A stretch of 64,000 bases of DNA from positions 768,561-832,560 of the forward strand of contig CAVZLN010000003.1 in assembly GCA_963776245.1 (NCBI GenBank), read 5' to 3'. The number at the start of each line of letters is the position of its first letter. Position 1 is the first letter of the stretch. Shown piece by piece: positions 1 to 64,000 of the stretch. This DNA is from Candidatus Eiseniibacteriota bacterium. Its GTDB lineage: Bacteria; Eisenbacteria; RBG-16-71-46. The position numbers and the translations under genes are program-made. The notes below the pieces were generated by a model, which was given only the letters and a program-made list of their open reading frames with translations, did no database searches and was not told where the DNA came from.

Positions 1-3000
1 ACGATCGCCACGGGCCCGGCCGCGGGTGGCTGGAGCAACGCCGAGCCGGTGACGTTCACCTTCACGGGAACCGACGACGCGGCGGCGGTGAACGAGCTGC
101 GCTACACGTGGCGCGCGGACAGCGCGGCGTGGAGCGCGCCGGCGCTCTCGACCAGCGCGGCGCTGGCGGGGCTGGCCGAGGGCGTGCACAGCTTCGAGGT
201 GGCGGCGGTGGACCGGGCGGGGAACGTGGACGCCACGCCGGCGAGTCGCACGTTCACGGTGGACCGCACCGCGCCGACGGTGGCGATCGTGAGCGGCCCG
301 GCGGAGGGCGAGACGCTGGGGGTGTCGGTGGCGACACTGGTGGCGCGCGGCAGCGACGACCGCGCGAGCGCGGCGCAGCTCGCGTACTCGCGCTCGCTGG
401 ACGGGGCGGCCTACACCACGCCGGTGGCGGACAGCACGATCACGCTGACCAACCTCGGCGATGGCGCTCACACGCTGGCGGTGCGCGCGCACGACGCGGC
501 GGGCAACGCGGGTGTACCGGTGACGCGCACCTGGCGGGTGGAGGCGACGGCGGCGGCGGTGGTGTTGCTGGCGGGGCCGGCCGAGGGCGCGCACGTGCGC
601 GCCACCGCGGCGAGCTTCGACTGGACGGCGTCGTCGTCGAACACGCCGCTGGGGGAGATCCTCTACCGGCACGCGCTGGACGGGAGCCCGTCGGGGGCGT
701 GGACGCGCGACACCACGGCGAGCTACAGCGGGCTGGCGCCCGCGGCGCACACGTTCACGGTGGAATCGCAGGACCGCTGGGGCCACGTCAACGCGCTGAC
801 GCGGACGTGGCGGGTGGACACGCTGCCGCCCAACACGACGCTGGCGAGCGGGCCGGCGGACGGCGGGTGGGCGAACAGCGCGAACGTGACGTTCACGTTC
901 AGTGGCAGCGATGACGCGGCGGCGGTGAACCAGTTGCGCTACACGTGGCGGGCGGACAGTGCCGCGTGGAGCGCGGTGGGACCGGGGGCGCCGGTGGGGC
1001 TGAGCGGGCTGGCCGAAGGCGCGCACACGTTCGAGGTGGCGGCGGTAGACCGGGCGGACAATCAGGACCCGAGCCCGGCGCTGAGCCGCTACACGGTGGA
1101 CCTGACGCTGCCGCAGACCGAGTTGCTGAGCGGACCGGCGGAGGGCGAGACGCTGCGGGTGGCGCAGGCGACGTTCACCTTCACCGGCAGCGATGACCGC
1201 ACCGGCACCGGCGCGCTGCAGTACGCCTGGCGGCTGGATGGTGGAGGCTGGAGCGCCTACGCGAGCGCGCCGAGCGCCACCCCCACGAACGTGGCGGACG
1301 GACCTCACACCTTCGAGGTGCGGGCGCGCGACCTGGCGGGCAATGCGGACGCGACGCCGGCGGCGCGTGGGTTCTGGGCCGACACGCACGGGCCGGTGGT
1401 GGCGCTGACGGCGGGACCGGCGGCGGGGGCGTGTCTGAACGCGAGCGACGTGGCGGTGGCGTGGTCCGCCACCGACGTGGTGACGCCGCGGGCAAGCCTG
1501 TTGTTCGGATACCGGCTGGACGGCGCGGGGTGGAGCGGCTACGCGCCGGACACCGCGGCGACGTTCCCGGGTCAGAGCGAGGGGCAGCACACGCTGGAGG
1601 TGCGGGCGCTCGACCTGGCGGGGAACGTGGGGACGCTGGCGCGGACGTTCACGCTCGACCGCACGGCGCCGGTGATGGACCTGCCGACGCTGCGGGCGCT
1701 GGACGGCTCGCAGATCCGGGCGACGTGCACGGCGAGCGACAACGGGACGCTGAGCGGGTTCCACGTGCAGATCGCGACCGACAGCGCGTTCGCGAGCCCG
1801 GTGCTGGACGCGACGATCGGCAGCGCCGGGGTGGCGACGGTGGCGGGCAGCCCGGGGCACACCTACTTCGCGCGGGGCTACGCGATCGACTGCGCGGGGA
1901 ACGCGAGTGGCTACAGCGCGGTGTCGAACGAGGCGACGCTGGACAACCTGGCGGACCTGGCGGTGCGCGGGGTGACGGTGCCGGCGACGGCGTCGTCGGG
2001 GCTGCCGATGCAGGTGTCGTGGACGGTGGCGGACAGCGGGCTGGGGGCCACCAACGTGCCGCGCTGGTACGACGACCTCTACCTGTCGCCGACCGCGACG
2101 TTCAACCCGGGCACCGCGTCCTACCTCGGCCGGTTCGAGAACCCGACCTATCTGGCGGCGGGCGAGGCGTACAGCAAGACGGCCCAGGTGACGCTGCCGC
2201 GCGGCGCGGCGGGCACGTATCACGTGTTCGCGTTCACCGACAATACGAACCTGGTGTCGGAGACCGACAACGGCAACAACGGGCGGGTGTCGGGGCCGGT
2301 GGCGGTGACGCTCTCGGACTACGCCGACCTGGTCGTGACGGGCATCGCGGCCTCGCCGACGGCGTACTCGGGCGAGACCATCAATGTCCGCTGGACGGTG
2401 AAGAACCAGGGCAGTGGCCGCAGCGATTCGGACCACTGGTACGACACGGTGTTCCTGTCGGCGGACTCGGTGTTCGGGTACGTCCTCCCGGCGAGCCCGG
2501 CGGGAACGATCCGGGTGGACGAACAGCCGCTCGGGCAGTTCCAGCACGTCGGGGCGCTGGAGGCCGAGAGCACGTACGTGGCGAACGTCCAGGTGCGGCT
2601 GCCCGACGGCATCCAGGGGGCGTACCACGTGTTCGTGGCGAGCGACCTCTATGCGACCGCCGCCAGCCAGAACGTCTCGCTGATCGGCAGCGTGTTCGAG
2701 AACACCACCGAGATCAATCCGTCGGGGCCGAGCCCGACGCAGGTGACGATGACGCCGCCGCCGAACCTGGTGGCGAAGGCGGCCAGCGTGCCGGTGAGCG
2801 CCGCGTCGGGCACCACCGTCGCGGTGAACTGGCGGGTCGCGAACCAGGGCTTCAATGCCACGCGGACGGGCTCGTGGACCGACCGCGTGTACTTCTCGAC
2901 CGACACCGTGCTCGACGGCGGCGATCGCCTGATGGGCTCGTTCGGACATGGCGGCGACCTCGCCCTGGACGCCGAGTACACGCAGCAGGCCTCGATCGCG

Positions 3001-6000
3001 CTGCCGATCGACTTCTCCGGCACGCACTACGTCTTCGTGCGCACCGACGCCGACGGGGCGGTCTACGAGTCGGACGAGAGCGACAACGTGTGGCGCGCTC
3101 CCTGGCCGCTCACCGTCACGCTCTCGGCGTGGCCCGACCTGCGAGTGACCGGCGGCGGCGTGGTCGTCGCCGCGCGGGCCGGCGAGGTGGTGCCGGTGTC
3201 GTGGACGGTGCAGAACCACGGCGTGGGCACGTCCGTGGGGCGCGGCTGGAGCGACATCGTCTACCTCTCGCCCAGTCCGACGTGGGGTGCGGGGCCCCTG
3301 CGTTCGCTGGGGGCATTCGGTAATCCCACCGGGCTGGCGCCGGGGGCGAGCTACACGCGCAACGCGAGCGTGGCGCTGCCCACCGACCTGTCGGGCACGC
3401 AGTACGCCTTCGTCGTCACCGATGGCTACGGTGCGGTGTTCGAGAACGGTTCCGAGTCGGACAACGTGCGCGGCCTCGGCGCCCCCGGCGACACCGGTGC
3501 CATCGGCGTCCCGGTCGCGATCACAGTGACAGCATATCCGCCGGTGGACCTGATCGTGACCGGCGTGACGGCACCCGACTCCGCGGCCTCGGGACGAAGC
3601 GTCTCGGTGACGTGGACGGTGTCCAACACCGGCAGCGGCACCACGCTCGCCGGCGGCTGGACCGAGAATGTCTATCTGTCGGCGGACACGCTGATCGACG
3701 GGAGCGATCTGCGCCTGGCTTCGGTGGGACACGGCGGCGCGCTCGGCGCCGGCGAGGGCTACGCGGCGCAGGCGAGCGGGACGCTGCCCAACGGCTTCAG
3801 CGGCACGTTCCACGCGCTGGTGCGGACCGACGCCTACGGGAACGTGGCGGATGCCAACACCGCGAACAACACGCGCCGGGCCCCCGGCACGATCGCGGTG
3901 CGGCTCACGCCGGCCCCGGATCTGGCGGCCACGTCCATCTCGACCGACGCGCAGGGCACCGCGGGCCAGCCGCTGACGGTGCGGTGGACCGTCGCGAACC
4001 AGGGCCCGGGCCCGATCGTGCCCGAGCGCTGGACGGCCGGCTGCTATCTGTCGTCGGACGCGGTGCTGGATGGCTCGGACGTCCTGCTCTCGAGCCTGGG
4101 GCACAGCGGGCCGTTCCTGTCCGCGACCACGGTGAGCGACACCGTGAGCGTGACGCTGCCGAGCTGGGCCTCGGGGCCGTTCTACCTGTTCGTGCGCGCC
4201 GACAACGACAACTCGGTGTACGAAGCGGGCGCGGAGGGGAACAACACCGCGCGCACCCAGCTCCAGGTCACGCTGTCCGCGCCCGCGAATCTGGTGGTGC
4301 GCGATGTCGTGATGCCGTCGGTCGCGATTCCGGGCGAGCCGGTGACGGTGTCGTGGACGCTCGCCAACATCGGGTCCAATCCGGCGGTGGGGCAGATCCA
4401 TTCGGCGGTGTACGTGTCGCCGGACCCGGTGTTCGACGTCAGCGATCCGGTGCTCGACATCGTGCCGACGACCATCAACCTCCCGCCGGGCACCACGCAG
4501 CACTTCTCCCGCGAGGTGAGCATGGAGCGGGCGTTCCGCGCCGACGCGCTCGGGAACCTCACCGCCGTCCTGCCCGGGGTCTCGCCGGGCGGCTACCACG
4601 GCATCGTGCGCGTGAACGTTCGCAACAGCGTGCGCGAGGAGACGCTGGCCGACAATGCGGGGGCGTCGGCGGACACCGTGCACGTGGAGGTGGCGGTGCT
4701 GGCGATCGGCGACTCGGCGCTGGCGACCCTGCAGGCCGGGCAGTCGCGCTACTACCGCATCGAGGCGCCGGCGGGCCAGGACCTCTCGGTCCAGCTCGAG
4801 ACCGAGTCGTCCGATGCCACCAACGAGCTGTTCGCCGCGTTCGGGCGGCCGCCCTCGCCGGGGTCGTTCGACTTCGCCGGGCCGGCGGAGTTCACCGCGC
4901 ACCCGTCGATCCTGGTCCCGAGCACGCAGGCCGGTCCGTACTACGTGCTGCTGACCGCGCGCGCGCTGCCATTCGGCGCGACGTCGGAGCTGGTCAAGCT
5001 GCGCGCGCGCGCGCTGCCGTTCTCGATCACGGCGGTGACGCCGGCACGGGGCGGTCAGGCGGCCTACGTGACCACCCGGATCGATGGCGCCGGGCTGCGC
5101 GACTCGACCCGGCTCTACCTGGTGGCCAACCGCGTGCGGGTGGCGCAGGCCGAGCGCGTGAAGTTCGAGAACACCACCGCGCTGCTGGCGCGCTGGGACC
5201 TGTCGGCGGTCCTGACGAACTCCTACGACGTGGAGGCGGAGGTGGGCGACAGCGTGTTCACCTTGAAGGGCGCCTTCACGGTCGAAAGGGCGACGACGCT
5301 CGAGGTGGTGACGACCGCGGTGAAGCCCGACGTGATCCGCCGCTCGGGAACGAATTCGTTCACCTTCCGTTTCCGCAATGCTTCCAATCGGGACCTGCCG
5401 GTCTTCCGCGGCCGGTTGCTCATCCCGGCCACCAGTACGCTGGTGAATATCGCCACCGACGATGGCCTGCGACGCCGCAGCGACCTGTTCCCGGAGCGCT
5501 TCACGCCGATCGAGGGGGACGTGGTCGCGATGACGGATACCAGCACCGGGTCCGCGGTGCGCGTGCTCGACCTGGTGGCGACCGAGATGGCCCCCGAGCG
5601 TGAGCTGTCGTGCACGGTCGTGCTCAAGGGCTTCGAGCAGAGCCCGTTCTCGATCCGCGCGCTGACCGAGACGATGGAGCTCTCGGCCTACCTGCAACGG
5701 GAGTTGACGCGGATCGAGGCGGCGCGTCGCAGCGTGCTCAGCGACCCGGCCGCCCACCCGGTCCCGATCGTGGGTCTCGCCTCGGATGCCGGGGCCTGGG
5801 CCGACACCGCCCTCCAGCGGGGGTACGTCGAGCGCGGGCTCGTGAGCGCGGCGGACGTGACGGCCTATGCCGCGGCCCACGGTGGCCTCGTGGGCGATGC
5901 CGGCGACGAACCGGCCGGTCCGGCGGACCTGCTCGCCGAGCGATCCGTCGGCGGATCGTGTGGGGCACCGGCGGGCGTGCCCGAGTGCCGCCCCGATGAG

Positions 6001-7302
6001 GTGCCGCTCACCACGTCGCTGCCGGCCTGCCGGTCGTGCTTCGAGGACAGCGCGGAGATCGTCGTCGCGGTCCCCGGCCCCGAGGCCGTCGCCATCGCGC
6101 AGGCGACCTGCGGTGGATTCTCCGGCACGCTCAGCGCGGACGCGCGGGTGATCGCGCCCTGCGACCCGAATCTCCTCACCGGGCCCGCCGGCTTCGGCGC
6201 CTCCCACTGGGTCGGGGACGGGGTCCCGCTGGTCTACCGTGTGGACTTCGAGAATCTCCCGGTGATCGCCACCGCACCGGCCCAGGTGGTGCAGGTGCGT
6301 GTGCCGATCGACGCGAATCTCGAGCTCTCCTCGCTGCGGCTCGGCAATCTGGGATTCGGCGCGAACGTCATCGACGTCCCGGCGAACCAGACCACGTACT
6401 CCGACGAGTCGTACTTCGCCGATCTCGGCCTGAACGTGCGCATCACGGCGGGTGTGGACGTGGCCCAGCGGGCGGTGGTCTGGACCTTCACCTCGATCGA
6501 TCCGGAGACCGGGGCCCAGCCGACCAATTCGCTCCTCGGATTCCTGCCGGTCAACGACGTCTCGGGGCGCGGGATGGGCTTCGTGAACTTCAGCATCCGA
6601 TTGCGCAAGAGCCTCGCGACCGGGGTCGCGGTGACGCATCAGGCGAGCATCAAGTTCGACGTCAATTCGCCGCTGCTGACCAACACCGTGAGCAACCTCG
6701 TGGACGCCACGCCGCCGCACAGTGCCATGATGCCCACGGTCGAGTTGATCGACTCCACACGCGCGCGCGTGCGCTGGAGCGGGACTGACGACCCGTCCGG
6801 CACCGGCTTGCGCGATGTCGCGGTCTACCTGACGTGTGACGGAAGCCCCTATTCCCTGCAGGCCACCGGCGTCCGCGGCGACTCCCTGCTGGTGCCGGTC
6901 GAGAGCGGGCGGCGTTACGCGCTCTACACCATCGCCACCGACAACGCCGGCAATGTCGAACCCGCCAAGTCGAACGCCGAGGCGTGGGTGGGAGTGCCGG
7001 TGACGGGAGTGCCGCCGACGGTGGAGGCGCTGCCCACGCGCTTCGCGCTGTACCCCGCGTACCCGAACCCGTTCCAGCGCGAGGCCACCGTCCGCTTCGA
7101 CCTGCCGGTGGCGAGCGAGGTGACGCTGGAGTGGTTCGATGTCGCGGGGCGGCGTGTGGCGGTGCCGCTGCACGCCAAGCGCTTCGTCGCCGGGCGTCAC
7201 AGCGTGCCGTTCCGCGGCGAGGGCCTGGCGAGCGGGCTGTACTTCTACCGGTTCCAGGCGGGCCGCTTCGAACAGACGAGGAAGATGCTGATCATCCGGT
7301 AG
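1..7302 (+). CDS. Giant secreted repeat protein, 5-prime partial (continues upstream of the window). N-terminal ~110-aa Ig-like repeats, then ~9 CARDB-like repeats, then a C-terminal Por/T9SS-type (TIGR04183-like, FlgD-Ig-like) sorting domain
   Basis: Frame 1 stays open back to nt 1, and the codons before the ORF-track start match the internal repeat (…VTFTF(T/S)G(T/S)DDAAAVN(E/Q)LRYTWRADSAAWSA… recurs). Units of the form DLVVTG…V.V.WTV.N.G recur about 9 times. The C-terminus LYPAYPNPFQREATVRFDL…VTLEWFDVAGRRVA…ASGLYFYRFQAGRFEQTRKMLIIR fits the Por-secretion C-terminal domain pattern. GC3 bias is strong. Confidence 0.8.
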   Translation, partial: TIATGPAAGGWSNAEPVTFTFTGTDDAAAVNELRYTWRADSAAWSAPALSTSAALAGLAEGVHSFEVAAVDRAGNVDATPASRTFTVDRTAPTVAIVSGPAEGETLGVSVATLVARGSDDRASAAQLAYSRSLDGAAYTTPVADSTITLTNLGDGAHTLAVRAHDAAGNAGVPVTRTWRVEATAAAVVLLAGPAEGAHVRATAASFDWTASSSNTPLGEILYRHALDGSPSGAWTRDTTASYSGLAPAAHTFTVESQDRWGHVNALTRTWRVDTLPPNTTLASGPADGGWANSANVTFTFSGSDDAAAVNQLRYTWRADSAAWSAVGPGAPVGLSGLAEGAHTFEVAAVDRADNQDPSPALSRYTVDLTLPQTELLSGPAEGETLRVAQATFTFTGSDDRTGTGALQYAWRLDGGGWSAYASAPSATPTNVADGPHTFEVRARDLAGNADATPAARGFWADTHGPVVALTAGPAAGACLNASDVAVAWSATDVVTPRASLLFGYRLDGAGWSGYAPDTAATFPGQSEGQHTLEVRALDLAGNVGTLARTFTLDRTAPVMDLPTLRALDGSQIRATCTASDNGTLSGFHVQIATDSAFASPVLDATIGSAGVATVAGSPGHTYFARGYAIDCAGNASGYSAVSNEATLDNLADLAVRGVTVPATASSGLPMQVSWTVADSGLGATNVPRWYDDLYLSPTATFNPGTASYLGRFENPTYLAAGEAYSKTAQVTLPRGAAGTYHVFAFTDNTNLVSETDNGNNGRVSGPVAVTLSDYADLVVTGIAASPTAYSGETINVRWTVKNQGSGRSDSDHWYDTVFLSADSVFGYVLPASPAGTIRVDEQPLGQFQHVGALEAESTYVANVQVRLPDGIQGAYHVFVASDLYATAASQNVSLIGSVFENTTEINPSGPSPTQVTMTPPPNLVAKAASVPVSAASGTTVAVNWRVANQGFNATRTGSWTDRVYFSTDTVLDGGDRLMGSFGHGGDLALDAEYTQQASIALPIDFSGTHYVFVRTDADGAVYESDESDNVWRAPWPLTVTLSAWPDLRVTGGGVVVAARAGEVVPVSWTVQNHGVGTSVGRGWSDIVYLSPSPTWGAGPLRSLGAFGNPTGLAPGASYTRNASVALPTDLSGTQYAFVVTDGYGAVFENGSESDNVRGLGAPGDTGAIGVPVAITVTAYPPVDLIVTGVTAPDSAASGRSVSVTWTVSNTGSGTTLAGGWTENVYLSADTLIDGSDLRLASVGHGGALGAGEGYAAQASGTLPNGFSGTFHALVRTDAYGNVADANTANNTRRAPGTIAVRLTPAPDLAATSISTDAQGTAGQPLTVRWTVANQGPGPIVPERWTAGCYLSSDAVLDGSDVLLSSLGHSGPFLSATTVSDTVSVTLPSWASGPFYLFVRADNDNSVYEAGAEGNNTARTQLQVTLSAPANLVVRDVVMPSVAIPGEPVTVSWTLANIGSNPAVGQIHSAVYVSPDPVFDVSDPVLDIVPTTINLPPGTTQHFSREVSMERAFRADALGNLTAVLPGVSPGGYHGIVRVNVRNSVREETLADNAGASADTVHVEVAVLAIGDSALATLQAGQSRYYRIEAPAGQDLSVQLETESSDATNELFAAFGRPPSPGSFDFAGPAEFTAHPSILVPSTQAGPYYVLLTARALPFGATSELVKLRARALPFSITAVTPARGGQAAYVTTRIDGAGLRDSTRLYLVANRVRVAQAERVKFENTTALLARWDLSAVLTNSYDVEAEVGDSVFTLKGAFTVERATTLEVVTTAVKPDVIRRSGTNSFTFRFRNASNRDLPVFRGRLLIPATSTLVNIATDDGLRRRSDLFPERFTPIEGDVVAMTDTSTGSAVRVLDLVATEMAPERELSCTVVLKGFEQSPFSIRALTETMELSAYLQRELTRIEAARRSVLSDPAAHPVPIVGLASDAGAWADTALQRGYVERGLVSAADVTAYAAAHGGLVGDAGDEPAGPADLLAERSVGGSCGAPAGVPECRPDEVPLTTSLPACRSCFEDSAEIVVAVPGPEAVAIAQATCGGFSGTLSADARVIAPCDPNLLTGPAGFGASHWVGDGVPLVYRVDFENLPVIATAPAQVVQVRVPIDANLELSSLRLGNLGFGANVIDVPANQTTYSDESYFADLGLNVRITAGVDVAQRAVVWTFTSIDPETGAQPTNSLLGFLPVNDVSGRGMGFVNFSIRLRKSLATGVAVTHQASIKFDVNSPLLTNTVSNLVDATPPHSAMMPTVELIDSTRARVRWSGTDDPSGTGLRDVAVYLTCDGSPYSLQATGVRGDSLLVPVESGRRYALYTIATDNAGNVEPAKSNAEAWVGVPVTGVPPTVEALPTRFALYPAYPNPFQREATVRFDLPVASEVTLEWFDVAGRRVAVPLHAKRFVAGRHSVPFRGEGLASGLYFYRFQAGRFEQTRKMLIIR

Positions 7303-7330
7303 TGAGCGGCCAGGTCGCCTCGCGGTGTGG

Positions 7331-7354
7331 CCCGGGCGCGGAAGCCCGCCCGGG
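7331..7354. terminator. GC-rich hairpin (8-bp stem CCCGGGCG/CGCCCGGG, 8-nt loop) between two convergent genes; candidate bidirectional terminator
   Basis: Inverted repeat read directly, 29 nt after the stop of the giant gene and 12 nt before the stop of the minus-strand gene. There is no U-tract, which is expected at this GC content. Confidence 0.3.
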
Positions 7355-7365
7355 CCCCGCGCGGA

Positions 7366-7734
7366 TCAGCGTCCCGCGCTCGCGGACGCGCCCGCGGGCT
7401 TCACCACCACCTTGTGTGCCGTCGCGCGGCCGCCCTCGTCCCGGTAGTACACCGTGACGCGAGCGTCCTTCTCGAGGTCACCGACGGTGGACATCTCCGC
7501 GTGCTTCACGAACGTCATCGTCCGCGCCGCATTGCCCCGCTTCTCGACCGTGATGCTGTTCTTGTCGAGCGTGGTCACCCAGCCCGTGAACTGGCGCATC
7601 GTCGCCTTCTTCGCGGTGCCGGTCTGCACCGCGGCGCCCTTCGACGCCGCCGCGTGCGCGGTGCTCGCACCGATCACGGGCGCCGCGCACAACAGCGCGG
7701 CCGCGAGCGGTACGGCGATCCAACCCTGCCTCAT
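7366..7734 (-). CDS. Small secreted hypothetical protein (~122 aa) with an N-terminal signal peptide
   Basis: ORF 7366..7779. The internal ATG (MRQGWIAVPLAAALLCAAPVIGASTAHA) is preceded by GGGAGGTGAGGAAG, a strong SD. The hydrophobic h-region and AHA cleavage-like site are visible. Confidence 0.6.
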   Translation of the reverse strand: MRQGWIAVPLAAALLCAAPVIGASTAHAAASKGAAVQTGTAKKATMRQFTGWVTTLDKNSITVEKRGNAARTMTFVKHAEMSTVGDLEKDARVTVYYRDEGGRATAHKVVVKPAGASASAGR

Positions 7735-8006
7735 CTTCCTCACCTCCCTTCGCCACCTCGGGGGCAGGGCGGAGCGCAATCTAGTGCGGCGCGCATAGCC
7801 GAGTCAACACTTCATCCGCTATCCATGCGGGTGGAAACGCTGTCGCCACTCCGTCATCCGGAGTGACGGGCCGGGTGCCGGAGCCGCGGGGGACGGGCCG
7901 CGCGCCACCGTCGCGGGCCGGGCAGCCCGCGGACTCGCGCCACCGGGCGTCGCGGCCGTCCCGCGTGACCACGACGGTGACAGTCCTTCGGGGCGTTCCG
8001 GATCCC

Positions 8007-8855
8007 TCAGCCGCGCGGCGGCCGGCGGATGCGGAGCTTGATCATGCGCGAGGCGAGCGTGGAGGGCGGCAGGCCGAGGATGGCCGCGGCCCCGCCCGGG
8101 CCGCTGACCTTCCAGCGGGCGTGTTCGAGCACGCGCACGATCGCGTCCCGTTCGATCTCGGCGATGGGGCGCAGGTGGGCGCCTTCCGGTGCCGAGGCGC
8201 GCTCGCGCTCGCGTGGCGCCGCGGGCGACCGTCCGGATGTCGCGCGGCCGGCGAGCGCCTCGAACGCGCGCGCGGTGACGATGGCGTTGGAGGCCAGCCG
8301 GGCGGCGATCGCCAGCGCCTCGGCATCGCCGTCCGCCCACTCGCGGCGCGAGAACGCCGCCAGCACCCCGAGCAGCTCGTCGTGGAACCGCAGCGGCAAC
8401 GCCGCGAAACCGCGCACGCGGTGCACCGCGAGCCACGAGGATTCCGCGAGGCCGAGGGACGACAGGTCGCCGTGCACCACGTAGGGCTCGAGCGTGACCG
8501 CGATCCGACCGACACGGCGGGCGCCGAGAGGGAAGCGACGGAACGGTCCGTCGAGGCGCGAGGTGAGCCCGGCGCTCGCCACCAGGTGCAGGCAGGTGCG
8601 CCGGTCGGCGCACTCGCCGCGCATCGCGCAGGCGGCGCAGGCGTCACCAGGTCCCATCAGCCACACCCGGGAGAGCACGGCGTCGAACGCATCGGCACAC
8701 CCGCGGGCGATCGCGTCGAGCACCCCGGCCGCGGACAGCGCCCCCGCGAGGGCGTCGGAGAGCCCAAGCGCGTATGGCTCGATGGCGCTCATCAATGAGA
8801 GCGCTGAGTCTTCACCACGCGGTCCTGTCGTCGTCTCAACTTGTTCTGGTGACAT
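8007..8855 (-). CDS. GAF-domain transcriptional regulator with a C-terminal Fis-type helix-turn-helix
   Basis: Central GAF-like region. The C-terminus AAILGLPPSTLASRMIKLRI is typical of a Fis-family HTH. There is no AAA/sigma-54 domain. The first 21 codons use atypically AT-rich codons, so the true start may be the internal ATG at about 8792. Confidence 0.7.
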   Translation of the reverse strand: MSPEQVETTTGPRGEDSALSLMSAIEPYALGLSDALAGALSAAGVLDAIARGCADAFDAVLSRVWLMGPGDACAACAMRGECADRRTCLHLVASAGLTSRLDGPFRRFPLGARRVGRIAVTLEPYVVHGDLSSLGLAESSWLAVHRVRGFAALPLRFHDELLGVLAAFSRREWADGDAEALAIAARLASNAIVTARAFEALAGRATSGRSPAAPRERERASAPEGAHLRPIAEIERDAIVRVLEHARWKVSGPGGAAAILGLPPSTLASRMIKLRIRRPPRG

Positions 8856-8862
8856 GAGGTCC

Positions 8863-8919
8863 TGATATGCCGTGACTAGTGAATTTCACGATATATCGTG
8901 TCTAGCGATATACCGTGAA
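8863..8919. promoter_or_regulatory. AT-rich operator-like element: perfect 14-bp palindrome CACGATATATCGTG flanked by direct repeats GATAT(G/A)CCGTGA(C/A) and a CGTGA-N11-TCACG inverted repeat
   Basis: Read directly in the 170-bp intergenic region just 5-prime of the GAF/Fis regulator start (minus strand). This is a local AT-rich island in a ~70% GC background. Confidence 0.4.
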
Positions 8920-9025
8920 CAGCTTCCACGAGCCGCAGACCCAAGTCAAGGCCGATCCTGGGGCAGGTCGGGACGCCACGGCAGCGGGCTCAGCAAGGAA
9001 GTGCGACACCACCTCGCTGTCCGGC

Positions 9026-9589
9026 TCAGGCGTCCCCGGCGCCCGCGGGATTCCCGAGCAACTCCCCCTGGCCCGCGCCCGCGTAGGTCGCGCCCTCGTG
9101 ACGCAGCAGCCACGCCTTGCGCTCGAGTCCGCCGCCGTAGCCCCAGAGCGTGCCGTCGGCGCCGATCACACGATGACAGGGCACGAACAGCGCCACCGGG
9201 TTGGCGCCGTTCGCCGCTCCCGTGGCGCGCACCGCCCGCGGGCGGCCGATGTGGCGCGCGAGCTCGGCGTAGGTCCAGGTCCGGCCGGGCGGAATGCCGC
9301 GCAGCGCGGTCCACACCGCGCACTGGAATGGGGTGCCGAGCAGTTCCACCCGCTGCTCGTCGAGCGCCGCGAGATCACCCGCGAAATAGCGCGCCAGCCG
9401 GCTCGCCGCGCCGGCCGCGTCGGGATGCGGCCGGACCACCTGCGGCCCGGCGTGCCGGACGACATGGCGCAGCACCGCGCAGTCGGGGTCGGTGCGGCCG
9501 TCGAGCGTGAGTCCGACCAGGCGGTCCTCGCGCGCGAACAGCGCCAACGGGCCGAGCGGGGTGCGGGTCACCGTCAGGTCGAGCGTCAT
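9026..9589 (-). CDS. ogt: Methylated-DNA--protein-cysteine methyltransferase (O6-alkylguanine-DNA alkyltransferase)
   Basis: Active-site motif PCHRV and an HTH region (VWTALRGIPPGRTWTYAELA). The ATG overlaps the stop of the upstream gene (ATGA), and an SD GGAGGCACG sits upstream. Confidence 0.9.
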   Translation of the reverse strand: MTLDLTVTRTPLGPLALFAREDRLVGLTLDGRTDPDCAVLRHVVRHAGPQVVRPHPDAAGAASRLARYFAGDLAALDEQRVELLGTPFQCAVWTALRGIPPGRTWTYAELARHIGRPRAVRATGAANGANPVALFVPCHRVIGADGTLWGYGGGLERKAWLLRHEGATYAGAGQGELLGNPAGAGDA

Positions 9590-11121
9590 CGTGCCTCCTG
9601 GAGTGGGGAAGTGGGAGTGGAGCGGGTGCGCGCTCGCTCGCGCCGCGGCGCTCGCGCCGGCTCGGTCCAGAGCGCGACCACGGCGTAGGCGCGCCACGGC
9701 CGCCAGCCCTCGGCGCGCGCGAGCACGACGCGCTCGGTCGGCAACGGTCCGCCGCGTGCCAGCGCCTTGCGCACTCCGAGGTCCCCGGCGGGGAAGGCAT
9801 CCGGCTCTCCGAGCGCACGCAGCGCGATGTAGTGCGCCGTCCACTCGCCGATGCCGGGGAACGCGGTGAGGCGCGTCACCGCATCGTCGAGGCCCGCGCT
9901 CATGCCGAGATCGAGCGCCCCGTCCGCGACCGCGCGCGCGAACCCGCGCAGCGCCGCCGCGCGGGCGCGGGTGAGCCCGAGACCTCCGAGCGGAGCGGCC
10001 GCGACCGCCTCGGGCGCCGGGAACGCGTGGGTGAGCCCGCCATCCGGCGTTCGGGCGCGCATCCCACACGCGAGCACCAGACGATGGGCGAGCGTTCGAG
10101 CCGCAGCGACCGAGACCTGCTGGCCGAGCAGCGCGCGCACCCCGGCCTCGAACGGGTCGAACGCCCCGGGCACGCGCACCGCGCGCCCCGCGAGCGCGCG
10201 CGCGAGCCGCGGGTCGCGCCCGAGATGGCGCGCGATCGCCCCGGCGTCCGCGTCGAGGTCGAACACCCGCGTGACGCGCGCGACCAGCCAGGGCAGCGCC
10301 GCGAGCGCGGCGGGCGGCACCCTCAAGGTGACCCCGGTGGCGGCGTCGGCGCGCGCCTCGAGCACCAGCGGACGGACCGTCCCGGCGCCGTCCTCGCGCT
10401 CGCGCGGCGGCAGGAACGTGCGGCGGTAGAGCCCGTCGCCGACTTCCTCGACGCCCGGGATCGCGCGCTGCGCGAGGAACGCGAGCAGCGGGGCGGGCTC
10501 GAACGGCAGGCGCGCGGGCAGCCGCAGGACGAGGGTGCCGTCGTCGTCCGCGACGCGCGTCCGACGCCGGCCGCGCAGCTCGGTGGGAGTGCGCCGGAAG
10601 GTGTGACGCAGCGTCTCGCGGAGCCGGCGCGCGCTCCCGAAGCCGGCCGCGACGGCGACGTCCTCGAGCGGCAATGAGGTGTCCCCGAGCAAGCGGCGCG
10701 CGAAGTGCGCCTGGCGCGTGCGCGCCACGGCGGACGGCGACGCCCCGACGTGTTCCATGAACAGCCGGCGCAGCCAGCGCGAGGTCACGCCGAGCCGGCC
10801 GGCCAGTGCCTCCAGCGAGCCGTGCGAGAGCGCGCCGGCGTCGATGAGCCGCAGCGCGCGCGTGACCGTGGCCGAGGTGCCGCGCCAGGCGGCGCTGCCG
10901 GGCGCGCTGTCGGGACGGCAGCGCAGGCAGGGACGGAAGCCGGCGGACTCGGCGGCCGCGGGCGATCCGTAGAAGCGCACCCGATGACGCGCCGGGAGCT
11001 TCGCGGGGCAGCCGGGCCGGCAGTAGATGCCGGTGGAGGTCACGCCCATCACGAAGCGCCCGACGAAACGGCGGTCGCGGCTCACCCAGGCCCGCCAGCA
11101 GATCTCGGGATCGAGCGTCAT
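9586..11121 (-). CDS. alkA: Fusion protein: Ada N-terminal methylphosphotriester-sensing Zn domain, AraC-type HTH, then AlkA N-terminal domain and HhH-GPD 3-methyladenine DNA glycosylase
   Basis: N-terminus MTLDPEICW…TGIYCRPGCP…FRPCLRCRP matches the Ada Cys38 zinc motif. The middle region is an AraC-like HTH. The C-terminal half is AlkA-like HhH-GPD. Start set at the ATG that aligns with E. coli Ada residue 1; the 32 upstream codons in the ORF track are likely spurious. Confidence 0.85.
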   Translation of the reverse strand: MTLDPEICWRAWVSRDRRFVGRFVMGVTSTGIYCRPGCPAKLPARHRVRFYGSPAAAESAGFRPCLRCRPDSAPGSAAWRGTSATVTRALRLIDAGALSHGSLEALAGRLGVTSRWLRRLFMEHVGASPSAVARTRQAHFARRLLGDTSLPLEDVAVAAGFGSARRLRETLRHTFRRTPTELRGRRRTRVADDDGTLVLRLPARLPFEPAPLLAFLAQRAIPGVEEVGDGLYRRTFLPPREREDGAGTVRPLVLEARADAATGVTLRVPPAALAALPWLVARVTRVFDLDADAGAIARHLGRDPRLARALAGRAVRVPGAFDPFEAGVRALLGQQVSVAAARTLAHRLVLACGMRARTPDGGLTHAFPAPEAVAAAPLGGLGLTRARAAALRGFARAVADGALDLGMSAGLDDAVTRLTAFPGIGEWTAHYIALRALGEPDAFPAGDLGVRKALARGGPLPTERVVLARAEGWRPWRAYAVVALWTEPARAPRRERARTRSTPTSPLQEAR

Positions 11122-11340
11122 GCCCGAAGGAATAGCACGCCGGCGGGGCCATGGGCGGACGATTCCGGAACCCGAACCGATGCCCCACCGGCGGCCGGGA
11201 CCGTGCCGCGCGGCCACCGGGGGGTGGCGCTCCCGCCGCGCGGTTGGCCCGGGTGGTGGCGGTCCCTTAGACTCGCCGTCCGATGACCCGCGCTCGGCGC
11301 CGCGATACGCGCCGCGGAACCCAACCCGGAAGACCCCGCC

Positions 11341-12168
11341 ATGCGATCGTCACGCGTGCTCTGGATCCTCGCGCTCGTCCTGACCCTGTTCTCGGCCTCC
11401 TGGCAGCGCCGCACTGGACCGACCCACCCGATCTCGGGGAGGAGCGTGGTCGCCGGCCGCACGGTCACGTGGACCTTCGAGCGCACGCACAAGGGCGCGG
11501 GCGACCAGGCGGTGGAACTGCGCGCCCCCGAGGGCGTCACGGGCAGGGTGGAGTGGAGGCGGTTCGGCACCGCACTGGACTGGTCCGTGATCCCGATGCG
11601 CCGGCAGGGCGAGCGGCTCGTCGCCGCGCTGCCGTGGCAGCCGCCCGCCGGCGTGCTCAAGTATCGGATCACGGCGGAAGCGGACAGCCAGAGCGTGCTC
11701 ATCCCCGGGCGCGAGCCGGTGACCATCCGCTACACCGGCGAGGTGCCGCCCTTCGTCATGATCCCGCACATCCTCCTCATGATCCTCGCCATGCTGCTCT
11801 CGGCCCGCGCCGGGCTCGAGTGCTTCGCGAAGGCGCCGCGCCTGCGCCCGTTCACGGACTGGACGCTGGGCGTGCTGATCGTCGGCGGGATGATCTTCGG
11901 CCCGCTCGTGCTGAAGAACGCGTTCGGCTTCTGGTGGACCGGGTGGCCGGTGGGCGGCGACATCACCGACAACAAGACGCTGATCGCGCTGGTGGGCTGG
12001 ATCGTCGCGGCGTTCGCGGTGCGCCGGCTCGCGAAGCCGAGCGCGTGGGTGCTGGCCGCCTCGCTCCTGATGTTCCTCGTCTTCATGATCCCGCACAGCT
12101 ACCGCGGCACCGGCTTCGAGGAGCCCGTGACGCCGGCCGCCGGCACGAACGCCCCGGTCCAGCGCTGA
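11341..12168 (+). CDS. Integral membrane protein with N-terminal signal/anchor; hypothetical
   Basis: Hydrophobic N-terminus MRSSRVLWILALVLTLFSASW. About 4 predicted TM segments lie in the C-terminal half (FVMIPHILLMILAMLL…). Codon bias is good, and the gene is divergent from alkA. Confidence 0.6.
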   Translation: MRSSRVLWILALVLTLFSASWQRRTGPTHPISGRSVVAGRTVTWTFERTHKGAGDQAVELRAPEGVTGRVEWRRFGTALDWSVIPMRRQGERLVAALPWQPPAGVLKYRITAEADSQSVLIPGREPVTIRYTGEVPPFVMIPHILLMILAMLLSARAGLECFAKAPRLRPFTDWTLGVLIVGGMIFGPLVLKNAFGFWWTGWPVGGDITDNKTLIALVGWIVAAFAVRRLAKPSAWVLAASLLMFLVFMIPHSYRGTGFEEPVTPAAGTNAPVQR

Positions 12169-12213
12169 CGGGGGCTGGGGCGCGGCACCGGTGAAGGTCC
12201 CGGGGTGCGCGCG

Positions 12214-13857
12214 TCAGCGCGCGGGATGCAGGCGGGCCAGCACCAGCGTGGGCGTGCGCAGCACGATCTCCACCGGGCCCGGGTTGCCGCGCGCCACCGC
12301 GTGCTCGCGCGACGGCCGGAACGCCGCGTACACCAGCGAGTCGGGAGCGCGCCACGCATCGAGCGGGCCGGCGAGCGCGGGCGCCACCGCCAGCACGTGG
12401 CGCGAATAGAGCCGCAGCGAGGGCGGTGGCGGTTCGTCGAGCACCAGCGGCGCCCGTTCGGGCGCGGCGGCGTCGAGCGCCGCCGCCACCGAGCGGGCGC
12501 TCAGGTAGTCCTCGATCGCCGGCAGCACGCGCAGCGCCGCGACCGGCGCGCCGAGCGCCACCGGCAGCGCGATCAGCGCCGCGGCGAGCCGCCGGCGCCC
12601 CGCGAGCTGGGCGAGGAAGGGCAGCCAGGTGGTGGCGAACGTGAGCGCCCCGAGCAGCCGCAGTCCGGCCGCGGCGTCGGGCACCCGCGTCGCCATGACC
12701 GCGAACAGCAGCCCCGCGACCGTCCCGGTGCACGCGAGCATGAGCGTGGCGCGGCCGAGCGCGGCGGCGAGCCGCTCGGGCGCCTCGGTGAGGTGGTCCA
12801 CGAACCGCCCGCACAGCAGCGCGGCCGCGGGCAGCGCCGGCAATGCGGCCGTGAGCGGTGGCCCGGGGTAGAGCGCCAGCGGCACGCTCGACATCACCAG
12901 GCAGGCCACGAAGAAGTGCGCCGCCGACTCCTCGCGCCGCTCGCGCGCCAGCGGATCACCGGGCAGCGGTTCCGCGCCGGGGACCAGCGGGGGGTGCGGC
13001 CTTCGCCAGCCGTACGCCGCATGGCGCAGCGCCTCGGGCACCAGGGCGGCCCACGGGAACGCGCCCACGGCCACGAACGACATCGCGACGACCGCCGCCG
13101 AATACCAGGTCCCGTGCGTGCCGGCGCCGTAGGGGAAGAACGTCGCGTGCGCCAGGAATCCACCGCCGTGCAGCGCGAACATCGCGCCGTACCACGGCAG
13201 CGCCAGCCCCGCGATCAGCGCCACCCCCGCCAGCGGACGGACGGCCCGCGTGCCGCCGGGATGGCGCGCCAGCGCCACGTAGAGCGCGAGCGCGCCGAGC
13301 GGCCACAGGGCGGGCAGCGGTCCCGCGACCACGAAGGCCGCCGCGAGCGCGCCCCACGTCACCACCAGCCGCAGGTCGCGCCCGCGCGCCCGGCCGAACA
13401 GCGCGTCCGCGAAGCCCGCCGCGCCCACCCATCCCAGGAACGTGCCGAGCAACTGGGCGCCATCGGTGCGCGCGGCATGCGGGAGCGCGAGCATGGTGAC
13501 CAGCGCGACCGCCGCGCTCCAGCCGGCGCGTGCCCCGAAGTGGCTCGCCCCGATCGAGAACGTGAGCAGCGCCAGCGCCAGCGCCAGCCCCGCGCGCCAC
13601 AGCCGGACCCCGCGCGGGGAACCGGGCACGCCGGGGGTGAACAGCGCCCCCACGACCTCGGGCGCGTAGGCGAGCGCGGGCTTGTCGAACAGCGGTTCGT
13701 GTCCGAGCAGCGGCGTGAGCACCTCCTGAGCGCCGATCATCTCGCGCGCCACTTCGGCGTCGCGCGCCTCGCGCTCGTCGGTGAAGCCGATGAGGTCGAG
13801 GCCGGTGAACAGCACCAGCAGGCACGAGACCACGAACACGAGCCGGGCGAGACGCAT
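12214..13857 (-). CDS. Glycosyltransferase family 39 (ArnT/PMT_2-like) polytopic membrane protein
   Basis: N-terminus …FTDEREARDAEVAREMIGAQEVLTPLLGHEPLFDKPALAY matches the GT39/PMT_2 signature (DE.RYAE.AREM…EP.F.KPPL.YW). Many TM helices. ATG start verified. Confidence 0.75.
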   Translation of the reverse strand: MRLARLVFVVSCLLVLFTGLDLIGFTDEREARDAEVAREMIGAQEVLTPLLGHEPLFDKPALAYAPEVVGALFTPGVPGSPRGVRLWRAGLALALALLTFSIGASHFGARAGWSAAVALVTMLALPHAARTDGAQLLGTFLGWVGAAGFADALFGRARGRDLRLVVTWGALAAAFVVAGPLPALWPLGALALYVALARHPGGTRAVRPLAGVALIAGLALPWYGAMFALHGGGFLAHATFFPYGAGTHGTWYSAAVVAMSFVAVGAFPWAALVPEALRHAAYGWRRPHPPLVPGAEPLPGDPLARERREESAAHFFVACLVMSSVPLALYPGPPLTAALPALPAAALLCGRFVDHLTEAPERLAAALGRATLMLACTGTVAGLLFAVMATRVPDAAAGLRLLGALTFATTWLPFLAQLAGRRRLAAALIALPVALGAPVAALRVLPAIEDYLSARSVAAALDAAAPERAPLVLDEPPPPSLRLYSRHVLAVAPALAGPLDAWRAPDSLVYAAFRPSREHAVARGNPGPVEIVLRTPTLVLARLHPAR

Positions 13858-14029
13858 GGGACGCGCAGACTATCAGAGGGCGCGCGAGGCCACGACGCGC
13901 GGGGTGGCCATCGGCGGCCGGCCGCGCCCCGGCGGCCAAGCAGCAACGGCGTGCGCGATCGGCCGCAGCATCGGCCGTGCGCGCACGCCGCCATGGGCCC
14001 GCCCCCGCGGGGGCGGAGACCCGGCCGGT

Positions 14030-14167
14030 CTAGGTCCCGGGTGGCGAGAGGGTGACGAACAGCAGGAACGCGAGCGCGAGCGACAGCAGCACGACGAGCA
14101 GGATGTCCTGCATCATCGAGCCCGACGGATGATGCTGACGGCGCGACGGGGGTAGAGCCTGGGACAT
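14030..14167 (-). CDS. Possible small hydrophobic peptide (45 aa; MSQALPPSRRQHHPSGSMMQDILLVVLLSLALAFLLFVTLSPPGT) upstream of the GT39 gene
   Basis: ORF read directly on the minus strand; it is absent from the ORF track and has one clear TM helix. There is no strong SD. Low confidence. Confidence 0.2.
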   Translation of the reverse strand: MSQALPPSRRQHHPSGSMMQDILLVVLLSLALAFLLFVTLSPPGT

Positions 14168-14418
14168 GGCACGCACCTCCGCGCCGCAGGGGGGCACCCG
14201 CGGTGCGAGGAGGATTCCGATCCAGCGGCGTGAGCGACCTCCCCCGGGGACGCCGCCGGTGCAGCATCGCTGCTCGCGAGACTATATAGTGGAGGCGAGC
14301 GGGCGGGCCGCCTCGATTAGGAGACAGGCCCTGGCGTCCGACGGGACGCTCTCCCCGCTGCCCGTGCGGGCACCGAGGCGGCCAACCTTTCCGGTCCGAA
14401 AGGCACCTAACCCATCGA

Positions 14419-15012
14419 GTGATGCGAGACGACGACGCCCCGGGTGCCGACCGCCCCCTGATCGACGCGCTGATCGATCGCGGGGACGAGCAGGCCTTCC
14501 GCGAGCTGTACCGCCGGCACAATCCGGCGCTGTACCAGCTCCTGCTGCGCATGCTCGGTGGGGACGACCAGGACGCCGAGGACATCGCCCAGGAGACCTG
14601 GGTGCAGGCGGTCAAGAGCCTCGCGGGATTCCGCGGCTCGTCGAGCTTCCGCACGTGGCTCACGGCCATCGGCATCAACCGCTGCCGGAACCTGTTCCGC
14701 AGCCGCAAGCGGAAGAACACGGTGCCGTGGATCGAAGGCTGGGACCCGCCGGCGCCGGAGGTGCCGGTGGGAGCGCGCATCGACCTCGAGCGGGCGATCG
14801 CGCTGCTGCCCGATGGGTACCGGGCGGTGCTGGTGCTGCACGACGTGGAAGGGTACACGCACGAGGAGATCGCGGCCCGGCTGGGCATCAACGCGGGAAC
14901 GTCGAAGAGCCAGTTGTTCTGGGCTCGACGGGCGGTCCGGGGCCTGCTGGAACCGATGGCATCGAGGAGGGAGCGAGATCATGAACGACGAGCTGAACCC
15001 GAACGAGCGTGA
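14419..15012 (+). CDS. ECF (sigma-70 family, RpoE-like) RNA polymerase sigma factor
   Basis: Region 2 (…FRELYRRHNPALYQLLLRMLGGDDQDAEDIAQETWVQAVKSLAGF) and region 4 (LPDGYRAVLVLHDVEGYTHEEIAARLGINAGTSKSQLFWARRAV). The first codon is GTG, with an ATG at 14422. Confidence 0.8.
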   Translation: MMRDDDAPGADRPLIDALIDRGDEQAFRELYRRHNPALYQLLLRMLGGDDQDAEDIAQETWVQAVKSLAGFRGSSSFRTWLTAIGINRCRNLFRSRKRKNTVPWIEGWDPPAPEVPVGARIDLERAIALLPDGYRAVLVLHDVEGYTHEEIAARLGINAGTSKSQLFWARRAVRGLLEPMASRRERDHERRAEPERA

Positions 15013-15523
15013 CGCGTTCGAGGCGCTGCCGCGCGAGCGGCAGGCGCCGCGCGCGCTCGAGGAGCGGGTGCTGGGTGCGCTGCGACGCGAGGGCCTGGTG
15101 CGCGCGCCGCGTGCCGCGCGCCCCGCGTGGTGGTCGTGGCGGCTGGTGCCGGCGATGGCCGCCGGGCTCGCGCTGTTCGCGGGTGGTGTGGTGGTGGGCG
15201 TGCGTCTGGAGCCGACGGTCGCTCCGCGTTCCAGCCTGACGGCGGCGTCGGTGGGCGCCGGCGGCGATCGCGCCGCGCGCATCGAGCGCAGCGGCAGCCG
15301 CTATCTCGACGAGCTCACGGCGCTGAGCCGCGCGACCGACACCACGCAGTCGCCCGAGCGCGCACGCGGGCGGCTGGCCGCGGGCCGCATCCTGCGCCAG
15401 GCCGCGCAGGAAGTGGCGCGCATGGATCCGAACGACCCGCTGGCCGAGCGCATCCTCGGCGGCGGCGAACTGGTGAGCGCCCAGTTGGCGAACAACGAGC
15501 CCACCCACTTCGTGTGGTACTGA
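14981..15523 (+). CDS. Anti-sigma factor, single-pass membrane protein
   Basis: The ATG overlaps the 3-prime end of the sigma gene. One TM segment (WWSWRLVPAMAAGLALFAGGVVVGV) is followed by a periplasmic domain. This placement is typical for an ECF anti-sigma. Confidence 0.6.
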   Translation: MNDELNPNERDAFEALPRERQAPRALEERVLGALRREGLVRAPRAARPAWWSWRLVPAMAAGLALFAGGVVVGVRLEPTVAPRSSLTAASVGAGGDRAARIERSGSRYLDELTALSRATDTTQSPERARGRLAAGRILRQAAQEVARMDPNDPLAERILGGGELVSAQLANNEPTHFVWY

Positions 15524-15563
15524 GGCGGCACGGGCGATGGGACGAACGATGGAGAAGGACCGG

Positions 15564-16463
15564 ATGAACCTGCGGATGTCGATCGTGATCGGCGTGATCG
15601 TGACCCTGGCGGCGCTCGCGGCGTGGGCCGCGGCGCTCGGACTGACCGCGTGCGCCGCATGGGCGGGTGAGGCGCCGGCGCCCGGGCCGCGCGTGATGAC
15701 GAAGGTGCGCGTGGTCGCCCCCGCGGACCCCGGCGCGCCCGGGACGCCGCGCCTCGTCCGCGCCCCGCTGGCGCCGATGCCGGACGAGGTCTCGGCGCGC
15801 GGATGGTTCGGCATGCAGTTCACCTGCAGCGAGTGCACCATCGAGCCGCGCACCGCGAGCAAGGCCCCAGTGTGGACCTTCGCCGAGCCGCCCGAGGTCT
15901 ACCGCGTCGAGCCCGGTGGCCCCGCCGACAAGGGCGGCATGCTGCCCGGCGACGTGCTCACCCAGATCGACGGCCTGGCGCTCGACTCGGCCGAGGGCGG
16001 CCGGCGCTTCGGCGCCGTGGAGCCCGGGCAGAAGGTGCACTGGACGGTGCGCCGCGGCGGCGCGACGCGCGATCTCGCGGTGGTCGCGGGGGAGCGCCCC
16101 GGCCAGGGCCAGGTCCCGAGCCGCGAGGCCCAGCTGGCACGACTCAACGAGCAGCTCGTCCGCGCGCGCGAGATGCTCGTGCGCACGCGCGACCTCGAGG
16201 ACATGGGACAGATGCGCCAGGCGGTCGACCGGGCGCGCGCCCAGCTCGCGCAGCTCGAGTTCGAACGCGCGTTCCGCGCGCCGATGGCGTCGCGCACGCG
16301 CAACGCGGCGCAGCCGCTGCGCTACAGCGGCACCGTCGGCTGTTCGGACGTGGACGTTCGCGGCGTCGGCGCGGTGAACGTGACGGTGAGCCAGGAAGGC
16401 GACGAGATCGTGATCACCACCGGCGACGCGACGGTGCGGGTGAAGGCGGGCGCGAAGAAGTAG
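15564..16463 (+). CDS. Membrane-anchored PDZ-domain protein
   Basis: N-terminal TM (MNLRMSIVIGVIVTLAALAAWAAALGL) and a PDZ-like segment (…GGPADKGGMLPGDVLTQIDGLALDS…). SD GGAGAAGGA lies 5 nt before this ATG. The ORF track starts at 15537 on an upstream ATG. Confidence 0.65.
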   Translation: MNLRMSIVIGVIVTLAALAAWAAALGLTACAAWAGEAPAPGPRVMTKVRVVAPADPGAPGTPRLVRAPLAPMPDEVSARGWFGMQFTCSECTIEPRTASKAPVWTFAEPPEVYRVEPGGPADKGGMLPGDVLTQIDGLALDSAEGGRRFGAVEPGQKVHWTVRRGGATRDLAVVAGERPGQGQVPSREAQLARLNEQLVRAREMLVRTRDLEDMGQMRQAVDRARAQLAQLEFERAFRAPMASRTRNAAQPLRYSGTVGCSDVDVRGVGAVNVTVSQEGDEIVITTGDATVRVKAGAKK

Positions 16464-16508
16464 CGGGGGGCGAAGCGCGGCGGATCCGCTGGTGGCCGGA
16501 ACCCGCCC

Positions 16509-17477
16509 CTACACCGCCTCGGAGATCGGGAGTTCGAGCGGCTGCTCGACGTATCCTCGCTCGAGGTGGCCCATGATCGCCTCGGCGGTCCGCGACCCGG
16601 CGGCCAGCTCCATCTGGCCGATCTCCGTACCGCAGCGCGGACAGACCAGCGGATCCACCTGGAAGACGCGCTGGAGCAGTTCGTCCCAGGTCCCGAAGGC
16701 GTGCACTTCCTTGCAGCTGCCGCAGCGCACCATCGCCGGTTCTCCGAGCAACTCGGCGGCCGTCGGCGGCTCCACCCGCGTGTCCGTCTCGAAGTGCTCG
16801 CGGTACCAGCGATGGTAGTGGTGGCGGGCCCACCCGCGGTCCACCCATCCGGTGATCATGCCGGTGATCCCGATGCGCGTGCTCGGATTCACGGTCGCCA
16901 TGAAGATGTGCCCGCCCACCAGCGGCAGGCCCGCGACCGCCATCGCGACATGGAGCACCCACGGGAAGAACGCCGTGCCCGGCAGCCACACGGCGATGCC
17001 GGTGGCGATGTAGAGCGTGTAGGTCGTGCTCACCATCATGAAGTTGAGCTTCTCGGCGGCGTTGAACTTGCCCTGCTCGGGAGCGGGGAAGCTCGGATCC
17101 ACCGCGGCCCGGTGCGCCACCAGGAGCCAGCGCACGTCATCGCGGGTCCAGACCCAGCCCTCGCGGATGTTCTCGAGGTGAGTGCGCCACTCGCGACGCC
17201 CCCACAGCAACGCGATCGGGGGAAGGGCGATCAGGGCGATGCCGACGGCGCGATGGATCCACCCGAACAGGGCGCGCACGTGACGCGGCTGCGGCTCGCC
17301 CCACTGCAGCAGCATGATCAGCGCGGTGGCGTAGAGCAGCACGTAGGGGATCGCCAGGGCCCAGTGGAGCCAGCGCTCCGAGGCATGGAAGCGCAGGATG
17401 GTCGGCGATTCCTTGGGCGCGATGTGCAGGTCCGCGGGGGGCCGCGCCACCCCCGACCGATGTGGGTCCATGGACAA
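16509..17477 (-). CDS. b-type cytochrome (Ni/Fe-hydrogenase/formate-dehydrogenase gamma-like, PF01292-type) with a C-terminal CxxC…CxxC zinc-ribbon extension
   Basis: Four TM helices with conserved His (…WLHWALAIPYV…, …GGHIFMATV…). C-terminus …VRCGSCKEVH…VCPRCGTE. The start is a TTG 9 nt after GGAAGGAG, or the ATG 6 nt downstream. Confidence 0.7.
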   Translation of the reverse strand: MSMDPHRSGVARPPADLHIAPKESPTILRFHASERWLHWALAIPYVLLYATALIMLLQWGEPQPRHVRALFGWIHRAVGIALIALPPIALLWGRREWRTHLENIREGWVWTRDDVRWLLVAHRAAVDPSFPAPEQGKFNAAEKLNFMMVSTTYTLYIATGIAVWLPGTAFFPWVLHVAMAVAGLPLVGGHIFMATVNPSTRIGITGMITGWVDRGWARHHYHRWYREHFETDTRVEPPTAAELLGEPAMVRCGSCKEVHAFGTWDELLQRVFQVDPLVCPRCGTEIGQMELAAGSRTAEAIMGHLERGYVEQPLELPISEAV

Positions 17478-17514
17478 TCGAGCGATCTCCTTCCGCGCTG
17501 CGTGGTTGCAAGAA

Positions 17515-17548
17515 TGGGTCCACCGGGCGGGATCCCGGGACAGGATCC
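17515..17548. promoter_or_regulatory. Palindromic element GGCGGGATCCCGGGACAGGATCCCGATCCCGCC in a divergent promoter region
   Basis: Read directly between the cytochrome b start and the DCC-family gene start: 9-bp inverted arms GGCGGGATC/GATCCCGCC and two internal GGGATCCC palindromes. Confidence 0.3.
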
Positions 17549-17748
17549 CGATCCCGCCTTCGCGATCACAGGTTCGGCCAGCCCGGGCTCATGCCCGGAG
17601 GTCCGGCCGGGGCCCGCGGCGGCTCGCGGGCGGGTATCGCGCCTGAGGACGCAGGGAGGCGCCCAGGTCAGAACGCGAGGCTCGGCGTGCAGGTTACGAT
17701 GCGGTCCGGCTCGGCCGGATCCCGCCCGTCTCGTACACTGGGTCCCCC

Positions 17749-18129
17749 ATGGATGCTCCCGAATACACGCTGTTGGTGGACGGAACCTGCCGCCTTTGTG
17801 CCCGTCTGGTCACCACGGTCCGCGCGTGGGACCGCGACGGGAGGGTGGAGTGCGTCCCTTATCAGGACCCCTCGGTGCCGGCGCGCTTCCCTCGCCTCGC
17901 ACCGGCGGCCCTCGCCGGCCAGGTGCACCTGGTCGCCGCGGACGGGGCGACCTGGACCGGCGCCGCGGCGATCGAGCGACTCCTCGGCCTGATGCCGCGC
18001 GGGCGGGCGCTCGCGTGGGTGTTCCGCCTGCCGCTCGCGGGGCGCATCGCCGAGCACGTGTACCGCCGGGTGGCGCGCGACCGTCACCGCTTCGGCTGTG
18101 TGGCGCACGGCGCGGGGGACGAGCGCTGA
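17749..18129 (+). CDS. DCC-family (DUF393) thiol-disulfide oxidoreductase
   Basis: MDAPEYTLLVDGTCRLCARLVTTVRAWDRDGRVECVPYQD matches the DCC family (…FDG.C.LC...V.FL...D..GRL.F…). ATG verified. Confidence 0.75.
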   Translation: MDAPEYTLLVDGTCRLCARLVTTVRAWDRDGRVECVPYQDPSVPARFPRLAPAALAGQVHLVAADGATWTGAAAIERLLGLMPRGRALAWVFRLPLAGRIAEHVYRRVARDRHRFGCVAHGAGDER

Positions 18130-18180
18130 GACCGGGGCCGCGGCGATCCGCGGCGGTCGCGCCCCGGGCACGCCTGGGCC

Positions 18181-20298
18181 TCACGCCTTCTTCAGCGCCT
18201 CCGCCGTGATCGGCAGCGTGCGCACCCGCTTGCCGGTGAGCGCCGCGACCGCGTTCACCACCGCGGGCGCGATCGGCGGCAATCCAGGCTCGCCGATGCC
18301 TCCGAGCGGGTCGCCCTGCGGGAGCAGGTGTACGTCGATGGCCGGGCAGTCGGCGATGCCCACCACCGGGTAGTCGTCGAAGTTGGACTGCTGCACGCGC
18401 CCGCGGTCGATGGTGATGGCGCCGTACAGCGCGGCCGAGAGCCCGAACACGATGCCGCTCTCCATCTGCGCCTTCACCATGTCGGGGTGCAGGGCGTGCC
18501 CGCAGTCGACCGCGCACGTCACGCGGTGCACGCGGGGCGCACCGTTCACGAGCGAGACCTCGGCCACCTGCACCACGATGCTCTCGAACGACTCCGCCAT
18601 CGCGATGCCGCGCGCCCGGCCGGCGGGCGGCGGAGCGCCCCAGCCGGCCTGCGCGGCCGCCAGCTCGAGCACCGCGCGGTGCCGCGGGTGCTTCTCCAGC
18701 AGTCCGCGTCGCAGCGCCAGCGGATCGCGCCCGGCCGCCGCCGCCAGCTCGTCGATGAAGCACTCGATGGCGAACGCGTTCTGGGACGCGCTCACCGAGC
18801 GCCACCATCCGGTGGGGATCCCCGGGTCGTGGAGGATGTACTCCATCTCGAGGTGCGGGAACTCGTACGGCAGGTTCTCGGCCACGTCGAGCGAGGTCGG
18901 ATCGATGCCATTCCGCACCGCGCCCGCGTACCAGCGCTTGAGGATGCCCGGCCCCGCCATGCGGTGGCTCCAGGCCACCGGCCGGCCGGCGGCGTCGAGC
19001 CCGGCGCGCAGCACGTGGTACGACGCGGGCCGGTAGAAGTCGTGGCGCACGTCGTCCTCGCGCGACCACACCACCTTTACCATCGCGCCGAGCAGCTTCG
19101 AGAGCTCCACCGCCTCGGCGACGAAGTCCTGCTCCGAGCGGCGGCCGAACCCGCCGCCGAGATACTGGAGCTTCACCGTCACCTTCTCCAGTGGGAGCCC
19201 CGCGACCTCGGCGGCCTTGCGCTGCACGCCGGTCGCGTTCTGACTGCCGACCCATACCGTGCACTCCCCGGCCGTGACGTGCGCGGTGCAGTTCGGCGGC
19301 TCCATCGTGGCGTGGGCCAGGTAGGGCGTCTCGTACACCGCCTCGACCGTGCGCGCCGCGGTCGCGAGCCCCGCGAAGCCGTCGCCCTCCTTGCGGAACG
19401 TGGCGCCCGGCTTCAGCGCCAGCGCCGCGTAGTCGCGCGAGATCTGCGCGCTGGTGAGCGTGGCGAGCGGGCCTTCGTCCCAGACGATCTTCAGCGCGTC
19501 CGCGCCCCGTCGCGCGGCCCAGGTGGATGCCGCCACCACCGCCACCCCGCTGGCGATCCGCACCACGCGCTGGACGCCGGGAACGGCGCTCGCGGCGGTG
19601 GCGTCGAACGTGCGCACGATGCCGCCCGGCACCGGACAGCGCGCGACCGCAGCGATCAGCATCCCCGGCACGTGCACGTCGATCCCGTAGCGCGCGCTGC
19701 CGGTGATCTTCTCCTGGCCATCGAGCCGCGCGGGCGAGGTGCCGAGCAGGCGATGCTGGGACCAGCCCTTGAGCGGCGGATCCGCGGGCGGCGTGAGCGT
19801 CGCCGCCTTCCCCACCAGCGCGCCGTAGGCGAGACGGCGGCGCGTCGGCTCGTGGATCACCGCGCCGCGCTCGGCCCGGCAGCTCGCGCGCTCGACGCCC
19901 CAGGTGAGCGCCGCGGCCTCGAGGAGCACCTCGCGGGCCTGCGCGCCCGCCTTGCGCATCGGGACGTTGAGCGTGCGCATGCTCTGACTGCCCCCGGTGC
20001 TCATGTCGCCGTACTTCGGCGCCGGCACCGCCTGCTCGAAGCGCACCTTCGCCCAGTCGGCCTCGAGCTCCTCGGCGACCAGCATCGGGATCAGCGTGCG
20101 CGCGCCCTGCCCCATCTCGGAACGCGCGACGATCACGGTGACCTCGCCCTGCGCGTCGATGCGCAGCCACGCGTTGGGCTCGAGCGTGGCGGCGGCCGCC
20201 TCGGCGCGGTCGCGCAGCGCGGCGGGCAGGTGGAACGCGATGGCCAGTCCGGCGGAGGCGACCGCGCCGGTCTTCAGGAAACCGCGCCGCGTGGTCAT
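18181..20298 (-). CDS. Molybdopterin-binding large subunit of an aldehyde/isoquinoline oxidoreductase (xanthine dehydrogenase family, IorB-like), TAT-exported
   Basis: Twin-arginine signal [22 protein letters not shown] followed by a long MoCo-binding domain. The ATG overlaps the stop of the small-subunit gene (ATGA), and an SD GGAGG is present. The 130 upstream codons in the ORF track are rejected. Confidence 0.85.
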
Positions 20299-20759
20299 CG
20301 TCCGGCCTCCTTCGCCGCGGCATGGATGGCCCTGCGGATGCGCGGATAGGTGCCGCAGCGGCACAGGTTGCCCTGCATCGCCTCGTCGATCTGCGTGTCG
20401 CTGGGCGCGGGCGTCTTCGCCAGCAGCGCGGCGGCCTGCATGATCTGCCCCGGCTGGCAGTAGCCGCACTGGGTCACCTGCTCGGCGACCCAGGCTCGCT
20501 GCACCGGGTGCGTCCCGGATGGCGAGAGCCCCTCGATGGTGACGATGCGCTTGCCCTGCGCCTCGGTCACCGGGGTGGCGCACGCGCGCGCCGCCTCCCC
20601 GTCGAGGTGCACGGTGCACGCGCCGCACAGCCCGGCGCCACAGCCGAACTTGGTGCCGGTGAGCCCGAGGGTGTCCCGCAGCACCCACAGCAACGGGGTG
20701 TCGGGCTCGGCCTCCACGGCGCGAGCGGTGCCGTTCACGTTCAGCGAGTACCGGGCCAT
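20295..20759 (-). CDS. (2Fe-2S)-binding small subunit of the same oxidoreductase (IorA/CoxS-like)
   Basis: Two [2Fe-2S] cysteine clusters ([12 protein letters not shown] and [10 protein letters not shown]…CRCGTY). SD GGGAGGTGA precedes the ATG. Confidence 0.85.
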
Positions 20760-20774
20760 CGCGTCACCTCCCGA

Positions 20775-23700
20775 TCACTTCTTGCCGAGCCCTTCCTGGA
20801 CCTTGTACCCCGGCTTCTTCCAGACCGGCGGCGGATTGGTCTTGAGCTGTTCGAGCGACCACTCGATGGCCTTCTCGAGCTGCGGGTCGTGGCCCTGCAC
20901 CATGAGGTGCGGCGCGTTCTCCACCTCGATGTCGGGGTCCACGCCGTGATTCTCCACCAGCCACTCGCCGGTGCGCGGGTCGTACATGCCGAAGTCGGGC
21001 ATGGTCACCGCGCCGCCGTCCACCAGCGGGAGGTCGTGGCTGATGCCCACCAGTCCGCCCCAGGTGCGCTTCCCGATGATGGGCCCGAGGCCCATCATCT
21101 TGAAGTAGAATGGGAACGCGTCTCCGCCCGAGCCCGCGTACTCGTTCGCGAGGATGCACTTGGGTCCGTCGATCGCGGTCTGCGGCGTGCGGAAGCCTTC
21201 GCCGTCCCGGCTGGTCCACGCCACCCAGGTCTTGCGCCACAGCCGCTCGACGAAGAAGTCGGGGATGAAGCCGCCGCCGTTGAAGCGCTCGTCGACGATG
21301 ATGCCCTGCTTGTCGATCTGCGGGTAGTACTGCTTGGTGAACTCCTGGATCCCGGCGGTCGCGGTGTTGGGCACGTGGATGTACGCGATGCGCCCGCCGG
21401 TCGCCTTCGCCACCTTCTCGCGGTTCCCGTCCACCCACGCGACGTAGCGCAGCGAGGCCTCGTTCGCGATCGGCACCACGGTGTACGTGCGCGCCTTCGG
21501 ATCGCCGGCCGACGCGCCCACCTTGATGAGCGTCTGCTTGCCGGCGGTGCCGGTGAGCGCCGCGTACACGTTCTCGGGGGCGCGCACCGGGCGGCCGTTC
21601 ACCTCGAGCAGGTAGTCGCCCTCCTTCACGCCGATGCCGGGCTCGCCGAGCGGCGCCGCGACCGACGAGTTCCAGTCGCGCGCGCGGTAGATCCGGGCGA
21701 ACCGGTAGAGCCCGTTGGCGTCGAGGGCGTAGTCGGCGCCGAGCAGTCCGGTGCCCACGCGCTTGACCGCGGGCATCTCGCCTCCGCCGACGTAGGCGTG
21801 CGAGGTGGACAGCTCGCCGATCATCTCGCCCAGCAGGTAGTTGAGGTCGGCGCGGTGCGCGACGAACGGCACCAGCTGACGGTAGCGCTCGCCGATCGCG
21901 TTCCAGTCGAGCCCGCCCATCGCCGGGTCGTAGTAGAAGTCGCGCTCGAGGCGCCAGGCCTCGTTGAACATCTGGGTCCACTCCTGGCGCGGATCCACGG
22001 TCGCCATCAGCCCGTCGGTCGCGATCTTCCCGTCGCCGGCCTTCTTGCCCTCGGCGGCGTCGACGATGCCGAAGACGTCCTTGGAGCGATAGAGCACCTT
22101 GGAGCCGTCCTTCGAGGGAGCGTACTCGGCGCGCACGTCGCTCAGCACCGTCTTGTCCTCCCGCTTCTCGAGGTCGAAGACATGAAGGCTGCCCGTCTCC
22201 GCGACTTCGGCGTCGGGCTCGGGGTCGTTGAGCTCCAGGTACAGGAGCTTGCCCTTGAACGCGGTCAGGCCGGCGTAGCGTCCCGGCGGCACCGGCAGGA
22301 CCGCGCACCGCGACGCGAGGCCGGCGAGATCGATGCGCACCGGGGCGACGGCTTCCGGCTTCTCCGCGCCGGACTTGCCGGCGCCCTTGGCCCCGGCCTT
22401 GTCCCCCTTGCCGGCCTTCTCGCCCTTGTCCTCCTTGGCGTCGGCGGCGCTCTCGCCGGTCTCCTCGTCGCTCTTGGGCGCGACCGGCGAGAGCAGGGTG
22501 TCCTGGAGGGACAGCGCGTAGAGCTTGTCGGTGGCGCGGAACTGGAAGTCGACCTCGAACGCCCCGAACTGCGGATCGATGGTGCGGCGCGAGATGAAGT
22601 AGAGGTAGCGGCCCGCGGGATCGAACGACGGCCAGCCCTCATCGGTCATGCCGTCGCTCACGGCGGTCACCTTGCCGCCGTCGAGCGCGTAGAGCATCAC
22701 GCGCGCGAACTGGTTGGCGTACGGCTTGGGGTAGGTGAGCCACTTCGAGTCGGGCGACCACTGGTAGTTGTGGATCTCGCCCCAGTCGCTCTTGTCGGCC
22801 AGCACCAGCTTGCCGCTCGCGACCTCCACCCACCACAGGCGGAAGGTCTTGTCGGAGAACGCGAGCTTCTTCGAGTCCGGCGACCAGCGCGGCGCGAAGC
22901 GGAAGGTGCTGCCCTCCCGGGTCACCTGGCGGTCGGGTGTCTTGCCGTCGCTGCCGATCACGTGGATCTGGTACTCGCCGCTGCGGTCCGAGAGATAGGC
23001 GATCCACTTGCCGTCCGGCGACCACACGGGATCGCGCTCGCGCGCGCCGGGCGTGCGGGTCAGGTTGCGCGCGTCGCCGTCTTCCGCGGGCACGGTGAAC
23101 AGGTCGCCGCGCGCCTCGAGCACCGCGCGCTTGGCCGACGGGGAGAGGTCCATGCCGGTGATCCACTCCGACACGTCGCGCAGCCCCGCGCGCGCCGCGG
23201 GCTTGTCCGCCGGCACCAGCACCTGGATGCGCGTGGCCTTCTCGGATGGCAGGTCCATCACGTAGAGGTAGCCGCCGTTCTCGAACACGATCGCGTCGCT
23301 GCCGATGCTGGGCCACTTCACGTCGTAGTCGGAGAACGTGGTGACCTGGCGATGGGCCTTCTTGTCGAGATCGTACGCCCACAGGTTGGCGGTGCGGCCG
23401 CCCCGGTCGGAGACGTAGTACACGGTGCGGTCGTGCCACATCGGCCACTCGTCCGCGCCCGCCCAGTCGGTGATCTTCTCGCTGGTCACCGCGGCGAAGT
23501 CGTAGATCCAGATGTTCGGCGCGTTCCCCCCGCGGTAGCGCTTCCACGTCCGCCGGTCGTAGGACGGCGCGACGAACGCGATCTGACGCGCGTCGGGCGA
23601 GAACGAGCAGTACCCCCCGGTCGGCAGCGGGAGCATCTCCTCGAAGCCGCCCGCGGCGGGCACCTTGAAGAACCGGTCGAAGCGCGTCGGAGCCGAGGCG

Positions 23701-24100
23701 CGCGCCGAGCGGATGAGGATGCTCGCGCCGTCCGGATACCATTCGGCGACCTGGTCGGCGCCGGGATGCCAGGTGAGACGGGTGGGCTCGCCTCCGGCCA
23801 GCGGGACGGTGAACGCGTCGACGTTGCCGTCGTACTCGCCGGTGAAGGCGACCGTCCTGCCGTCGGGCGAGAGCTTGGGGAACGCCTCCACTCCGGGGTG
23901 CGTGGTGAGCCGCGTCGCGACGCCGCCGGCGCGTGCCACGGTCCAGAGATCGCCCGCGTAGACGAACACGATGTGGTCGCCCTGGATGTCGGGCTGGCGG
24001 AGCAACCGGCACTCCTCGAGCGCCGACGCGGAAGGCGCGAGGAGCGCGGACGAGAAGAGCGCGAGCAGGGCGGCGAACCACGAGCGCGGGCTGAGCATGA
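20775..24100 (-). CDS. Tricorn protease homologue (S41-family peptidase with N-terminal beta-propellers and a PDZ domain), secreted
   Basis: Signal peptide MLSPRSWFAALLALFSSALLAPSASA, then DIQGDHIVFVYAGDLWTV…, typical of tricorn proteases. SD GGAGG precedes the ATG at 24100. The 157 upstream codons in the ORF track are rejected. Confidence 0.85.
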
Positions 24101-24562
24101 CCGGATGGACCTCCGTGGATGACGTGAGCGCGAGCGTGAGCGGTCGCAGTCTCGCGCCACGACCGCGCGCTTTCAAGCGCGTCCGTGGGCGCGGGCCGCG
24201 CCGGCCGCGGCGCGGTCCGTGAGGCCCGCTCGTCGGGCCGCGCTGGTGGTCGCGCTTGCCGCGCGCGTCGGGAGGACGCCCGCGCTGGCATGCCGCGGGC
24301 CCCCCCGCGGGTCCCCCGACGGCGCGTCTCGCGCCGGAGCACTTCGCGCTTGATTCGCGGCACACGCGCGGGCGAGACTCCCCGCCGTCCCGGGTGGCGG
24401 TGGTGGGCATGCGTTCGCGCATCCGACGCCGCCGGCGCGCGCCGGCGGTCGTCCCGCCCGCGATCCGCCCCGCCGGCGACGAGTCCCCTCGCGCGGCGGC
24501 GGGTGACGCCTTCGCGCGGACACGCCGAGGTGGGCCAGCGGCCCAGTCCCAAGGAGCATCGT

Positions 24563-24763
24563 GTGGCACGTGGCACCGTGAAGTGGTTCAACGAGACGAA
24601 GGGGTTCGGGTTCATCTCGCAGGAGGGCGGCGAGGACGTGTTCGTGCACTTCTCGGCCATCCAGGGGGATGGCTTCAAGACCCTGGCCGAGGGCGAGGTG
24701 GTGGAGTTCGACGTCACCAACGGAGCGAAGGGACTGGCGGCGGCGAACGTCCGCAAGGCCTGA
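24563..24763 (+). CDS. Cold-shock protein (CspA family, 66 aa)
   Basis: [30 protein letters not shown] contains the RNP1/RNP2 motifs. GTG start 6 nt after AAGGAG. Confidence 0.9.
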
Positions 24764-24954
24764 ACGCGCGACGGGAAGGGAACCGCACGGGCGGCGCCGG
24801 AAGGCGCCGCCCTTCGCTTTGCGCCCCGCGCGGCTGGACCTCCGCGGCCCGGGGGCGGGCGCCGGACCCGGCTCAAGGCGCGGTCCCCGGGGGCCGATAA
24901 CGGTCGTGACCTCGGCAGAGCCACACCACCTATCGGGAGAGGGACGCGTCCAGG

Positions 24955-26718
24955 ATGAACGTGAGCGCGCGACAGCAGGGTGTCGAAGCGCCCGAGGAAC
25001 CGGGCGCGGGGTCGCCGTCGTCGGTCAAGGCCGCGGCGTCGGTGCTGAACCAGTTCGCCCGCACCCTCAAGACCTGCCGTCTCTACGACTCGAACAACCC
25101 CGCCGTGATCCGCTTCCGCGAGGAGTTCGCCGGCACGCTGCGGAAGGTCCTCGCCGAGCACGGCCCGCTCACCTACCGGTTCGCCTCCGACGACGTGTTG
25201 TTCGAGGAAGTCTCGCTCTACCCCGCGCGCTCGCGCGACGACAACATCGCGCTGCCGTTCTTCCGCGACGGCGTCCGCTCGCTGACCTTCAACGCCGGCA
25301 TCGAGATGCGCGAGGTGGACGCGCTGCTCGACGCGCTGCTGCTGGTCACCGGACAGAGCGCCAGCGACGACGACCTGGTCACGCTCCTGTGGGAGGCGCA
25401 GCTCCCGCACATCGACGTCGATTACCTGCCGGCCGAAGGCGACGTGGGCAGCGGCGGGGGCGAGGTGCGCACCGACGGCATGGTCATGCCGTGGCCGGCC
25501 GCCGCGGACCGCGACTCCACCGGCGCCGGCGGCGAGGCGGCCGAGGAGGACGACGGGGGCACGCGGACCGAGGAGGTCGCGGTCTCGGCCACGCGCTCCG
25601 ACGACTGGAGCACCGGCGACCTCACCGTCGAGATCGAGGCCGGGTTCGCGGAGCTCGATTCGCTCGCGCCCAGCGAGGTGGAGCGCTTCCGACGCGAGTT
25701 CGAGGCCGAACACGCGGTGCCCACCGGGACCGCGACGCTGGCGATCGCCTGCGCGCTGCTGTCCGCGGGGGCGAGCGACGACGACCGGCTCGAGATGACG
25801 CGCTTCCTGCCCCGCGTGCTGCGCCAGTCGGTCACCCACGGCGCCTGGCTCGAGGCCGGCGAAGCGCTGCGACTGATGCGCCGCGCCACCAGCGACGAAT
25901 GGTCGCCCGGCATCTTCGCCCAGGAGCTGCTCCAGCCGATCTCGATCGCCAGCATGGTCGAGCGGCTCGAGCCGCAGGAGCCCGCGCAGGTGAGCGAGTT
26001 CGTCGCCTTCGCGGACGCGCTGGGCGAGCCCGCCGTGGACCTGCTCAACCTGGTGCTCGCCGAGGTCCAGAACCGCCGCGCCCGCCGCATCATCGCCGAG
26101 GCGATCGCCGGCCTGTGCCGCGGGAACCCCGAGCGCCTGGCGGCGTGGCTCTCGGACCCGCGCTGGTTCGTGGTGCGCAACGTCGTGCACATCCTCGGCT
26201 GGATCGGCGGCGACACGATCGTCGGCCTGCTCCAGGTCGCCGCGCGCCATCCGGAGGCGCGCGTGCGCCACGAGGTGGTGGCCGCGCTCTCGCAGGTGGA
26301 TGCGCGCCTCGCGCGCCCGCTGCTGCTGCGGCTGCTCGATGGCGCCGACTCGCGCATGTTCGGCTCGGTGATGCACCAGCTCTCGGCGGCCCGCGACCCG
26401 GGCACCGCGCGCACCCTGCTCGGCTTCCTGATGGCGCCGGAGTTCGACCAGCGCGCGCTGGAGGAGAAGCGCGCGCTCTACGCAGCGCTCGGCGCCGTGG
26501 GCGGCGACGAGGTGCTGCCGGAACTCGAGGCGGAGGTCTACAAGGGCAACTGGTTCTCGCGCCACCAGGAGGTGCACCGGCAGTCGGTGGCCCGCATCAT
26601 CGCGCGGCTCGGCACCCCGGCCGCCCGTGTCATCCTCGAGCGCGGCGCTCAGTCCCGCCGCGCGCCGGTGCGCAAGGCGTGCGAGGATGCGCTCGCCGGG
26701 ATGGATTCCCGTGACTGA
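24955..26718 (+). CDS. HEAT-repeat protein; hypothetical
   Basis: The C-terminal half shows repeated …R..A…LG.IG…A...L…LL.D.D..VR… HEAT/PBS-lyase-like units. SD GGAGAGGGA precedes the ATG. Confidence 0.65.
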   Translation: MNVSARQQGVEAPEEPGAGSPSSVKAAASVLNQFARTLKTCRLYDSNNPAVIRFREEFAGTLRKVLAEHGPLTYRFASDDVLFEEVSLYPARSRDDNIALPFFRDGVRSLTFNAGIEMREVDALLDALLLVTGQSASDDDLVTLLWEAQLPHIDVDYLPAEGDVGSGGGEVRTDGMVMPWPAAADRDSTGAGGEAAEEDDGGTRTEEVAVSATRSDDWSTGDLTVEIEAGFAELDSLAPSEVERFRREFEAEHAVPTGTATLAIACALLSAGASDDDRLEMTRFLPRVLRQSVTHGAWLEAGEALRLMRRATSDEWSPGIFAQELLQPISIASMVERLEPQEPAQVSEFVAFADALGEPAVDLLNLVLAEVQNRRARRIIAEAIAGLCRGNPERLAAWLSDPRWFVVRNVVHILGWIGGDTIVGLLQVAARHPEARVRHEVVAALSQVDARLARPLLLRLLDGADSRMFGSVMHQLSAARDPGTARTLLGFLMAPEFDQRALEEKRALYAALGAVGGDEVLPELEAEVYKGNWFSRHQEVHRQSVARIIARLGTPAARVILERGAQSRRAPVRKACEDALAGMDSRD

Positions 26719-28171
26719 ACTCGACCGCCAGACGCCTCCCGAACGGGGGAACGACACCGCCCGGCTCGCCGAGATCGGCGCCACGCTGCTGGTGCGCCTG
26801 TCGGCGCTGCTGCGCACCGCGCGCACCTACGACGTCGCGAACCAGGCGTTCCAGCGCCAGGTGCAGGACTGCCTCGCGGTGCTCAACAAGGGGCTCGAGG
26901 AGGAGGACGAGGTCGCGCTGGTCGCGGTCGCGGACTACTTCTACATCAACGGCGTGCGCATCCGCGCGCAGGCCTCGCTGCTGGTGGTCTATCACGCGCT
27001 CATGGCCGAGTTCGAGCGCCGCGCGCTCGGCGGCCTGCGCTTCATGCAGGGCGTCACGCCCAGCGAGCTCGAGCGGTTCTTCCAGCTGTTCATCGCCGCC
27101 GACGACCCGGTCGTGGCGGAGCGGCTGCCCGAGGCGGTGGCCGAGGCCAGCATCGAGCACATCGTGCCGGTGCCGGCCGTGGAGTTGGACGAGGACGACC
27201 TCACCCGGTCGCTGGAGGAGAAGAACGACTCGACCAGCGAGCGCGGACGCGCCAAGCGCGTGTTCTGGCGCGCCGTGCTCGGGACCAAGAAGATCCTGCT
27301 GCGCGCGATGCAGACCGGACGCCCCGACCTGCGTCACGCCAAGCGGCTGGTGCAGCCGCTGGTGGACAGCGTGATGCGCCACGAGTACTCGATCGTGGGA
27401 CTCACGGCGCTCAAGGACCACGACGAGTACACCTACGCGCACTGCGTCAACGTGAGCGTGCTGTCGGTGAACATGGGCGCGGTGCTCGGGCTCTCGCGCC
27501 AGGCGCTCGCGGACCTCGGCGTGGCGGCGCTGCTCCACGACATCGGCAAGATCGCGGTGCCTGCCGACGTGCTGCGCAAGCCCGCCGCCCTCTCGGCCGA
27601 GGAGTGGACGCTGATGCGGCGTCATCCGATCGAAGGGGCCAAGATGATGGCCCGCATGCCCGGGCTGTCGAGTCTCACGCTCGACGCGATGCGGACCTGC
27701 CTCGAGCACCACATGAACTTCGACCGCACCGGCTACCCCGAGGTCCAGCTCGAGTGGGGGCAGGCGACGCTCTCCCGCATCGTGTCGGTGGCGGACTGCT
27801 TCGACGCGATCACCGCGCATCGCGCCTATCACAAGCGCCCGCGCACGGCTTTCGAGGGCCTGCAGTTCCTGCTCGGGCCGGCGCGCGTCCAGTTCGATCC
27901 GGCGGTGCTGTGGGCGCTGGTGCGCACGGTCGGGCTGTATCCCGCGGGCTCCGTGCTGCTGACCGACTCGGGTCACATGGTGGTGGCGCTGAGCCCGAAC
28001 CCCCACGACCTGCGGCGACCCAACTGCCGCGTGCTGGTCCGCCCCGACGGCTCGGCGCCCGACGAGGAGTCGCCCGAGCTGTGGAGCCCGATGCCGGCCG
28101 AACGCAGCGCCGCGCGTGTGCTGCGGCCCGAGGAGCACGCGGTCAACACCGCGGACTACCTGGCCGCGTAG
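26687..28171 (+). CDS. HD-GYP domain phosphodiesterase (putative c-di-GMP phosphodiesterase) with an ~230-aa N-terminal domain of unknown function
   Basis: HD motif (…ALLHDIGK…) and HHMNFDRTGYP (the GYP motif). The gene overlaps the HEAT gene by ~30 nt. Start is ambiguous: ATG 26687 or GTG 26711. Confidence 0.8.
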   Translation: MRSPGWIPVTELDRQTPPERGNDTARLAEIGATLLVRLSALLRTARTYDVANQAFQRQVQDCLAVLNKGLEEEDEVALVAVADYFYINGVRIRAQASLLVVYHALMAEFERRALGGLRFMQGVTPSELERFFQLFIAADDPVVAERLPEAVAEASIEHIVPVPAVELDEDDLTRSLEEKNDSTSERGRAKRVFWRAVLGTKKILLRAMQTGRPDLRHAKRLVQPLVDSVMRHEYSIVGLTALKDHDEYTYAHCVNVSVLSVNMGAVLGLSRQALADLGVAALLHDIGKIAVPADVLRKPAALSAEEWTLMRRHPIEGAKMMARMPGLSSLTLDAMRTCLEHHMNFDRTGYPEVQLEWGQATLSRIVSVADCFDAITAHRAYHKRPRTAFEGLQFLLGPARVQFDPAVLWALVRTVGLYPAGSVLLTDSGHMVVALSPNPHDLRRPNCRVLVRPDGSAPDEESPELWSPMPAERSAARVLRPEEHAVNTADYLAA

Positions 28172-28228
28172 CCCGGCCGCTGCCGGCCCGGGAGGACGGC
28201 CGTCCGCGCCGCCGCCGGACACACGAAC

Positions 28229-28250
28229 GGGCGGCGATCACTCGCCGCCC
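28229..28250. terminator. Stem-loop GGGCGGCG-ATCACT-CGCCGCCC between convergent genes
   Basis: Perfect 8-bp inverted repeat with a 6-nt loop, read directly ~60 nt downstream of the HD-GYP stop. Confidence 0.3.
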
Positions 28251-28331
28251 GCCGTGCTCTCGAGAGTGCCGATGCGCAGCCCTGGACGCTCCCCGTCTCC
28301 AGCCACGCGTGACTGACCCCCTCGATGAGTC

Positions 28332-28859
28332 CTATCGCCGATCGTCGTATCGGTCGTCGTACCGATCGCCGTAGCGGTCCCGCCCGTCCTCGCGACACGC
28401 GTCGCCGGCATCGCCGTACCAGCCGCCGTCGCGCCACACCTCGCTGCGCACGCACTCGCCACTGCGCACGTCGATCACACGCACCAGGCGCGGATGACGG
28501 CAGTGCCGCAGGTGATACTCGTACCCCTGGAGCGAGGCGTAGCGGCCACCACAGTAGGGGTCCCCGTAGGCGTAGGACGCCTCGACCATCGGAGCGTCCT
28601 GCGACACCAGGGTCCCGAGCACGAACCCGCCGATGAGCCCGGCGAGCACCGGGGCCACGTTCGAGGACGAGTGGCGCACGTACGCGGTGCGCTGCGGGTA
28701 GACCACGCGCTGGATGACCCGGGGCCCGCCCATGGCGCGCACCTTGCGGCCGTCGCCGGGGCCGCGACCCGCCTGGGCGACGGGCGCGAGCGCGGTGAGG
28801 GCGAGTGCGGCGAGCGTGGCGCCGACGAGCCAGCGGCGGGTGATGGTCGAGATGGGCAT
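28332..28859 (-). CDS. Secreted cysteine-containing protein with a C-terminal (D-R-Y) repeat tail; hypothetical
   Basis: Signal peptide MPISTITRRWLVGATLAALALTALAPVAQA. Four Cys residues. C-terminus …RDRYGDRYDDRYDDRR. SD GGAGGAGGA precedes the ATG. Confidence 0.55.
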   Translation of the reverse strand: MPISTITRRWLVGATLAALALTALAPVAQAGRGPGDGRKVRAMGGPRVIQRVVYPQRTAYVRHSSSNVAPVLAGLIGGFVLGTLVSQDAPMVEASYAYGDPYCGGRYASLQGYEYHLRHCRHPRLVRVIDVRSGECVRSEVWRDGGWYGDAGDACREDGRDRYGDRYDDRYDDRR

Positions 28860-29099
28860 GGCGTCCTCCTCCGGGATGTGCGGCCTGTCCCTTGTCCACG
28901 GAGGACTTCAAGCAGTCCGCGTGCCACGCGTTCCATGCGGGGCCGCGCAAGCGCTTAGGCCTGCCCTCGCGGGGGATCGGTGGGGCGCGCGCGGCGCCTG
29001 TGCGTCCCGGTGTGGCGTGCCCGCCACGTCGCGGCGCCCAGCACGACGGCCGGCCTCCCGGGGGGGAAACCGGCCGTCGCATCCTCGCCGCGCCGCGGC

Positions 29100-29519
29100 T
29101 CAGATGCTCGTGACGGTGTGCGGGGTCGTGGTGCTCGGGTCGTTGTTGGTCCAGGTCACCTTCCCGCCGGTGTGAAGCGTGACCGGGGACGGACTGAACG
29201 GGGGCATCGCCGCCATGCCCTGGATGCTCACCGTCATGACCGTGTCCCCCGCGGGCGCCGCGTCGCTGACCGTGACCGATCCCGTCATCGTGGGGTGGAT
29301 GGTGCACCGGTAGTTGAACGTCCCGGCCGCGAAGAACCGATGGGTGTAGGTCGCGGAGTGAGCCAGGCTGGGAGAGTCGAGCTCCTTCACGACCGGCGGC
29401 GCCGTCGGGCCCGCACCACCCCCGCCGCTGCTGGTGCCACCCCCGCAGGAAGAGAGCGCGGTGAGCGCGCCGAACAAGGCGACGGCGGCCAGGGCGATGA
29501 GGATGCGACGGTGACGCAT
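29100..29519 (-). CDS. Cupredoxin-fold (plastocyanin/pseudoazurin-like) blue-copper lipoprotein
   Basis: Lipobox LTALSSC, a Gly/Ser linker, and type-1 copper ligands in …YRCTIHPTMTG… (Cys-x2-His-x4-Met). SD GGAGGAACCC precedes the internal ATG. Confidence 0.7.
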   Translation of the reverse strand: MRHRRILIALAAVALFGALTALSSCGGGTSSGGGGAGPTAPPVVKELDSPSLAHSATYTHRFFAAGTFNYRCTIHPTMTGSVTVSDAAPAGDTVMTVSIQGMAAMPPFSPSPVTLHTGGKVTWTNNDPSTTTPHTVTSI

Positions 29520-29666
29520 GGGTTCCTCCGCACGGCATTCCACTCGCGACAGGGGGTCCGGCAAGGCCGGTTCTCTGTGTGGATGGCCGAGGTGCTCGCG
29601 CGATGCCGACGAACTGGGTGCGGGCCCCGGAGTTCGCCGGCGCCTGACCCGGGCCCGGCGGGGCAG

Positions 29667-30695
29667 TCAGTCCATCCAGCGCAGGTCGGTCCCCGCCGCG
29701 AGCGTGACGGCCGGGAAGTTCCAGCGCCAGGCCTGCACCGAGCCGCGGTCGGGTTCGAGCCACAGCACGCCGACGTCGCGCCGGCCCGTGGCGAATCGCT
29801 CCGCGTCCGAACGGCCCATCACCCAGAGGGCCCGCGCCAGCGCCTGGGCGCGCGCCGCCGAGCGCGCCACCACGGTGACCGACGCATCGGAGAACACCGG
29901 CATCCCGGAGCGCGGATCGAGGGTGCGCGACCGCGGGCCGAAGGTGGCGACCGCCGCCTGTCGTACGTACAGGTGGAGCAGCACGCGCCCGGGCTCCAGC
30001 GGGTCGGGCACCAGGAGCCCCCAGCCGTCGCCCTCGTCGGCGAACGCCGCCGTGACCTCGCCCAGCTCGAGGCGGGCACGCCGCATGCCCCCGGCGCGCA
30101 GCGAGTCGAGCGCACGGTCGAGGGCGACCCCGGGGCCCACGCCCCCGAGATCGAGTGCCATGCCGACGCGGGGGAAGCGGACCGCGCGCGCGCCGGGCTC
30201 GAGATGGAGCAGCCGCCAGCCGCTGCACTCGCGCGCGCGGTTCAGTGCCGCGGGGTCGGGGCGCGCGGTGCCGGACTCGTCCCACGCCCGCTCCAGGGGC
30301 AGCGCGGTCGGGTCGTAGGTCCCGTCGCTCTCCTGCGCCACGGCGAGCGCCGCGGCCAGCGCGCTCCACAACGCGGGCGAGCACTCGACCAGCGAGTCGG
30401 ACGCGGCCGCATCGAGGCGGGACAGCTCGCTGGTGGGACTGCCGCGATCGAGCGCGGCGCTCAGTCCGGCGAGGTCGTCCAGCGCCCCGGCGAGCACCGC
30501 GGTGGCGTGCGCGCGCAGGCGGGCTTCGGCCAGCGCGATGCACGTGGTTCCGAACGCGGGCCGGGTCGCCTCGGCCATCTCGAGCACCCGCGTCCTGGGC
30601 TCGGGTCGCGGCTTGGCGAGCGATGCGGATGCGAGCACGAGCGCGGCCACCGCGATCCAGCCCGCGGCGATGCGGATGCCCTTCGAGCGTGCCAT
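29667..30695 (-). CDS. apbE: FAD:protein FMN transferase (ApbE family), exported
   Basis: Signal peptide MARSKGIRIAAGWIAVAALVLASASLA, then an ApbE-like body (…MALDLGGVGPGVALDRA…). SD GGGAGGGA precedes the ATG. Confidence 0.8.
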   Translation of the reverse strand: MARSKGIRIAAGWIAVAALVLASASLAKPRPEPRTRVLEMAEATRPAFGTTCIALAEARLRAHATAVLAGALDDLAGLSAALDRGSPTSELSRLDAAASDSLVECSPALWSALAAALAVAQESDGTYDPTALPLERAWDESGTARPDPAALNRARECSGWRLLHLEPGARAVRFPRVGMALDLGGVGPGVALDRALDSLRAGGMRRARLELGEVTAAFADEGDGWGLLVPDPLEPGRVLLHLYVRQAAVATFGPRSRTLDPRSGMPVFSDASVTVVARSAARAQALARALWVMGRSDAERFATGRRDVGVLWLEPDRGSVQAWRWNFPAVTLAAGTDLRWMD

Positions 30696-30750
30696 GGATC
30701 CCTCCCGCGCGAGCCAGTACCGCGCCCACGCCCGCAGGTCAAACGCCGGG

Positions 30751-31335
30751 TCAGTGACCGTGGTGGCGCGGGGCATCGAGCATCAGCCACCACACCAGCA
30801 CCAGCAGCGCCTCGGCGTCGGGCAGCCGCCGGCCGGCGGCCTCGAGGCGCTGCTCGCCCTCGTAGCGGATGAAAGCGTGACGCATGCGCACGCCGAGCAA
30901 CTCGAACCCCTCGGCGTCCACGACCGACCCGCTGCGGGCGAAGAGCGCGGGCTTCCAGCGCAGCGCCGGGCCCGCGGCTCGCTCGATGCGGCCGCCGCGC
31001 AGCCAGCCCGGCCGGTAGCGGACCACCGGCTCGCGCTCGCCCTCGCGGAAGACCTCGTGGAGCCCGAGGAAGCCGCGGCGCCGCAGGCTCCAGCGCGTGT
31101 CGCCGGTGTCCACCACGGCGCGGCGCCGCAGGGCTCCCACGACCCGGAACGTGGCGAGGCGCTCGCCCTCCGACCACATCTCCCAGAACGGGGACCACCA
31201 GCGCCCGCACTGGCGCCACTCGAGCACGCCCGGCCGCGCGCCGATCGGCACGCGCGCGAAGCCGCCGGACGCCGCATCTCGGGGCGGCGGCGGCGCGGCC
31301 GCGGTGGCGATCATCAGTCGGGGACGGAATCTCAT
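30751..31335 (-). CDS. Hypothetical protein (194 aa), Trp/Arg-rich, with no recognisable domain
   Basis: ATG verified, the ORF fills the gap between the RHH and apbE genes, and GC3 bias is acceptable. The call is uncertain. Confidence 0.35.
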   Translation of the reverse strand: MRFRPRLMIATAAAPPPPRDAASGGFARVPIGARPGVLEWRQCGRWWSPFWEMWSEGERLATFRVVGALRRRAVVDTGDTRWSLRRRGFLGLHEVFREGEREPVVRYRPGWLRGGRIERAAGPALRWKPALFARSGSVVDAEGFELLGVRMRHAFIRYEGEQRLEAAGRRLPDAEALLVLVWWLMLDAPRHHGH

Positions 31336-31357
31336 CGCACACGCTCCATGGGGGCGC

Positions 31358-31552
31358 CTAGGCGCGGGGGGGACGCTTCGCGCTCGCGTCCCCGCCCGCG
31401 TCCTTCGGCAGCCGGCCGGACTCCTGCAGCGAGCGGCGCAGCACGAACTCGATCTGGCCGTTCAGGCTCCGCAGCTCGGCCGCCGCCCATCGCTGGAGGG
31501 CGTCGAGCAGCGCGGGGTCGACCCGCAGCAGGAAGGACTTCCGTTCAGCCAT
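31358..31552 (-). CDS. Arc/MetJ-type ribbon-helix-helix DNA-binding protein (64 aa)
   Basis: SFLLRVDPALLDALQRWAAAELRSLNGQIEFVLRRSL fits the Arc-family RHH pattern (F.LR.P..L.E.L…A…RS.N.EI…L). It starts 12 nt after the SPFH gene stop. Confidence 0.6.
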   Translation of the reverse strand: MAERKSFLLRVDPALLDALQRWAAAELRSLNGQIEFVLRRSLQESGRLPKDAGGDASAKRPPRA

Positions 31553-31564
31553 CGGCGGCTTCGC

Positions 31565-32437
31565 TCACTGGTAGAGCGTGCCGGCGTTCACCACCGGCTG
31601 GGTCTCGTGCTCGCTGCAGAGCACCACCAGCAGGTTGCTCACCATCGCCGCCTTGCGCTCCTCGTCGAGATTCACGATGCGCTTCGCGGACAGCTGTTCG
31701 AGCGCCATCTCGACCATGCTCACCGCGCCCTCGACGATCTTGGTGCGCGCCGCGATCACCGCCTGCGCCTGCTGGCGCCGCAGCATCGCGTTGGCGATCT
31801 CGGGGGCATAGGCCAGGTGGCTGATGCGCGCCTCGATGACCTCGACGCCGGCCTTCTGCAGGCGGGCCTGGATCTCGCCCCGCAGCAGGTCCGCGACCTC
31901 GGCGGTGTTGCCGCGCAGCGACATCTGATGGTCCTCGTGCGCGTCGTACGGGTGCCCGGTCGCCAGATTGCGCAGCGCGGACTCGGTCTGCACGTGCACG
32001 AAGTTCTCGTAGTTGTCCACCTCGAACAGCGCTTCGGCGGTCTCCACCACGCGCCACACCACCACCGCGGCGATCTCGATCGGGTTGCCGTCGTGGTCGT
32101 TCACCTTGAGCTTCGCGCTCTCGAAGTTGCGGATGCGCGACGAGATCTTGCGCTTGGTGTTGAACGGGTTCACCAGCCAGAGCCCCTGGCTCTTCAGGGT
32201 GCCGTTGTAGGTGCCGAACAGCACCAGCACGCGGGCCTCGTTGGGGTTCACGACGGTGAGCCCGTTGAGCGTGACGCCCGCCGCGACGAGCACCAGCATC
32301 ACGCCGATGATGGGCACCGGCCCGGCACCGGCCCGGCCGAGCCACACGGCGACGAACGGGAGCACCACGAACAGCGCGATGATCACGAACAGCGCGAAGA
32401 ACCCCGGCGAAGCGAGAGCCTCTCTCTCTTTGATCAT
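31565..32437 (-). CDS. SPFH/band-7 (stomatin/prohibitin-like) membrane protein
   Basis: N-terminal TM ([21 protein letters not shown]), then an SPFH core (…[24 protein letters not shown]…) and coiled-coil (…[22 protein letters not shown]…). SD AGGAAAGGAGG precedes the ATG. Confidence 0.85.
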
Positions 32438-32571
32438 GGACAGCCTCCTTTCCTGCGCTAGCAGTATGATATCACTCTGGTATCAGCGCAAGGCCGAATC
32501 CGGCGCCCATTGCCAGGCAAGAGGTTGCAGAGGAGCCCCCGCGCGCCCCGGGCACGCAAGCGCCGCCACCT

Positions 32572-33072
32572 TCAGCGCGTGAGCGCCTCGATCATCCCAC
32601 GGTGCAGCGGCCACCCCGCGAGCAACCGGTCGCGCGCCCCGGCCTCGAAGTCAGCGACCTCGAACCCCGGGGCCACCGTGGTGCCCATGAGCGCCCACGC
32701 GCCGCCCGCACGGAGCCGCGCGCCCTGCCACACCCCGCGCCGCACCGTGTGCTGCACCCGCTGCCCCGCGGCGAGGTCGTGCCCCAGCGCGGTCACGCGG
32801 CCCGTCCCGGACGGCTCGAGCTCGAGCAGCTCGACCGGATCGCCGAGGTAGAAGTGGAACACCTCGTCGGAGTTCACCCGGTGCATCCGTGACACCTCGC
32901 CCGGCTCGAGCAGGTAGAGGATCGCGGTGCCGAACGGGCGCGCCGAGGCGTAGCGCATGGGAAGCGCGCCGGCCGCGAGGGACTCGTCCGCGCGCCAGGT
33001 CTCGCGGAAGGAGCCGCCCTCGATCGTGAGCGGCTCCAGTCCGAGCAGCGCCTTGAGCTCCTTCGCGGTCAC
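32572..33072 (-). CDS. Cupin-domain protein (DUF985-like), 166 aa
   Basis: Beta-barrel motifs in the C-terminal part of ORF 32572..34851 (…VFHFYLGDPVELLELEP…GQRVQHTVRRGVWQGARL…). GTG start overlaps the upstream gene stop (GTGA). The rest of the 759-aa ORF is shadow. Confidence 0.6.
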   Translation of the reverse strand: MTAKELKALLGLEPLTIEGGSFRETWRADESLAAGALPMRYASARPFGTAILYLLEPGEVSRMHRVNSDEVFHFYLGDPVELLELEPSGTGRVTALGHDLAAGQRVQHTVRRGVWQGARLRAGGAWALMGTTVAPGFEVADFEAGARDRLLAGWPLHRGMIEALTR

Positions 33073-33581
33073 GCCGACTGCGGCGCGCGCGGCTGGTAGG
33101 CCGCCGCGTTGCCCGCGAAGTCCCACATCATCGGCGGCGCCGCGCCCAGCTGGCGCGCGTAGGCATAGAGCTGGCCGCGGTGGTGCAGATACTCGTCGTT
33201 CAGGATGCCGTAGCACATCCAGCCCGGGAACGGCATGCCCCAGGGCGTCTTCACCTGCGCGGCGAGCTGGGCGTCGGTGACCTGCCGCGTCGCGGCCTCG
33301 CCGGCGGTGTAACAGGCTTCGCAGAACGCCACCAGGTCCGCGGTGGTCGCCACCTTCACATGGCCCTCGCCGTAGTCGCGGATCTCGCCGCGGAGCACGC
33401 CCTCGGGCAGTTCCTTCACCATCGTGTAGACGTGCGTGACCAGCTCGGCCGGCGTGCGCATGCCGCGGATCGGATGGGCTTCGAGCTGGGCGTCGGGGAG
33501 CAGGGCCACCACGCGCAGGCCGATGCCATGGCGCTGGCGCAGCAGGTCCCACATGGCGAGACAGGTCCGAGCATCCATCAT
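33069..33581 (-). CDS. DinB/YfiT-family (DinB_2) four-helix-bundle protein
   Basis: …TPAELVTHVYTMVKE…DEYLHHRGQLYAY… is the DinB-family signature, with His ligands. The ATGATG start follows SD GGAGGAA. The 39 upstream codons in the ORF track (GTG start) are rejected. Confidence 0.7.
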   Translation of the reverse strand: MMDARTCLAMWDLLRQRHGIGLRVVALLPDAQLEAHPIRGMRTPAELVTHVYTMVKELPEGVLRGEIRDYGEGHVKVATTADLVAFCEACYTAGEAATRQVTDAQLAAQVKTPWGMPFPGWMCYGILNDEYLHHRGQLYAYARQLGAAPPMMWDFAGNAAAYQPRAPQSA

Positions 33582-33702
33582 GGGCGGATTCCTCCGTGGG
33601 GAAGAGCGCGTTCTGGGCCGCGCGTCGGCGGGCGCCGTGCCGCGGCAGGACGGACCATAGGCGGGGCCCGGGCCGAGGAGCAAGCGGCGCGGGGGCACCG
33701 CG

Positions 33703-34971
33703 ATGCGCTACCATGGGCGCCCCATGGACCGCACCTCCGTCGAGATCGCCGCGCTGGCGTTCCAGAGCGTGTTCACGCTGCTGATGGCGGGCGTGTACTA
33801 CATGCTCTGGCTGCGCCAGCACCGCGCGTACTTCGCCACCTGGGCCGCCGGCTGGGCGCTCTACGCCCTGCGGCTGCACTGCATCATGGTGTTCCTGCTG
33901 ACGCGGGCCGAGGTCTGGTTGTTCGTGCACCAGGCCATCACCGGGGTGAGCGCCCTGCTGCTGCTGTTCGCGGCCCTCCAGTTCTCGCGTGGCCTGCGCT
34001 GGCGGGGCCGCTACGCGTGGGCGGGCGTGGCGGCCGTGGCGTGGGCCGCGGTCGCCATCTTCGGCATCCACAACATGGCGGTGGCCGGCATCTCCGCCGT
34101 CATCCTGCTCTCGGGCGTGACGCTGTGGACCGGCTTCGTGTTCTTCCGCCACCGCTCCCTGCATCCCTCGCGCGGCGCCACCTTCCTGGCGTGGACCTTC
34201 ACGCTGTGGGGACTCCACCATCTCGACTATCCCCTCCTGCGCGGGTTCGGCAACGGCGTCCTCTACGGCGTGTTCGCGGACGTCCTGTTCATCATGGGAA
34301 GCGCGGTGGGCACCATGTTCCTGGTGATGGGCGAGGGCCGGCGCGCGCTCCAGGCCCGTACCCAGCAACTCGAACAGCTCACCCACCTCGTGCTGCGGGC
34401 CCAGGAGGAGGAGCGCCGGCGCATCGCGCACGCCCTCCACGACGAGGCCGGCCAGATCCTCACCGCGGTCAAGATCGAGCTCGACCTCGACGGGCGCACC
34501 GAAGCCGGCGCCATGGTCGGGCGCGTGCTCGCGCAGGTCCGCGACCTCTCGAACCTGCTGCGGCCGACGGTGCTCGACGACCTCGGACTGCTGCCCGCGC
34601 TGCGCGGCCTGGTCGAGGACTTCGCGCTGCGCACCCGCATCGAGGTGCGGCTCGACGGTCCCGAGGCGCTGCCGCCGCTCGCGCCCGACGTGGAAGTCGC
34701 GGTCTACCGGGTGGTGCAGGAGGCGCTCACGAACGTGGCGCGCCACGCGCGCGCGCACCGCGCCGACGTCCACCTGTCGCTCGCCGAGGGCGAGGTGCGG
34801 GTGCGGGTGGAGGACGATGGGCTCGGCATCGCGGGCGAGCCGGTGCCGCACATGGGGCTGCTCGGCATGCGCGAGCGCGTGACCGGACTCGGCGGACGGC
34901 TGACGGTCGGCAACGCGCCGGGCGCCGGGGCCCGCATCGAAGCCACCCTTCCCTTGGGAGCCGCCGCATGA
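33703..34971 (+). CDS. Membrane sensor histidine kinase (HisKA_3/NarX-type), about 6 TM helices
   Basis: H-box …RRRIAHALHDEAGQILTAVKIELD…, then HATPase_c N/G boxes (…EALTNVARHARAHRADV…VEDDGLGI…GLLGMRERV…). An alternative ATG lies at 33724. Confidence 0.8.
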   Translation: MRYHGRPMDRTSVEIAALAFQSVFTLLMAGVYYMLWLRQHRAYFATWAAGWALYALRLHCIMVFLLTRAEVWLFVHQAITGVSALLLLFAALQFSRGLRWRGRYAWAGVAAVAWAAVAIFGIHNMAVAGISAVILLSGVTLWTGFVFFRHRSLHPSRGATFLAWTFTLWGLHHLDYPLLRGFGNGVLYGVFADVLFIMGSAVGTMFLVMGEGRRALQARTQQLEQLTHLVLRAQEEERRRIAHALHDEAGQILTAVKIELDLDGRTEAGAMVGRVLAQVRDLSNLLRPTVLDDLGLLPALRGLVEDFALRTRIEVRLDGPEALPPLAPDVEVAVYRVVQEALTNVARHARAHRADVHLSLAEGEVRVRVEDDGLGIAGEPVPHMGLLGMRERVTGLGGRLTVGNAPGAGARIEATLPLGAAA

Positions 34972-35624
34972 CGCCGCGCAAGACCCGGGTGATGCTCACC
35001 GACGACCACGAGCTGGTGCGGGCCGGCCTGCGCCGCATCCTCGAGGCGCAGCCGGACCTGCTGGTGTGCGGCGAGGAGGCCGACGGCGAGTCCGCGCTCA
35101 GGACGCTCAAGACCCTCAAGCCCGACATGCTGGTGCTCGACCTCAGCATGCCCGGGCTCGACGGCTTCGAGGTGCTGCGGCGCGCCAAGAAGGCCCAGCC
35201 CGAGCTCAAGGTGCTGGTGCTCACCATGCATGCCAATCCGGAGTACGTCCAGCGCGCCATCACCGAGGGCGCCGACGGCTACCTGCTCAAGGACTCCGCG
35301 GTCCAGGACCTGGTCGCCGCCATCGAGGCGGTGAGCGAGGGGCGCGCGTACTACAGCCCCCAGATCCAGTCGCGACTCGCCGAGATCCTGCGCGCCGGCA
35401 AGGAGACCGAGCCGCGGCCCCTCGACGTGCTCACCGACCGCGAACGCGAGGTGCTCAAGCTGGTGGCCGAGGGCCTCGCCACCAAGGAGATCGCCGGGCG
35501 CTTCGACATCAGCGCCCGCACCGTCGAGACCCACCGCGCCAACATCATGCGCAAGCTCGATCTCCGTTCGGTGGCGCGGCTCACCCAGTTCGCCATCCGT
35601 GAGGGCCTCGTCGACGCTCCGTAG
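34968..35624 (+). CDS. Response regulator, NarL/LuxR family (REC + LuxR HTH)
   Basis: MLTDDHELVRAGLRRIL…LVLDLSMPGLDG is the receiver domain. …LTDREREVLKLVAEGLATKEIAGRFDISARTVETHRANIMRKL is the LuxR HTH. The ATG overlaps the kinase stop (ATGA). Confidence 0.9.
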   Translation: MTPRKTRVMLTDDHELVRAGLRRILEAQPDLLVCGEEADGESALRTLKTLKPDMLVLDLSMPGLDGFEVLRRAKKAQPELKVLVLTMHANPEYVQRAITEGADGYLLKDSAVQDLVAAIEAVSEGRAYYSPQIQSRLAEILRAGKETEPRPLDVLTDREREVLKLVAEGLATKEIAGRFDISARTVETHRANIMRKLDLRSVARLTQFAIREGLVDAP

Positions 35625-35739
35625 TCCTACGGACAGACCCTCCGCACTCTTGCGAATAGAGAAGCGAGCCTCCCGGTCCGTAACCTGTCTCAGGGGATCG
35701 CACCGCGCGATCCGGGGAGAGGCGTGGAGGGGGGGGCCG

Positions 35740-37890
35740 ATGGGAACTCACCTGAACCGGCACGACGCGACGGGCTCGCCCCGGCGCGCCAGCGCGCTTC
35801 CCGTCCTGGTGTGCGCGCTGCTCGCGGCCGCGTCCGCGCACGCGGCGGGCGTGGCCGACACGGTCACCGTGCTGCCGACGGTGCAGGTCGACGCCAACCA
35901 CGTGCCGCTCGGCACCCACGCCACCGGCACCGAGATCCGCCTCGACCGCGCGAAGCTCGCGCGCTTCATGCCCGCCACCGCGAGCGACGCGCTGGTCAGC
36001 GTGCCGGGCGTCGATCTGGTGAAGACCGGGCCGTGGGCCACCCGGGTCACGATGCGCGGGCTCTCGGGCGATCGCGTGCTGGTCATGGTGGATGGCGTGC
36101 GGCTCAACACCACGCGGGGCCACGGGGCGCAGGCCTCGCTGGTGGCGGTGGACGGGCTCGACGCGGTCGAGGTCGCCCCCGGCGCGGGCAGCGCTCAGTA
36201 CGGCTCCGGCGCGCTCGGCGGCGTGGTCAACTTCGTCACCCATCGGGCGCTCATCGAGCCGGTCGCGGGCCAGTCCCTGGTGCTCACGGTGCGCGGCTCC
36301 GATCCCGGCTCGACGTGGTCGCAGCGCGCGCGCTGGCGCCTCACCGGGCCGCGCTTCGGGCTCGAACTGTCGGGCGGCGCGGGCGCCCAGGCGTTCCTCA
36401 AGACCCCGGACTCGCTGGTCGCGAACAGCGGCAGCCGCGATCAGGACTTCGCGGGCCGGTTCGCGCTCCGGCTCGCCACCGCCACGCTCGACTACGAGCA
36501 CGCGCAGCGGCGCGGCTACGACATCGGCCTTCCGGCGTTCGGCGACCGGGCGGGGTCGCGCGGCGTGTATCCGCTCCAGCGGCGCGACCTCGACCGCGCC
36601 GAGCTCGTGGTGCCCGACTGGGCGCGCTTCGCGCCCGAGACCCGGCTGCTGGTGGTGGGGCAGGCCTTCGAGACCGATTTCGACGAACTCGTCGTGAGCC
36701 GGGTCACCCGGATCCGGCTCCCCATCCTCGAGTACGACTCCTCCGCGGATCGCGTGAGCACGCGGAACTGGAGCGTGCAGCCGTCGCTGCGATTCCCGCG
36801 CCTCGGCGGGCTGCGGCTGTCCGGCGAATGGCGCCGCGAGAAGACGCACGGACCGCGGACCACGGACACCCGGTTCACCACCCTGGCCGGCGTCCCGTTC
36901 GGAACGGCGACCACCACGCTGACCCAGACCGTCCCGCCCGCCTCCCTCACCCTCGGGTCGGGCGCGGTGTACGCGGCGCCGCGGTTCGGCCACGACGGCC
37001 GGCTGTGCCTCGAGGGCGGCGCCCGCTACGACGCGCAGTGGGCGCACGCGGACTCGAGCTACTCGCCGATCGACCCGACGCACCTGCTGCCCGCCAGCGA
37101 CCGCACCGAGCACCGCACCAGCGTCGAAGGCGGCACCAGCTACGACTTCGGCGGGTGGGAGCCGTACGCGCACGTCTCGACCGGGTTCCGCGCCCCGAAC
37201 CTCGACGAGCGCTACTACAACGGCTACATCCACGGGGCGCTCTACGTGTTCGGCGCCCGTTCCCTGCGGCCCGAACGCAACCTGTCGACCGACCTCGGAC
37301 TGAGGCTCCGCGGCCTCGGCCCGGTGTCGAACGCGCGGGTCTCGGTCTACCGCTACGAGGTCCAGGACCTCATCCAGATCACGGCCGGGTCGCTCTATCA
37401 GGGCGTGATGCGCTTCTCGTACGAGAACGTCCGGAGCGCCCGCATCGAGGGGGTCGAGGGCACCGCGCTGCTGCGTCTCGGCTCGTCCACGATCGGGCTC
37501 AGCGGGACCCTGCCGCGCGCCTACGAGCGCATCAACGCGGTGCGGAAGGGGCTCACCACCGACGCCGGGACCGCGCGGGCGTCGGTCGAGATGACGGTGC
37601 CCGTCACGAACATGGTGCCGCAGGGGCTGTTCTCGGTGCGCTGGCGCTGGAACGACGCGTTCCAGCCGCGCGTGGGGACCCTCGCCCAGCCTTCCTTCCA
37701 CATCACGTCCGCCGAGCTTTCGACCGCGATGGGCAGCACGCGCGTGGTGTTCGCCGTGAACAACGTGTTCGATCGCTCGTACCGCGAGCCGCTCAGCTAC
37801 ATCCCGGAGCCGGGCCGCGCGTTCTCGATGTCGGTGCGCCGGGAATTCGGCCGCCTGCTCCCCATCCGCAATTCCAAGAGGACCCCCTGA
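35740..37890 (+). CDS. TonB-dependent outer-membrane receptor
   Basis: Signal peptide ending AAASAHA. The plug domain reads …VTMRGLSGDRVLVMVDGVRLN…, and the C-terminal barrel ends …FAVNNVFDRSYREP…F. ATG verified. The 47 upstream codons in the ORF track are rejected. Confidence 0.8.
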   Translation: MGTHLNRHDATGSPRRASALPVLVCALLAAASAHAAGVADTVTVLPTVQVDANHVPLGTHATGTEIRLDRAKLARFMPATASDALVSVPGVDLVKTGPWATRVTMRGLSGDRVLVMVDGVRLNTTRGHGAQASLVAVDGLDAVEVAPGAGSAQYGSGALGGVVNFVTHRALIEPVAGQSLVLTVRGSDPGSTWSQRARWRLTGPRFGLELSGGAGAQAFLKTPDSLVANSGSRDQDFAGRFALRLATATLDYEHAQRRGYDIGLPAFGDRAGSRGVYPLQRRDLDRAELVVPDWARFAPETRLLVVGQAFETDFDELVVSRVTRIRLPILEYDSSADRVSTRNWSVQPSLRFPRLGGLRLSGEWRREKTHGPRTTDTRFTTLAGVPFGTATTTLTQTVPPASLTLGSGAVYAAPRFGHDGRLCLEGGARYDAQWAHADSSYSPIDPTHLLPASDRTEHRTSVEGGTSYDFGGWEPYAHVSTGFRAPNLDERYYNGYIHGALYVFGARSLRPERNLSTDLGLRLRGLGPVSNARVSVYRYEVQDLIQITAGSLYQGVMRFSYENVRSARIEGVEGTALLRLGSSTIGLSGTLPRAYERINAVRKGLTTDAGTARASVEMTVPVTNMVPQGLFSVRWRWNDAFQPRVGTLAQPSFHITSAELSTAMGSTRVVFAVNNVFDRSYREPLSYIPEPGRAFSMSVRREFGRLLPIRNSKRTP

Positions 37891-37891
37891 G

Positions 37892-39860
37892 ATGAGTCGC
37901 CTCGCCCTGCTGCTCGCCGGCCTGCTGAGCGCGCTCCTGGTGGTGCAGGCCTCCGCCCGCACCGCGCCGAATCCCTCCGGCCGCGCGGTGCTCGACCCGG
38001 TCACCGGCCGTTCCCTCGATGCGGCCGGTCCGCTCGCCGCCTCCGGGCGCGCGGCCCCGGACGCGGCTCAGGCCGCCCTGTTCGTGAACGTGCCGTTGCC
38101 GGCGGGGGCCACGCTGCTGGACTCCACCTGGTACGACCTCCAGGACTTCGGTTCGCTCGGCACGCGCGTCGTGGTCCTGCCCGCCGGCGACGTGCACGTC
38201 GCCTACGAGAAGGACTTCTGCGAGATGGACGTGGCCGGGTGTCCGCCCGATCGCACCCGGGCGGTGCCCGATCCCTACCGGGGCATGGCCTACCGCCATC
38301 GCGACCCGCTGGGCGTGTGGACGAACTACGGCAAGGTCGCCGATCCCGATCTGCGCCAGGGCTGCTGCCCGACCGACCTGGTGGGCGGATTCGGCACCGT
38401 GGCGGTGACCCCCGCGGGCCGGGCCGTGGTGTCGCAGCACATGAAGGAGGACGGCTGCCCCGCCGTGCCGCGCGGCGACTTCTACCTGCAGGACGCCCCC
38501 GGCGCCTCGACCTGGACCGGCTACCTCACGCGCTACGACTCGCAGTACCAGTTCCCGCAGGTCTCGGTGAACCCGGACGGTTCCTTCACCCTGTTGGGCG
38601 AGGTGGTGCTCGCGGGCTCGTACGTCGAGACCAGCGCGATCGGCGTGAACTATTTCCCCGCGATCAAGATCGGCACGCTGTTCACCTGCCCCATCAACAC
38701 CCAGGGCGGGGCCTGGATCAGCATCATGCCGACCTCGCTCTTCCGCGATGGGCTGCCCGCCTTTCCGAGCATCGCGACCTCCACCAACGGGCGCGTCGGC
38801 GTGGCGGTCGGCGACTTCGGCGGCAACGTGTATCTGGTCGAGTCCTCGAACGGATCGTTCGCTCCGGGCACCATCACGATCCGCAATCTGACCAACACCA
38901 CGGACGCCCAGGTGACGGCGAGCGACTCGACCTCGACCCAGTACCGCTCGTACGTCAACTGCGCCATCGCCTACAACGACACCACGCCGAACGTGGTGTG
39001 GAGCGAGATCCAGGCGCGTCGCGTCGGGGGCGTGGTGACCTTCTTCGACTACCGCAGCCGCATCCGGCACTGGGACTCGATCCACGGCGCCAGCACCGTC
39101 AAGCAGGTGCAGCCCGGCGAAGCGGACCGCTTCGACGACGTGGACCAGGGCCTGTCGGGCCCTCTGCCCGGATTCAACACGCTGTCGGTGGACTGGCCCC
39201 AGGTGGGCTTCTCGCCGGACGGATCGGAGACCTACGTCACCTGGCTGCGCGCGAGCGACGCGGAGATCGACGCGACCGCGGACATGGGCCTGCCGGGCAT
39301 CGTGACGGGCGTCGGCCTTCATGGACATCGCCGCCAGCCTCCGCCTCGGCGGCGGCGCGTGGGGCCCGGCGCAGAACCTGACCGGCACGCCGACCACCGA
39401 CGAGCGGTTCCCGTCGCTGGCGGCGTGGAACCCCGGCGGCAAGGCACACGTGCTGTTCCAGGCCTCGGCCACCAACCAGGCGGGCAACGTGGTCATCGGT
39501 GACCGCGGCACCACGCCCGGCAACGTCCTGCGCCGCATCGCCTATCTCGAGAAGCCGCTGGCCGGCTCGACCGTGTCGGTCGAGGGCGGGCCCCCGGCGC
39601 ACGCGCCGGGCCTGCGGGTGTTCCCGAATCCCGCGCGCGGGCGCGTGACCTTCGCCTGGTCGGCGCCGGGCCCGGTCGCGCCGTTCGTGGACGTGTTCGC
39701 GGTGAACGGGCGCCGGGTGGCGCGCGTCGCCGTCACCGCCGGTCAGGCGGTGTGGGATGGCCGCGATGCCGAGGGACGTCCGGTCGCGACCGGCGTGTAC
39801 TGGGCGCGCACGACCGATGGAAGGGAGGAGGCCGGCAGTCGATTCCTCCTGTTGCACTGA
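37892..39860 (+). CDS. Secreted protein with a Por/T9SS-type C-terminal sorting domain, probably interrupted by a 1-nt frameshift near 39300 (the frame changes between ORF 37892..39502 and ORF 39321..39860)
   Basis: Signal peptide MSRLALLLAGLLSALLVVQASA. Coding bias runs in frame 2 up to ~39300, then in frame 0. The downstream piece carries only the sorting domain (…LRVFPNPARGRVTFAWS…VFAVNGRRVARV…GVYWARTTDG…RFLLLH) and has no N-terminal signal of its own. Confidence 0.55.
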
Positions 39861-39947
39861 ACGAACGAGCCACAACGCTCGCCCGGCGGGAAGCCGCGAG
39901 CGTCCAACCTGGACCGCACGACGCGACAAACTCTCGGAGACCGCACC

Positions 39948-40748
39948 ATGAAGACAGCTAAGACGATCCTCCTCGGGGTGGCGGGCATCGTGGTCATCGC
40001 CTCGCTGGCGTACGCCGCCGTGGTCGAGGTGTTCTCGGAGAAGGTGACCGGCGGCGCGCTCGATCACGTGTGGGTCGGCGGGTTCAACACCCCGACCCAG
40101 AAGCTCGAGCCCCTGACCGCGACCCCGGACCTGCCGTTCTACGCCAATCCCTCCGGCGATCACACGGTCGGGGTGGCGACCAATGCGGATCCCAACTTCG
40201 GGGGCATCTGCCTCACGGTGACCGACCCGAGCCCGTATCTGGGCGACTACAGCTGGGAAGCGCAGGTGTTCACCGGTCTCGAGGACACGCGCCGCGGGTT
40301 GGTGGTGCGCATGAACCCCGCCGGCGGCATCACCCAGGGCTACATGTTCGTGCTCGACGCGGGCGGGTTCAGCATCCGGCTGCGCAAGCTGACGAGCGAG
40401 AGCATCGTCCGCACGCTGGCGACGTGGAGCGCGCTCGACGCCGGATACGGGGGCTCGATCCCCCAGAACACCTGGATCAAGATGAAGGTGATCGCCACCG
40501 GCGCCTCGTTCCGCTGCTTCATCAGCGGGCCGAGCGGCGAGGTCGAGCTGCCCAACGGTCCGACCGTCGACGTGCCGGCCGTCAACGAGCCGCCCGATCC
40601 GTTCCTGCAGGGCTGGGTCGGCGTGTACAACTTCCGCTTCGACCTCGGCAACGTGCCGGTCTACTTCGACGACCTCATCCTGTCCGCCGACCCCAGCACC
40701 CCGGCGACCCCGATGACGTTCGGCGCGCTCAAGGCGCGCTACCGCTAG
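39948..40748 (+). CDS. Secreted hypothetical protein (266 aa), possibly a concanavalin-like fold
   Basis: Signal/anchor MKTAKTILLGVAGIVVIASLAYAAVV. SD GGAGACCGCACC precedes the ATG. Beta-rich composition; no motif I can name with confidence. Confidence 0.6.
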   Translation: MKTAKTILLGVAGIVVIASLAYAAVVEVFSEKVTGGALDHVWVGGFNTPTQKLEPLTATPDLPFYANPSGDHTVGVATNADPNFGGICLTVTDPSPYLGDYSWEAQVFTGLEDTRRGLVVRMNPAGGITQGYMFVLDAGGFSIRLRKLTSESIVRTLATWSALDAGYGGSIPQNTWIKMKVIATGASFRCFISGPSGEVELPNGPTVDVPAVNEPPDPFLQGWVGVYNFRFDLGNVPVYFDDLILSADPSTPATPMTFGALKARYR

Positions 40749-40794
40749 CGCCGGCGCCGCGTCCGGCGAGAGCGGGCTGCCCCGCTCGCACGAA

Positions 40795-40826
40795 GAACGC
40801 CCGGGAGGGAGACCTCCCGGGCGTTC
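40795..40826. terminator. Perfect 14-bp stem with a GAGA tetraloop (GAACGCCCGGGAGG-GAGA-CCTCCCGGGCGTTC) between convergent genes; strong candidate bidirectional terminator
   Basis: Read directly ~50 nt after the + gene stop and ~17 nt after the minus-strand AtuA-like stop. Confidence 0.5.
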
Positions 40827-40842
40827 GCACGCCGCCGTCGCG

Positions 40843-42726
40843 CTACTTCCGCTTCACCGGCGCCGCCGCCTTCCCGCCCGCGGGCCGCGCGCGCCCGCCC
40901 GCCGGCCGCGTCCGCGGCTGGCGCGCCCGCCACCCCGCCGCTTCATCCCCGCGCTTCGCCGCGTCGACCAGCGCCCGGGGCACCTTCACCTCCATGGCGA
41001 GCAGCGCGTGCGAGAGCGTCTTGCCCTGAGGGTCGAACCGCAACGAGACCGTGCCGCCGCCGCCGAGCGATTCGTGGAGCAGGAAGTTGAGCGCGCACAG
41101 GTTGGGCACCTCGTGGCGCACGACCCGGCCGAGGCACACGCCCTTGAAGCGCCGCTTGACCACCGCGGCGGTGAGCGTGCGACGGAGCCAGGGGTAGATC
41201 TCGGGGGCGCGGGCGATGATGCCGAGGTTGGCGGTGTCGCCCTTGTCGCCGCTGCGGCCATGCGCCAGCACCGAGAGGGGCGCGGTCACCCGCCGCTGCG
41301 CGCCCTTCGCGGCCGGCCACGCGACCTTCGGCAGCGGCGGCGGGCGCCGCATCGGCACCAGCGGCGTCGGCCATTCGAGCGGGCGCTCGCCGTCGCGGGT
41401 CACCAGCGTGGGCTTCACGCGGTCGCGCGGCACCAGCGCGGGCCAGTACGCCACCACCTCCTGCGCCTGCGGGCGGCCGCCGGTCACTGCCACCCCCGGA
41501 GGGCCCGAGAGGATGACCGCGGGCACCAGCTTCGAGAACCGCTCGATCTTCGACTTGTCCCGGTCGCGCACCGAGAGGCGCAGCAGCACCTCCTGCGGCT
41601 CGCTCGGCGCGGCGATCGGGCCCCAGCACGACGAATGGCCGACGAAATCGGTGTAGCTCTCGGTGAACGTGAGCCCGAGCCGCTTCCAGAACAGCTCGGC
41701 GAACGCGTACGCCTTCTCGAGTGCGTCGGGCGCCGAGATGATGAGCGTGCCGCTCGCCTTCCAGCCGTCGAAGTAGGAGGCGCTCACCTTGAGGTCGGGC
41801 GGCGCGGGGCGGCCCTTCACGCCCCACACGCGCACGCGGTCGCGGCCCGCGGGCTCGAGGCGGATGCTGGCGAAGTCGGCCACCACGTCGGGCGTGATGT
41901 AGGCGCGCGGGTCGCCCATCTCGTACACCAGCTGCTCCTCCACCGTGCGCACCGTGACCGCGCCGCCGGTGCCGGGATGCTTGGTGACGATGAACGAGCC
42001 GTCCGCGGACACCTCGAGCACCGGGTAACCGATGGACGCGAAGCGCTGGATCCCGCGCCAGTCGCTGAAGTTGCCGCCGGTACTCTGCGCCCCGCACTCG
42101 ATGATGTGCCCGGCCACGATGCCGGCAGCGAGGCGGTCCCAGTCATCGGGCGCCCAGCCGAACGCGTGGAGCATGGGCGCCAGCGTGATGCCGGTGTCGG
42201 TGCAGCGGCCGGTCACCACCACCTGCGCGCCGCTCTTCAGCGCCTCCGCCACCGGCCACGCGCCGTAGTACGCGTTCGCCGACGACACGCGATCGCGCAC
42301 CGCGGCGAACGGCGCGCCGGTGTCCATGTCGTTCAGCGTCACCCCGGCGGCGTTCATCTCGCCCAGCCGCGCCATCAGGTCGTCGCCGATCACGGCGGCG
42401 ACCTCGAGCGTGCGCCCGTGGCGCTGCGCCATCTCGAGCAGCGCGCCGCGGCACGCGCGCGGGTTCACGCCGCCGGCATTGGTGATCGCGCGCGCGCCGC
42501 GTGCCGCCAGCAGCTCGAGCGATTCCTCGACCTGAGCGACGAAATCGCGCGCGAAGCCCGCGCGCGGGTCGCGAGCGCGCTGCTTCTGCATGATCGACAT
42601 GGTGATCTCGGCCAGGAAGTCGAGCGTCACGTAGTCGACCGGGCCGAGTTCGAGCTGGCGGCGGAACTGGGCGAGGTCGTCGCCCCAGTAGCCGCCGGCG
42701 TTCGCGATGCGGATGACGTCGGACAT
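40843..42726 (-). CDS. AtuA-family protein (DUF1446) fused to a C-terminal DUF4387-like domain (627 aa)
   Basis: N-terminus MSDVIRIANAGGYWGDD…VDYVTLDFLAEITMSIMQKQRARDP matches the AtuA family. The C-terminal ~110 aa (…LSVLAHGRSGDKGDTANLGIIA…NFLLHESLGGGGTVSLRFD…) resemble DUF4387. ATG verified. The 790 upstream codons of ORF 40843..45099 are antisense shadow of the + gene. Confidence 0.75.
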   Translation of the reverse strand: MSDVIRIANAGGYWGDDLAQFRRQLELGPVDYVTLDFLAEITMSIMQKQRARDPRAGFARDFVAQVEESLELLAARGARAITNAGGVNPRACRGALLEMAQRHGRTLEVAAVIGDDLMARLGEMNAAGVTLNDMDTGAPFAAVRDRVSSANAYYGAWPVAEALKSGAQVVVTGRCTDTGITLAPMLHAFGWAPDDWDRLAAGIVAGHIIECGAQSTGGNFSDWRGIQRFASIGYPVLEVSADGSFIVTKHPGTGGAVTVRTVEEQLVYEMGDPRAYITPDVVADFASIRLEPAGRDRVRVWGVKGRPAPPDLKVSASYFDGWKASGTLIISAPDALEKAYAFAELFWKRLGLTFTESYTDFVGHSSCWGPIAAPSEPQEVLLRLSVRDRDKSKIERFSKLVPAVILSGPPGVAVTGGRPQAQEVVAYWPALVPRDRVKPTLVTRDGERPLEWPTPLVPMRRPPPLPKVAWPAAKGAQRRVTAPLSVLAHGRSGDKGDTANLGIIARAPEIYPWLRRTLTAAVVKRRFKGVCLGRVVRHEVPNLCALNFLLHESLGGGGTVSLRFDPQGKTLSHALLAMEVKVPRALVDAAKRGDEAAGWRARQPRTRPAGGRARPAGGKAAAPVKRK

Positions 42727-42963
42727 GGCGTGGGTCCCGCGGGTCGGGGTGGCGCCGCGCGCGGCGGCATCGGCGTGGGCGCAAACTCGCACGGGCGGCG
42801 GGGGAGCGTCAACTTCGGCCGCCGGTGGGCGAGCGCCGCCGGACGATTGTCGGGACGCGGTCCGGGCGCTACCCTCGCCGCCTGTTTCGCGAGCCGGCCG
42901 AACCGGCCCGCGCGCCGGAGCCCGGTCGAGCGGCCGGCGCGCTGTGTCGAAGGGAACGCATCC

Positions 42964-44628
42964 ATGTGGAACGTCCGACGCCGAAGCCCCGGGCCACCGC
43001 CCGCACCGCCCACGAGCGCGGAGATCGTCGCCGATCTGCTGCTCGCCTCCGCGGTGCTCTACGGGGTCATCACGGTGGCGTTCCGCGCCATCGACTCGCT
43101 GGTGGTGCGCTCGTTCGACGACGCGTTCTACTTCTCGCGCATCGCCGAGAACCTCGCGGGCGGGCTCGGCTCCACCTTCGATGGGATCCACCCGACCAAT
43201 GGGTACCAGCCGCTGTGGCAGTGGATGCTGGTCCCGCTGTTCAGCGCGCGCGGGTGGCGCCCCGAGACGCTGTTCCGGCTCCAGCTCGCGTATCAGGTGG
43301 TGCTGCTGGCGGGCGCCGGACTGCTGTTCCGGCGGCTGATGCGCACCTTCGTGGGCGGCTGGCCGGCGGCGGTCGGCATGGTGCTGTTCGTGTTCCTGGT
43401 GTTCCACCCGTCGCTCAACGGGATGGAGACCGCGCTCCAGGTGTGCGCCCTCGTGCTGCTGCCCGCGTTCGCCTGGCGGTCGCGCGCGCTCGGTGACGGC
43501 GGTCCGCGCGCCGCGTTCGGACTCGGGCTGCTGGTGGGTCTCGCGGTGCTCGCACGCCTCGACCTGGTGTTCCTGCCGCTGGTCCTCGCGGTGACCGGGC
43601 TGGCGCAGTGGCTCGCGGGGCGCGAGCCGCGCGCGGCGGTCGCGGCGCGCACCGCGGCACTGATGGCGGGCGTCGCGCTGGTGGTAGTGCCCTACCTGGC
43701 ATGGAACCGCTGGGCGTTCGGCTCCTGGGTGCCGATCAGCGGCATGCTCAAGTCGAGCTTCCCGGCGATCGACATCGTGAGCTCGCCGCCCGCCCGGCTC
43801 GGCGTGCGCGGCATGTTGCACCTCGGGCTCGCGGGGCTGTTCCTGGTGACGTGGGCCGCGGGGCTCGGCCGCCGGGCGCAGGACCCGGCCCGCCGCTACT
43901 GGCAGGGGATGCTCGCGATCGCCTGCGGCACGCTGTTCCTCCACCTCCTGTATTCCACCCTCTTCATGAGCTGGGGCGTGTTCCGCTGGCACTTCCTGTG
44001 GTACGCGCTGGTCACCTGCATGGTGGTGCCCGAGGGGCTGCGCGCCGCGGCCGCGTGGGAGCGGCGCCGGGGGCGCGTGCGAGCCGCGTGGGCCGAGGCG
44101 GGCGCGATGACCCTGGTGGCGCTGCTGGCGCTCGCCGGGGTGCGCGAGGTGCTCCAGAAGGACTACGCGCGGCTGCCCTACACCTGGCACCAGGCCGCGT
44201 ACGAGGCGAGCCTCTGGACCCGCGACCACGTGCCGGCCGACGCGGTGATGGCGATGCACGATGCCGGCCTGTTCGGCTACTTCAGCCGGCGGCGCGTGGT
44301 GAACCTGGACGGCGTGGTGAACAATCTCGAGTACCAGCGCACGCTGAGTGAGCACCACCTCGGCGACTACCTGCGGCGGAGCGGCGTGCGCTACCTGGTG
44401 AAGCACGACTTCGGTCACGTGGACAACGGCGGCAGCCTCGACATCCACACCTACGACCACGCCCTCTACCAGGTGCTGAGCCGCCTCCACCACACGTGGA
44501 GCGACACGCTCTGGCTCGACCGCGCGCGCGAGGTCTACCGCTCGGCCGAGCACGTGTACCAGGGCCGGGCCATGGTGCTCGCGATCTGGGAGCTGCCCGC
44601 GGTCGCCGAGGGCGCGAAGGCGCGCTGA
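42964..44628 (+). CDS. Polytopic integral membrane protein (554 aa), possibly a glycosyl/arabinosyl-transferase-like protein; hypothetical
   Basis: ATG after GAAGGGAA. About 10 or more TM helices. C-terminal soluble domain …YLVKHDFGHVDNGGSLD… Lower part of ORF 41008..44628; the upstream 650 codons are shadow. Confidence 0.7.
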   Translation: MWNVRRRSPGPPPAPPTSAEIVADLLLASAVLYGVITVAFRAIDSLVVRSFDDAFYFSRIAENLAGGLGSTFDGIHPTNGYQPLWQWMLVPLFSARGWRPETLFRLQLAYQVVLLAGAGLLFRRLMRTFVGGWPAAVGMVLFVFLVFHPSLNGMETALQVCALVLLPAFAWRSRALGDGGPRAAFGLGLLVGLAVLARLDLVFLPLVLAVTGLAQWLAGREPRAAVAARTAALMAGVALVVVPYLAWNRWAFGSWVPISGMLKSSFPAIDIVSSPPARLGVRGMLHLGLAGLFLVTWAAGLGRRAQDPARRYWQGMLAIACGTLFLHLLYSTLFMSWGVFRWHFLWYALVTCMVVPEGLRAAAAWERRRGRVRAAWAEAGAMTLVALLALAGVREVLQKDYARLPYTWHQAAYEASLWTRDHVPADAVMAMHDAGLFGYFSRRRVVNLDGVVNNLEYQRTLSEHHLGDYLRRSGVRYLVKHDFGHVDNGGSLDIHTYDHALYQVLSRLHHTWSDTLWLDRAREVYRSAEHVYQGRAMVLAIWELPAVAEGAKAR

Positions 44629-45033
44629 GCCGTCCGCGCCGAAACGCGAACACGGCCCGGGGCGCGACATCCACCCCGGACCGTGCGTTGCGCGCGAGCG
44701 ACTCCAGCGCGTTCGTGGGCTCACGCGCCTGTTGCTTACCGGCCGCCGGCCAGCGGCCCGCGTCACATGCCCGCGAGATCCATCGGACCCGACGACAGGA
44801 TGGACCGGAACCACCGCGGAGAGGATGCCTCCTCTGGGAGACGGTGCCGCCCGCCGCTGGGGGCGGCGGTGTGCCCGCGCCCTGGACGTGACGGGCCGGC
44901 TCCCGGGCGCCCGCCGGCCCGGTGCGCGGTCATTGCCCAGCCCCATGCCGCATGCTAGGTTGCGCGCCATCGCATTCCCTCCGGCAGGCTCCGCGGCCAC
45001 GCCCTGGGGCCCATCGCTCTCCATGAGGTGCCC

Positions 45034-45615
45034 ATGTCCTCCACCACCCGCACGCTCACCCTCGCCGACCTCGCCCTGCCACGCGCCGGCTGGGCCCACA
45101 ACGTCCTGCTGGTGCTCGGCGCCGGGCTGGTCACCGCGCTGGCCGCGCGTCTCGCGCTGCCGCTGCCGTGGTCGCCAGTGCCGTTGACCGGGCAGACCTT
45201 CGCGGTACTGCTCTCGGGCGCGGTGCTGGGCGCGCGCCGCGGCGCGCTCGCGCAGGCGCTCTACGTGGCGCAGGGCGCGCTCGGACTGCCGGTGTTCGCC
45301 GCCGGGGCCGCCGGGCTGGGCGGGCCGAGCACCGGCTACCTTCTCGCGTTCCCGCTCGCGGCGTTCATCACCGGCGCGCTCGCCGAGCGCGGGTGGGACC
45401 GTCGTTTTCCCACCACCGTGGCGGCGATGCTGCTGGGCAGCGCGGTGATCCTCGCGAGCGGGCTGGCCGGGCTGGCGGTGGTCTTGCCGCGCGCCCAGTG
45501 GGTGACCGCGGGCCTGCTGCCGTTCGTGCCCGGGGACGTGGTGAAGTCGGTGCTCGCGGCGCTGGTGCTTCCGCGTCTCTGGAGACTCGCGCGCCGCGGC
45601 GGGAACACGGAGTGA
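45034..45615 (+). CDS. bioY: BioY-family biotin transporter S-component
   Basis: …LTGQTFAVLLSGAVLG…YLLAFPLAAFITGALAERGWDRRFPTT…LLPFVPGDVVKSVLAALV matches the BioY family. GAGGTG precedes the ATG. The ORF track starts at the GTG at 45028. Confidence 0.8.
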   Translation: MSSTTRTLTLADLALPRAGWAHNVLLVLGAGLVTALAARLALPLPWSPVPLTGQTFAVLLSGAVLGARRGALAQALYVAQGALGLPVFAAGAAGLGGPSTGYLLAFPLAAFITGALAERGWDRRFPTTVAAMLLGSAVILASGLAGLAVVLPRAQWVTAGLLPFVPGDVVKSVLAALVLPRLWRLARRGGNTE

Positions 45616-46472
45616 CGGTCCGCACCATCGGCGTGCTGGGCGCCGGCTCGATGGGCCGCGGGATCGCCCACGTCGCCGCGCTCGGCGGATTCGACACGCG
45701 CCTGCAGGACTCCAGCCCCGACGCGCTCGCGCGCGCGGTCAGCGCGATCCACGTCCTCCTCGACCAGGGCGTGACCTCCGGCCGGGTGGGCGCGGACGAC
45801 GCGGCGGCCGCCAAGCGCAAGCTCACCCCGGTGGCCACGCTCGAGGACGCGGCCCGCGATGCCGACCTGGTCATCGAGGCGGTGCCCGAGCGCATCGAGC
45901 TCAAGGTGGAGGTGTTCGCGGCCCTCGATCGCGTGGCGCCGGCGCACGCGCTGCTGGCGTCGAACACCTCGTCGCTCTCGATCACCGAGATGGCCGCCGC
46001 CACCACGCGCCCGCGCCAGGTGCTGGGCATGCACTTCTTCAATCCCGTCCATCGCATGAAGCTGCTCGAGGTGGTGCGGGCCCTCGAGAGCGGTGAGGAG
46101 GCCGTCGCCGCCGCGTGCGAGGTGGGCCGGGCGATGGGCAAGGAGTGCGTGGTGGTGCGCGAGTCGCCCGGATTCGTGACCAGTCGCATCAACGCCATGA
46201 TCGGCAACGAGGCGTTCTACCTGCTGCAGGAAGGCGTGGCGAGCGCCGCGGACATCGACCGGGCGCTCCGGCTGGGGCTCAACCATCCGATGGGGCCGTT
46301 CGAGCTGGTGGACCTGGTGGGTCTCGACACGCGACTCGCGATCCTGCGCTTCCTGCACCGCACGCTGGGCGAGAAGTTCCGTCCCTGCCCGCTCATGGAG
46401 CAGTACGTCGCGGCCGGCAGGCTGGGCCGCAAGGTCGGCCGCGGGGTGTACGAGTACGAGGGGGCGGGGTGA
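45612..46472 (+). CDS. 3-hydroxybutyryl-CoA (3-hydroxyacyl-CoA) dehydrogenase
   Basis: Rossmann motif IGVLGAGSMGRGIA, NTSSLSI, and …FFNPVHRMKLLEVV… GTG start overlaps the bioY stop (GTGA). Confidence 0.85.
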   Translation: MTVRTIGVLGAGSMGRGIAHVAALGGFDTRLQDSSPDALARAVSAIHVLLDQGVTSGRVGADDAAAAKRKLTPVATLEDAARDADLVIEAVPERIELKVEVFAALDRVAPAHALLASNTSSLSITEMAAATTRPRQVLGMHFFNPVHRMKLLEVVRALESGEEAVAAACEVGRAMGKECVVVRESPGFVTSRINAMIGNEAFYLLQEGVASAADIDRALRLGLNHPMGPFELVDLVGLDTRLAILRFLHRTLGEKFRPCPLMEQYVAAGRLGRKVGRGVYEYEGAG

Positions 46473-46538
46473 GCGCGGCGCGCAGGCGTCCGGCGAAGCC
46501 GAAGGCGGCGCGGCGAAAGACAGCCAGGACCCGGGCGG

Positions 46539-46648
46539 CGGCCAAGCCCGCGCGCACGCGCACGCCGGCCAAGCCCGCGCGCGCTCGCACCCCGGCGCAA
46601 GCCCGCGCGAACTCGCACGCCGGCCAAGCCCGCGAGCGCTCGCGCTGC
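46539..46648. repeat. Four imperfect tandem copies of a 27-28-bp GC-rich unit (CGGCCAAGCCCGCGCGCACGCGCACGC-like)
   Basis: Read directly, immediately downstream of the dehydrogenase stop. No start codon lies in the only open frame. Confidence 0.5.
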
Positions 46649-46664
46649 GAAGCGCCCTGCGCTG

Positions 46665-47231
46665 GTGCTGGTGCGACGTGAACCGCCGCGCGCCCGGCGC
46701 GCCGCGCGGTCGGCGGTGCCCCGACTTCCGGCGCCGCCCGCGTTCGCGGGCGCAAAGGCCGGCGCCTCGGCCCGCGAACTGGTGCTGTTCGAGCTGGTGC
46801 GCGCGCGCGTCGCGGTGCACGCGGCGCTGCAGGGGCTCACCGAGGCGTCGGCGAACGTCCCGATGGCCCCCGGCCGGTGGTCGCCGCGCCAGGTCGCGCT
46901 CCATCTGGTGTCGTGGGACCGCGAGGCGATCCTATTGCTCGAGGCCGCTTACGCGCGCGACGCGCGCCCGACCTTCGACCGGGCACAACTCGAGGTCATC
47001 AACGCGGCGGGGCTGGCCCGGCTGGAGCACCATTCCTGGGAGGAGGCGTGGCGGCTCCTCCACGAGGCGCGCGACGATCTGCGCGCGGCGCTGGAGACCA
47101 TCCCCGACGAGCCGGCGCAGGTGTGGTCGGAGGAGCACGCGGTGGGCTGGCTGGCCCGCTTCATCGCCTGGCACGACCGTCATCACGCCGACGCGCTCAA
47201 GGCCGCGCGGATCGCGACCCCTTCTCGCTGA
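46665..47231 (+). CDS. DinB_2/DUF1706-like four-helix-bundle protein; start uncertain
   Basis: …WSPRQVALHLVSWDREAILLLEAA…WLARFIAWHDRHHADALKAA resembles the DinB_2/ClbS-type family. The ORF-track start is GTG at 46665; GTG at ~46782 is an alternative. Confidence 0.55.
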   Translation: MLVRREPPRARRAARSAVPRLPAPPAFAGAKAGASARELVLFELVRARVAVHAALQGLTEASANVPMAPGRWSPRQVALHLVSWDREAILLLEAAYARDARPTFDRAQLEVINAAGLARLEHHSWEEAWRLLHEARDDLRAALETIPDEPAQVWSEEHAVGWLARFIAWHDRHHADALKAARIATPSR

Positions 47232-47343
47232 CGACGCCGGTTTCCTCGACACCGCGTGCGGGTCGCGGCATCATATCGGCCAGCGCCTCATCGACCGCCC
47301 GCGCGATCCCGCGCGGCGCCCACGCACGACGCGGAGATCCTGC

Positions 47344-48807
47344 ATGACCGACGACACCACCCCGCTGCGCGCCGGCAAGCTCATCATCGATGGGAAGGCG
47401 GTCGATGCGGTCTCGGGCCGCACCTTCACCACCATCAACCCGGCCACCGAGGCGCCCCTGTGCGAGGTGGCGGAGGCGGGGGCCGAGGATGTCGATCGCG
47501 CGGTGCGCGCCGCGCGCGCCGCGTTCGAGGGCGGGCCGTGGTCGCGCCTGCGGGCGGCGGAGCGCCAGCGCATCCTGTGGACGCTCGGGGACCTGATCCT
47601 GGGTCATGCCGACGAGCTGGCGCGGCTCGAGACGCTCGACAACGGCAAGCCGATCTTCGAGTCGCGCCAGGTGGACATCCCGATGGTCGCCGGGTGCTTC
47701 CACTACTTCGCGGGCTGGGCCACCAAGCTCACCGGCGAGACGGTCCCGGTGAACCCCGCGTTCCTGACCTACACGCTGCGCGAGCCGGTCGGCGTGGTGG
47801 GCGCGATCATCCCGTGGAACTTCCCGATGATCATGGTGGGCTGGAAGTGCGGCCCGGCGCTCGCGGCGGGGAACACCGTCGTCCTCAAGCCCGCCGAGCT
47901 GACGCCGCTCACCGCCATCCGCATCGGCGAGCTGGCGCTCGAGGCCGGCCTGCCCCCGGGGGTGCTCAACATCCTCCCGGGCAAGGGCTCGGTCGCGGGC
48001 GAGGCGCTGGTCGCGCATCCGGGGGTGGACAAGATCTCGTTCACCGGCTCGACCGAGGTCGGGAAGCGCATCGTCCGCAGCTCGGCGGACACGCTCAAGA
48101 AGCTCACGCTCGAGCTCGGCGGCAAGTCCCCCAACATCGTGTTCGCCGACGCCGACCTCGACGCCGCGTTGCGCGGCGCGACCACCGGCATCTTCTACGG
48201 CAAGGGCGAGGTGTGCGCCGCGGGCTCGCGCCTGCTGGTGGAATCGGCCGTGTACGACGAGTTCGTGTCCCGGCTCGCCGAGCGCGCGAAGAAGGTGTTG
48301 CCCGGCGACCCGCTCGATCCGAAGACGCGGCTCGGCGCGCTGGTGAGCCGCGGGCAGATGGACAAGGTGCTGGGCTACGTGAAGGCCGGCGTGGACGAGG
48401 GCGCGCGGCTGGTGGCGGGCGGCGCGCGCGCCCCGATCGATGGCAAGGGCTGGTTCGTGCCGGGGACGGTGCTCGCCGACGTGGACAACCGCATGCGGGT
48501 GGCACAGGAGGAGATCTTCGGCCCGGTGCTGGCGGTGATCCGTTTCGACGGGGTCGACGACGCGGTCGCCCAGGCCAACGACGTGGCGTTCGGCCTCGCC
48601 GCCGGCGTCTGGACCCGCGACGTCAAGAAGGCGCACGCGGTCGCGCGCCGCCTCCGGGCGGGCACGGTCTGGATCAACACGTACAACCTCTACGACCCCG
48701 CGATGCCCTTCGGCGGGGTGAAGGCGTCGGGTTTCGGCCGCGACCTCGGCGCGGACAGTCTGCGCGAGTACACCCAGGTGAAGAGTGTCTGGACCAGCAT
48801 CGAGTGA
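47344..48807 (+). CDS. NAD(P)-dependent aldehyde dehydrogenase
   Basis: Catalytic Glu/Cys motifs (LELGGKSP and …FYGKGEVCAAGSRLLV…) and the Gly-rich NAD site GSTEVGKRI. ATG verified. Confidence 0.9.
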   Translation: MTDDTTPLRAGKLIIDGKAVDAVSGRTFTTINPATEAPLCEVAEAGAEDVDRAVRAARAAFEGGPWSRLRAAERQRILWTLGDLILGHADELARLETLDNGKPIFESRQVDIPMVAGCFHYFAGWATKLTGETVPVNPAFLTYTLREPVGVVGAIIPWNFPMIMVGWKCGPALAAGNTVVLKPAELTPLTAIRIGELALEAGLPPGVLNILPGKGSVAGEALVAHPGVDKISFTGSTEVGKRIVRSSADTLKKLTLELGGKSPNIVFADADLDAALRGATTGIFYGKGEVCAAGSRLLVESAVYDEFVSRLAERAKKVLPGDPLDPKTRLGALVSRGQMDKVLGYVKAGVDEGARLVAGGARAPIDGKGWFVPGTVLADVDNRMRVAQEEIFGPVLAVIRFDGVDDAVAQANDVAFGLAAGVWTRDVKKAHAVARRLRAGTVWINTYNLYDPAMPFGGVKASGFGRDLGADSLREYTQVKSVWTSIE

Positions 48808-48817
48808 GGAGGCTGTC

Positions 48818-49930
48818 GTGGACCGTCTGCTCTACGTGATCGTGCATACCACCGACCTCGAGGCCACCACGCGGTTCTACCGCGACCAACTCGGCCTCGA
48901 GACCGCGCAGCAGAACCCCCACTGGGTCGACTATCGGACCGGAGGCGCGCGTCTCGGCACCCTGGAGGTGCATCCGGGGATGGCGTGCGAGATCGAGGTC
49001 TCGCTGCACGCGCCCGATCTCGAGTCCACGGTCGAGTCGCTGCGGGCGCGCGGCGTCCGGTTCATGGGGGAGATCAAGACCATCCCGTTCGGCCGGGTGG
49101 CCCACCTGCGCGATCCCAACGGCACGCTGATCTCGCTCTACGCCCCGCTCCAGGTGCCGCACATGCTCGAGGGGCCGATGGCCCTCACGCTCACGATCAA
49201 CGCCGACGACTTCAACACCACGGCGGCCTTCTACCGCGACGTCCTGCGGCTCGGGGTGGCGGACGAGCATCCCGGCTGGATCGAGTTCGAGACCGGCGGA
49301 ACGCGCCTCGCGGTGCATCGCCGCGCCCGCGGCGGCGACGCTCCCGAGCACGCGGTCCAGAAGGTGGTGGCCGGCTTCGAGGTGGCGAATCTCGATGACG
49401 CCGCCGCGGCGACGCGCGCGCGCGGGCTTCACTTCAGCACCGCTCCGACCGACGCCGACTTCGGGCCCTATGCCGAGGCGACGGATCCGGAGGGGAACGT
49501 AGTGGTGTTGCGGGAGCCCGCACTGGAGCCCACGCTCGAAGAGGTGCTGGCCGAGGGGTACGACGACGGCGACGCGCCGGCCCGCATCGCCATCCGCAAG
49601 CCGGTCCACAAGCAGTCGAAGGCGATGAGCCGCGTGGTCATCAAGCCGGACTACAAGCCGCGCAAGAAGGCGGCCCCGAAGCCGGCGGCGGACGCGGCGC
49701 GCGCGGAGCGCAAGACGGCCGTCGCGTCGAAGCGGGGAGCCGGCCCGCAGGGCGCGCGCCTCAAGCCGAAGACCACGCGCGACGTGAAGCGGGCCAAGGC
49801 CAAGCCGGCCGCGGGGCGCGCCAAGAAGGCATCGGCGCGCACGGCGGTGGGGAAGAAGCGCGCGGTGGCGAGGGCCAGCAAGACTCGCCCGGTGAAGAAG
49901 GCGGCCTCGCGCGTGGCGCGCAAGCGCTGA
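48818..49930 (+). CDS. Tandem VOC (glyoxalase/bleomycin-resistance/dioxygenase) domains fused to a ~130-aa Lys/Ala/Pro-rich histone-H1-like C-terminal tail
   Basis: Two …H….D…..FY.D.LG… VOC units. The C-terminus reads KPDYKPRKKAAPKPAADAARAERKTAVASKRGAGPQGARLKPKTTRDVKRAKAKPAAGRAKKASARTAVGKKRAVARASKTRPVKKAASRVARKR. GTG start 5 nt after GAGGAGG, which overlaps the ALDH stop. Confidence 0.7.
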   Translation: MDRLLYVIVHTTDLEATTRFYRDQLGLETAQQNPHWVDYRTGGARLGTLEVHPGMACEIEVSLHAPDLESTVESLRARGVRFMGEIKTIPFGRVAHLRDPNGTLISLYAPLQVPHMLEGPMALTLTINADDFNTTAAFYRDVLRLGVADEHPGWIEFETGGTRLAVHRRARGGDAPEHAVQKVVAGFEVANLDDAAAATRARGLHFSTAPTDADFGPYAEATDPEGNVVVLREPALEPTLEEVLAEGYDDGDAPARIAIRKPVHKQSKAMSRVVIKPDYKPRKKAAPKPAADAARAERKTAVASKRGAGPQGARLKPKTTRDVKRAKAKPAAGRAKKASARTAVGKKRAVARASKTRPVKKAASRVARKR

Positions 49931-50144
49931 GCCGGGCCTTCCTCCGGGATCGACGACCGTCGCCCCATCCGGGTGGCGGTCGTCGTCGCGACGGCCACCG
50001 GGACGACCGGAAAGAAAAGCCCACGGGCGCCTTCGCCGCCTGTCCCCCGACCATGACGGATCCAGCACCCGTGGTTTCAAACTCGGGTTCGCGCGGCCAC
50101 AGACGCCGTGGTTCCCCGTACGGCACTGTGGGACATCGCGGCGC

Positions 50145-52535
50145 GTGCCGGGATGTCTCATCTTGGAGACAGGACCGCATTGCCGACGCGGCGCCGCTCC
50201 CATAGACTATGAGCGCGATGTCGCAAGCCCGGAGGAGACCGGGGCAGCCCCCACGCTCCCAGGCCGTCCCCGCGTTCGCGGCCGCCGCAATCGTGGCCGT
50301 GGCGGGTTGCGGCGTGCTCGCTTTTCTGCCCCCCGACTCGCGCTCCACCCGCACGTGCTCTACCCGGACTCGCGCTATTGCGTCCCGGTGGACGCGCTCG
50401 CGCTGGCCCACCACGACATCGCCTTCGGTGACGGGCATCACGTGCTGCTCGGCCGGCTGCTCGACCGCCAGTTCAAGATCGTGTGGCAGGAGAACTACTT
50501 CACCCGGGACGTCGCGCCGAGCGCCGCGGTGGACGTGGACGGCGATGGCACCGAGGAGTTGTGCCTCTACGCCGGGGACTCCACCGCCGCGTCCGCGTGG
50601 GCGCTCGGTGCCGACGGGCGCGAGCGCCTGCGCATCGGGCTTTCGCGCGAGGCGGCGGCGCGCGCGGGCGTCACGTGGGATGGGAAGATCGCGATCGACG
50701 GCGTGCTCGAACGCGAAGGCCGCCGCCTGTTGGTGTGCCGGCTGACCGCGGGCTTCGCGGGGCACCCGCGCGGTGTGACGCTGATCGATGTCGCGACGCG
50801 GGCACGCGAGTGGACCTATGACATGGGGACGTTCCCGGTGCGCGCCGCGACCGCCGATGTCGACGGCGACGGTGCTTCCGAGGTGCTGGTGACCACCGGC
50901 TCGATCGACAATCACGTGTCGGCGAACGGCACCGACGACTCGCACGACTACGTGATCGCGATCGGCGCGGGGGGCGCGCGCGAGTGGCAGCTCGAGGTGG
51001 GCGGCCCGTTCGGGATCAGCCAGGCCGCGGTGCTGCCACCGGACGCCGAGAACACCGCGCCACGCGTGGTCGCGACCTTCTGCAGCCAGCGCGCGCGGCA
51101 GCCGGAGCCCGGGCGCCTCTTCCTGCTCGACGGCCGCACCGGCCGGGAGATCGATCGCCGCGAGTTCGAACAGGGCCTCGGGGTGCCGCGGCCGTTCGGC
51201 GCCGGCGACGGATTCGTGGTGGGCTCGCGGGACGGGATGCTGCGCGTGTTCGATCATGGCCTGCGCCTGGTGTGCCAGCGCAGCGTGGGCGAGGTGGTCG
51301 AGGCCTGGGGGTGCGCGGACGTCGACGGGGACGGCGAGCCCGAGATCGTGGCGTCCACGCAGGCGGAGGTGCTGGTGCTCGAGCGCGACCTGATGGTGCG
51401 CGCACGCATGCCGGTGACCGAACACGAGAACCCCGCCCCGGTCAGCCTCGCGAGCGCCGGCGTCGGGCATGCGCGCTTCGCGGTCTCCGACGGGCGGGCG
51501 ATCCTCGTGGACCCCGTCTTCCAGTCGCACCTCGAGGCCCCCGCGAGCGTCGCGCCGGTGCTCGGGCTCGCGCTCGCCACCGGCCTCGTGGTGCCGTTCG
51601 CGCGCCGCGCCCGGCGCCGCGCGCGCCGGCCGTCCGAGCCCGCGGTGCGCGAGTTCCTGCTCGACTACCACCAGATCCGCCACGAGACCTTCGAGCAGGA
51701 GCGTCCCTTCGCGCGGCTGCGCCTGTGGGCGCAGGCGCGCGCGGCCGGGCATCCGCTGCCCGCGGAGATGCTCGAGAGCGCGTGCGCCGAGTTCGAGCAC
51801 CTCGGGCTGCCGACGCTGGCCCGGTTCGCCGACCGCGCCGCGGCGATCCAGGTGGAGCGCGCGCGCGTGCGCAGCATCCGTGCGCGCGGGCGCGAGGTCG
51901 TTGCGGCGCTGCAGAAGGCGCGCGCCGCGGGCGACGCCGCGCGTATCGCCCGGGTGGTCGAGGCGCTGGCCGCCATCGACGCGCTGGCGCAGGACTGCTA
52001 CGAGGTCTACTGGGAGGTGGTGATGCGCGCGCCGTGCCGCGCCACCGTGGTGGCGGCCGAGGCGATGCTGGCCAAGGCCATCCTGCTCGAGCGCGGGACG
52101 ATCCGCACCCGCTACGATGCCGATCCGCACGCCCGGGAGCCCGTGCTGTTCGACCCGGACGAACTCCGCGCGCTGATCGGGGAGCTGGTCGAGAACTCCG
52201 CGCGGGCCCTGGTCGGATCGCCGGACGCGGCGCTCGAGGTCTCGGTCCGGGAGCATCCGGTCGATCCGCGCCGCGTCGTGATCTCGGTGAGCGACAACGG
52301 CCCCGGCCTCGCGCCGGACCAGCACGCGCGGCTCTTCACCCCCGAGGGCTCGACCCGGGAGGGGGGCGGCTTCGGGCTCTATCACGCGCGCGAGGTCGCG
52401 CGCCGCTGGCTCGCCGACCTCACGGTCGCGGACCCGCCGTCCGGACGCGGTCTCGCCGTGCAGCTGGTGGTGCTCGCATGTCGCGTGGTCGATCGCCGGG
52501 GCGGCGCGGCGGCCGGGAAGGAGCCGGGGGCATGA
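50145..52535 (+). CDS. Sensor kinase-like protein: FG-GAP/VCBS-like beta-propeller periplasmic domain, one TM segment, cytoplasmic HATPase_c domain without an obvious H-box. The N-terminus is probably affected by a frameshift (see findings)
   Basis: Repeats DVDGDGTEEL, DVDGDGASEV and DVDGDGEPEI. TM SVAPVLGLALATGLVVPF. G-boxes VSDNGPGL…GGFGLY. The ORF-track start is GTG 50145. Coding bias is in frame 1 from 50209 to ~50335 and in frame 0 after that. Confidence 0.6.
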   Translation: MPGCLILETGPHCRRGAAPIDYERDVASPEETGAAPTLPGRPRVRGRRNRGRGGLRRARFSAPRLALHPHVLYPDSRYCVPVDALALAHHDIAFGDGHHVLLGRLLDRQFKIVWQENYFTRDVAPSAAVDVDGDGTEELCLYAGDSTAASAWALGADGRERLRIGLSREAAARAGVTWDGKIAIDGVLEREGRRLLVCRLTAGFAGHPRGVTLIDVATRAREWTYDMGTFPVRAATADVDGDGASEVLVTTGSIDNHVSANGTDDSHDYVIAIGAGGAREWQLEVGGPFGISQAAVLPPDAENTAPRVVATFCSQRARQPEPGRLFLLDGRTGREIDRREFEQGLGVPRPFGAGDGFVVGSRDGMLRVFDHGLRLVCQRSVGEVVEAWGCADVDGDGEPEIVASTQAEVLVLERDLMVRARMPVTEHENPAPVSLASAGVGHARFAVSDGRAILVDPVFQSHLEAPASVAPVLGLALATGLVVPFARRARRRARRPSEPAVREFLLDYHQIRHETFEQERPFARLRLWAQARAAGHPLPAEMLESACAEFEHLGLPTLARFADRAAAIQVERARVRSIRARGREVVAALQKARAAGDAARIARVVEALAAIDALAQDCYEVYWEVVMRAPCRATVVAAEAMLAKAILLERGTIRTRYDADPHAREPVLFDPDELRALIGELVENSARALVGSPDAALEVSVREHPVDPRRVVISVSDNGPGLAPDQHARLFTPEGSTREGGGFGLYHAREVARRWLADLTVADPPSGRGLAVQLVVLACRVVDRRGGAAAGKEPGA

Positions 52536-53593
52536 AGCCACGGGTGCTGATCGTCGAGGACGACGCCGAGCGCGGACAGGTCGTGCACAGCGTATTGGCG
52601 ACCGACTGCGACTGCCACGTGGTCGGCACCGCGGAAGAGGCCTTCGCCGCCATCGGCCGCGCCGGCTGGGAGGCCGCGGTGGTGGACTACGACCTCGCCC
52701 GCGGCGGCAGCGGCCTGGAAGTCCTGCAGGCCCTGCGCGAGGCCTCGCCGGGCTCGCTGCGGGTGCTCTACACGGTGTACTTCACCGACAGCCTGATGCG
52801 CGACATCGACCGCCTCGCGCATCCGCACGCCATCGTGGACGCGCGTCCGGTGGACTTCCTCAACCGGCTGCGCGACGCGCTCGGCCAGTTGCTCGTGGTC
52901 GAGCCGGCGCACGCCGCGGCCGCGTCACCCGATCCGCACGGGCTGTGGTGCGGGGTGGCGCCCCCCACGGTGCGCTTCCTCGCCGACCTGAGATCCGCCG
53001 CTGAGAGCGACGCCGCGGTGTTCCTGGAGGGCGAACCGGGGGCGGGCTCGACGCAGGCCGCCAATCTGCTGCGCGAGTGGCGCGCGGCCTGGCGGTCGCG
53101 GACCGCCCGCACGGAGTGCGCCCTGCTGCCCGCCGTGATCCTGCGCGTGCCGCCCCTGCGCGAGCGGCGCCAGGACATCCCGGCGCTCGCGCGCCGCTAT
53201 CTGCTGGAGCACGCCCGCGCGACCGGCGAGCGGCCGCACGTGCTCGCGAACGAGGCGATCGAGGAACTGGCGCGGCGCGACTGGCGCGGCAATCTGCCGG
53301 AGCTGCACGGCGTGGTCACCCGCGCGTGCCTGAAGGCGGGCGCGCGCGCGCGGATCGGCGTCGGCGACCTGCCGCACGATCATCAGCCGGCGTGGCGCCC
53401 GTCGCAGTACGCGAAGGACGATGGCCAGCGCGAGTGCGTGCTGCGCCAATTGCGCACGGCCCGCAATGTGAGCGGCGCGGCGCGGCTCGAAGGCTGTTCG
53501 CGCGCGAACTACATCCGCATGATGCGGCGCCTCGGCGTGCTGCGCGCCGACGTCTCCGCCGACGTGGCGCTCGAGGGGGACGAGGAGGCGTAG
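52532..53593 (+). CDS. Response regulator with an N-terminal receiver, a degenerate/truncated sigma-54-interaction (AAA+) region and a Fis-type HTH
   Basis: REC: MKPRVLIVEDD…VVDYDL. Degenerate Walker A GEPGAGST, no GAFTGA motif, conserved C-terminal AAA segment …LPPLRERRQDIPALARRYL… HTH …RTARNVSGAARLEGCSRANYIRMMRRLGV. ATG overlaps the sensor stop (ATGA). Confidence 0.7.
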   Translation: MKPRVLIVEDDAERGQVVHSVLATDCDCHVVGTAEEAFAAIGRAGWEAAVVDYDLARGGSGLEVLQALREASPGSLRVLYTVYFTDSLMRDIDRLAHPHAIVDARPVDFLNRLRDALGQLLVVEPAHAAAASPDPHGLWCGVAPPTVRFLADLRSAAESDAAVFLEGEPGAGSTQAANLLREWRAAWRSRTARTECALLPAVILRVPPLRERRQDIPALARRYLLEHARATGERPHVLANEAIEELARRDWRGNLPELHGVVTRACLKAGARARIGVGDLPHDHQPAWRPSQYAKDDGQRECVLRQLRTARNVSGAARLEGCSRANYIRMMRRLGVLRADVSADVALEGDEEA

Positions 53594-53616
53594 GAACGGA
53601 GGCGCGGCGCGCGCGG

Positions 53617-54480
53617 CTACGGCCGGATCGCGCGCACCTTCACCGACGAGACCACCTCGAACGCGCGGCGCTCCGGGCTGCCTTCCGGCAGCGCGTCGGA
53701 GCCCACCGTGTAGCCGCTCTCGGCCAGCACCTCGACCTGCGCGAAGCCCGCCTCGCGCATCAGCCGCAGGTAGTCCTCGCGCAGCGACGCGCCCGAGACG
53801 CAGCCCACGTAGAGCGCCACCGAGCGCTTCAGCTCCTCGCCGAGCGGCTCGAGCAGCACCAGGTCGCTCACCATCAGGACGCCGCCGGGCTTGAGCGCGC
53901 GCAGTGCCTCGCGGAACACCTGCGGCTTGTCCGGGGAGAGGTTGACCACGCAATTCGAGATGATCACGTCCACGCTCGCGTCGGCCACCGGCAGGTGCTC
54001 GATCTCGCCGAGCCGGAACTCCACGTTCTCCAGCGTCGTCTTCTTCGCGTTGGCACGCGCCTTCTCGATCATCGCCGGCGTCATGTCCACGCCGATCACG
54101 TGCCCGGCCGGGCCGACCTCGCGGGCGGCGAGGAAGCAGTCGATGCCGGCCCCCGAGCCCAGGTCGAGCACGGTCATGCCGGGCTTCAGCGCCGCGAACG
54201 CCAGCGGATTGCCGCACCCGAGACCGAGGTTCGCGCCCGCCGGCAGCGCCGCGATCTGCTCTGGCGAGTAGCCGAGCTGCGCGACCACTGTGTCGGCGTC
54301 CACGCTCGCGCAGCAGCCGGCGAGGCTCGCCTGGCCCTGGGCCACCGCACCGTACTTCTCGCGCACCACGGTGCGCGGATCGGCGCCGGGGGCGAGCGTC
54401 TCGCCCTGGTCGCCGCAGCCGCAGCCGGCGACGGAGTGGACGGAGAGGAAGGGATTCGGGACCGGCCGGGTGTCGCTCAT
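53617..54480 (-). CDS. arsM: Arsenite S-adenosylmethionine methyltransferase (ArsM/AS3MT-like)
   Basis: SAM motif VLDLGSGAGID and conserved cysteines (…AGCGCGDQ…LAGCCASVD…, …YVGCVSGA). The ATG is verified and preceded by GAGGACG. The 590 upstream codons of ORF 53617..56256 are shadow. Confidence 0.8.
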   Translation of the reverse strand: MSDTRPVPNPFLSVHSVAGCGCGDQGETLAPGADPRTVVREKYGAVAQGQASLAGCCASVDADTVVAQLGYSPEQIAALPAGANLGLGCGNPLAFAALKPGMTVLDLGSGAGIDCFLAAREVGPAGHVIGVDMTPAMIEKARANAKKTTLENVEFRLGEIEHLPVADASVDVIISNCVVNLSPDKPQVFREALRALKPGGVLMVSDLVLLEPLGEELKRSVALYVGCVSGASLREDYLRLMREAGFAQVEVLAESGYTVGSDALPEGSPERRAFEVVSSVKVRAIRP

Positions 54481-54698
54481 GACGTCCTCAGGATGCTCGG
54501 GGATCGGGCGGGCCGTGGGCCCCGTGCCCACACGCGCTCCGGCATCCGACCCTACGCTGCGCCCCCGGGTGGCACAAGCGCCCGACCGGTCCGCTGGGCC
54601 TCCACGTGCCGGTTCTTGCAGTGGCCTGACACCCGGCCGGCCCCGCGCCTCGGGCGACTCCGCGCTTCGGGTCATCGCGCCGTCGTCCTTGCGTATCG

Positions 54699-54728
54699 TT
54701 GACGCTTCGCGACGCGCCTCTCTATACT
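54699..54728 (+). promoter_or_regulatory. Near-consensus sigma-70 promoter TTGACG-N18-TATACT about 85 nt upstream of the enoyl-CoA hydratase gene
   Basis: Read directly in the 333-bp divergent intergenic region; a rare AT-rich hexamer in a GC-rich context. Confidence 0.35.
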
Positions 54729-54813
54729 CCGCCCCCTCGGACCCCACCCGCGAGTCCTGCGGCCCGCCGCGGCCGACCCGTCCCGCGATCCACACCCCAC
54801 AGGAGAACCCAGG

Positions 54814-55641
54814 ATGGAAGCCACCAAGTCCCGGCTCGTGGACTATCGGGCTCAGGGCGGCGTCGCCGTCATCGAGCTCACGAACGCGCCGATGAACTGC
54901 TACACCTTCGAGATGATGGCCCAGTTGGACGACGCCATCCTCAAGGCGCGCTTCGACGACGACGTGTACGTCATCGTGCTGCGCGGGGCGGGCGAGAAGG
55001 TCTTCTGCGCCGGCGCTGACATCAACATGCTCAATTCGGTCACGCCCGGCTTCAAGTACTACTTCTGCCTGCACGCCAACGAGACCCTCAACCGGCTCGA
55101 GCACACGCCCAAGCTGGTGATCGCGGCGATGAACGGCCACACCGTGGGCGGCGGGCTCGAGATCGCGATGGCCGCCGATCTCCGGGTGGCGTTCAAGAAC
55201 ACCACTCTCCCGGTCGAGAAGCAGGGCAAGATCGGCCTGCCCGAGGTCACCCTCGGCGTGCTCCCCGGGACCGGCGGCACCCAGCGCCTGGCGCGGCTGG
55301 TGAACAAGTCGAAGGCGATCGAACTGATGGTGACCGGCGACCTGCTCACGCTCGAGCAGGCGAAGGAGATGGACATCATCAACCGGATCGTCGAGGCGGC
55401 GTCGGTGGACGAGTTCATGAAGAAGGTCATGGACTTCGCCGCGAGCTTCTGCCCGCCCCACAAGGCGGCGAAGGCGGTCGGACGCATCAAGCGCTCGGTG
55501 CAGAGCGGCTCCGAGGTCCCGTTCGAATCGGCGCTCGCGATCGAGCGCGAGCTGCAGCAGCAGCTGTTCCAGAGCGAGGACGCGAAGGAAGGCATCGCCG
55601 CGTACGTCGGCAAGCGCAAGGCCGAGTTCAAGGGCCGCTAG
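54814..55641 (+). CDS. Enoyl-CoA hydratase/isomerase (crotonase family)
   Basis: …VIVLRGAGEKVFCAGADI… and …AAMNGHTVGGGLEIAMAADLRVA… match the crotonase fold. AGGAGAACCCAGG precedes the ATG. Confidence 0.9.
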   Translation: MEATKSRLVDYRAQGGVAVIELTNAPMNCYTFEMMAQLDDAILKARFDDDVYVIVLRGAGEKVFCAGADINMLNSVTPGFKYYFCLHANETLNRLEHTPKLVIAAMNGHTVGGGLEIAMAADLRVAFKNTTLPVEKQGKIGLPEVTLGVLPGTGGTQRLARLVNKSKAIELMVTGDLLTLEQAKEMDIINRIVEAASVDEFMKKVMDFAASFCPPHKAAKAVGRIKRSVQSGSEVPFESALAIERELQQQLFQSEDAKEGIAAYVGKRKAEFKGR

Positions 55642-55723
55642 CCCGCGGCACGGCGTGCTCGAGCCCCGTCGCCCGCGAGGGCGGCGGGGCTTTGCCACGG
55701 GTGGACGCGGGCGCACCCCGCGC

Positions 55724-56425
55724 TCAGGGCAGGCGCAGGATCCCCAGATCGGTCCGCGCGATGCGGGCCTCCCCGCGGAGCGCCGCGACCCTCCAGAGCA
55801 GCGTGTCCCCGGAGGCGGCGCCGGCCACGGCGCCGGGCGCCAGCACGAGGACGGTCTCTCGCGCCGTCCCCAGGACGGCCAGCGCGCGCAGCTCAGGAGA
55901 ATACAGGCGCACCTCGTAGCGATCGGCCCCTTGGACGGCGCGCCAGCGCAGCTCGACGCGGCCGCCCGCGCGTGTCGTCGGCGCCATCCGCACCATCCCG
56001 CTGTCGGGGCCACCGCTCGCCTGCCCGCGCAGGACGCCGCTGGCGTGCTCCAGCCCGCCCGGACGCTGCACCAGGAGCACCCCCGCCACCACCAGCGCCG
56101 CCGCCGCGAACGCGACCGCGGGTGCGCCGAACCAGCCCCACGGTCCTCGCGTCCGCGCGCGCTCGTGGCGCACGCGTCCCGGGTCCAGCACGTGGCCGGT
56201 CGCGTCGTCCGGCGCGACCTCGCGGGCGAGGAACTCGGCCAGCCGGTCTTCGGCATCGCGCAGCTCGGCGGCTGGAAGGTGCGCGGGCGGCGCGATGAAC
56301 TGCTGGTGGCGCACGTGCAGCGTGCGGCAGCGCGGGCACGCGTCCAGGTGGCGGCGCCGCGGGTCGTCCTCCGGCAGCCGCGATGCCGCGGCGATCTCGG
56401 CCAGGGTGAGATGGCGGCCGCTCAT
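55724..56425 (-). CDS. Zinc-binding (ZAS-type, HxxxCxxC) single-pass anti-sigma factor with a periplasmic C-terminal domain
   Basis: N-terminus MSGRHLTLAEIAAASRLPEDDPRRRHLDACPRCRTLHV. TM WFGAPAVAFAAAALVVAGVLLV. The ATG overlaps the stop of the ECF sigma gene (ATGA). The 109 upstream codons in the ORF track are rejected. Confidence 0.65.
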   Translation of the reverse strand: MSGRHLTLAEIAAASRLPEDDPRRRHLDACPRCRTLHVRHQQFIAPPAHLPAAELRDAEDRLAEFLAREVAPDDATGHVLDPGRVRHERARTRGPWGWFGAPAVAFAAAALVVAGVLLVQRPGGLEHASGVLRGQASGGPDSGMVRMAPTTRAGGRVELRWRAVQGADRYEVRLYSPELRALAVLGTARETVLVLAPGAVAGAASGDTLLWRVAALRGEARIARTDLGILRLP

Positions 56426-57039
56426 GGGGAGCCTCGCGTCTCGTCGGCGGCCCGCGCGGCCCATGCCGCGCGCATCTTCCGCCGCGCGGTCTGGAGCAGT
56501 CCGCGCGCGCCCGAGACCGTGGCGATACCCAGCGTGCGCGTGATGTCGTCCACCGAGGCCTCCTCCACATGGCGTAGCCAGAGTGCGTCCTGCTCCTGCG
56601 GCGTCAGCGTCTCGCTCATGACTCGCAGGAGGTCCTCGTGGGCCCGGCGCCGTTCGAACCGCGCGTCGGGACCGGCGCCCGGGTCCACGACCCGCTCGAC
56701 GACGGCGCCCTCGTCGCGCACCAGCCGCCGCGGCCGCATCGCGCGGATGCACTGCCGGCGCGCGATCACGAACAACCAGGCCGAGAAGGGAGCGCGGGAC
56801 TCGAAGCCCGCGAGGGCGCGGTAAGCGATCATGAGCACTTCCTGTGACAGGTCCAGCGCGCGCTCGTGGTCACGCACGTAGCGTCGGCACCATCCGTACA
56901 CCCGCCCCCGATAGCGCCCCAGCAGCCACGACGCGGCGCGGCGGCCCGCGGGCCCATGCGGGTCCTGCCGGGCACATCGTGCCAGCTCGTCGTCGGGGAT
57001 CGCAGGGTCGTCCCGAGTCATGCGTACGGAGGCTCCCAT
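56422..57039 (-). CDS. ECF RNA polymerase sigma factor
   Basis: Region 2 …DLSQEVLMIAYRALAGFESRAPFSAWLFVIARR… and region 4 …LTPQEQDALWLRHVEEASVDDITRTLGIATVSGARGLLQTARRKM… An alternative ATG lies at 57021. Confidence 0.8.
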   Translation of the reverse strand: MGASVRMTRDDPAIPDDELARCARQDPHGPAGRRAASWLLGRYRGRVYGWCRRYVRDHERALDLSQEVLMIAYRALAGFESRAPFSAWLFVIARRQCIRAMRPRRLVRDEGAVVERVVDPGAGPDARFERRRAHEDLLRVMSETLTPQEQDALWLRHVEEASVDDITRTLGIATVSGARGLLQTARRKMRAAWAARAADETRGSP

Positions 57040-57049
57040 GGGGCGGGAA

Positions 57050-59935
57050 TCACACCCCGCGTCGCGCCGGCGCGGCGCGCTTCGCGTGGCGGCTCCACCC
57101 CCAGCCTACGCCCAGCAGTGCGAGCGCCGCAGCCATGGATGCGAGCGCCCCGCCGACCGGGAAGCGGCGCTCGAGCGCGACCCGCGCGTCCCCGTCGCCG
57201 ATCAGCAGGTAGCCAGCCCAGTAGAACGGAGACGCGGTCGCGGATCGGTGCGCGACCCGCAACTGCGCGTGACGCAGCGCGTGCGCCACGGTCTCGCCGC
57301 GGGCGAGGCCGGCATAGAAGTCCTTCATGAGTGTCGCCGCGACCTGGTCGTCCACCGGCCACAGCGCCACCACCACCGTGCGCACGCCGGCGCTCAGGAA
57401 GGCGGTCCCCAGTCCCTGGATGCCCTCGCCCCAGGCGATCCGCCCGCCACCCGATTCGCAGCCCGAGAGCACCGCCAGCCTCGCAGGCAGCCGCATCGCG
57501 GCGATCGCGTTCGCGCGCAGCCAGGGGTCCGCGCCCATCACCGCCGAGTCGGGGCCCGCGGTCGCGCTCCCGGCGGCGGCCGCGCCCGGCTCCCCGACCG
57601 GCCCGAGCAGCACGCCGGAGTTCCAGGGGCGTTGGTCGTCCACCATCGTGTGCGCGGCGAGGTGGAGCACCTGATAGCGCCCCAGCTCCCGGGCGCTCAG
57701 CGGGGGCACCGGCCCGGCGCCGAAGACGCGCACGTCGGAGCCGGCGAATCCGCGACCGAGCGCGCGCACCTCGGCCACCGCGCCGGCCAGCCGGCGGCCG
57801 CGGAAGTCGGTCGCCCCGCCGAGCGCCAGCAACGCGCGCTCGGTCGGCACGAGCGCGCGCGCCCGCGACCCGGCGAGCAACGTCGCCGAGGGCACGCGGA
57901 TCACCTCGCGGTGCTCGAGGAGCGCCGACTCCTCGGCCGCGCCCCCGGGCGCGAGCGGCAGCTCGCCGAACGCGATCCCATTGAGCGGGCCGTCCGGCGC
58001 CACGATCACCCGGTGACTGCTCGCCACCAGGTCCGCCACTCCCCCGAGCAGCCGCTCACTCAGGCTGCGCGCGGCGCGACGCCGCACCGCCTCCAGCGCG
58101 GCGTCGCGCGGTTCCGCGGGGGGGGTGGCCACGATCTCCCGATAGAGCTGCACCGCCATGGCCAGCGAGTCCGCCGCGGGCAGGTGCACGACACGGACTC
58201 CGCGGGCCGTGATGGCGAACAGCCACGCGTCCTCGCGGCCCACGAACGCGTCGAGCAACAGCTGGCCCTCGTCGAGCACGCGACCCTGCAGCTCGCGCAG
58301 GGTCACCGGAGGGCGCGGCTCCGGGAGCGCGCCGGCGGGACCCGCCATGCGCTCGAGCAGCGTGCGCGCCTTGAACTGTTGCAGCACGTCGTAGGCGCCG
58401 GCCACGGCGACCGAGTCCGGCACGCCGGCACGCGGCGGGAGCAGCGCGCGCCCGAGCGCGAAGCAGAGCTCCTCCGCCAGTTCGCCGCGGCGTACCCGCC
58501 ACGCCGGGTCCGTGGGCACCCTGCGCTCGGTCTCCCACAGGCGCTCGGCCCGCCGCAGCACGCTCCGCGCGCTGTCCGCGCGGCCGAGGTCCCAGTCGCA
58601 CCGGCCCGCCCCGGTGAGCGCGTCGAGACGGGCGCCCGCGAGTCCCGAAGCGAGCGCGGAGCGCTCCGCGCGCGCGAAGGACGCGTGCGCTTGCTCGGTC
58701 CGGCCGAGCGCGCGCAGCAGGTGCCCGGTCTGCAGGTCGAGCCGGACGCGCGACTCGACCGAGAGACGCGCGCGCAGCGGCGCGGCCTCGCGCGTCAGCA
58801 CCGCGAGCCCCTCGGATCCGCGGCCCAGCGCGCCGTGCGCGGAGGAGATCCGGAGCACGGCCTCGAAACGGTACTCCGGCTCGAGGCCGCCGCGCAGGGC
58901 GAGGCAGCGCCGCAGGATCCGGATGGACTCCTCGTGCCGTCCCTGGGTACCGCGGATGGAGGCGAGCTGGAGCAGCGTGTGGATCTGCCCGCCCGGATGG
59001 TCCTGCTCCACGTCCAGCGCGAGCAATTCCTCCAGTCGGCGCGCCGCCTCGTCGAAGTGACCGAGATCGGCCTCGGCGATGGCCACGTTGGCGGCCGAGC
59101 GCTGCATCTCGTCGATGGCTCCGAGCTGCCGGTAGATGCCGACCGCCTGCTGCCACTGGCGCACGGCCTGCGCTGGATCGCCGACCTGGTACTCGAGCGT
59201 GCCGAGGTTGTTGATGGCATCGGCCTGCTGCATGCGGGCATCGAGGCGCCCGGCGAGGCGCACGATCGCCTCGTAGCTCCGCCGCGCCTCCGCGAACTCG
59301 CCCAGCGCCCCGTGGGCGCGCGCGAGCCCGACCATCGGAGTGAGCGCGGCACGTTCATCGCCCGCTCGCCGCAGGCATTCCACCGCCCTGCGGTAGCCGT
59401 CCCGGGAGGCCGCGAGGCGCCCCGCCGCCAGGTCGCCATAGGCGAGCGCGGTGCGCGCGAAGCCTTCGTTGCGCGCGTCGCGGGCGGGCACCGCGAGCGC
59501 GAGCAGGCGCGTGTAGAGCCGCGTTGCTTCGTCGGGTCGCATGCGGGCCAGGTAGGAGTACGCCAGCCAGCGCAACGCCGTGCGCAGCACCGAGGAATCT
59601 CCAAGGGCCGCGGCCAGCTCCATCGCCGGGCGCGCCGCCGCCTCGGACTGCGCGGCGCGGCCGGTGAGTCCCAGGCCGGCGGCCCGGCGCAGCTGGACCT
59701 CCATGGTCAGATTGCGGTCGCCGCGGCGGCGGGCCTGCGCGAGCAGCGGTTCGAGCACCACCAGCGCGGAGTCCGCCCGCCAGTTCCTCGCCAGCGAGTC
59801 CGCCCGCTGGAGGATCGCGACCGCCCGGGGATCGGCCGGCGTCCGCGCGCGCGCGGTCGCCGTCGGGAGCAATGCCAGCAGGGCCGCGAGCGCCAGCGGC
59901 AGGTGTGCTCCGGGTCGCCGGGCTCGAGGTCTCAA
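57050..59935 (-). CDS. Secreted TPR-repeat protein with a C-terminal CHAT (caspase-like HetF-associated) protease domain and a C-terminal membrane anchor
   Basis: Signal peptide MRPRARRPGAHLPLALAALLALLPTATARA (TTG start). Multiple TPR-like units (…A..YS.L...G….A….A…). CHAT region with a His…Cys dyad (…YQVLHLAAHTMVDDQ… …RLAVLSGCESGGG…). C-terminal TM GGALASMAAALALLGVGWGW. It ends 10 nt before the ECF sigma start. Confidence 0.8.
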   Translation of the reverse strand: MRPRARRPGAHLPLALAALLALLPTATARARTPADPRAVAILQRADSLARNWRADSALVVLEPLLAQARRRGDRNLTMEVQLRRAAGLGLTGRAAQSEAAARPAMELAAALGDSSVLRTALRWLAYSYLARMRPDEATRLYTRLLALAVPARDARNEGFARTALAYGDLAAGRLAASRDGYRRAVECLRRAGDERAALTPMVGLARAHGALGEFAEARRSYEAIVRLAGRLDARMQQADAINNLGTLEYQVGDPAQAVRQWQQAVGIYRQLGAIDEMQRSAANVAIAEADLGHFDEAARRLEELLALDVEQDHPGGQIHTLLQLASIRGTQGRHEESIRILRRCLALRGGLEPEYRFEAVLRISSAHGALGRGSEGLAVLTREAAPLRARLSVESRVRLDLQTGHLLRALGRTEQAHASFARAERSALASGLAGARLDALTGAGRCDWDLGRADSARSVLRRAERLWETERRVPTDPAWRVRRGELAEELCFALGRALLPPRAGVPDSVAVAGAYDVLQQFKARTLLERMAGPAGALPEPRPPVTLRELQGRVLDEGQLLLDAFVGREDAWLFAITARGVRVVHLPAADSLAMAVQLYREIVATPPAEPRDAALEAVRRRAARSLSERLLGGVADLVASSHRVIVAPDGPLNGIAFGELPLAPGGAAEESALLEHREVIRVPSATLLAGSRARALVPTERALLALGGATDFRGRRLAGAVAEVRALGRGFAGSDVRVFGAGPVPPLSARELGRYQVLHLAAHTMVDDQRPWNSGVLLGPVGEPGAAAAGSATAGPDSAVMGADPWLRANAIAAMRLPARLAVLSGCESGGGRIAWGEGIQGLGTAFLSAGVRTVVVALWPVDDQVAATLMKDFYAGLARGETVAHALRHAQLRVAHRSATASPFYWAGYLLIGDGDARVALERRFPVGGALASMAAALALLGVGWGWSRHAKRAAPARRGV

Positions 59936-60239
59936 GGCTCGTCCATGGCGGCACCGTGGCGAGGCGGGATGCGCGCGCCGGTGCCTGCCGGGCTGCGGGG
60001 GCCATCGTCCGGGCTCGGGAGCGGCGCGTCAAGGTCCGGGGGTGGCCCGCCGCGCTGGGATGGCCCCTGGTCCCGCGAGACGCCGTGTGATTCGCCGGTG
60101 GATCCTGCCTCTGTGGATGCGTCGACCATGCCGCTTCCCCCCGCACAGCCGGGGGGCGGTGGCTCCAGCACCGGCGGGCGCGCCCATGGCGGGCCCGGCC
60201 AGCCGAGCACCTCGAGACGCCGCCCCAGCGGGAGAGACC

Positions 60240-61904
60240 ATGACGATCGGAAAGACCACCCTGCTCATCCTCGCCACGATCCTCGCCGCTGGCACCGCGC
60301 GCGCCAACGTCCAGCAGGACTGGGCGACTCGCTTCGGGACGGCCGGATCCAGCGGGGCCGCGGTCGCGGTCGATCCGGCCGGAAACGTGTACGTGGCCGC
60401 GAACATCTTCCGGGGCGTCCGGGGGTTCGACCTCCTGACCATCAAGTACGATGCGGCCGGGACCCAGCTGTGGTCGCGCGAGTTCAACGGGATCGGCAAC
60501 GGCCTCGAGTACCCGGTGGGGATCGCCATCACCAGCGCCGGGAGCATCGTCGTCACGGGCACGAGCTTCCGCGGGCCCACGGCGCTCAATTACGAGATCG
60601 TCACGATGGCCTACGCTCCCAACGGCGACTCGCTCTGGCTGGCACGCTACAATGGGGTCTCGGCCAAGGACGATCGTCCACTGGCCCTGGCGGTGGACGC
60701 GAGCGGCAACACCTACGTCGCCGGCTACTCCAACGGCAACTCGGTGAGTTCCTGGGACGGACGCGACTACGTCACCATCAAGTACGGGCCCACCGGCGCG
60801 CAATCGTGGGCGGCGACCTACCCCCTGGTGTGGTGTTCCGGGGCGAACGCTCTGGCCGTGGACGCGCGCGGAAACGTGTACGTGACCGGTGGGGGCTACG
60901 ACGGCAATCCCACCTTCGGCGACTACCTGACGATCAAGTACAGCACGCTGGGCGCACCGCTCTGGGTGGCCCGCTATGCCGGCGCGGACGACGATGAGGC
61001 GAAGGCGATCGCCGTGGACGGCAGCGGCAACGTGTGCGTGACCGGCAGGGGCCAGCAGGTCTCGGGCTACGCCGACATCACCACCATCCAGTACGACTCC
61101 GCCGGGGTCGAGCGGTGGGTGAAGCGCTACGACGGCGTGGCGCACAGCGATGACGGGGGTCTCGGCATCGGGATCGACATGGCCCACAACATCTACGTCA
61201 CCGGGTCGGAGACGAACGCCAATGCCTTCAACAACCGGGACATCGTGACCCTGAAGTACTCGACCACCGGGGACTCGCTCTGGTGCAAGCACTACGACGG
61301 CCCGTCGGCTTCCTACGACGATCCGCTCTCGATCTGGGTCGATGGTGCCGGGAACTCGATCGTGCTGGGCCGCAGTTACGGCCCCGGGGTGACCCCGTTC
61401 ACGAGCTACTACGGCTTCCTGACGATGGGATACGGCTCGGGCGGCGATCCGCTGTGGCTGGTGCGCTACGACGGTCCGGGGGACGGGGACGAGTACGCGG
61501 GCGGCCTCGCGGTGGGTGTCGACGGGAGCATCGTCGTGGCGGGCGGCAGCATCGACTACCTGTCGGGCAATGGGTACGTCGCCACGGTCAGGTACTCGGG
61601 CGCGACGCTGGATGTCGCCGCGGGCCCACGGCCGCGCCCGGAGCCCGCGCGGCTCTCGTGGAGCCACCCCAATCCCTGCGCGCAGGCAGCCACCATCCAG
61701 TTCCGCCTGGCGTCCGCCGCGCCAGTCTCGCTCCGGGTCTACGACCTGCAGGGACGCGAAGTGGCCGCGCTCGCCGACGGCGTGCGACCGGCCGGCGAGC
61801 ACGCGGTCCGCTGGGACGCTTCCAGCGCGCCCGACGGGGTGTACTTCTACCGACTGCGGATCGGGGCGCGCGAGGAGACGAGGAGGATGGTGGTCGTCCG
61901 CTGA
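60240..61904 (+). CDS. Secreted beta-propeller (SBBP-type) repeat protein with a Por/T9SS-type C-terminal sorting domain
   Basis: Signal peptide MTIGKTTLLILATILAAGTARA. About 8 repeats …AVD.SGNVYVTG…DY.TIKY…G…W..RY… C-terminus …LSWSHPNPCAQAATIQFRL…VSLRVYDLQGREVA…DGVYFYRLRIGAREETRRMVVVR. ATG verified. The 220 upstream codons in the ORF track are shadow. Confidence 0.75.
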   Translation: MTIGKTTLLILATILAAGTARANVQQDWATRFGTAGSSGAAVAVDPAGNVYVAANIFRGVRGFDLLTIKYDAAGTQLWSREFNGIGNGLEYPVGIAITSAGSIVVTGTSFRGPTALNYEIVTMAYAPNGDSLWLARYNGVSAKDDRPLALAVDASGNTYVAGYSNGNSVSSWDGRDYVTIKYGPTGAQSWAATYPLVWCSGANALAVDARGNVYVTGGGYDGNPTFGDYLTIKYSTLGAPLWVARYAGADDDEAKAIAVDGSGNVCVTGRGQQVSGYADITTIQYDSAGVERWVKRYDGVAHSDDGGLGIGIDMAHNIYVTGSETNANAFNNRDIVTLKYSTTGDSLWCKHYDGPSASYDDPLSIWVDGAGNSIVLGRSYGPGVTPFTSYYGFLTMGYGSGGDPLWLVRYDGPGDGDEYAGGLAVGVDGSIVVAGGSIDYLSGNGYVATVRYSGATLDVAAGPRPRPEPARLSWSHPNPCAQAATIQFRLASAAPVSLRVYDLQGREVAALADGVRPAGEHAVRWDASSAPDGVYFYRLRIGAREETRRMVVVR

Positions 61905-61932
61905 CGCGATGGTGCTGCGCCCCGCGCCGCGC

Positions 61933-62604
61933 TCAGCCGCGCTCGGCCGCCCGCCGCGCGAACCGCTCGCGCCATTCGGGGGAGAGCGCGTCGCACGCGG
62001 CGATCGCGCGCAGCGCGCCGGTGTCGGCCTCCTTCGAGAGGTGCAGCCGGAACACCCGCTCCACCGTCCAGTCGGGATGCGGCCGCGCCACCCGTGAGAG
62101 CGTGGCGCCCGGCGCGAGCACGCCCGCGCGCGTCACGCGCAGGAACCAGCCGGTGCGCCCGGTCTCGGTCACGCGCTGGACCATCGCGGGCTGGTCCCAC
62201 ACCCGCGCGATGGCGGCGCACGGCTTGCGCGGCTGGGACACCTCCAAGGCCACCTCGCCCGCCTCGTACACGTCGCCGACGCACACCGTGCGCTCGTCGA
62301 GCCCGTCGAGGGTGAGGTTCTCGGCGAACCCGCCGGGCCCGATGCGCTCGAGGCCGGGCTCGGTGCGCCAGCGCGGGTAGTGCGCCGCGGCGTACGCCAG
62401 AACCGCCATGTGCGGACCGCCGTGCACGTCGCGGTGGACCTGCTCATCGCCCTCGAGGCCGAGCGCGGTGACCCGCACCCGCCCGGCGACCTCGTCCTTG
62501 CGGTAGGCCGAGCGCCAGGTGCGATCGGGCGCCTGGTCCCAGTCGGGGCGCGGGTACTCGCGCGCGCGCCCGGTGCGGATGGAGACGACGAGACCCTGGC
62601 TCAT
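61933..62604 (-). CDS. MOSC-domain protein (YiiM-like)
   Basis: …GLEGDEQVHRDVHGGPHMAVLAYA… and …GFAENLTLDGLDERTVCVGDVYEAGEVALEVSQPRKPC… match the MOSC beta-barrel with conserved Cys. ATG verified. Confidence 0.75.
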   Translation of the reverse strand: MSQGLVVSIRTGRAREYPRPDWDQAPDRTWRSAYRKDEVAGRVRVTALGLEGDEQVHRDVHGGPHMAVLAYAAAHYPRWRTEPGLERIGPGGFAENLTLDGLDERTVCVGDVYEAGEVALEVSQPRKPCAAIARVWDQPAMVQRVTETGRTGWFLRVTRAGVLAPGATLSRVARPHPDWTVERVFRLHLSKEADTGALRAIAACDALSPEWRERFARRAAERG

Positions 62605-62684
62605 GGCGGGGCTCCGGGTGAGGGGACCGGCACGGGGGACCACGGCGCGATTCTCCGCGAGCGGCGGGCGGCGCACAAGGGGCG

Positions 62685-62740
62685 CGTGCGGACGCGTCCG
62701 GCGGAGGATCCGGCAAGCCACGGCGCGAGCGCGTCCGCAC
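62685..62740. promoter_or_regulatory. 11-bp perfect inverted repeat GTGCGGACGCG…CGCGTCCGCAC (34-nt spacer) in the divergent region between the MOSC gene and the cytochrome c membrane protein
   Basis: Read directly; possible operator or RNA structure. Confidence 0.25.
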
Positions 62741-62838
62741 CCGCGCCCGCCCGCTCGCCCCTCCCCGGCATCGGTGCTATAGGTTCCCGATCCGGCCCCC
62801 GCCTGATCGCACCACGGTCGCGTACGGGAGTACCCCCG

Positions 62839-64000
62839 CATGAACTACCCGATCTGGGACCTGCCGTTACTCGGCGGCGGCATCCTCATCGGCCTGGTCG
62901 CGATCCTCCACGTCTTCGTTTCCCATTTCGCGGTGGGCGGCGGGCTGTTCCTCGTCCTCAACGAGCGGCGCGCGCGCCGCACCGGCGACGCCGCGCTGCT
63001 CGGCTACGTGCGCGGGCACTCGCGCTTCTTCGCGCTGGTGACGCTGGTGCTCGGCGCCATCAGCGGGGTCGGCATCTGGTGGACCATCGCGCTGGTGCAC
63101 CCGACCGCGACCTCGGCGCTGATCCACATCTTCGTGTGGGCGTGGGCGATCGAGTGGGTGTTCTTCCTGGTCGAGATCGCGGCCGCCTACGTCTACTACT
63201 ACGGCTGGGACCGGCTCGACGCGCGCACCCACATGGCGGTGGGCTGGATCTACGCGGGCGCCGCGTGGATGAGCCTGGCGGTCATCAACGGCATCCTCAC
63301 GTTCATGCTCACCCCGGGGCGCTGGCTCGAGACCCGCGCGGTCGCGGACGGCCTCTTCAATCCCACCTACCTGCCCTCGCTCGCCATCCGCTCGGCGGTG
63401 TGCGTGGCGCTCGCCGGGCTCTACGCGCTGCTCACCGCCTCGGCGGTCGAGGCGCACGAGCTGCGCCTGCGCGTCACGCGCCACGCGGCGGGCTGGGTGC
63501 TGGCGGGAGTGCTGCCGCTGCCTTTGCTCGGGGCGTGGTACATCGCCGACCTCCCGCCGCTGGCGCGCGAGATCTCGATGGGCGGCGCGCCCGCGGTCAC
63601 CCTGTTCGCCGCGGCCACGGTGGCGCTTTCGCTGCTGCTGGCGGGCATCACGTGGTTCGGCCCCTACCGCCGGCCGCAGTGGTCGAACGCGGTGCTGGTC
63701 GCGGTCATCGCGATCCTCGGGCTCGGCGTCACCGGCGCCACCGAGTGGGTGCGCGAGGCGGTGCGCAAGCCGTACATCCTCTACGGTTACATGTACTCGA
63801 ACGCCATCCGGGTCGAGGACGCCGCGCGCATCCGCGCGAGGGGCGCGCTGGCCTCGGCCCGGTGGGCCAGCATCGACCGCGTGACGCCCGAGAACGCGCA
63901 TCGCGCCGGGTATCAGCTGTTCCGGCTCGAGTGCCGCTCGTGCCACACCGTGGATGGCTACAACGGGATCCGGGTGCTGGTGAAGGGCTGGAGCTACGAG
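62839..64000 (+). CDS. Polytopic membrane protein with a C-terminal cytochrome c (CxxCH) domain, 3-prime partial (runs off the window)
   Basis: Frame 1 from the ATG (GGGAG 9 nt upstream) translates to MNYPIWDLPLLGGGILIGLVAILHVFVSHFAVGGG… with ~8 TM helices and ends …FRLECRSCHTVDGYNGI…, a heme c binding motif. It is not in the ORF track because there is no stop inside the window. Confidence 0.65.

Follow-up and report, generated by a model that had tools for sequence, protein, structure and literature searches.

A TPR–CHAT protein encoded beside an ECF sigma factor and its anti-sigma factor: a conserved module and a candidate site-1 protease

Genes for a TPR–CHAT protein, an ECF sigma factor and an anti-sigma factor lie side by side in the 64-kb stretch of DNA analysed here (the window), which raises the question of whether the three act as one module and whether the CHAT protein acts on the anti-sigma factor. 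An earlier note on this DNA had read them as a candidate envelope-signalling module in which the sigma factor is released by CHAT-mediated cleavage.

Organization of the locus

An ORF check bore out the co-directional arrangement described in the earlier note, with the genes for the TPR–CHAT protein, the ECF sigma factor and the anti-sigma factor all present on the minus strand (Table 1). The sigma stop codon overlaps the anti-sigma start (ATGA), and the gap of 10 nt that had been reported after the CHAT stop holds for the annotated sigma start. The real start is probably ATG 57021 (Met7), giving a protein of 199 aa, because a promoter-like motif overlaps the annotated start and because of the lengths of homologues. 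The other genes around the module are metabolic genes and T9SS cargo, including a divergent gene whose product matched SBBP (E = 1e-17), Por_Secre_tail (E = 2.6e-6) and FlgD_ig (E = 2.8e-6) in Pfam. As had been stated earlier, no CRISPR array was found within the 64-kb window, and PADLOC gave no match for the module and its neighbour.

Table 1. Coordinates of the features in the window
Feature	Coordinates	Strand	Basis
TPR–CHAT protein, 961 aa, TTG start	57050..59935	-	ORF, Pfam, AF2, structural matches
Predicted signal peptide or signal anchor, residues 1–29, MRPRARRPGAHLPLALAALLALLPTATA↓R	59849..59935	-	hydropathy and sequence
TPR superhelix, residues ~36–470	58526..59830	-	Pfam TPR models; AF2 helix pairs
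CHAT domain, residues 620–914	57194..58078	-	Pfam PF12770
Codon of H762, putative catalytic His (LHLAAHT)	57650..57652	-	conservation; codon checked
Codon of C826, putative catalytic Cys (LSGCES)	57458..57460	-	conservation; codon checked
C-terminal TM helix of CHAT protein, residues 925–947	57095..57163	-	hydropathy; AF2 helix 927–949; family conservation
ECF sigma factor, 205 aa as annotated	56422..57039	-	Pfam and NCBIfam
ECF-type promoter candidate, TGTGATTC-N14-CCTCC	57028..57054	-	motif scan; related loci
Single-pass anti-sigma factor, 233 aa: ZAS domain, TM, disordered linker, FN3	55724..56425	-	ATGA overlap, alignment, AF2
HLDACPRC zinc-binding (ZAS) motif, residues 26–33	56327..56350	-	translation, conservation
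Anti-sigma TM helix, residues ~97–122	56060..56137	-	hydropathy maximum 2.5; sequence checked
L132-R133-G134, candidate CHAT cleavage or recognition site, outer juxtamembrane linker	56024..56032	-	conservation
Extracytoplasmic FN3-fold domain, residues 145–233	55727..55993	-	AF2 pLDDT >90; Foldseek
Second promoter motif copy, TGTGATTC-N14-CCTCT	60086..60112	+	motif scan; orthologous loci
SBBP beta-propeller protein gene with T9SS C-terminal sorting domain, divergent	60240..61904	+	Pfam

Domain architecture of the three proteins

From N to C terminus, the TPR–CHAT protein comprises a predicted export signal, ~11 TPR-like helix pairs, a CHAT caspase-like domain and a TM anchor. The domain assignments made earlier were confirmed in Pfam searches, with CHAT matched at 176.5 bits (cut-off 24; E = 1e-51; profile positions 2–289 of 289) and the repeats by TPR_12 (68.6 bits, E = 6e-19) and several further TPR models. 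The AF2 model (pLDDT 84) has regular helix pairs from H36 to H469 in the TPR region (pLDDT mostly >90), and its structural matches include DdvA, separase and Csx29, with DdvA as the top Foldseek match in the PDB. In this model H762 and C826 directly follow strands 754–760 and 820–824, respectively. Together with H758, these residues are invariant among close homologues and kept by 56 of the 57 family members, with truncated sequences as the exceptions; the dyad recorded in the earlier note is thus intact, and its invariance argues for a selected catalytic activity.

Hydropathy also predicted the signal peptide and membrane anchor that had been proposed for this protein. A hydrophobic N-terminal segment (residues ~10–28, followed by ATA↓R) is present in most CHAT family members, and the C-terminal hydrophobic helix is followed by a basic 14-aa tail, SRHAKRAAPARRGV. 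From hydropathy, the positive-inside rule and a natural fusion protein (see below), the CHAT protein is predicted to be exported and tethered to the inner membrane.

The sigma factor matched Sigma70_r2 (60.6 bits) and TIGR02937 (71 bits, cut-off 42.9), and region 4 scored under its cut-off in the Pfam and NCBIfam profile search. Its closest solved relatives are of the AlgU/SigE types, and its sequence is not DdvS-like. The anti-sigma factor gave no significant match to Pfam or NCBIfam (zf-HC2, E = 0.5); the same architecture is found in 461 clusters at E ≤ 1e-30. Its earlier description as an HxxxCxxC single-pass protein held, with HLDACPRC (ZAS residues H26, C30 and C33, with H5 as a possible fourth ligand) and one TM helix. 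H26, C30 and C33 are conserved at a level of at least 90% in the homologue alignment, and HxxxCxxC is found in 119 of 146 diverse members. AF2 returned a confident helical N-terminal domain, a disordered TM/linker region and a C-terminal beta-sandwich, for which the top 50 PDB matches in Foldseek were all FN3-type domains.

Candidate promoters

The candidate promoter upstream of the sigma gene runs across the CHAT stop codon, with 6 nt between its end and ATG 57021. The second copy precedes the divergent cargo gene by 128 nt, in a block kept in two orthologous loci (L084 and L001). These two are the only matches to TGTGATTC-N14-CCTC in the window, with 0 expected. The classic ECF −35 element is GGAAC, from which the −35 of the candidate promoter, TGTGATTC, differs. 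The motif also precedes the sigma gene in 12 related loci, and an equivalent motif is found upstream of cargo genes at other loci. Judged from position and the general autoregulation of ECF sigma factors, this sigma factor may read the TGTGATTC motif, and the divergent SBBP/T9SS cargo gene is a probable regulon target. No copy was found upstream of CHAT in any of the 38 loci scanned, so CHAT looks like an input rather than an output. With a sigma-type promoter between CHAT and sigma and none upstream of CHAT, the three genes probably do not form a single sigma-controlled operon.

Conservation of the module

CHAT-family loci were taken from MAGs of Ca. Eisenbacteria, Krumholzibacteriia and Latescibacterota. 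A same-strand ECF sigma gene, detected with a broader sigma model, lies within 2.5 kb in 49 of the 57 informative loci (~86%); it is missing from the adjacent position in ~8 loci with adequate flanks, so CHAT can occur without the pair. The same sigma/FN3–anti-sigma pair is found in 38 loci in two orders, CHAT–sigma–anti and sigma–anti–CHAT, and gene order is coherent within clades. Where the order is sigma–anti–CHAT, the CHAT gene follows the sigma promoter and could act as an output. One clade has kept CHAT but has a different sigma factor and a zf-HC2/DUF4384-like anti-sigma factor swapped in.

A reverse search from anti-sigma homologues recovered a CHAT C terminus upstream in 3 of 3 contigs, and at one locus (L003) all three genes are joined by overlapping stop/start codons. 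Distances correlate between CHAT and sigma (r = 0.74) and between CHAT and anti-sigma (r = 0.63) to much the same degree as between sigma and anti-sigma (r = 0.65). In Chloroflexia relatives the membrane segments are absent from both CHAT and the ZAS protein, which indicates that the compartments of the partners co-vary. The module occurs in candidate phyla of the FCB group, several copies to a genome. Synteny, the two gene orders and the reciprocal search support the trio as a conserved functional module, in line with the candidate module of the earlier note.

A conserved motif in the outer linker of the anti-sigma factor

L132-R133-G134 is conserved at a level of at least 90% among close homologues, and in the 146 diverse anti-sigma members the three positions are conserved at 80, 90 and 70%, respectively, against 10–30% at flanking positions. 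VLRG keeps its position in both anti-sigma types, whose outer domains are unrelated, within a linker that is otherwise variable. Compared with shuffles, LRG occurs in 22 of 48 sequences (1.5 expected) and LR followed by a small residue in 36 of 48 (7 expected), although the sequences are related and the enrichment is therefore inflated. The linker is disordered in the AF2 model, which fits the expectation for a protease substrate. In an AF2 model of a CHAT and anti-sigma chimera, judged by pLDDT, the LRG linker had a pLDDT of ~32 and was not confidently docked.

A single natural protein from Latescibacterota (L009) has the arrangement CHAT-TM-TM-ILRG linker-FN3, which places CHAT and FN3 on the same side of the membrane; CHAT and the outer domain of the anti-sigma factor are predicted to share one compartment. 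This Rosetta-stone fusion and the conserved VLRG in the outer linker make CHAT cleavage of the anti-sigma factor the best reading.

Comparison with known systems

The idea of CHAT-mediated anti-sigma cleavage is not new in kind. Its closest precedent is DdvA/DdvS of M. xanthus, which is nearer than Craspase, the only analogy given in the earlier note. DdvA is a transmembrane ZAS anti-sigma factor with a periplasmic TPR–CHAT region (PDB 8ROT/8RW5; PMC11506125, PMC6061681), and its CHAT has been proposed to make the site-1 cut in DdvA itself, in trans and ahead of RseP (PMC11506125). In DdvA the linker, to which the disordered linker here is a parallel, points towards the dyad of the other protomer; autoproteolysis was not observed, and dyad mutants were like wild type in unstimulated cells (PMC11506125). 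The fused form has been reported only from Myxococcota and one Comamonas species. Both systems have an ECF sigma factor held by a single-pass anti-sigma factor with a cytoplasmic HxxxCxxC, a periplasmic TPR–CHAT (predicted here) with an intact His/Cys dyad, and a long flexible juxtamembrane linker as the proposed site of a site-1 cut in trans before RseP. In DdvA, however, CHAT is fused N-terminally to the anti-sigma factor, whereas here it is a separate product with its own C-terminal helix anchor; the anti-sigma factor here has its own FN3 and the conserved VLRG, and the sigma factor, unlike DdvS in sequence, has an apparent regulon of itself and T9SS cargo rather than CBASS/CRISPR. By analogy, the module in the window would be a split version of DdvA/DdvS. 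Most likely, a CHAT cut would lead on to a site-2 step, as proposed for DdvA and RseP, rather than replace it, contrary to the departure from site-1/site-2 cascades suggested earlier.

Separase, a eukaryotic protein with TPR-like and CHAT/caspase-like parts, cuts after Arg in an unstructured motif (PMC11506125). Unlike the module described here, it resides in the cytoplasm and nucleus under the control of securin and Cdk, and is not linked to sigma factors. Type III-E Craspase consists of Cas7-11/gRAMP, the TPR–CHAT protein Csx29, Csx30/Csx31 and RpoE. There, too, the genes for a TPR–CHAT protease, an ECF sigma factor and a sigma-sequestering protein are linked, and proteolysis (proposed here) releases the sigma factor. 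Craspase is, however, cytoplasmic and RNA-activated via Cas7-11, whereas CHAT here is predicted to be exported and membrane-anchored, the candidate substrate is a classical transmembrane ZAS anti-sigma factor, and gRAMP, a CRISPR array and a PADLOC match are all absent. Canonical regulated intramembrane proteolysis is represented by DegS/RseP–RseA, PrsW/RasP–RsiW, and Prc or CtpA with FecR-like proteins. The order proposed here is the same, with an outer near-membrane cut of a single-pass anti-sigma factor followed by a site-2 protease and release of an autoregulated ECF sigma factor, but here site 1 would be cut by a dedicated cysteine protease of clan CD, encoded in the same module and equipped with a TPR sensor, rather than by a serine or metallo housekeeping protease, and Arg is the predicted P1.

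Proposed mechanism and alternatives

The main reading, given about even odds (probability ~0.5), is that exported CHAT acts as a trans site-1 protease in a four-part envelope signalling module of CHAT protease, ECF sigma factor, single-pass anti-sigma factor and target promoters. The TPR–CHAT protein would be a clan CD, caspase/separase-like cysteine protease tethered by its C-terminal helix, with TPR sensor and active site in the periplasm. The sigma factor would be kept at the membrane by the anti-sigma factor, with the cytoplasmic zinc finger binding sigma and the disordered V-L-R-G linker and terminal FN3 lying outside. A signal bound at TPR and/or FN3 would activate CHAT, which would cut the linker in trans, most likely after Arg133 (VLR↓G); a site-2 protease and cytoplasmic proteases would then clear the stub. 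Once free, the sigma factor would boost its own expression and switch on the secreted cargo, through TGTGATTC-N14-C(C/G)TC sites before the sigma/anti-sigma pair and before the large T9SS-secreted beta-propeller gene. CHAT activity, cleavage site, site-2 step, recognition of the promoter motif by this sigma factor and nature of the signal are all putative in this scheme.

CHAT might instead be linked to the module while cutting T9SS cargo or another periplasmic protein, with FN3 sensing the product, the cargo or its CTD, as the earlier note had allowed by mentioning a substrate that the anti-sigma factor senses. Giant CTD-bearing proteins with varied passenger domains adjoin the module in ~25 of 62 loci, and CHAT directly precedes the cargo, with a promoter at the CHAT stop, in sigma–anti–CHAT–cargo loci. 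This is nonetheless unlikely, as adjacent cargo is absent at many loci, several of CHAT–sigma–anti order included, and neither the Arg motif in a disordered linker across two unrelated outer domains nor the CHAT–linker–FN3 fusion would be explained. Less likely again is a TPR–CHAT co-sensor or shield (RseB-like or a co-anti-sigma factor) that binds FN3/linker while a general Prc/CtpA- or DegS-type protease cuts VLRG and CHAT catalysis serves another purpose or autoprocessing. Protein binding is the role of TPR and FN3 modules, the bulky TPR–CHAT of DdvA sterically blocks RseP and mutating its dyad has no effect in unstimulated cells, and AF2 did not confidently dock the linker in the active site; yet the near-universal dyad argues for selected catalysis, and the linker motif accompanies CHAT even with a different anti-sigma type.

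A phage-defence regulator of the DdvA/DdvS kind is very improbable. DdvAS, the closest characterised system, does control a CBASS/CRISPR island (PMC11506125), but the PADLOC and CRISPR searches were negative here, the surroundings are metabolic genes and T9SS cargo, the cargo gene is marked by the promoter motif, and the sigma factor differs from DdvS. It is also doubtful, if less so, that CHAT is an effector of the sigma regulon, a periplasmic protease induced for stress or defence while the anti-sigma factor senses alone via FN3. Genes neighbouring ECF sigma factors often belong to their regulons, and in at least 14 FN3-type loci and the alternative clade CHAT follows sigma and anti-sigma in the same orientation, sometimes with overlapping codons. 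Against this, the sigma-type promoter follows CHAT in the window and in other CHAT–sigma–anti loci and was never upstream of it, and the fusion and linker motif indicate direct contact between CHAT and the anti-sigma factor.

Composition of the module

The genes for the CHAT protein, the ECF sigma and the anti-sigma form a real, conserved and unannotated module, in which the CHAT protein is probably (about 0.8) a functional partner of the sigma/anti-sigma pair. Within the window, which has a G+C content of about 73%, the three co-directional minus-strand ORFs were found exactly at the positions reported in the earlier note, and the overlap (ATGA) of the sigma stop with the anti-sigma start was confirmed.

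The CHAT profile (PF12770) matches residues 620-914 of the CHAT protein with 176.5 bits (cut-off 24), covering profile positions 2-289 of 289. The His/Cys dyad that had been proposed for this domain was borne out: H758, H762 and C826 are invariant in an alignment of six sequences and are kept in 56 of 57 members of the family alignment, the exceptions being truncated ORFs. In the AF2 model, H762 stands directly after strand 754-760 and C826 directly after strand 820-824, which, as modeled, is the clan CD arrangement. The protein is predicted to be proteolytically active. A PDB sequence search returned generic TPR proteins only; the TPR-CHAT proteins DdvA (from M. xanthus) and Csx29 (from Craspase) were matched by fold alone. 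The N terminus (MRPRARRPGAHLPLALAALLALLPTATA|R) could plausibly serve as a Sec signal, and a basic tail comes after the hydrophobic helix at residues 925-947. Both ends recur across the CHAT family; the signal peptide and membrane anchor described before are predictions from hydropathy.

The sigma matches Sigma70_r2 (60.6 bits; cut-off 24) and TIGR02937 (71.1 bits; cut-off 42.9), whereas its region 4_2 scores 19.8 bits, under the cut-off of 25.7. Having sigma-2 and sigma-4 domains only and matching ECF models, it is an ECF (group IV) sigma, and its closest solved relatives are of the AlgU/SigE type, not DdvS. No Pfam or NCBIfam match was obtained for the 233-aa anti-sigma, a PDB sequence search with it returned nothing, and zf-HC2 scanned singly against it and each homologue gave only E = 0.2-0.5. 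Its description as a single-pass ZAS-type protein nevertheless stands: the zinc motif H5...H26-x3-C30-x2-C33 is present, HxxxCxxC is kept in 119 of 146 family members, and one strong transmembrane (TM) segment lies at residues ~97-122. AF2 gives a confident N-terminal helical domain (helices 8-70, pLDDT 80-94), disorder at 74-142 and then a confident C-terminal beta-sandwich, whose best PDB matches are all fibronectin type III (FN3) domains. The HxxxCxxC motif lies inside the helical domain, as in class I ZAS proteins, and zinc binding together with sigma binding and inhibition would be expected from gene position and motif.

Features of the module, its relatives and the window
Feature	Location	Strand	Description
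CHAT protein	57050..59935	-	961 aa; Pfam CHAT and several TPR models
ECF sigma	56422..57039	-	
Anti-sigma	55724..56425	-	233 aa
Promoter-motif copy 1	57028-57054	-	overlaps CHAT stop (GTG TGA); ends 6 nt before ATG 57021
Promoter-motif copy 2	60086-60112	+	128 nt upstream of divergent 60240..61904
Divergent cargo gene	60240..61904	+	SBBP beta-propeller protein with T9SS C-terminal sorting domain
Natural fusion P0073 / UCE01811.1	L009 5893-9174	+	CP070763.1, Ca. Latescibacterota chromosome
Alternative-pair clade loci	L023 3982-5578; L045 4268-5768; L042, L047, L060, L063, L028, L029, L053		
Cargo examples in related loci	L003 5779-8835; L014 8668-12861; L023 8459-13345; L030 8825-13828; L044 2357-5953; others		
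Further T9SS-CTD match	1..7299	+	2,433-aa ORF extending past window start
Further T9SS-CTD match	39306..39857	+	
Second, unrelated ECF sigma	14419..15012	+	Sigma70_r2 E = 8e-18; r4_2 E = 6e-16
ORF in the same stretch	15537..16463	+	
Sensor histidine kinase	50145..53593	+	FG-GAP repeats

Conservation of the trio

The trio is strongly conserved. It is kept in the closest CHAT relatives (83%, 64%, 37% and 31% identity), the latter two having the order sigma-anti-sigma-CHAT, and in one related locus (L003) stop and start codons overlap throughout the module. A survey of one genome per GTDB species yielded 80 loci, of which ~62 are full members of the CHAT family; the MAGs concerned carry the labels Ca. 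Eisenbacteria, Krumholzibacteriia/-ota and Latescibacterota, and in many of these genomes there are two or three module copies. HMMs built from the sigma and anti-sigma of the window found the same pair, adjacent and on the same strand, in 38 non-redundant loci. With an iterated sigma model, a same-strand sigma was found within 2.5 kb of the CHAT gene in 49 of the 62 family loci, and five of the 13 without one are cut by contig ends. The triad of CHAT, ECF sigma and ZAS anti-sigma suggested earlier is therefore found in relatives, in two gene orders. An apparent 'orphan' CHAT clade proved to be an artefact of a narrow, four-sequence sigma HMM, its sigma being found with Pfam and the iterated HMM. 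In this clade, CHAT is accompanied by another type of ECF sigma and by a zf-HC2 anti-sigma; the outer domain of the latter is DUF4384-like, on a weak match.

Gene order tracks the CHAT tree, and pairwise distances correlate between CHAT and sigma (r = 0.74), CHAT and anti-sigma (r = 0.63) and sigma and anti-sigma (r = 0.65). These correlations are consistent with co-inheritance, and they do not separate physical interaction from linkage. Searching in reverse from the anti-sigma, the C terminus of a CHAT protein was met just upstream of the sigma in three of three contigs. The anti-sigma profile retrieved 461 clusters at E<=1e-30 from 1.84 billion representatives, nearly all of them full-length matches of 215-250 aa. 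Six giant proteins of 1.9-6.8 k aa (P0192, P0203, P0209, P0211, P0239 and P0328) contain 20-39 matches to this profile, all confined to its FN3 part. These are FN3-repeat proteins rather than anti-sigmas, and they inflate profile counts at weak E values. At another locus (L020 5307-5885, plus strand), an ASD-like ORF, resembling the cytoplasmic sigma-binding domain of the anti-sigma, and an ORF with TM, VLRG and FN3 are split by a stop codon upstream of the CHAT gene. No sigma was detected at this locus, which looks like a decaying module copy; its sister locus, L018, is intact.

Evidence for contact between CHAT and anti-sigma and for a candidate cleavage site

A single natural fusion (P0073, locus L009) joins the two partners in the layout CHAT, TM, short basic loop, second TM, ILRG linker and FN3 domain, with neither ASD nor sigma. 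Because the ASD must be cytoplasmic, FN3 is extracytoplasmic, and the two helices between CHAT and FN3 therefore place CHAT on FN3's side of the membrane. The fusion is treated as supportive evidence, since it is one case, in a MAG; its relative P0074 (878 aa), at 88% identity, spans just 79% of P0073. Anti-sigma fragments are wrongly placed on this fusion in the MAFFT alignments A3 and A5. An AF2 chimera of the CHAT protein and anti-sigma of the window folded well overall, with low confidence in the linker.

The outer linker offers a candidate site. In 13 anti-sigma homologues, L132-R133-G134 of the disordered linker is at least 90% conserved among variable neighbours, and the motif lies 8-20 residues past the TM segment and ~26-30 residues ahead of the first FN3 strand. 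Of 48 family anti-sigmas, 22 contain LRG, against 1.5 expected when sequences are shuffled, and 36 contain LR followed by a small residue (7 expected). Across 146 mutually diverse representatives, V, L, R and G are conserved at 50, 80, 90 and 70%, compared with 10-30% in the surrounding linker; at 90%, R133 is thus on par with the zinc ligands. The sequence SPLVLRG was also found in the equivalent place, after the TM segment, in the unrelated DUF4384-type anti-sigmas. Separase, metacaspases and gingipain R cut on the C-terminal side of Arg, and a disordered, membrane-proximal motif containing Arg fits the site of a clan CD enzyme.

In three distant loci from Chloroflexia/Herpetosiphon (L070, L075 and L081, positions ~4000-9200), a TPR-CHAT gene encoding neither signal nor TM segment is convergent with genes for an ECF sigma and a soluble HxxxCxxC protein free of membrane segments, which in L075 and L081 carries QPALRGE. 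No CRISPR genes were seen in these 13-kb loci, which look like wholly cytoplasmic CHAT/sigma/anti-sigma trios. As both CHAT and the HxxxCxxC protein are membrane-free here, the compartments of the partners co-vary.

Promoter motif and cargo genes

A bipartite motif, TGTGATTC-N14/15-CGTC, is common to the regions upstream of module-following genes. In the form TGTGATTY-N14-CSTCY it has exactly two matches on both strands of the 64 kb and none in 100 shuffles. Judging from the position of the first copy, the sigma probably has its true start at Met7 (57021), and its mRNA is possibly leaderless. The second copy lies in an intergenic block conserved in orthologous loci; this block is the plus-strand cargo promoter, and its reading as a CHAT promoter on the minus strand proved wrong. 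Among the 38 FN3-type loci, 12 have the motif immediately before the sigma gene, at least 12 have it at the CHAT stop or ahead of the following gene, and in none was it found upstream of CHAT. In the alternative clade, a classic TGAAAC-N18-CGTTT element precedes a downstream 1,620-aa CARDB/FlgD_ig cargo gene. Scans of 55400-60400 for sigma-70 promoters and intrinsic terminators gave nothing, and in an unbiased bipartite k-mer enumeration of upstream regions, GC-rich noise masked any signal.

In ~25 of 62 loci, the module has as its neighbours large proteins (0.9-2.1 k aa) with C-terminal FlgD_ig/Por_Secre_tail domains; proteins of this kind occur elsewhere in the flanks at ~1 per 20 kb. Their passenger domains vary (FG-GAP, CARDB/PMP, DUF5122 and SBBP), and their genes are often preceded by a sigma-type promoter motif. 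If the motif is recognized by the sigma of the window, as its placement suggests, the simplest reading would be that the sigma autoregulates itself and the anti-sigma and drives the adjoining secreted cargo. With the gene order of the window, CHAT would be expressed independently of the sigma, which matches the expectation for an input component.

Comparison with known systems

The M. xanthus protein DdvA is a ZAS anti-sigma that crosses the membrane once; its periplasmic part, of ~900 residues, consists of a TPR-CHAT that has a His/Cys dyad. This dyad is turned towards the partner protomer's flexible juxtamembrane linker, and signal-induced CHAT cleavage in trans was proposed as the site-1 step before RseP (PMC11506125). 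Cleavage could not be demonstrated by those authors because the signal is not known, and their reports of the fused architecture are confined to Myxococcota and a single Comamonas species (PMC11506125). Common to DdvA and the window are a periplasmic TPR-CHAT with a dyad and an adjoining ECF sigma, the topology in the window being predicted; H762/C826, assigned by strand position and conservation, is the putative equivalent of H862/C907 of DdvA. DdvA unites ASD, TM and TPR-CHAT in one polypeptide, whereas the window has two separate genes: the ASD HMM matches only the 233-aa protein, and the CHAT protein is without an ASD. DdvA also controls a CBASS/CRISPR island, whereas the neighbours in the window are non-defence genes, and PADLOC gave no match among the four module proteins and six neighbours. 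Craspase differs in having Cas7-11/gRAMP and a CRISPR array beside Csx29, Csx30 and RpoE, neither that effector nor an array being found at the module, and in its cytoplasmic TPR-CHAT, that of the window being predicted to have an export signal at its N terminus and a TM anchor at its C terminus. No CRISPR array is present in the 64 kb, in agreement with the earlier note. That note had offered Craspase as the only known analogy and had suggested a mechanism that would differ from the usual site-1/site-2 protease cascades; it had missed DdvA, a direct precedent, and the system is a variant of what has been proposed for DdvA and does not break with all earlier schemes. No paper on a split CHAT, sigma and anti-sigma module was found in a partial literature search, and CHAT is not mentioned in the main text of the ECF classification of Casas-Pastor 2021.

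The case for CHAT-mediated cleavage of the anti-sigma is stronger than when first suggested, thanks to the fusion, the motif in the linker and the placement of the promoter motif, and the mechanism is still one that we infer. In a site-1/site-2 scheme, an RseP-type (M50) protease would follow this outer cut. For the full model, with cleavage at VLR|G, the odds appear even. Only tentatively can it be suggested that split, trans-acting TPR-CHATs might be widespread dedicated site-1 proteases for ECF anti-sigmas, cleaving with Arg at P1 (VLR|G) and each switching on its own T9SS-secreted surface protein in FCB-group phyla. The anti-sigma family comprises hundreds of 50%-identity clusters, with several paralogous modules per genome. 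Taken with the seemingly cytoplasmic trios of Chloroflexia, this would make the cutting by CHAT of a protein that sequesters a sigma an ancient and general principle of signalling, of which Craspase and DdvA are two specialised offshoots. Among anti-sigmas with a periplasmic TPR-CHAT, DdvA alone has been characterised, and the role of its CHAT as a site-1 protease is still a proposal, in part because enzyme and substrate form a single chain there. As enzyme and substrate are separate proteins here, with a sharply defined candidate site, the present system could settle it. If the model is true, a caspase/separase-like cysteine protease would be added to the few site-1 enzymes of trans-envelope signalling in bacteria, hundreds of unannotated anti-sigmas in uncultured Eisenbacteria, Krumholzibacteria and Latescibacteria would gain a first functional handle, and a readable promoter motif would tie ECF signalling to single cargo genes of type IX secretion.

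Other features of the window

Two further ORFs in the window match the T9SS CTD HMM, and cargo genes are therefore frequent in the source genome. A few kb from the module, the sensor histidine kinase gene is followed by that for a response regulator bearing a partial sigma-54-activator/AAA-lid domain; no link between this kinase/regulator pair and the module was seen. The second ECF sigma is followed by an ORF of no assigned family and a PDZ-domain protein, and this stretch (14419..15012 and 15537..16463) may be a separate module of the sigma/anti-sigma/PDZ-protease type.
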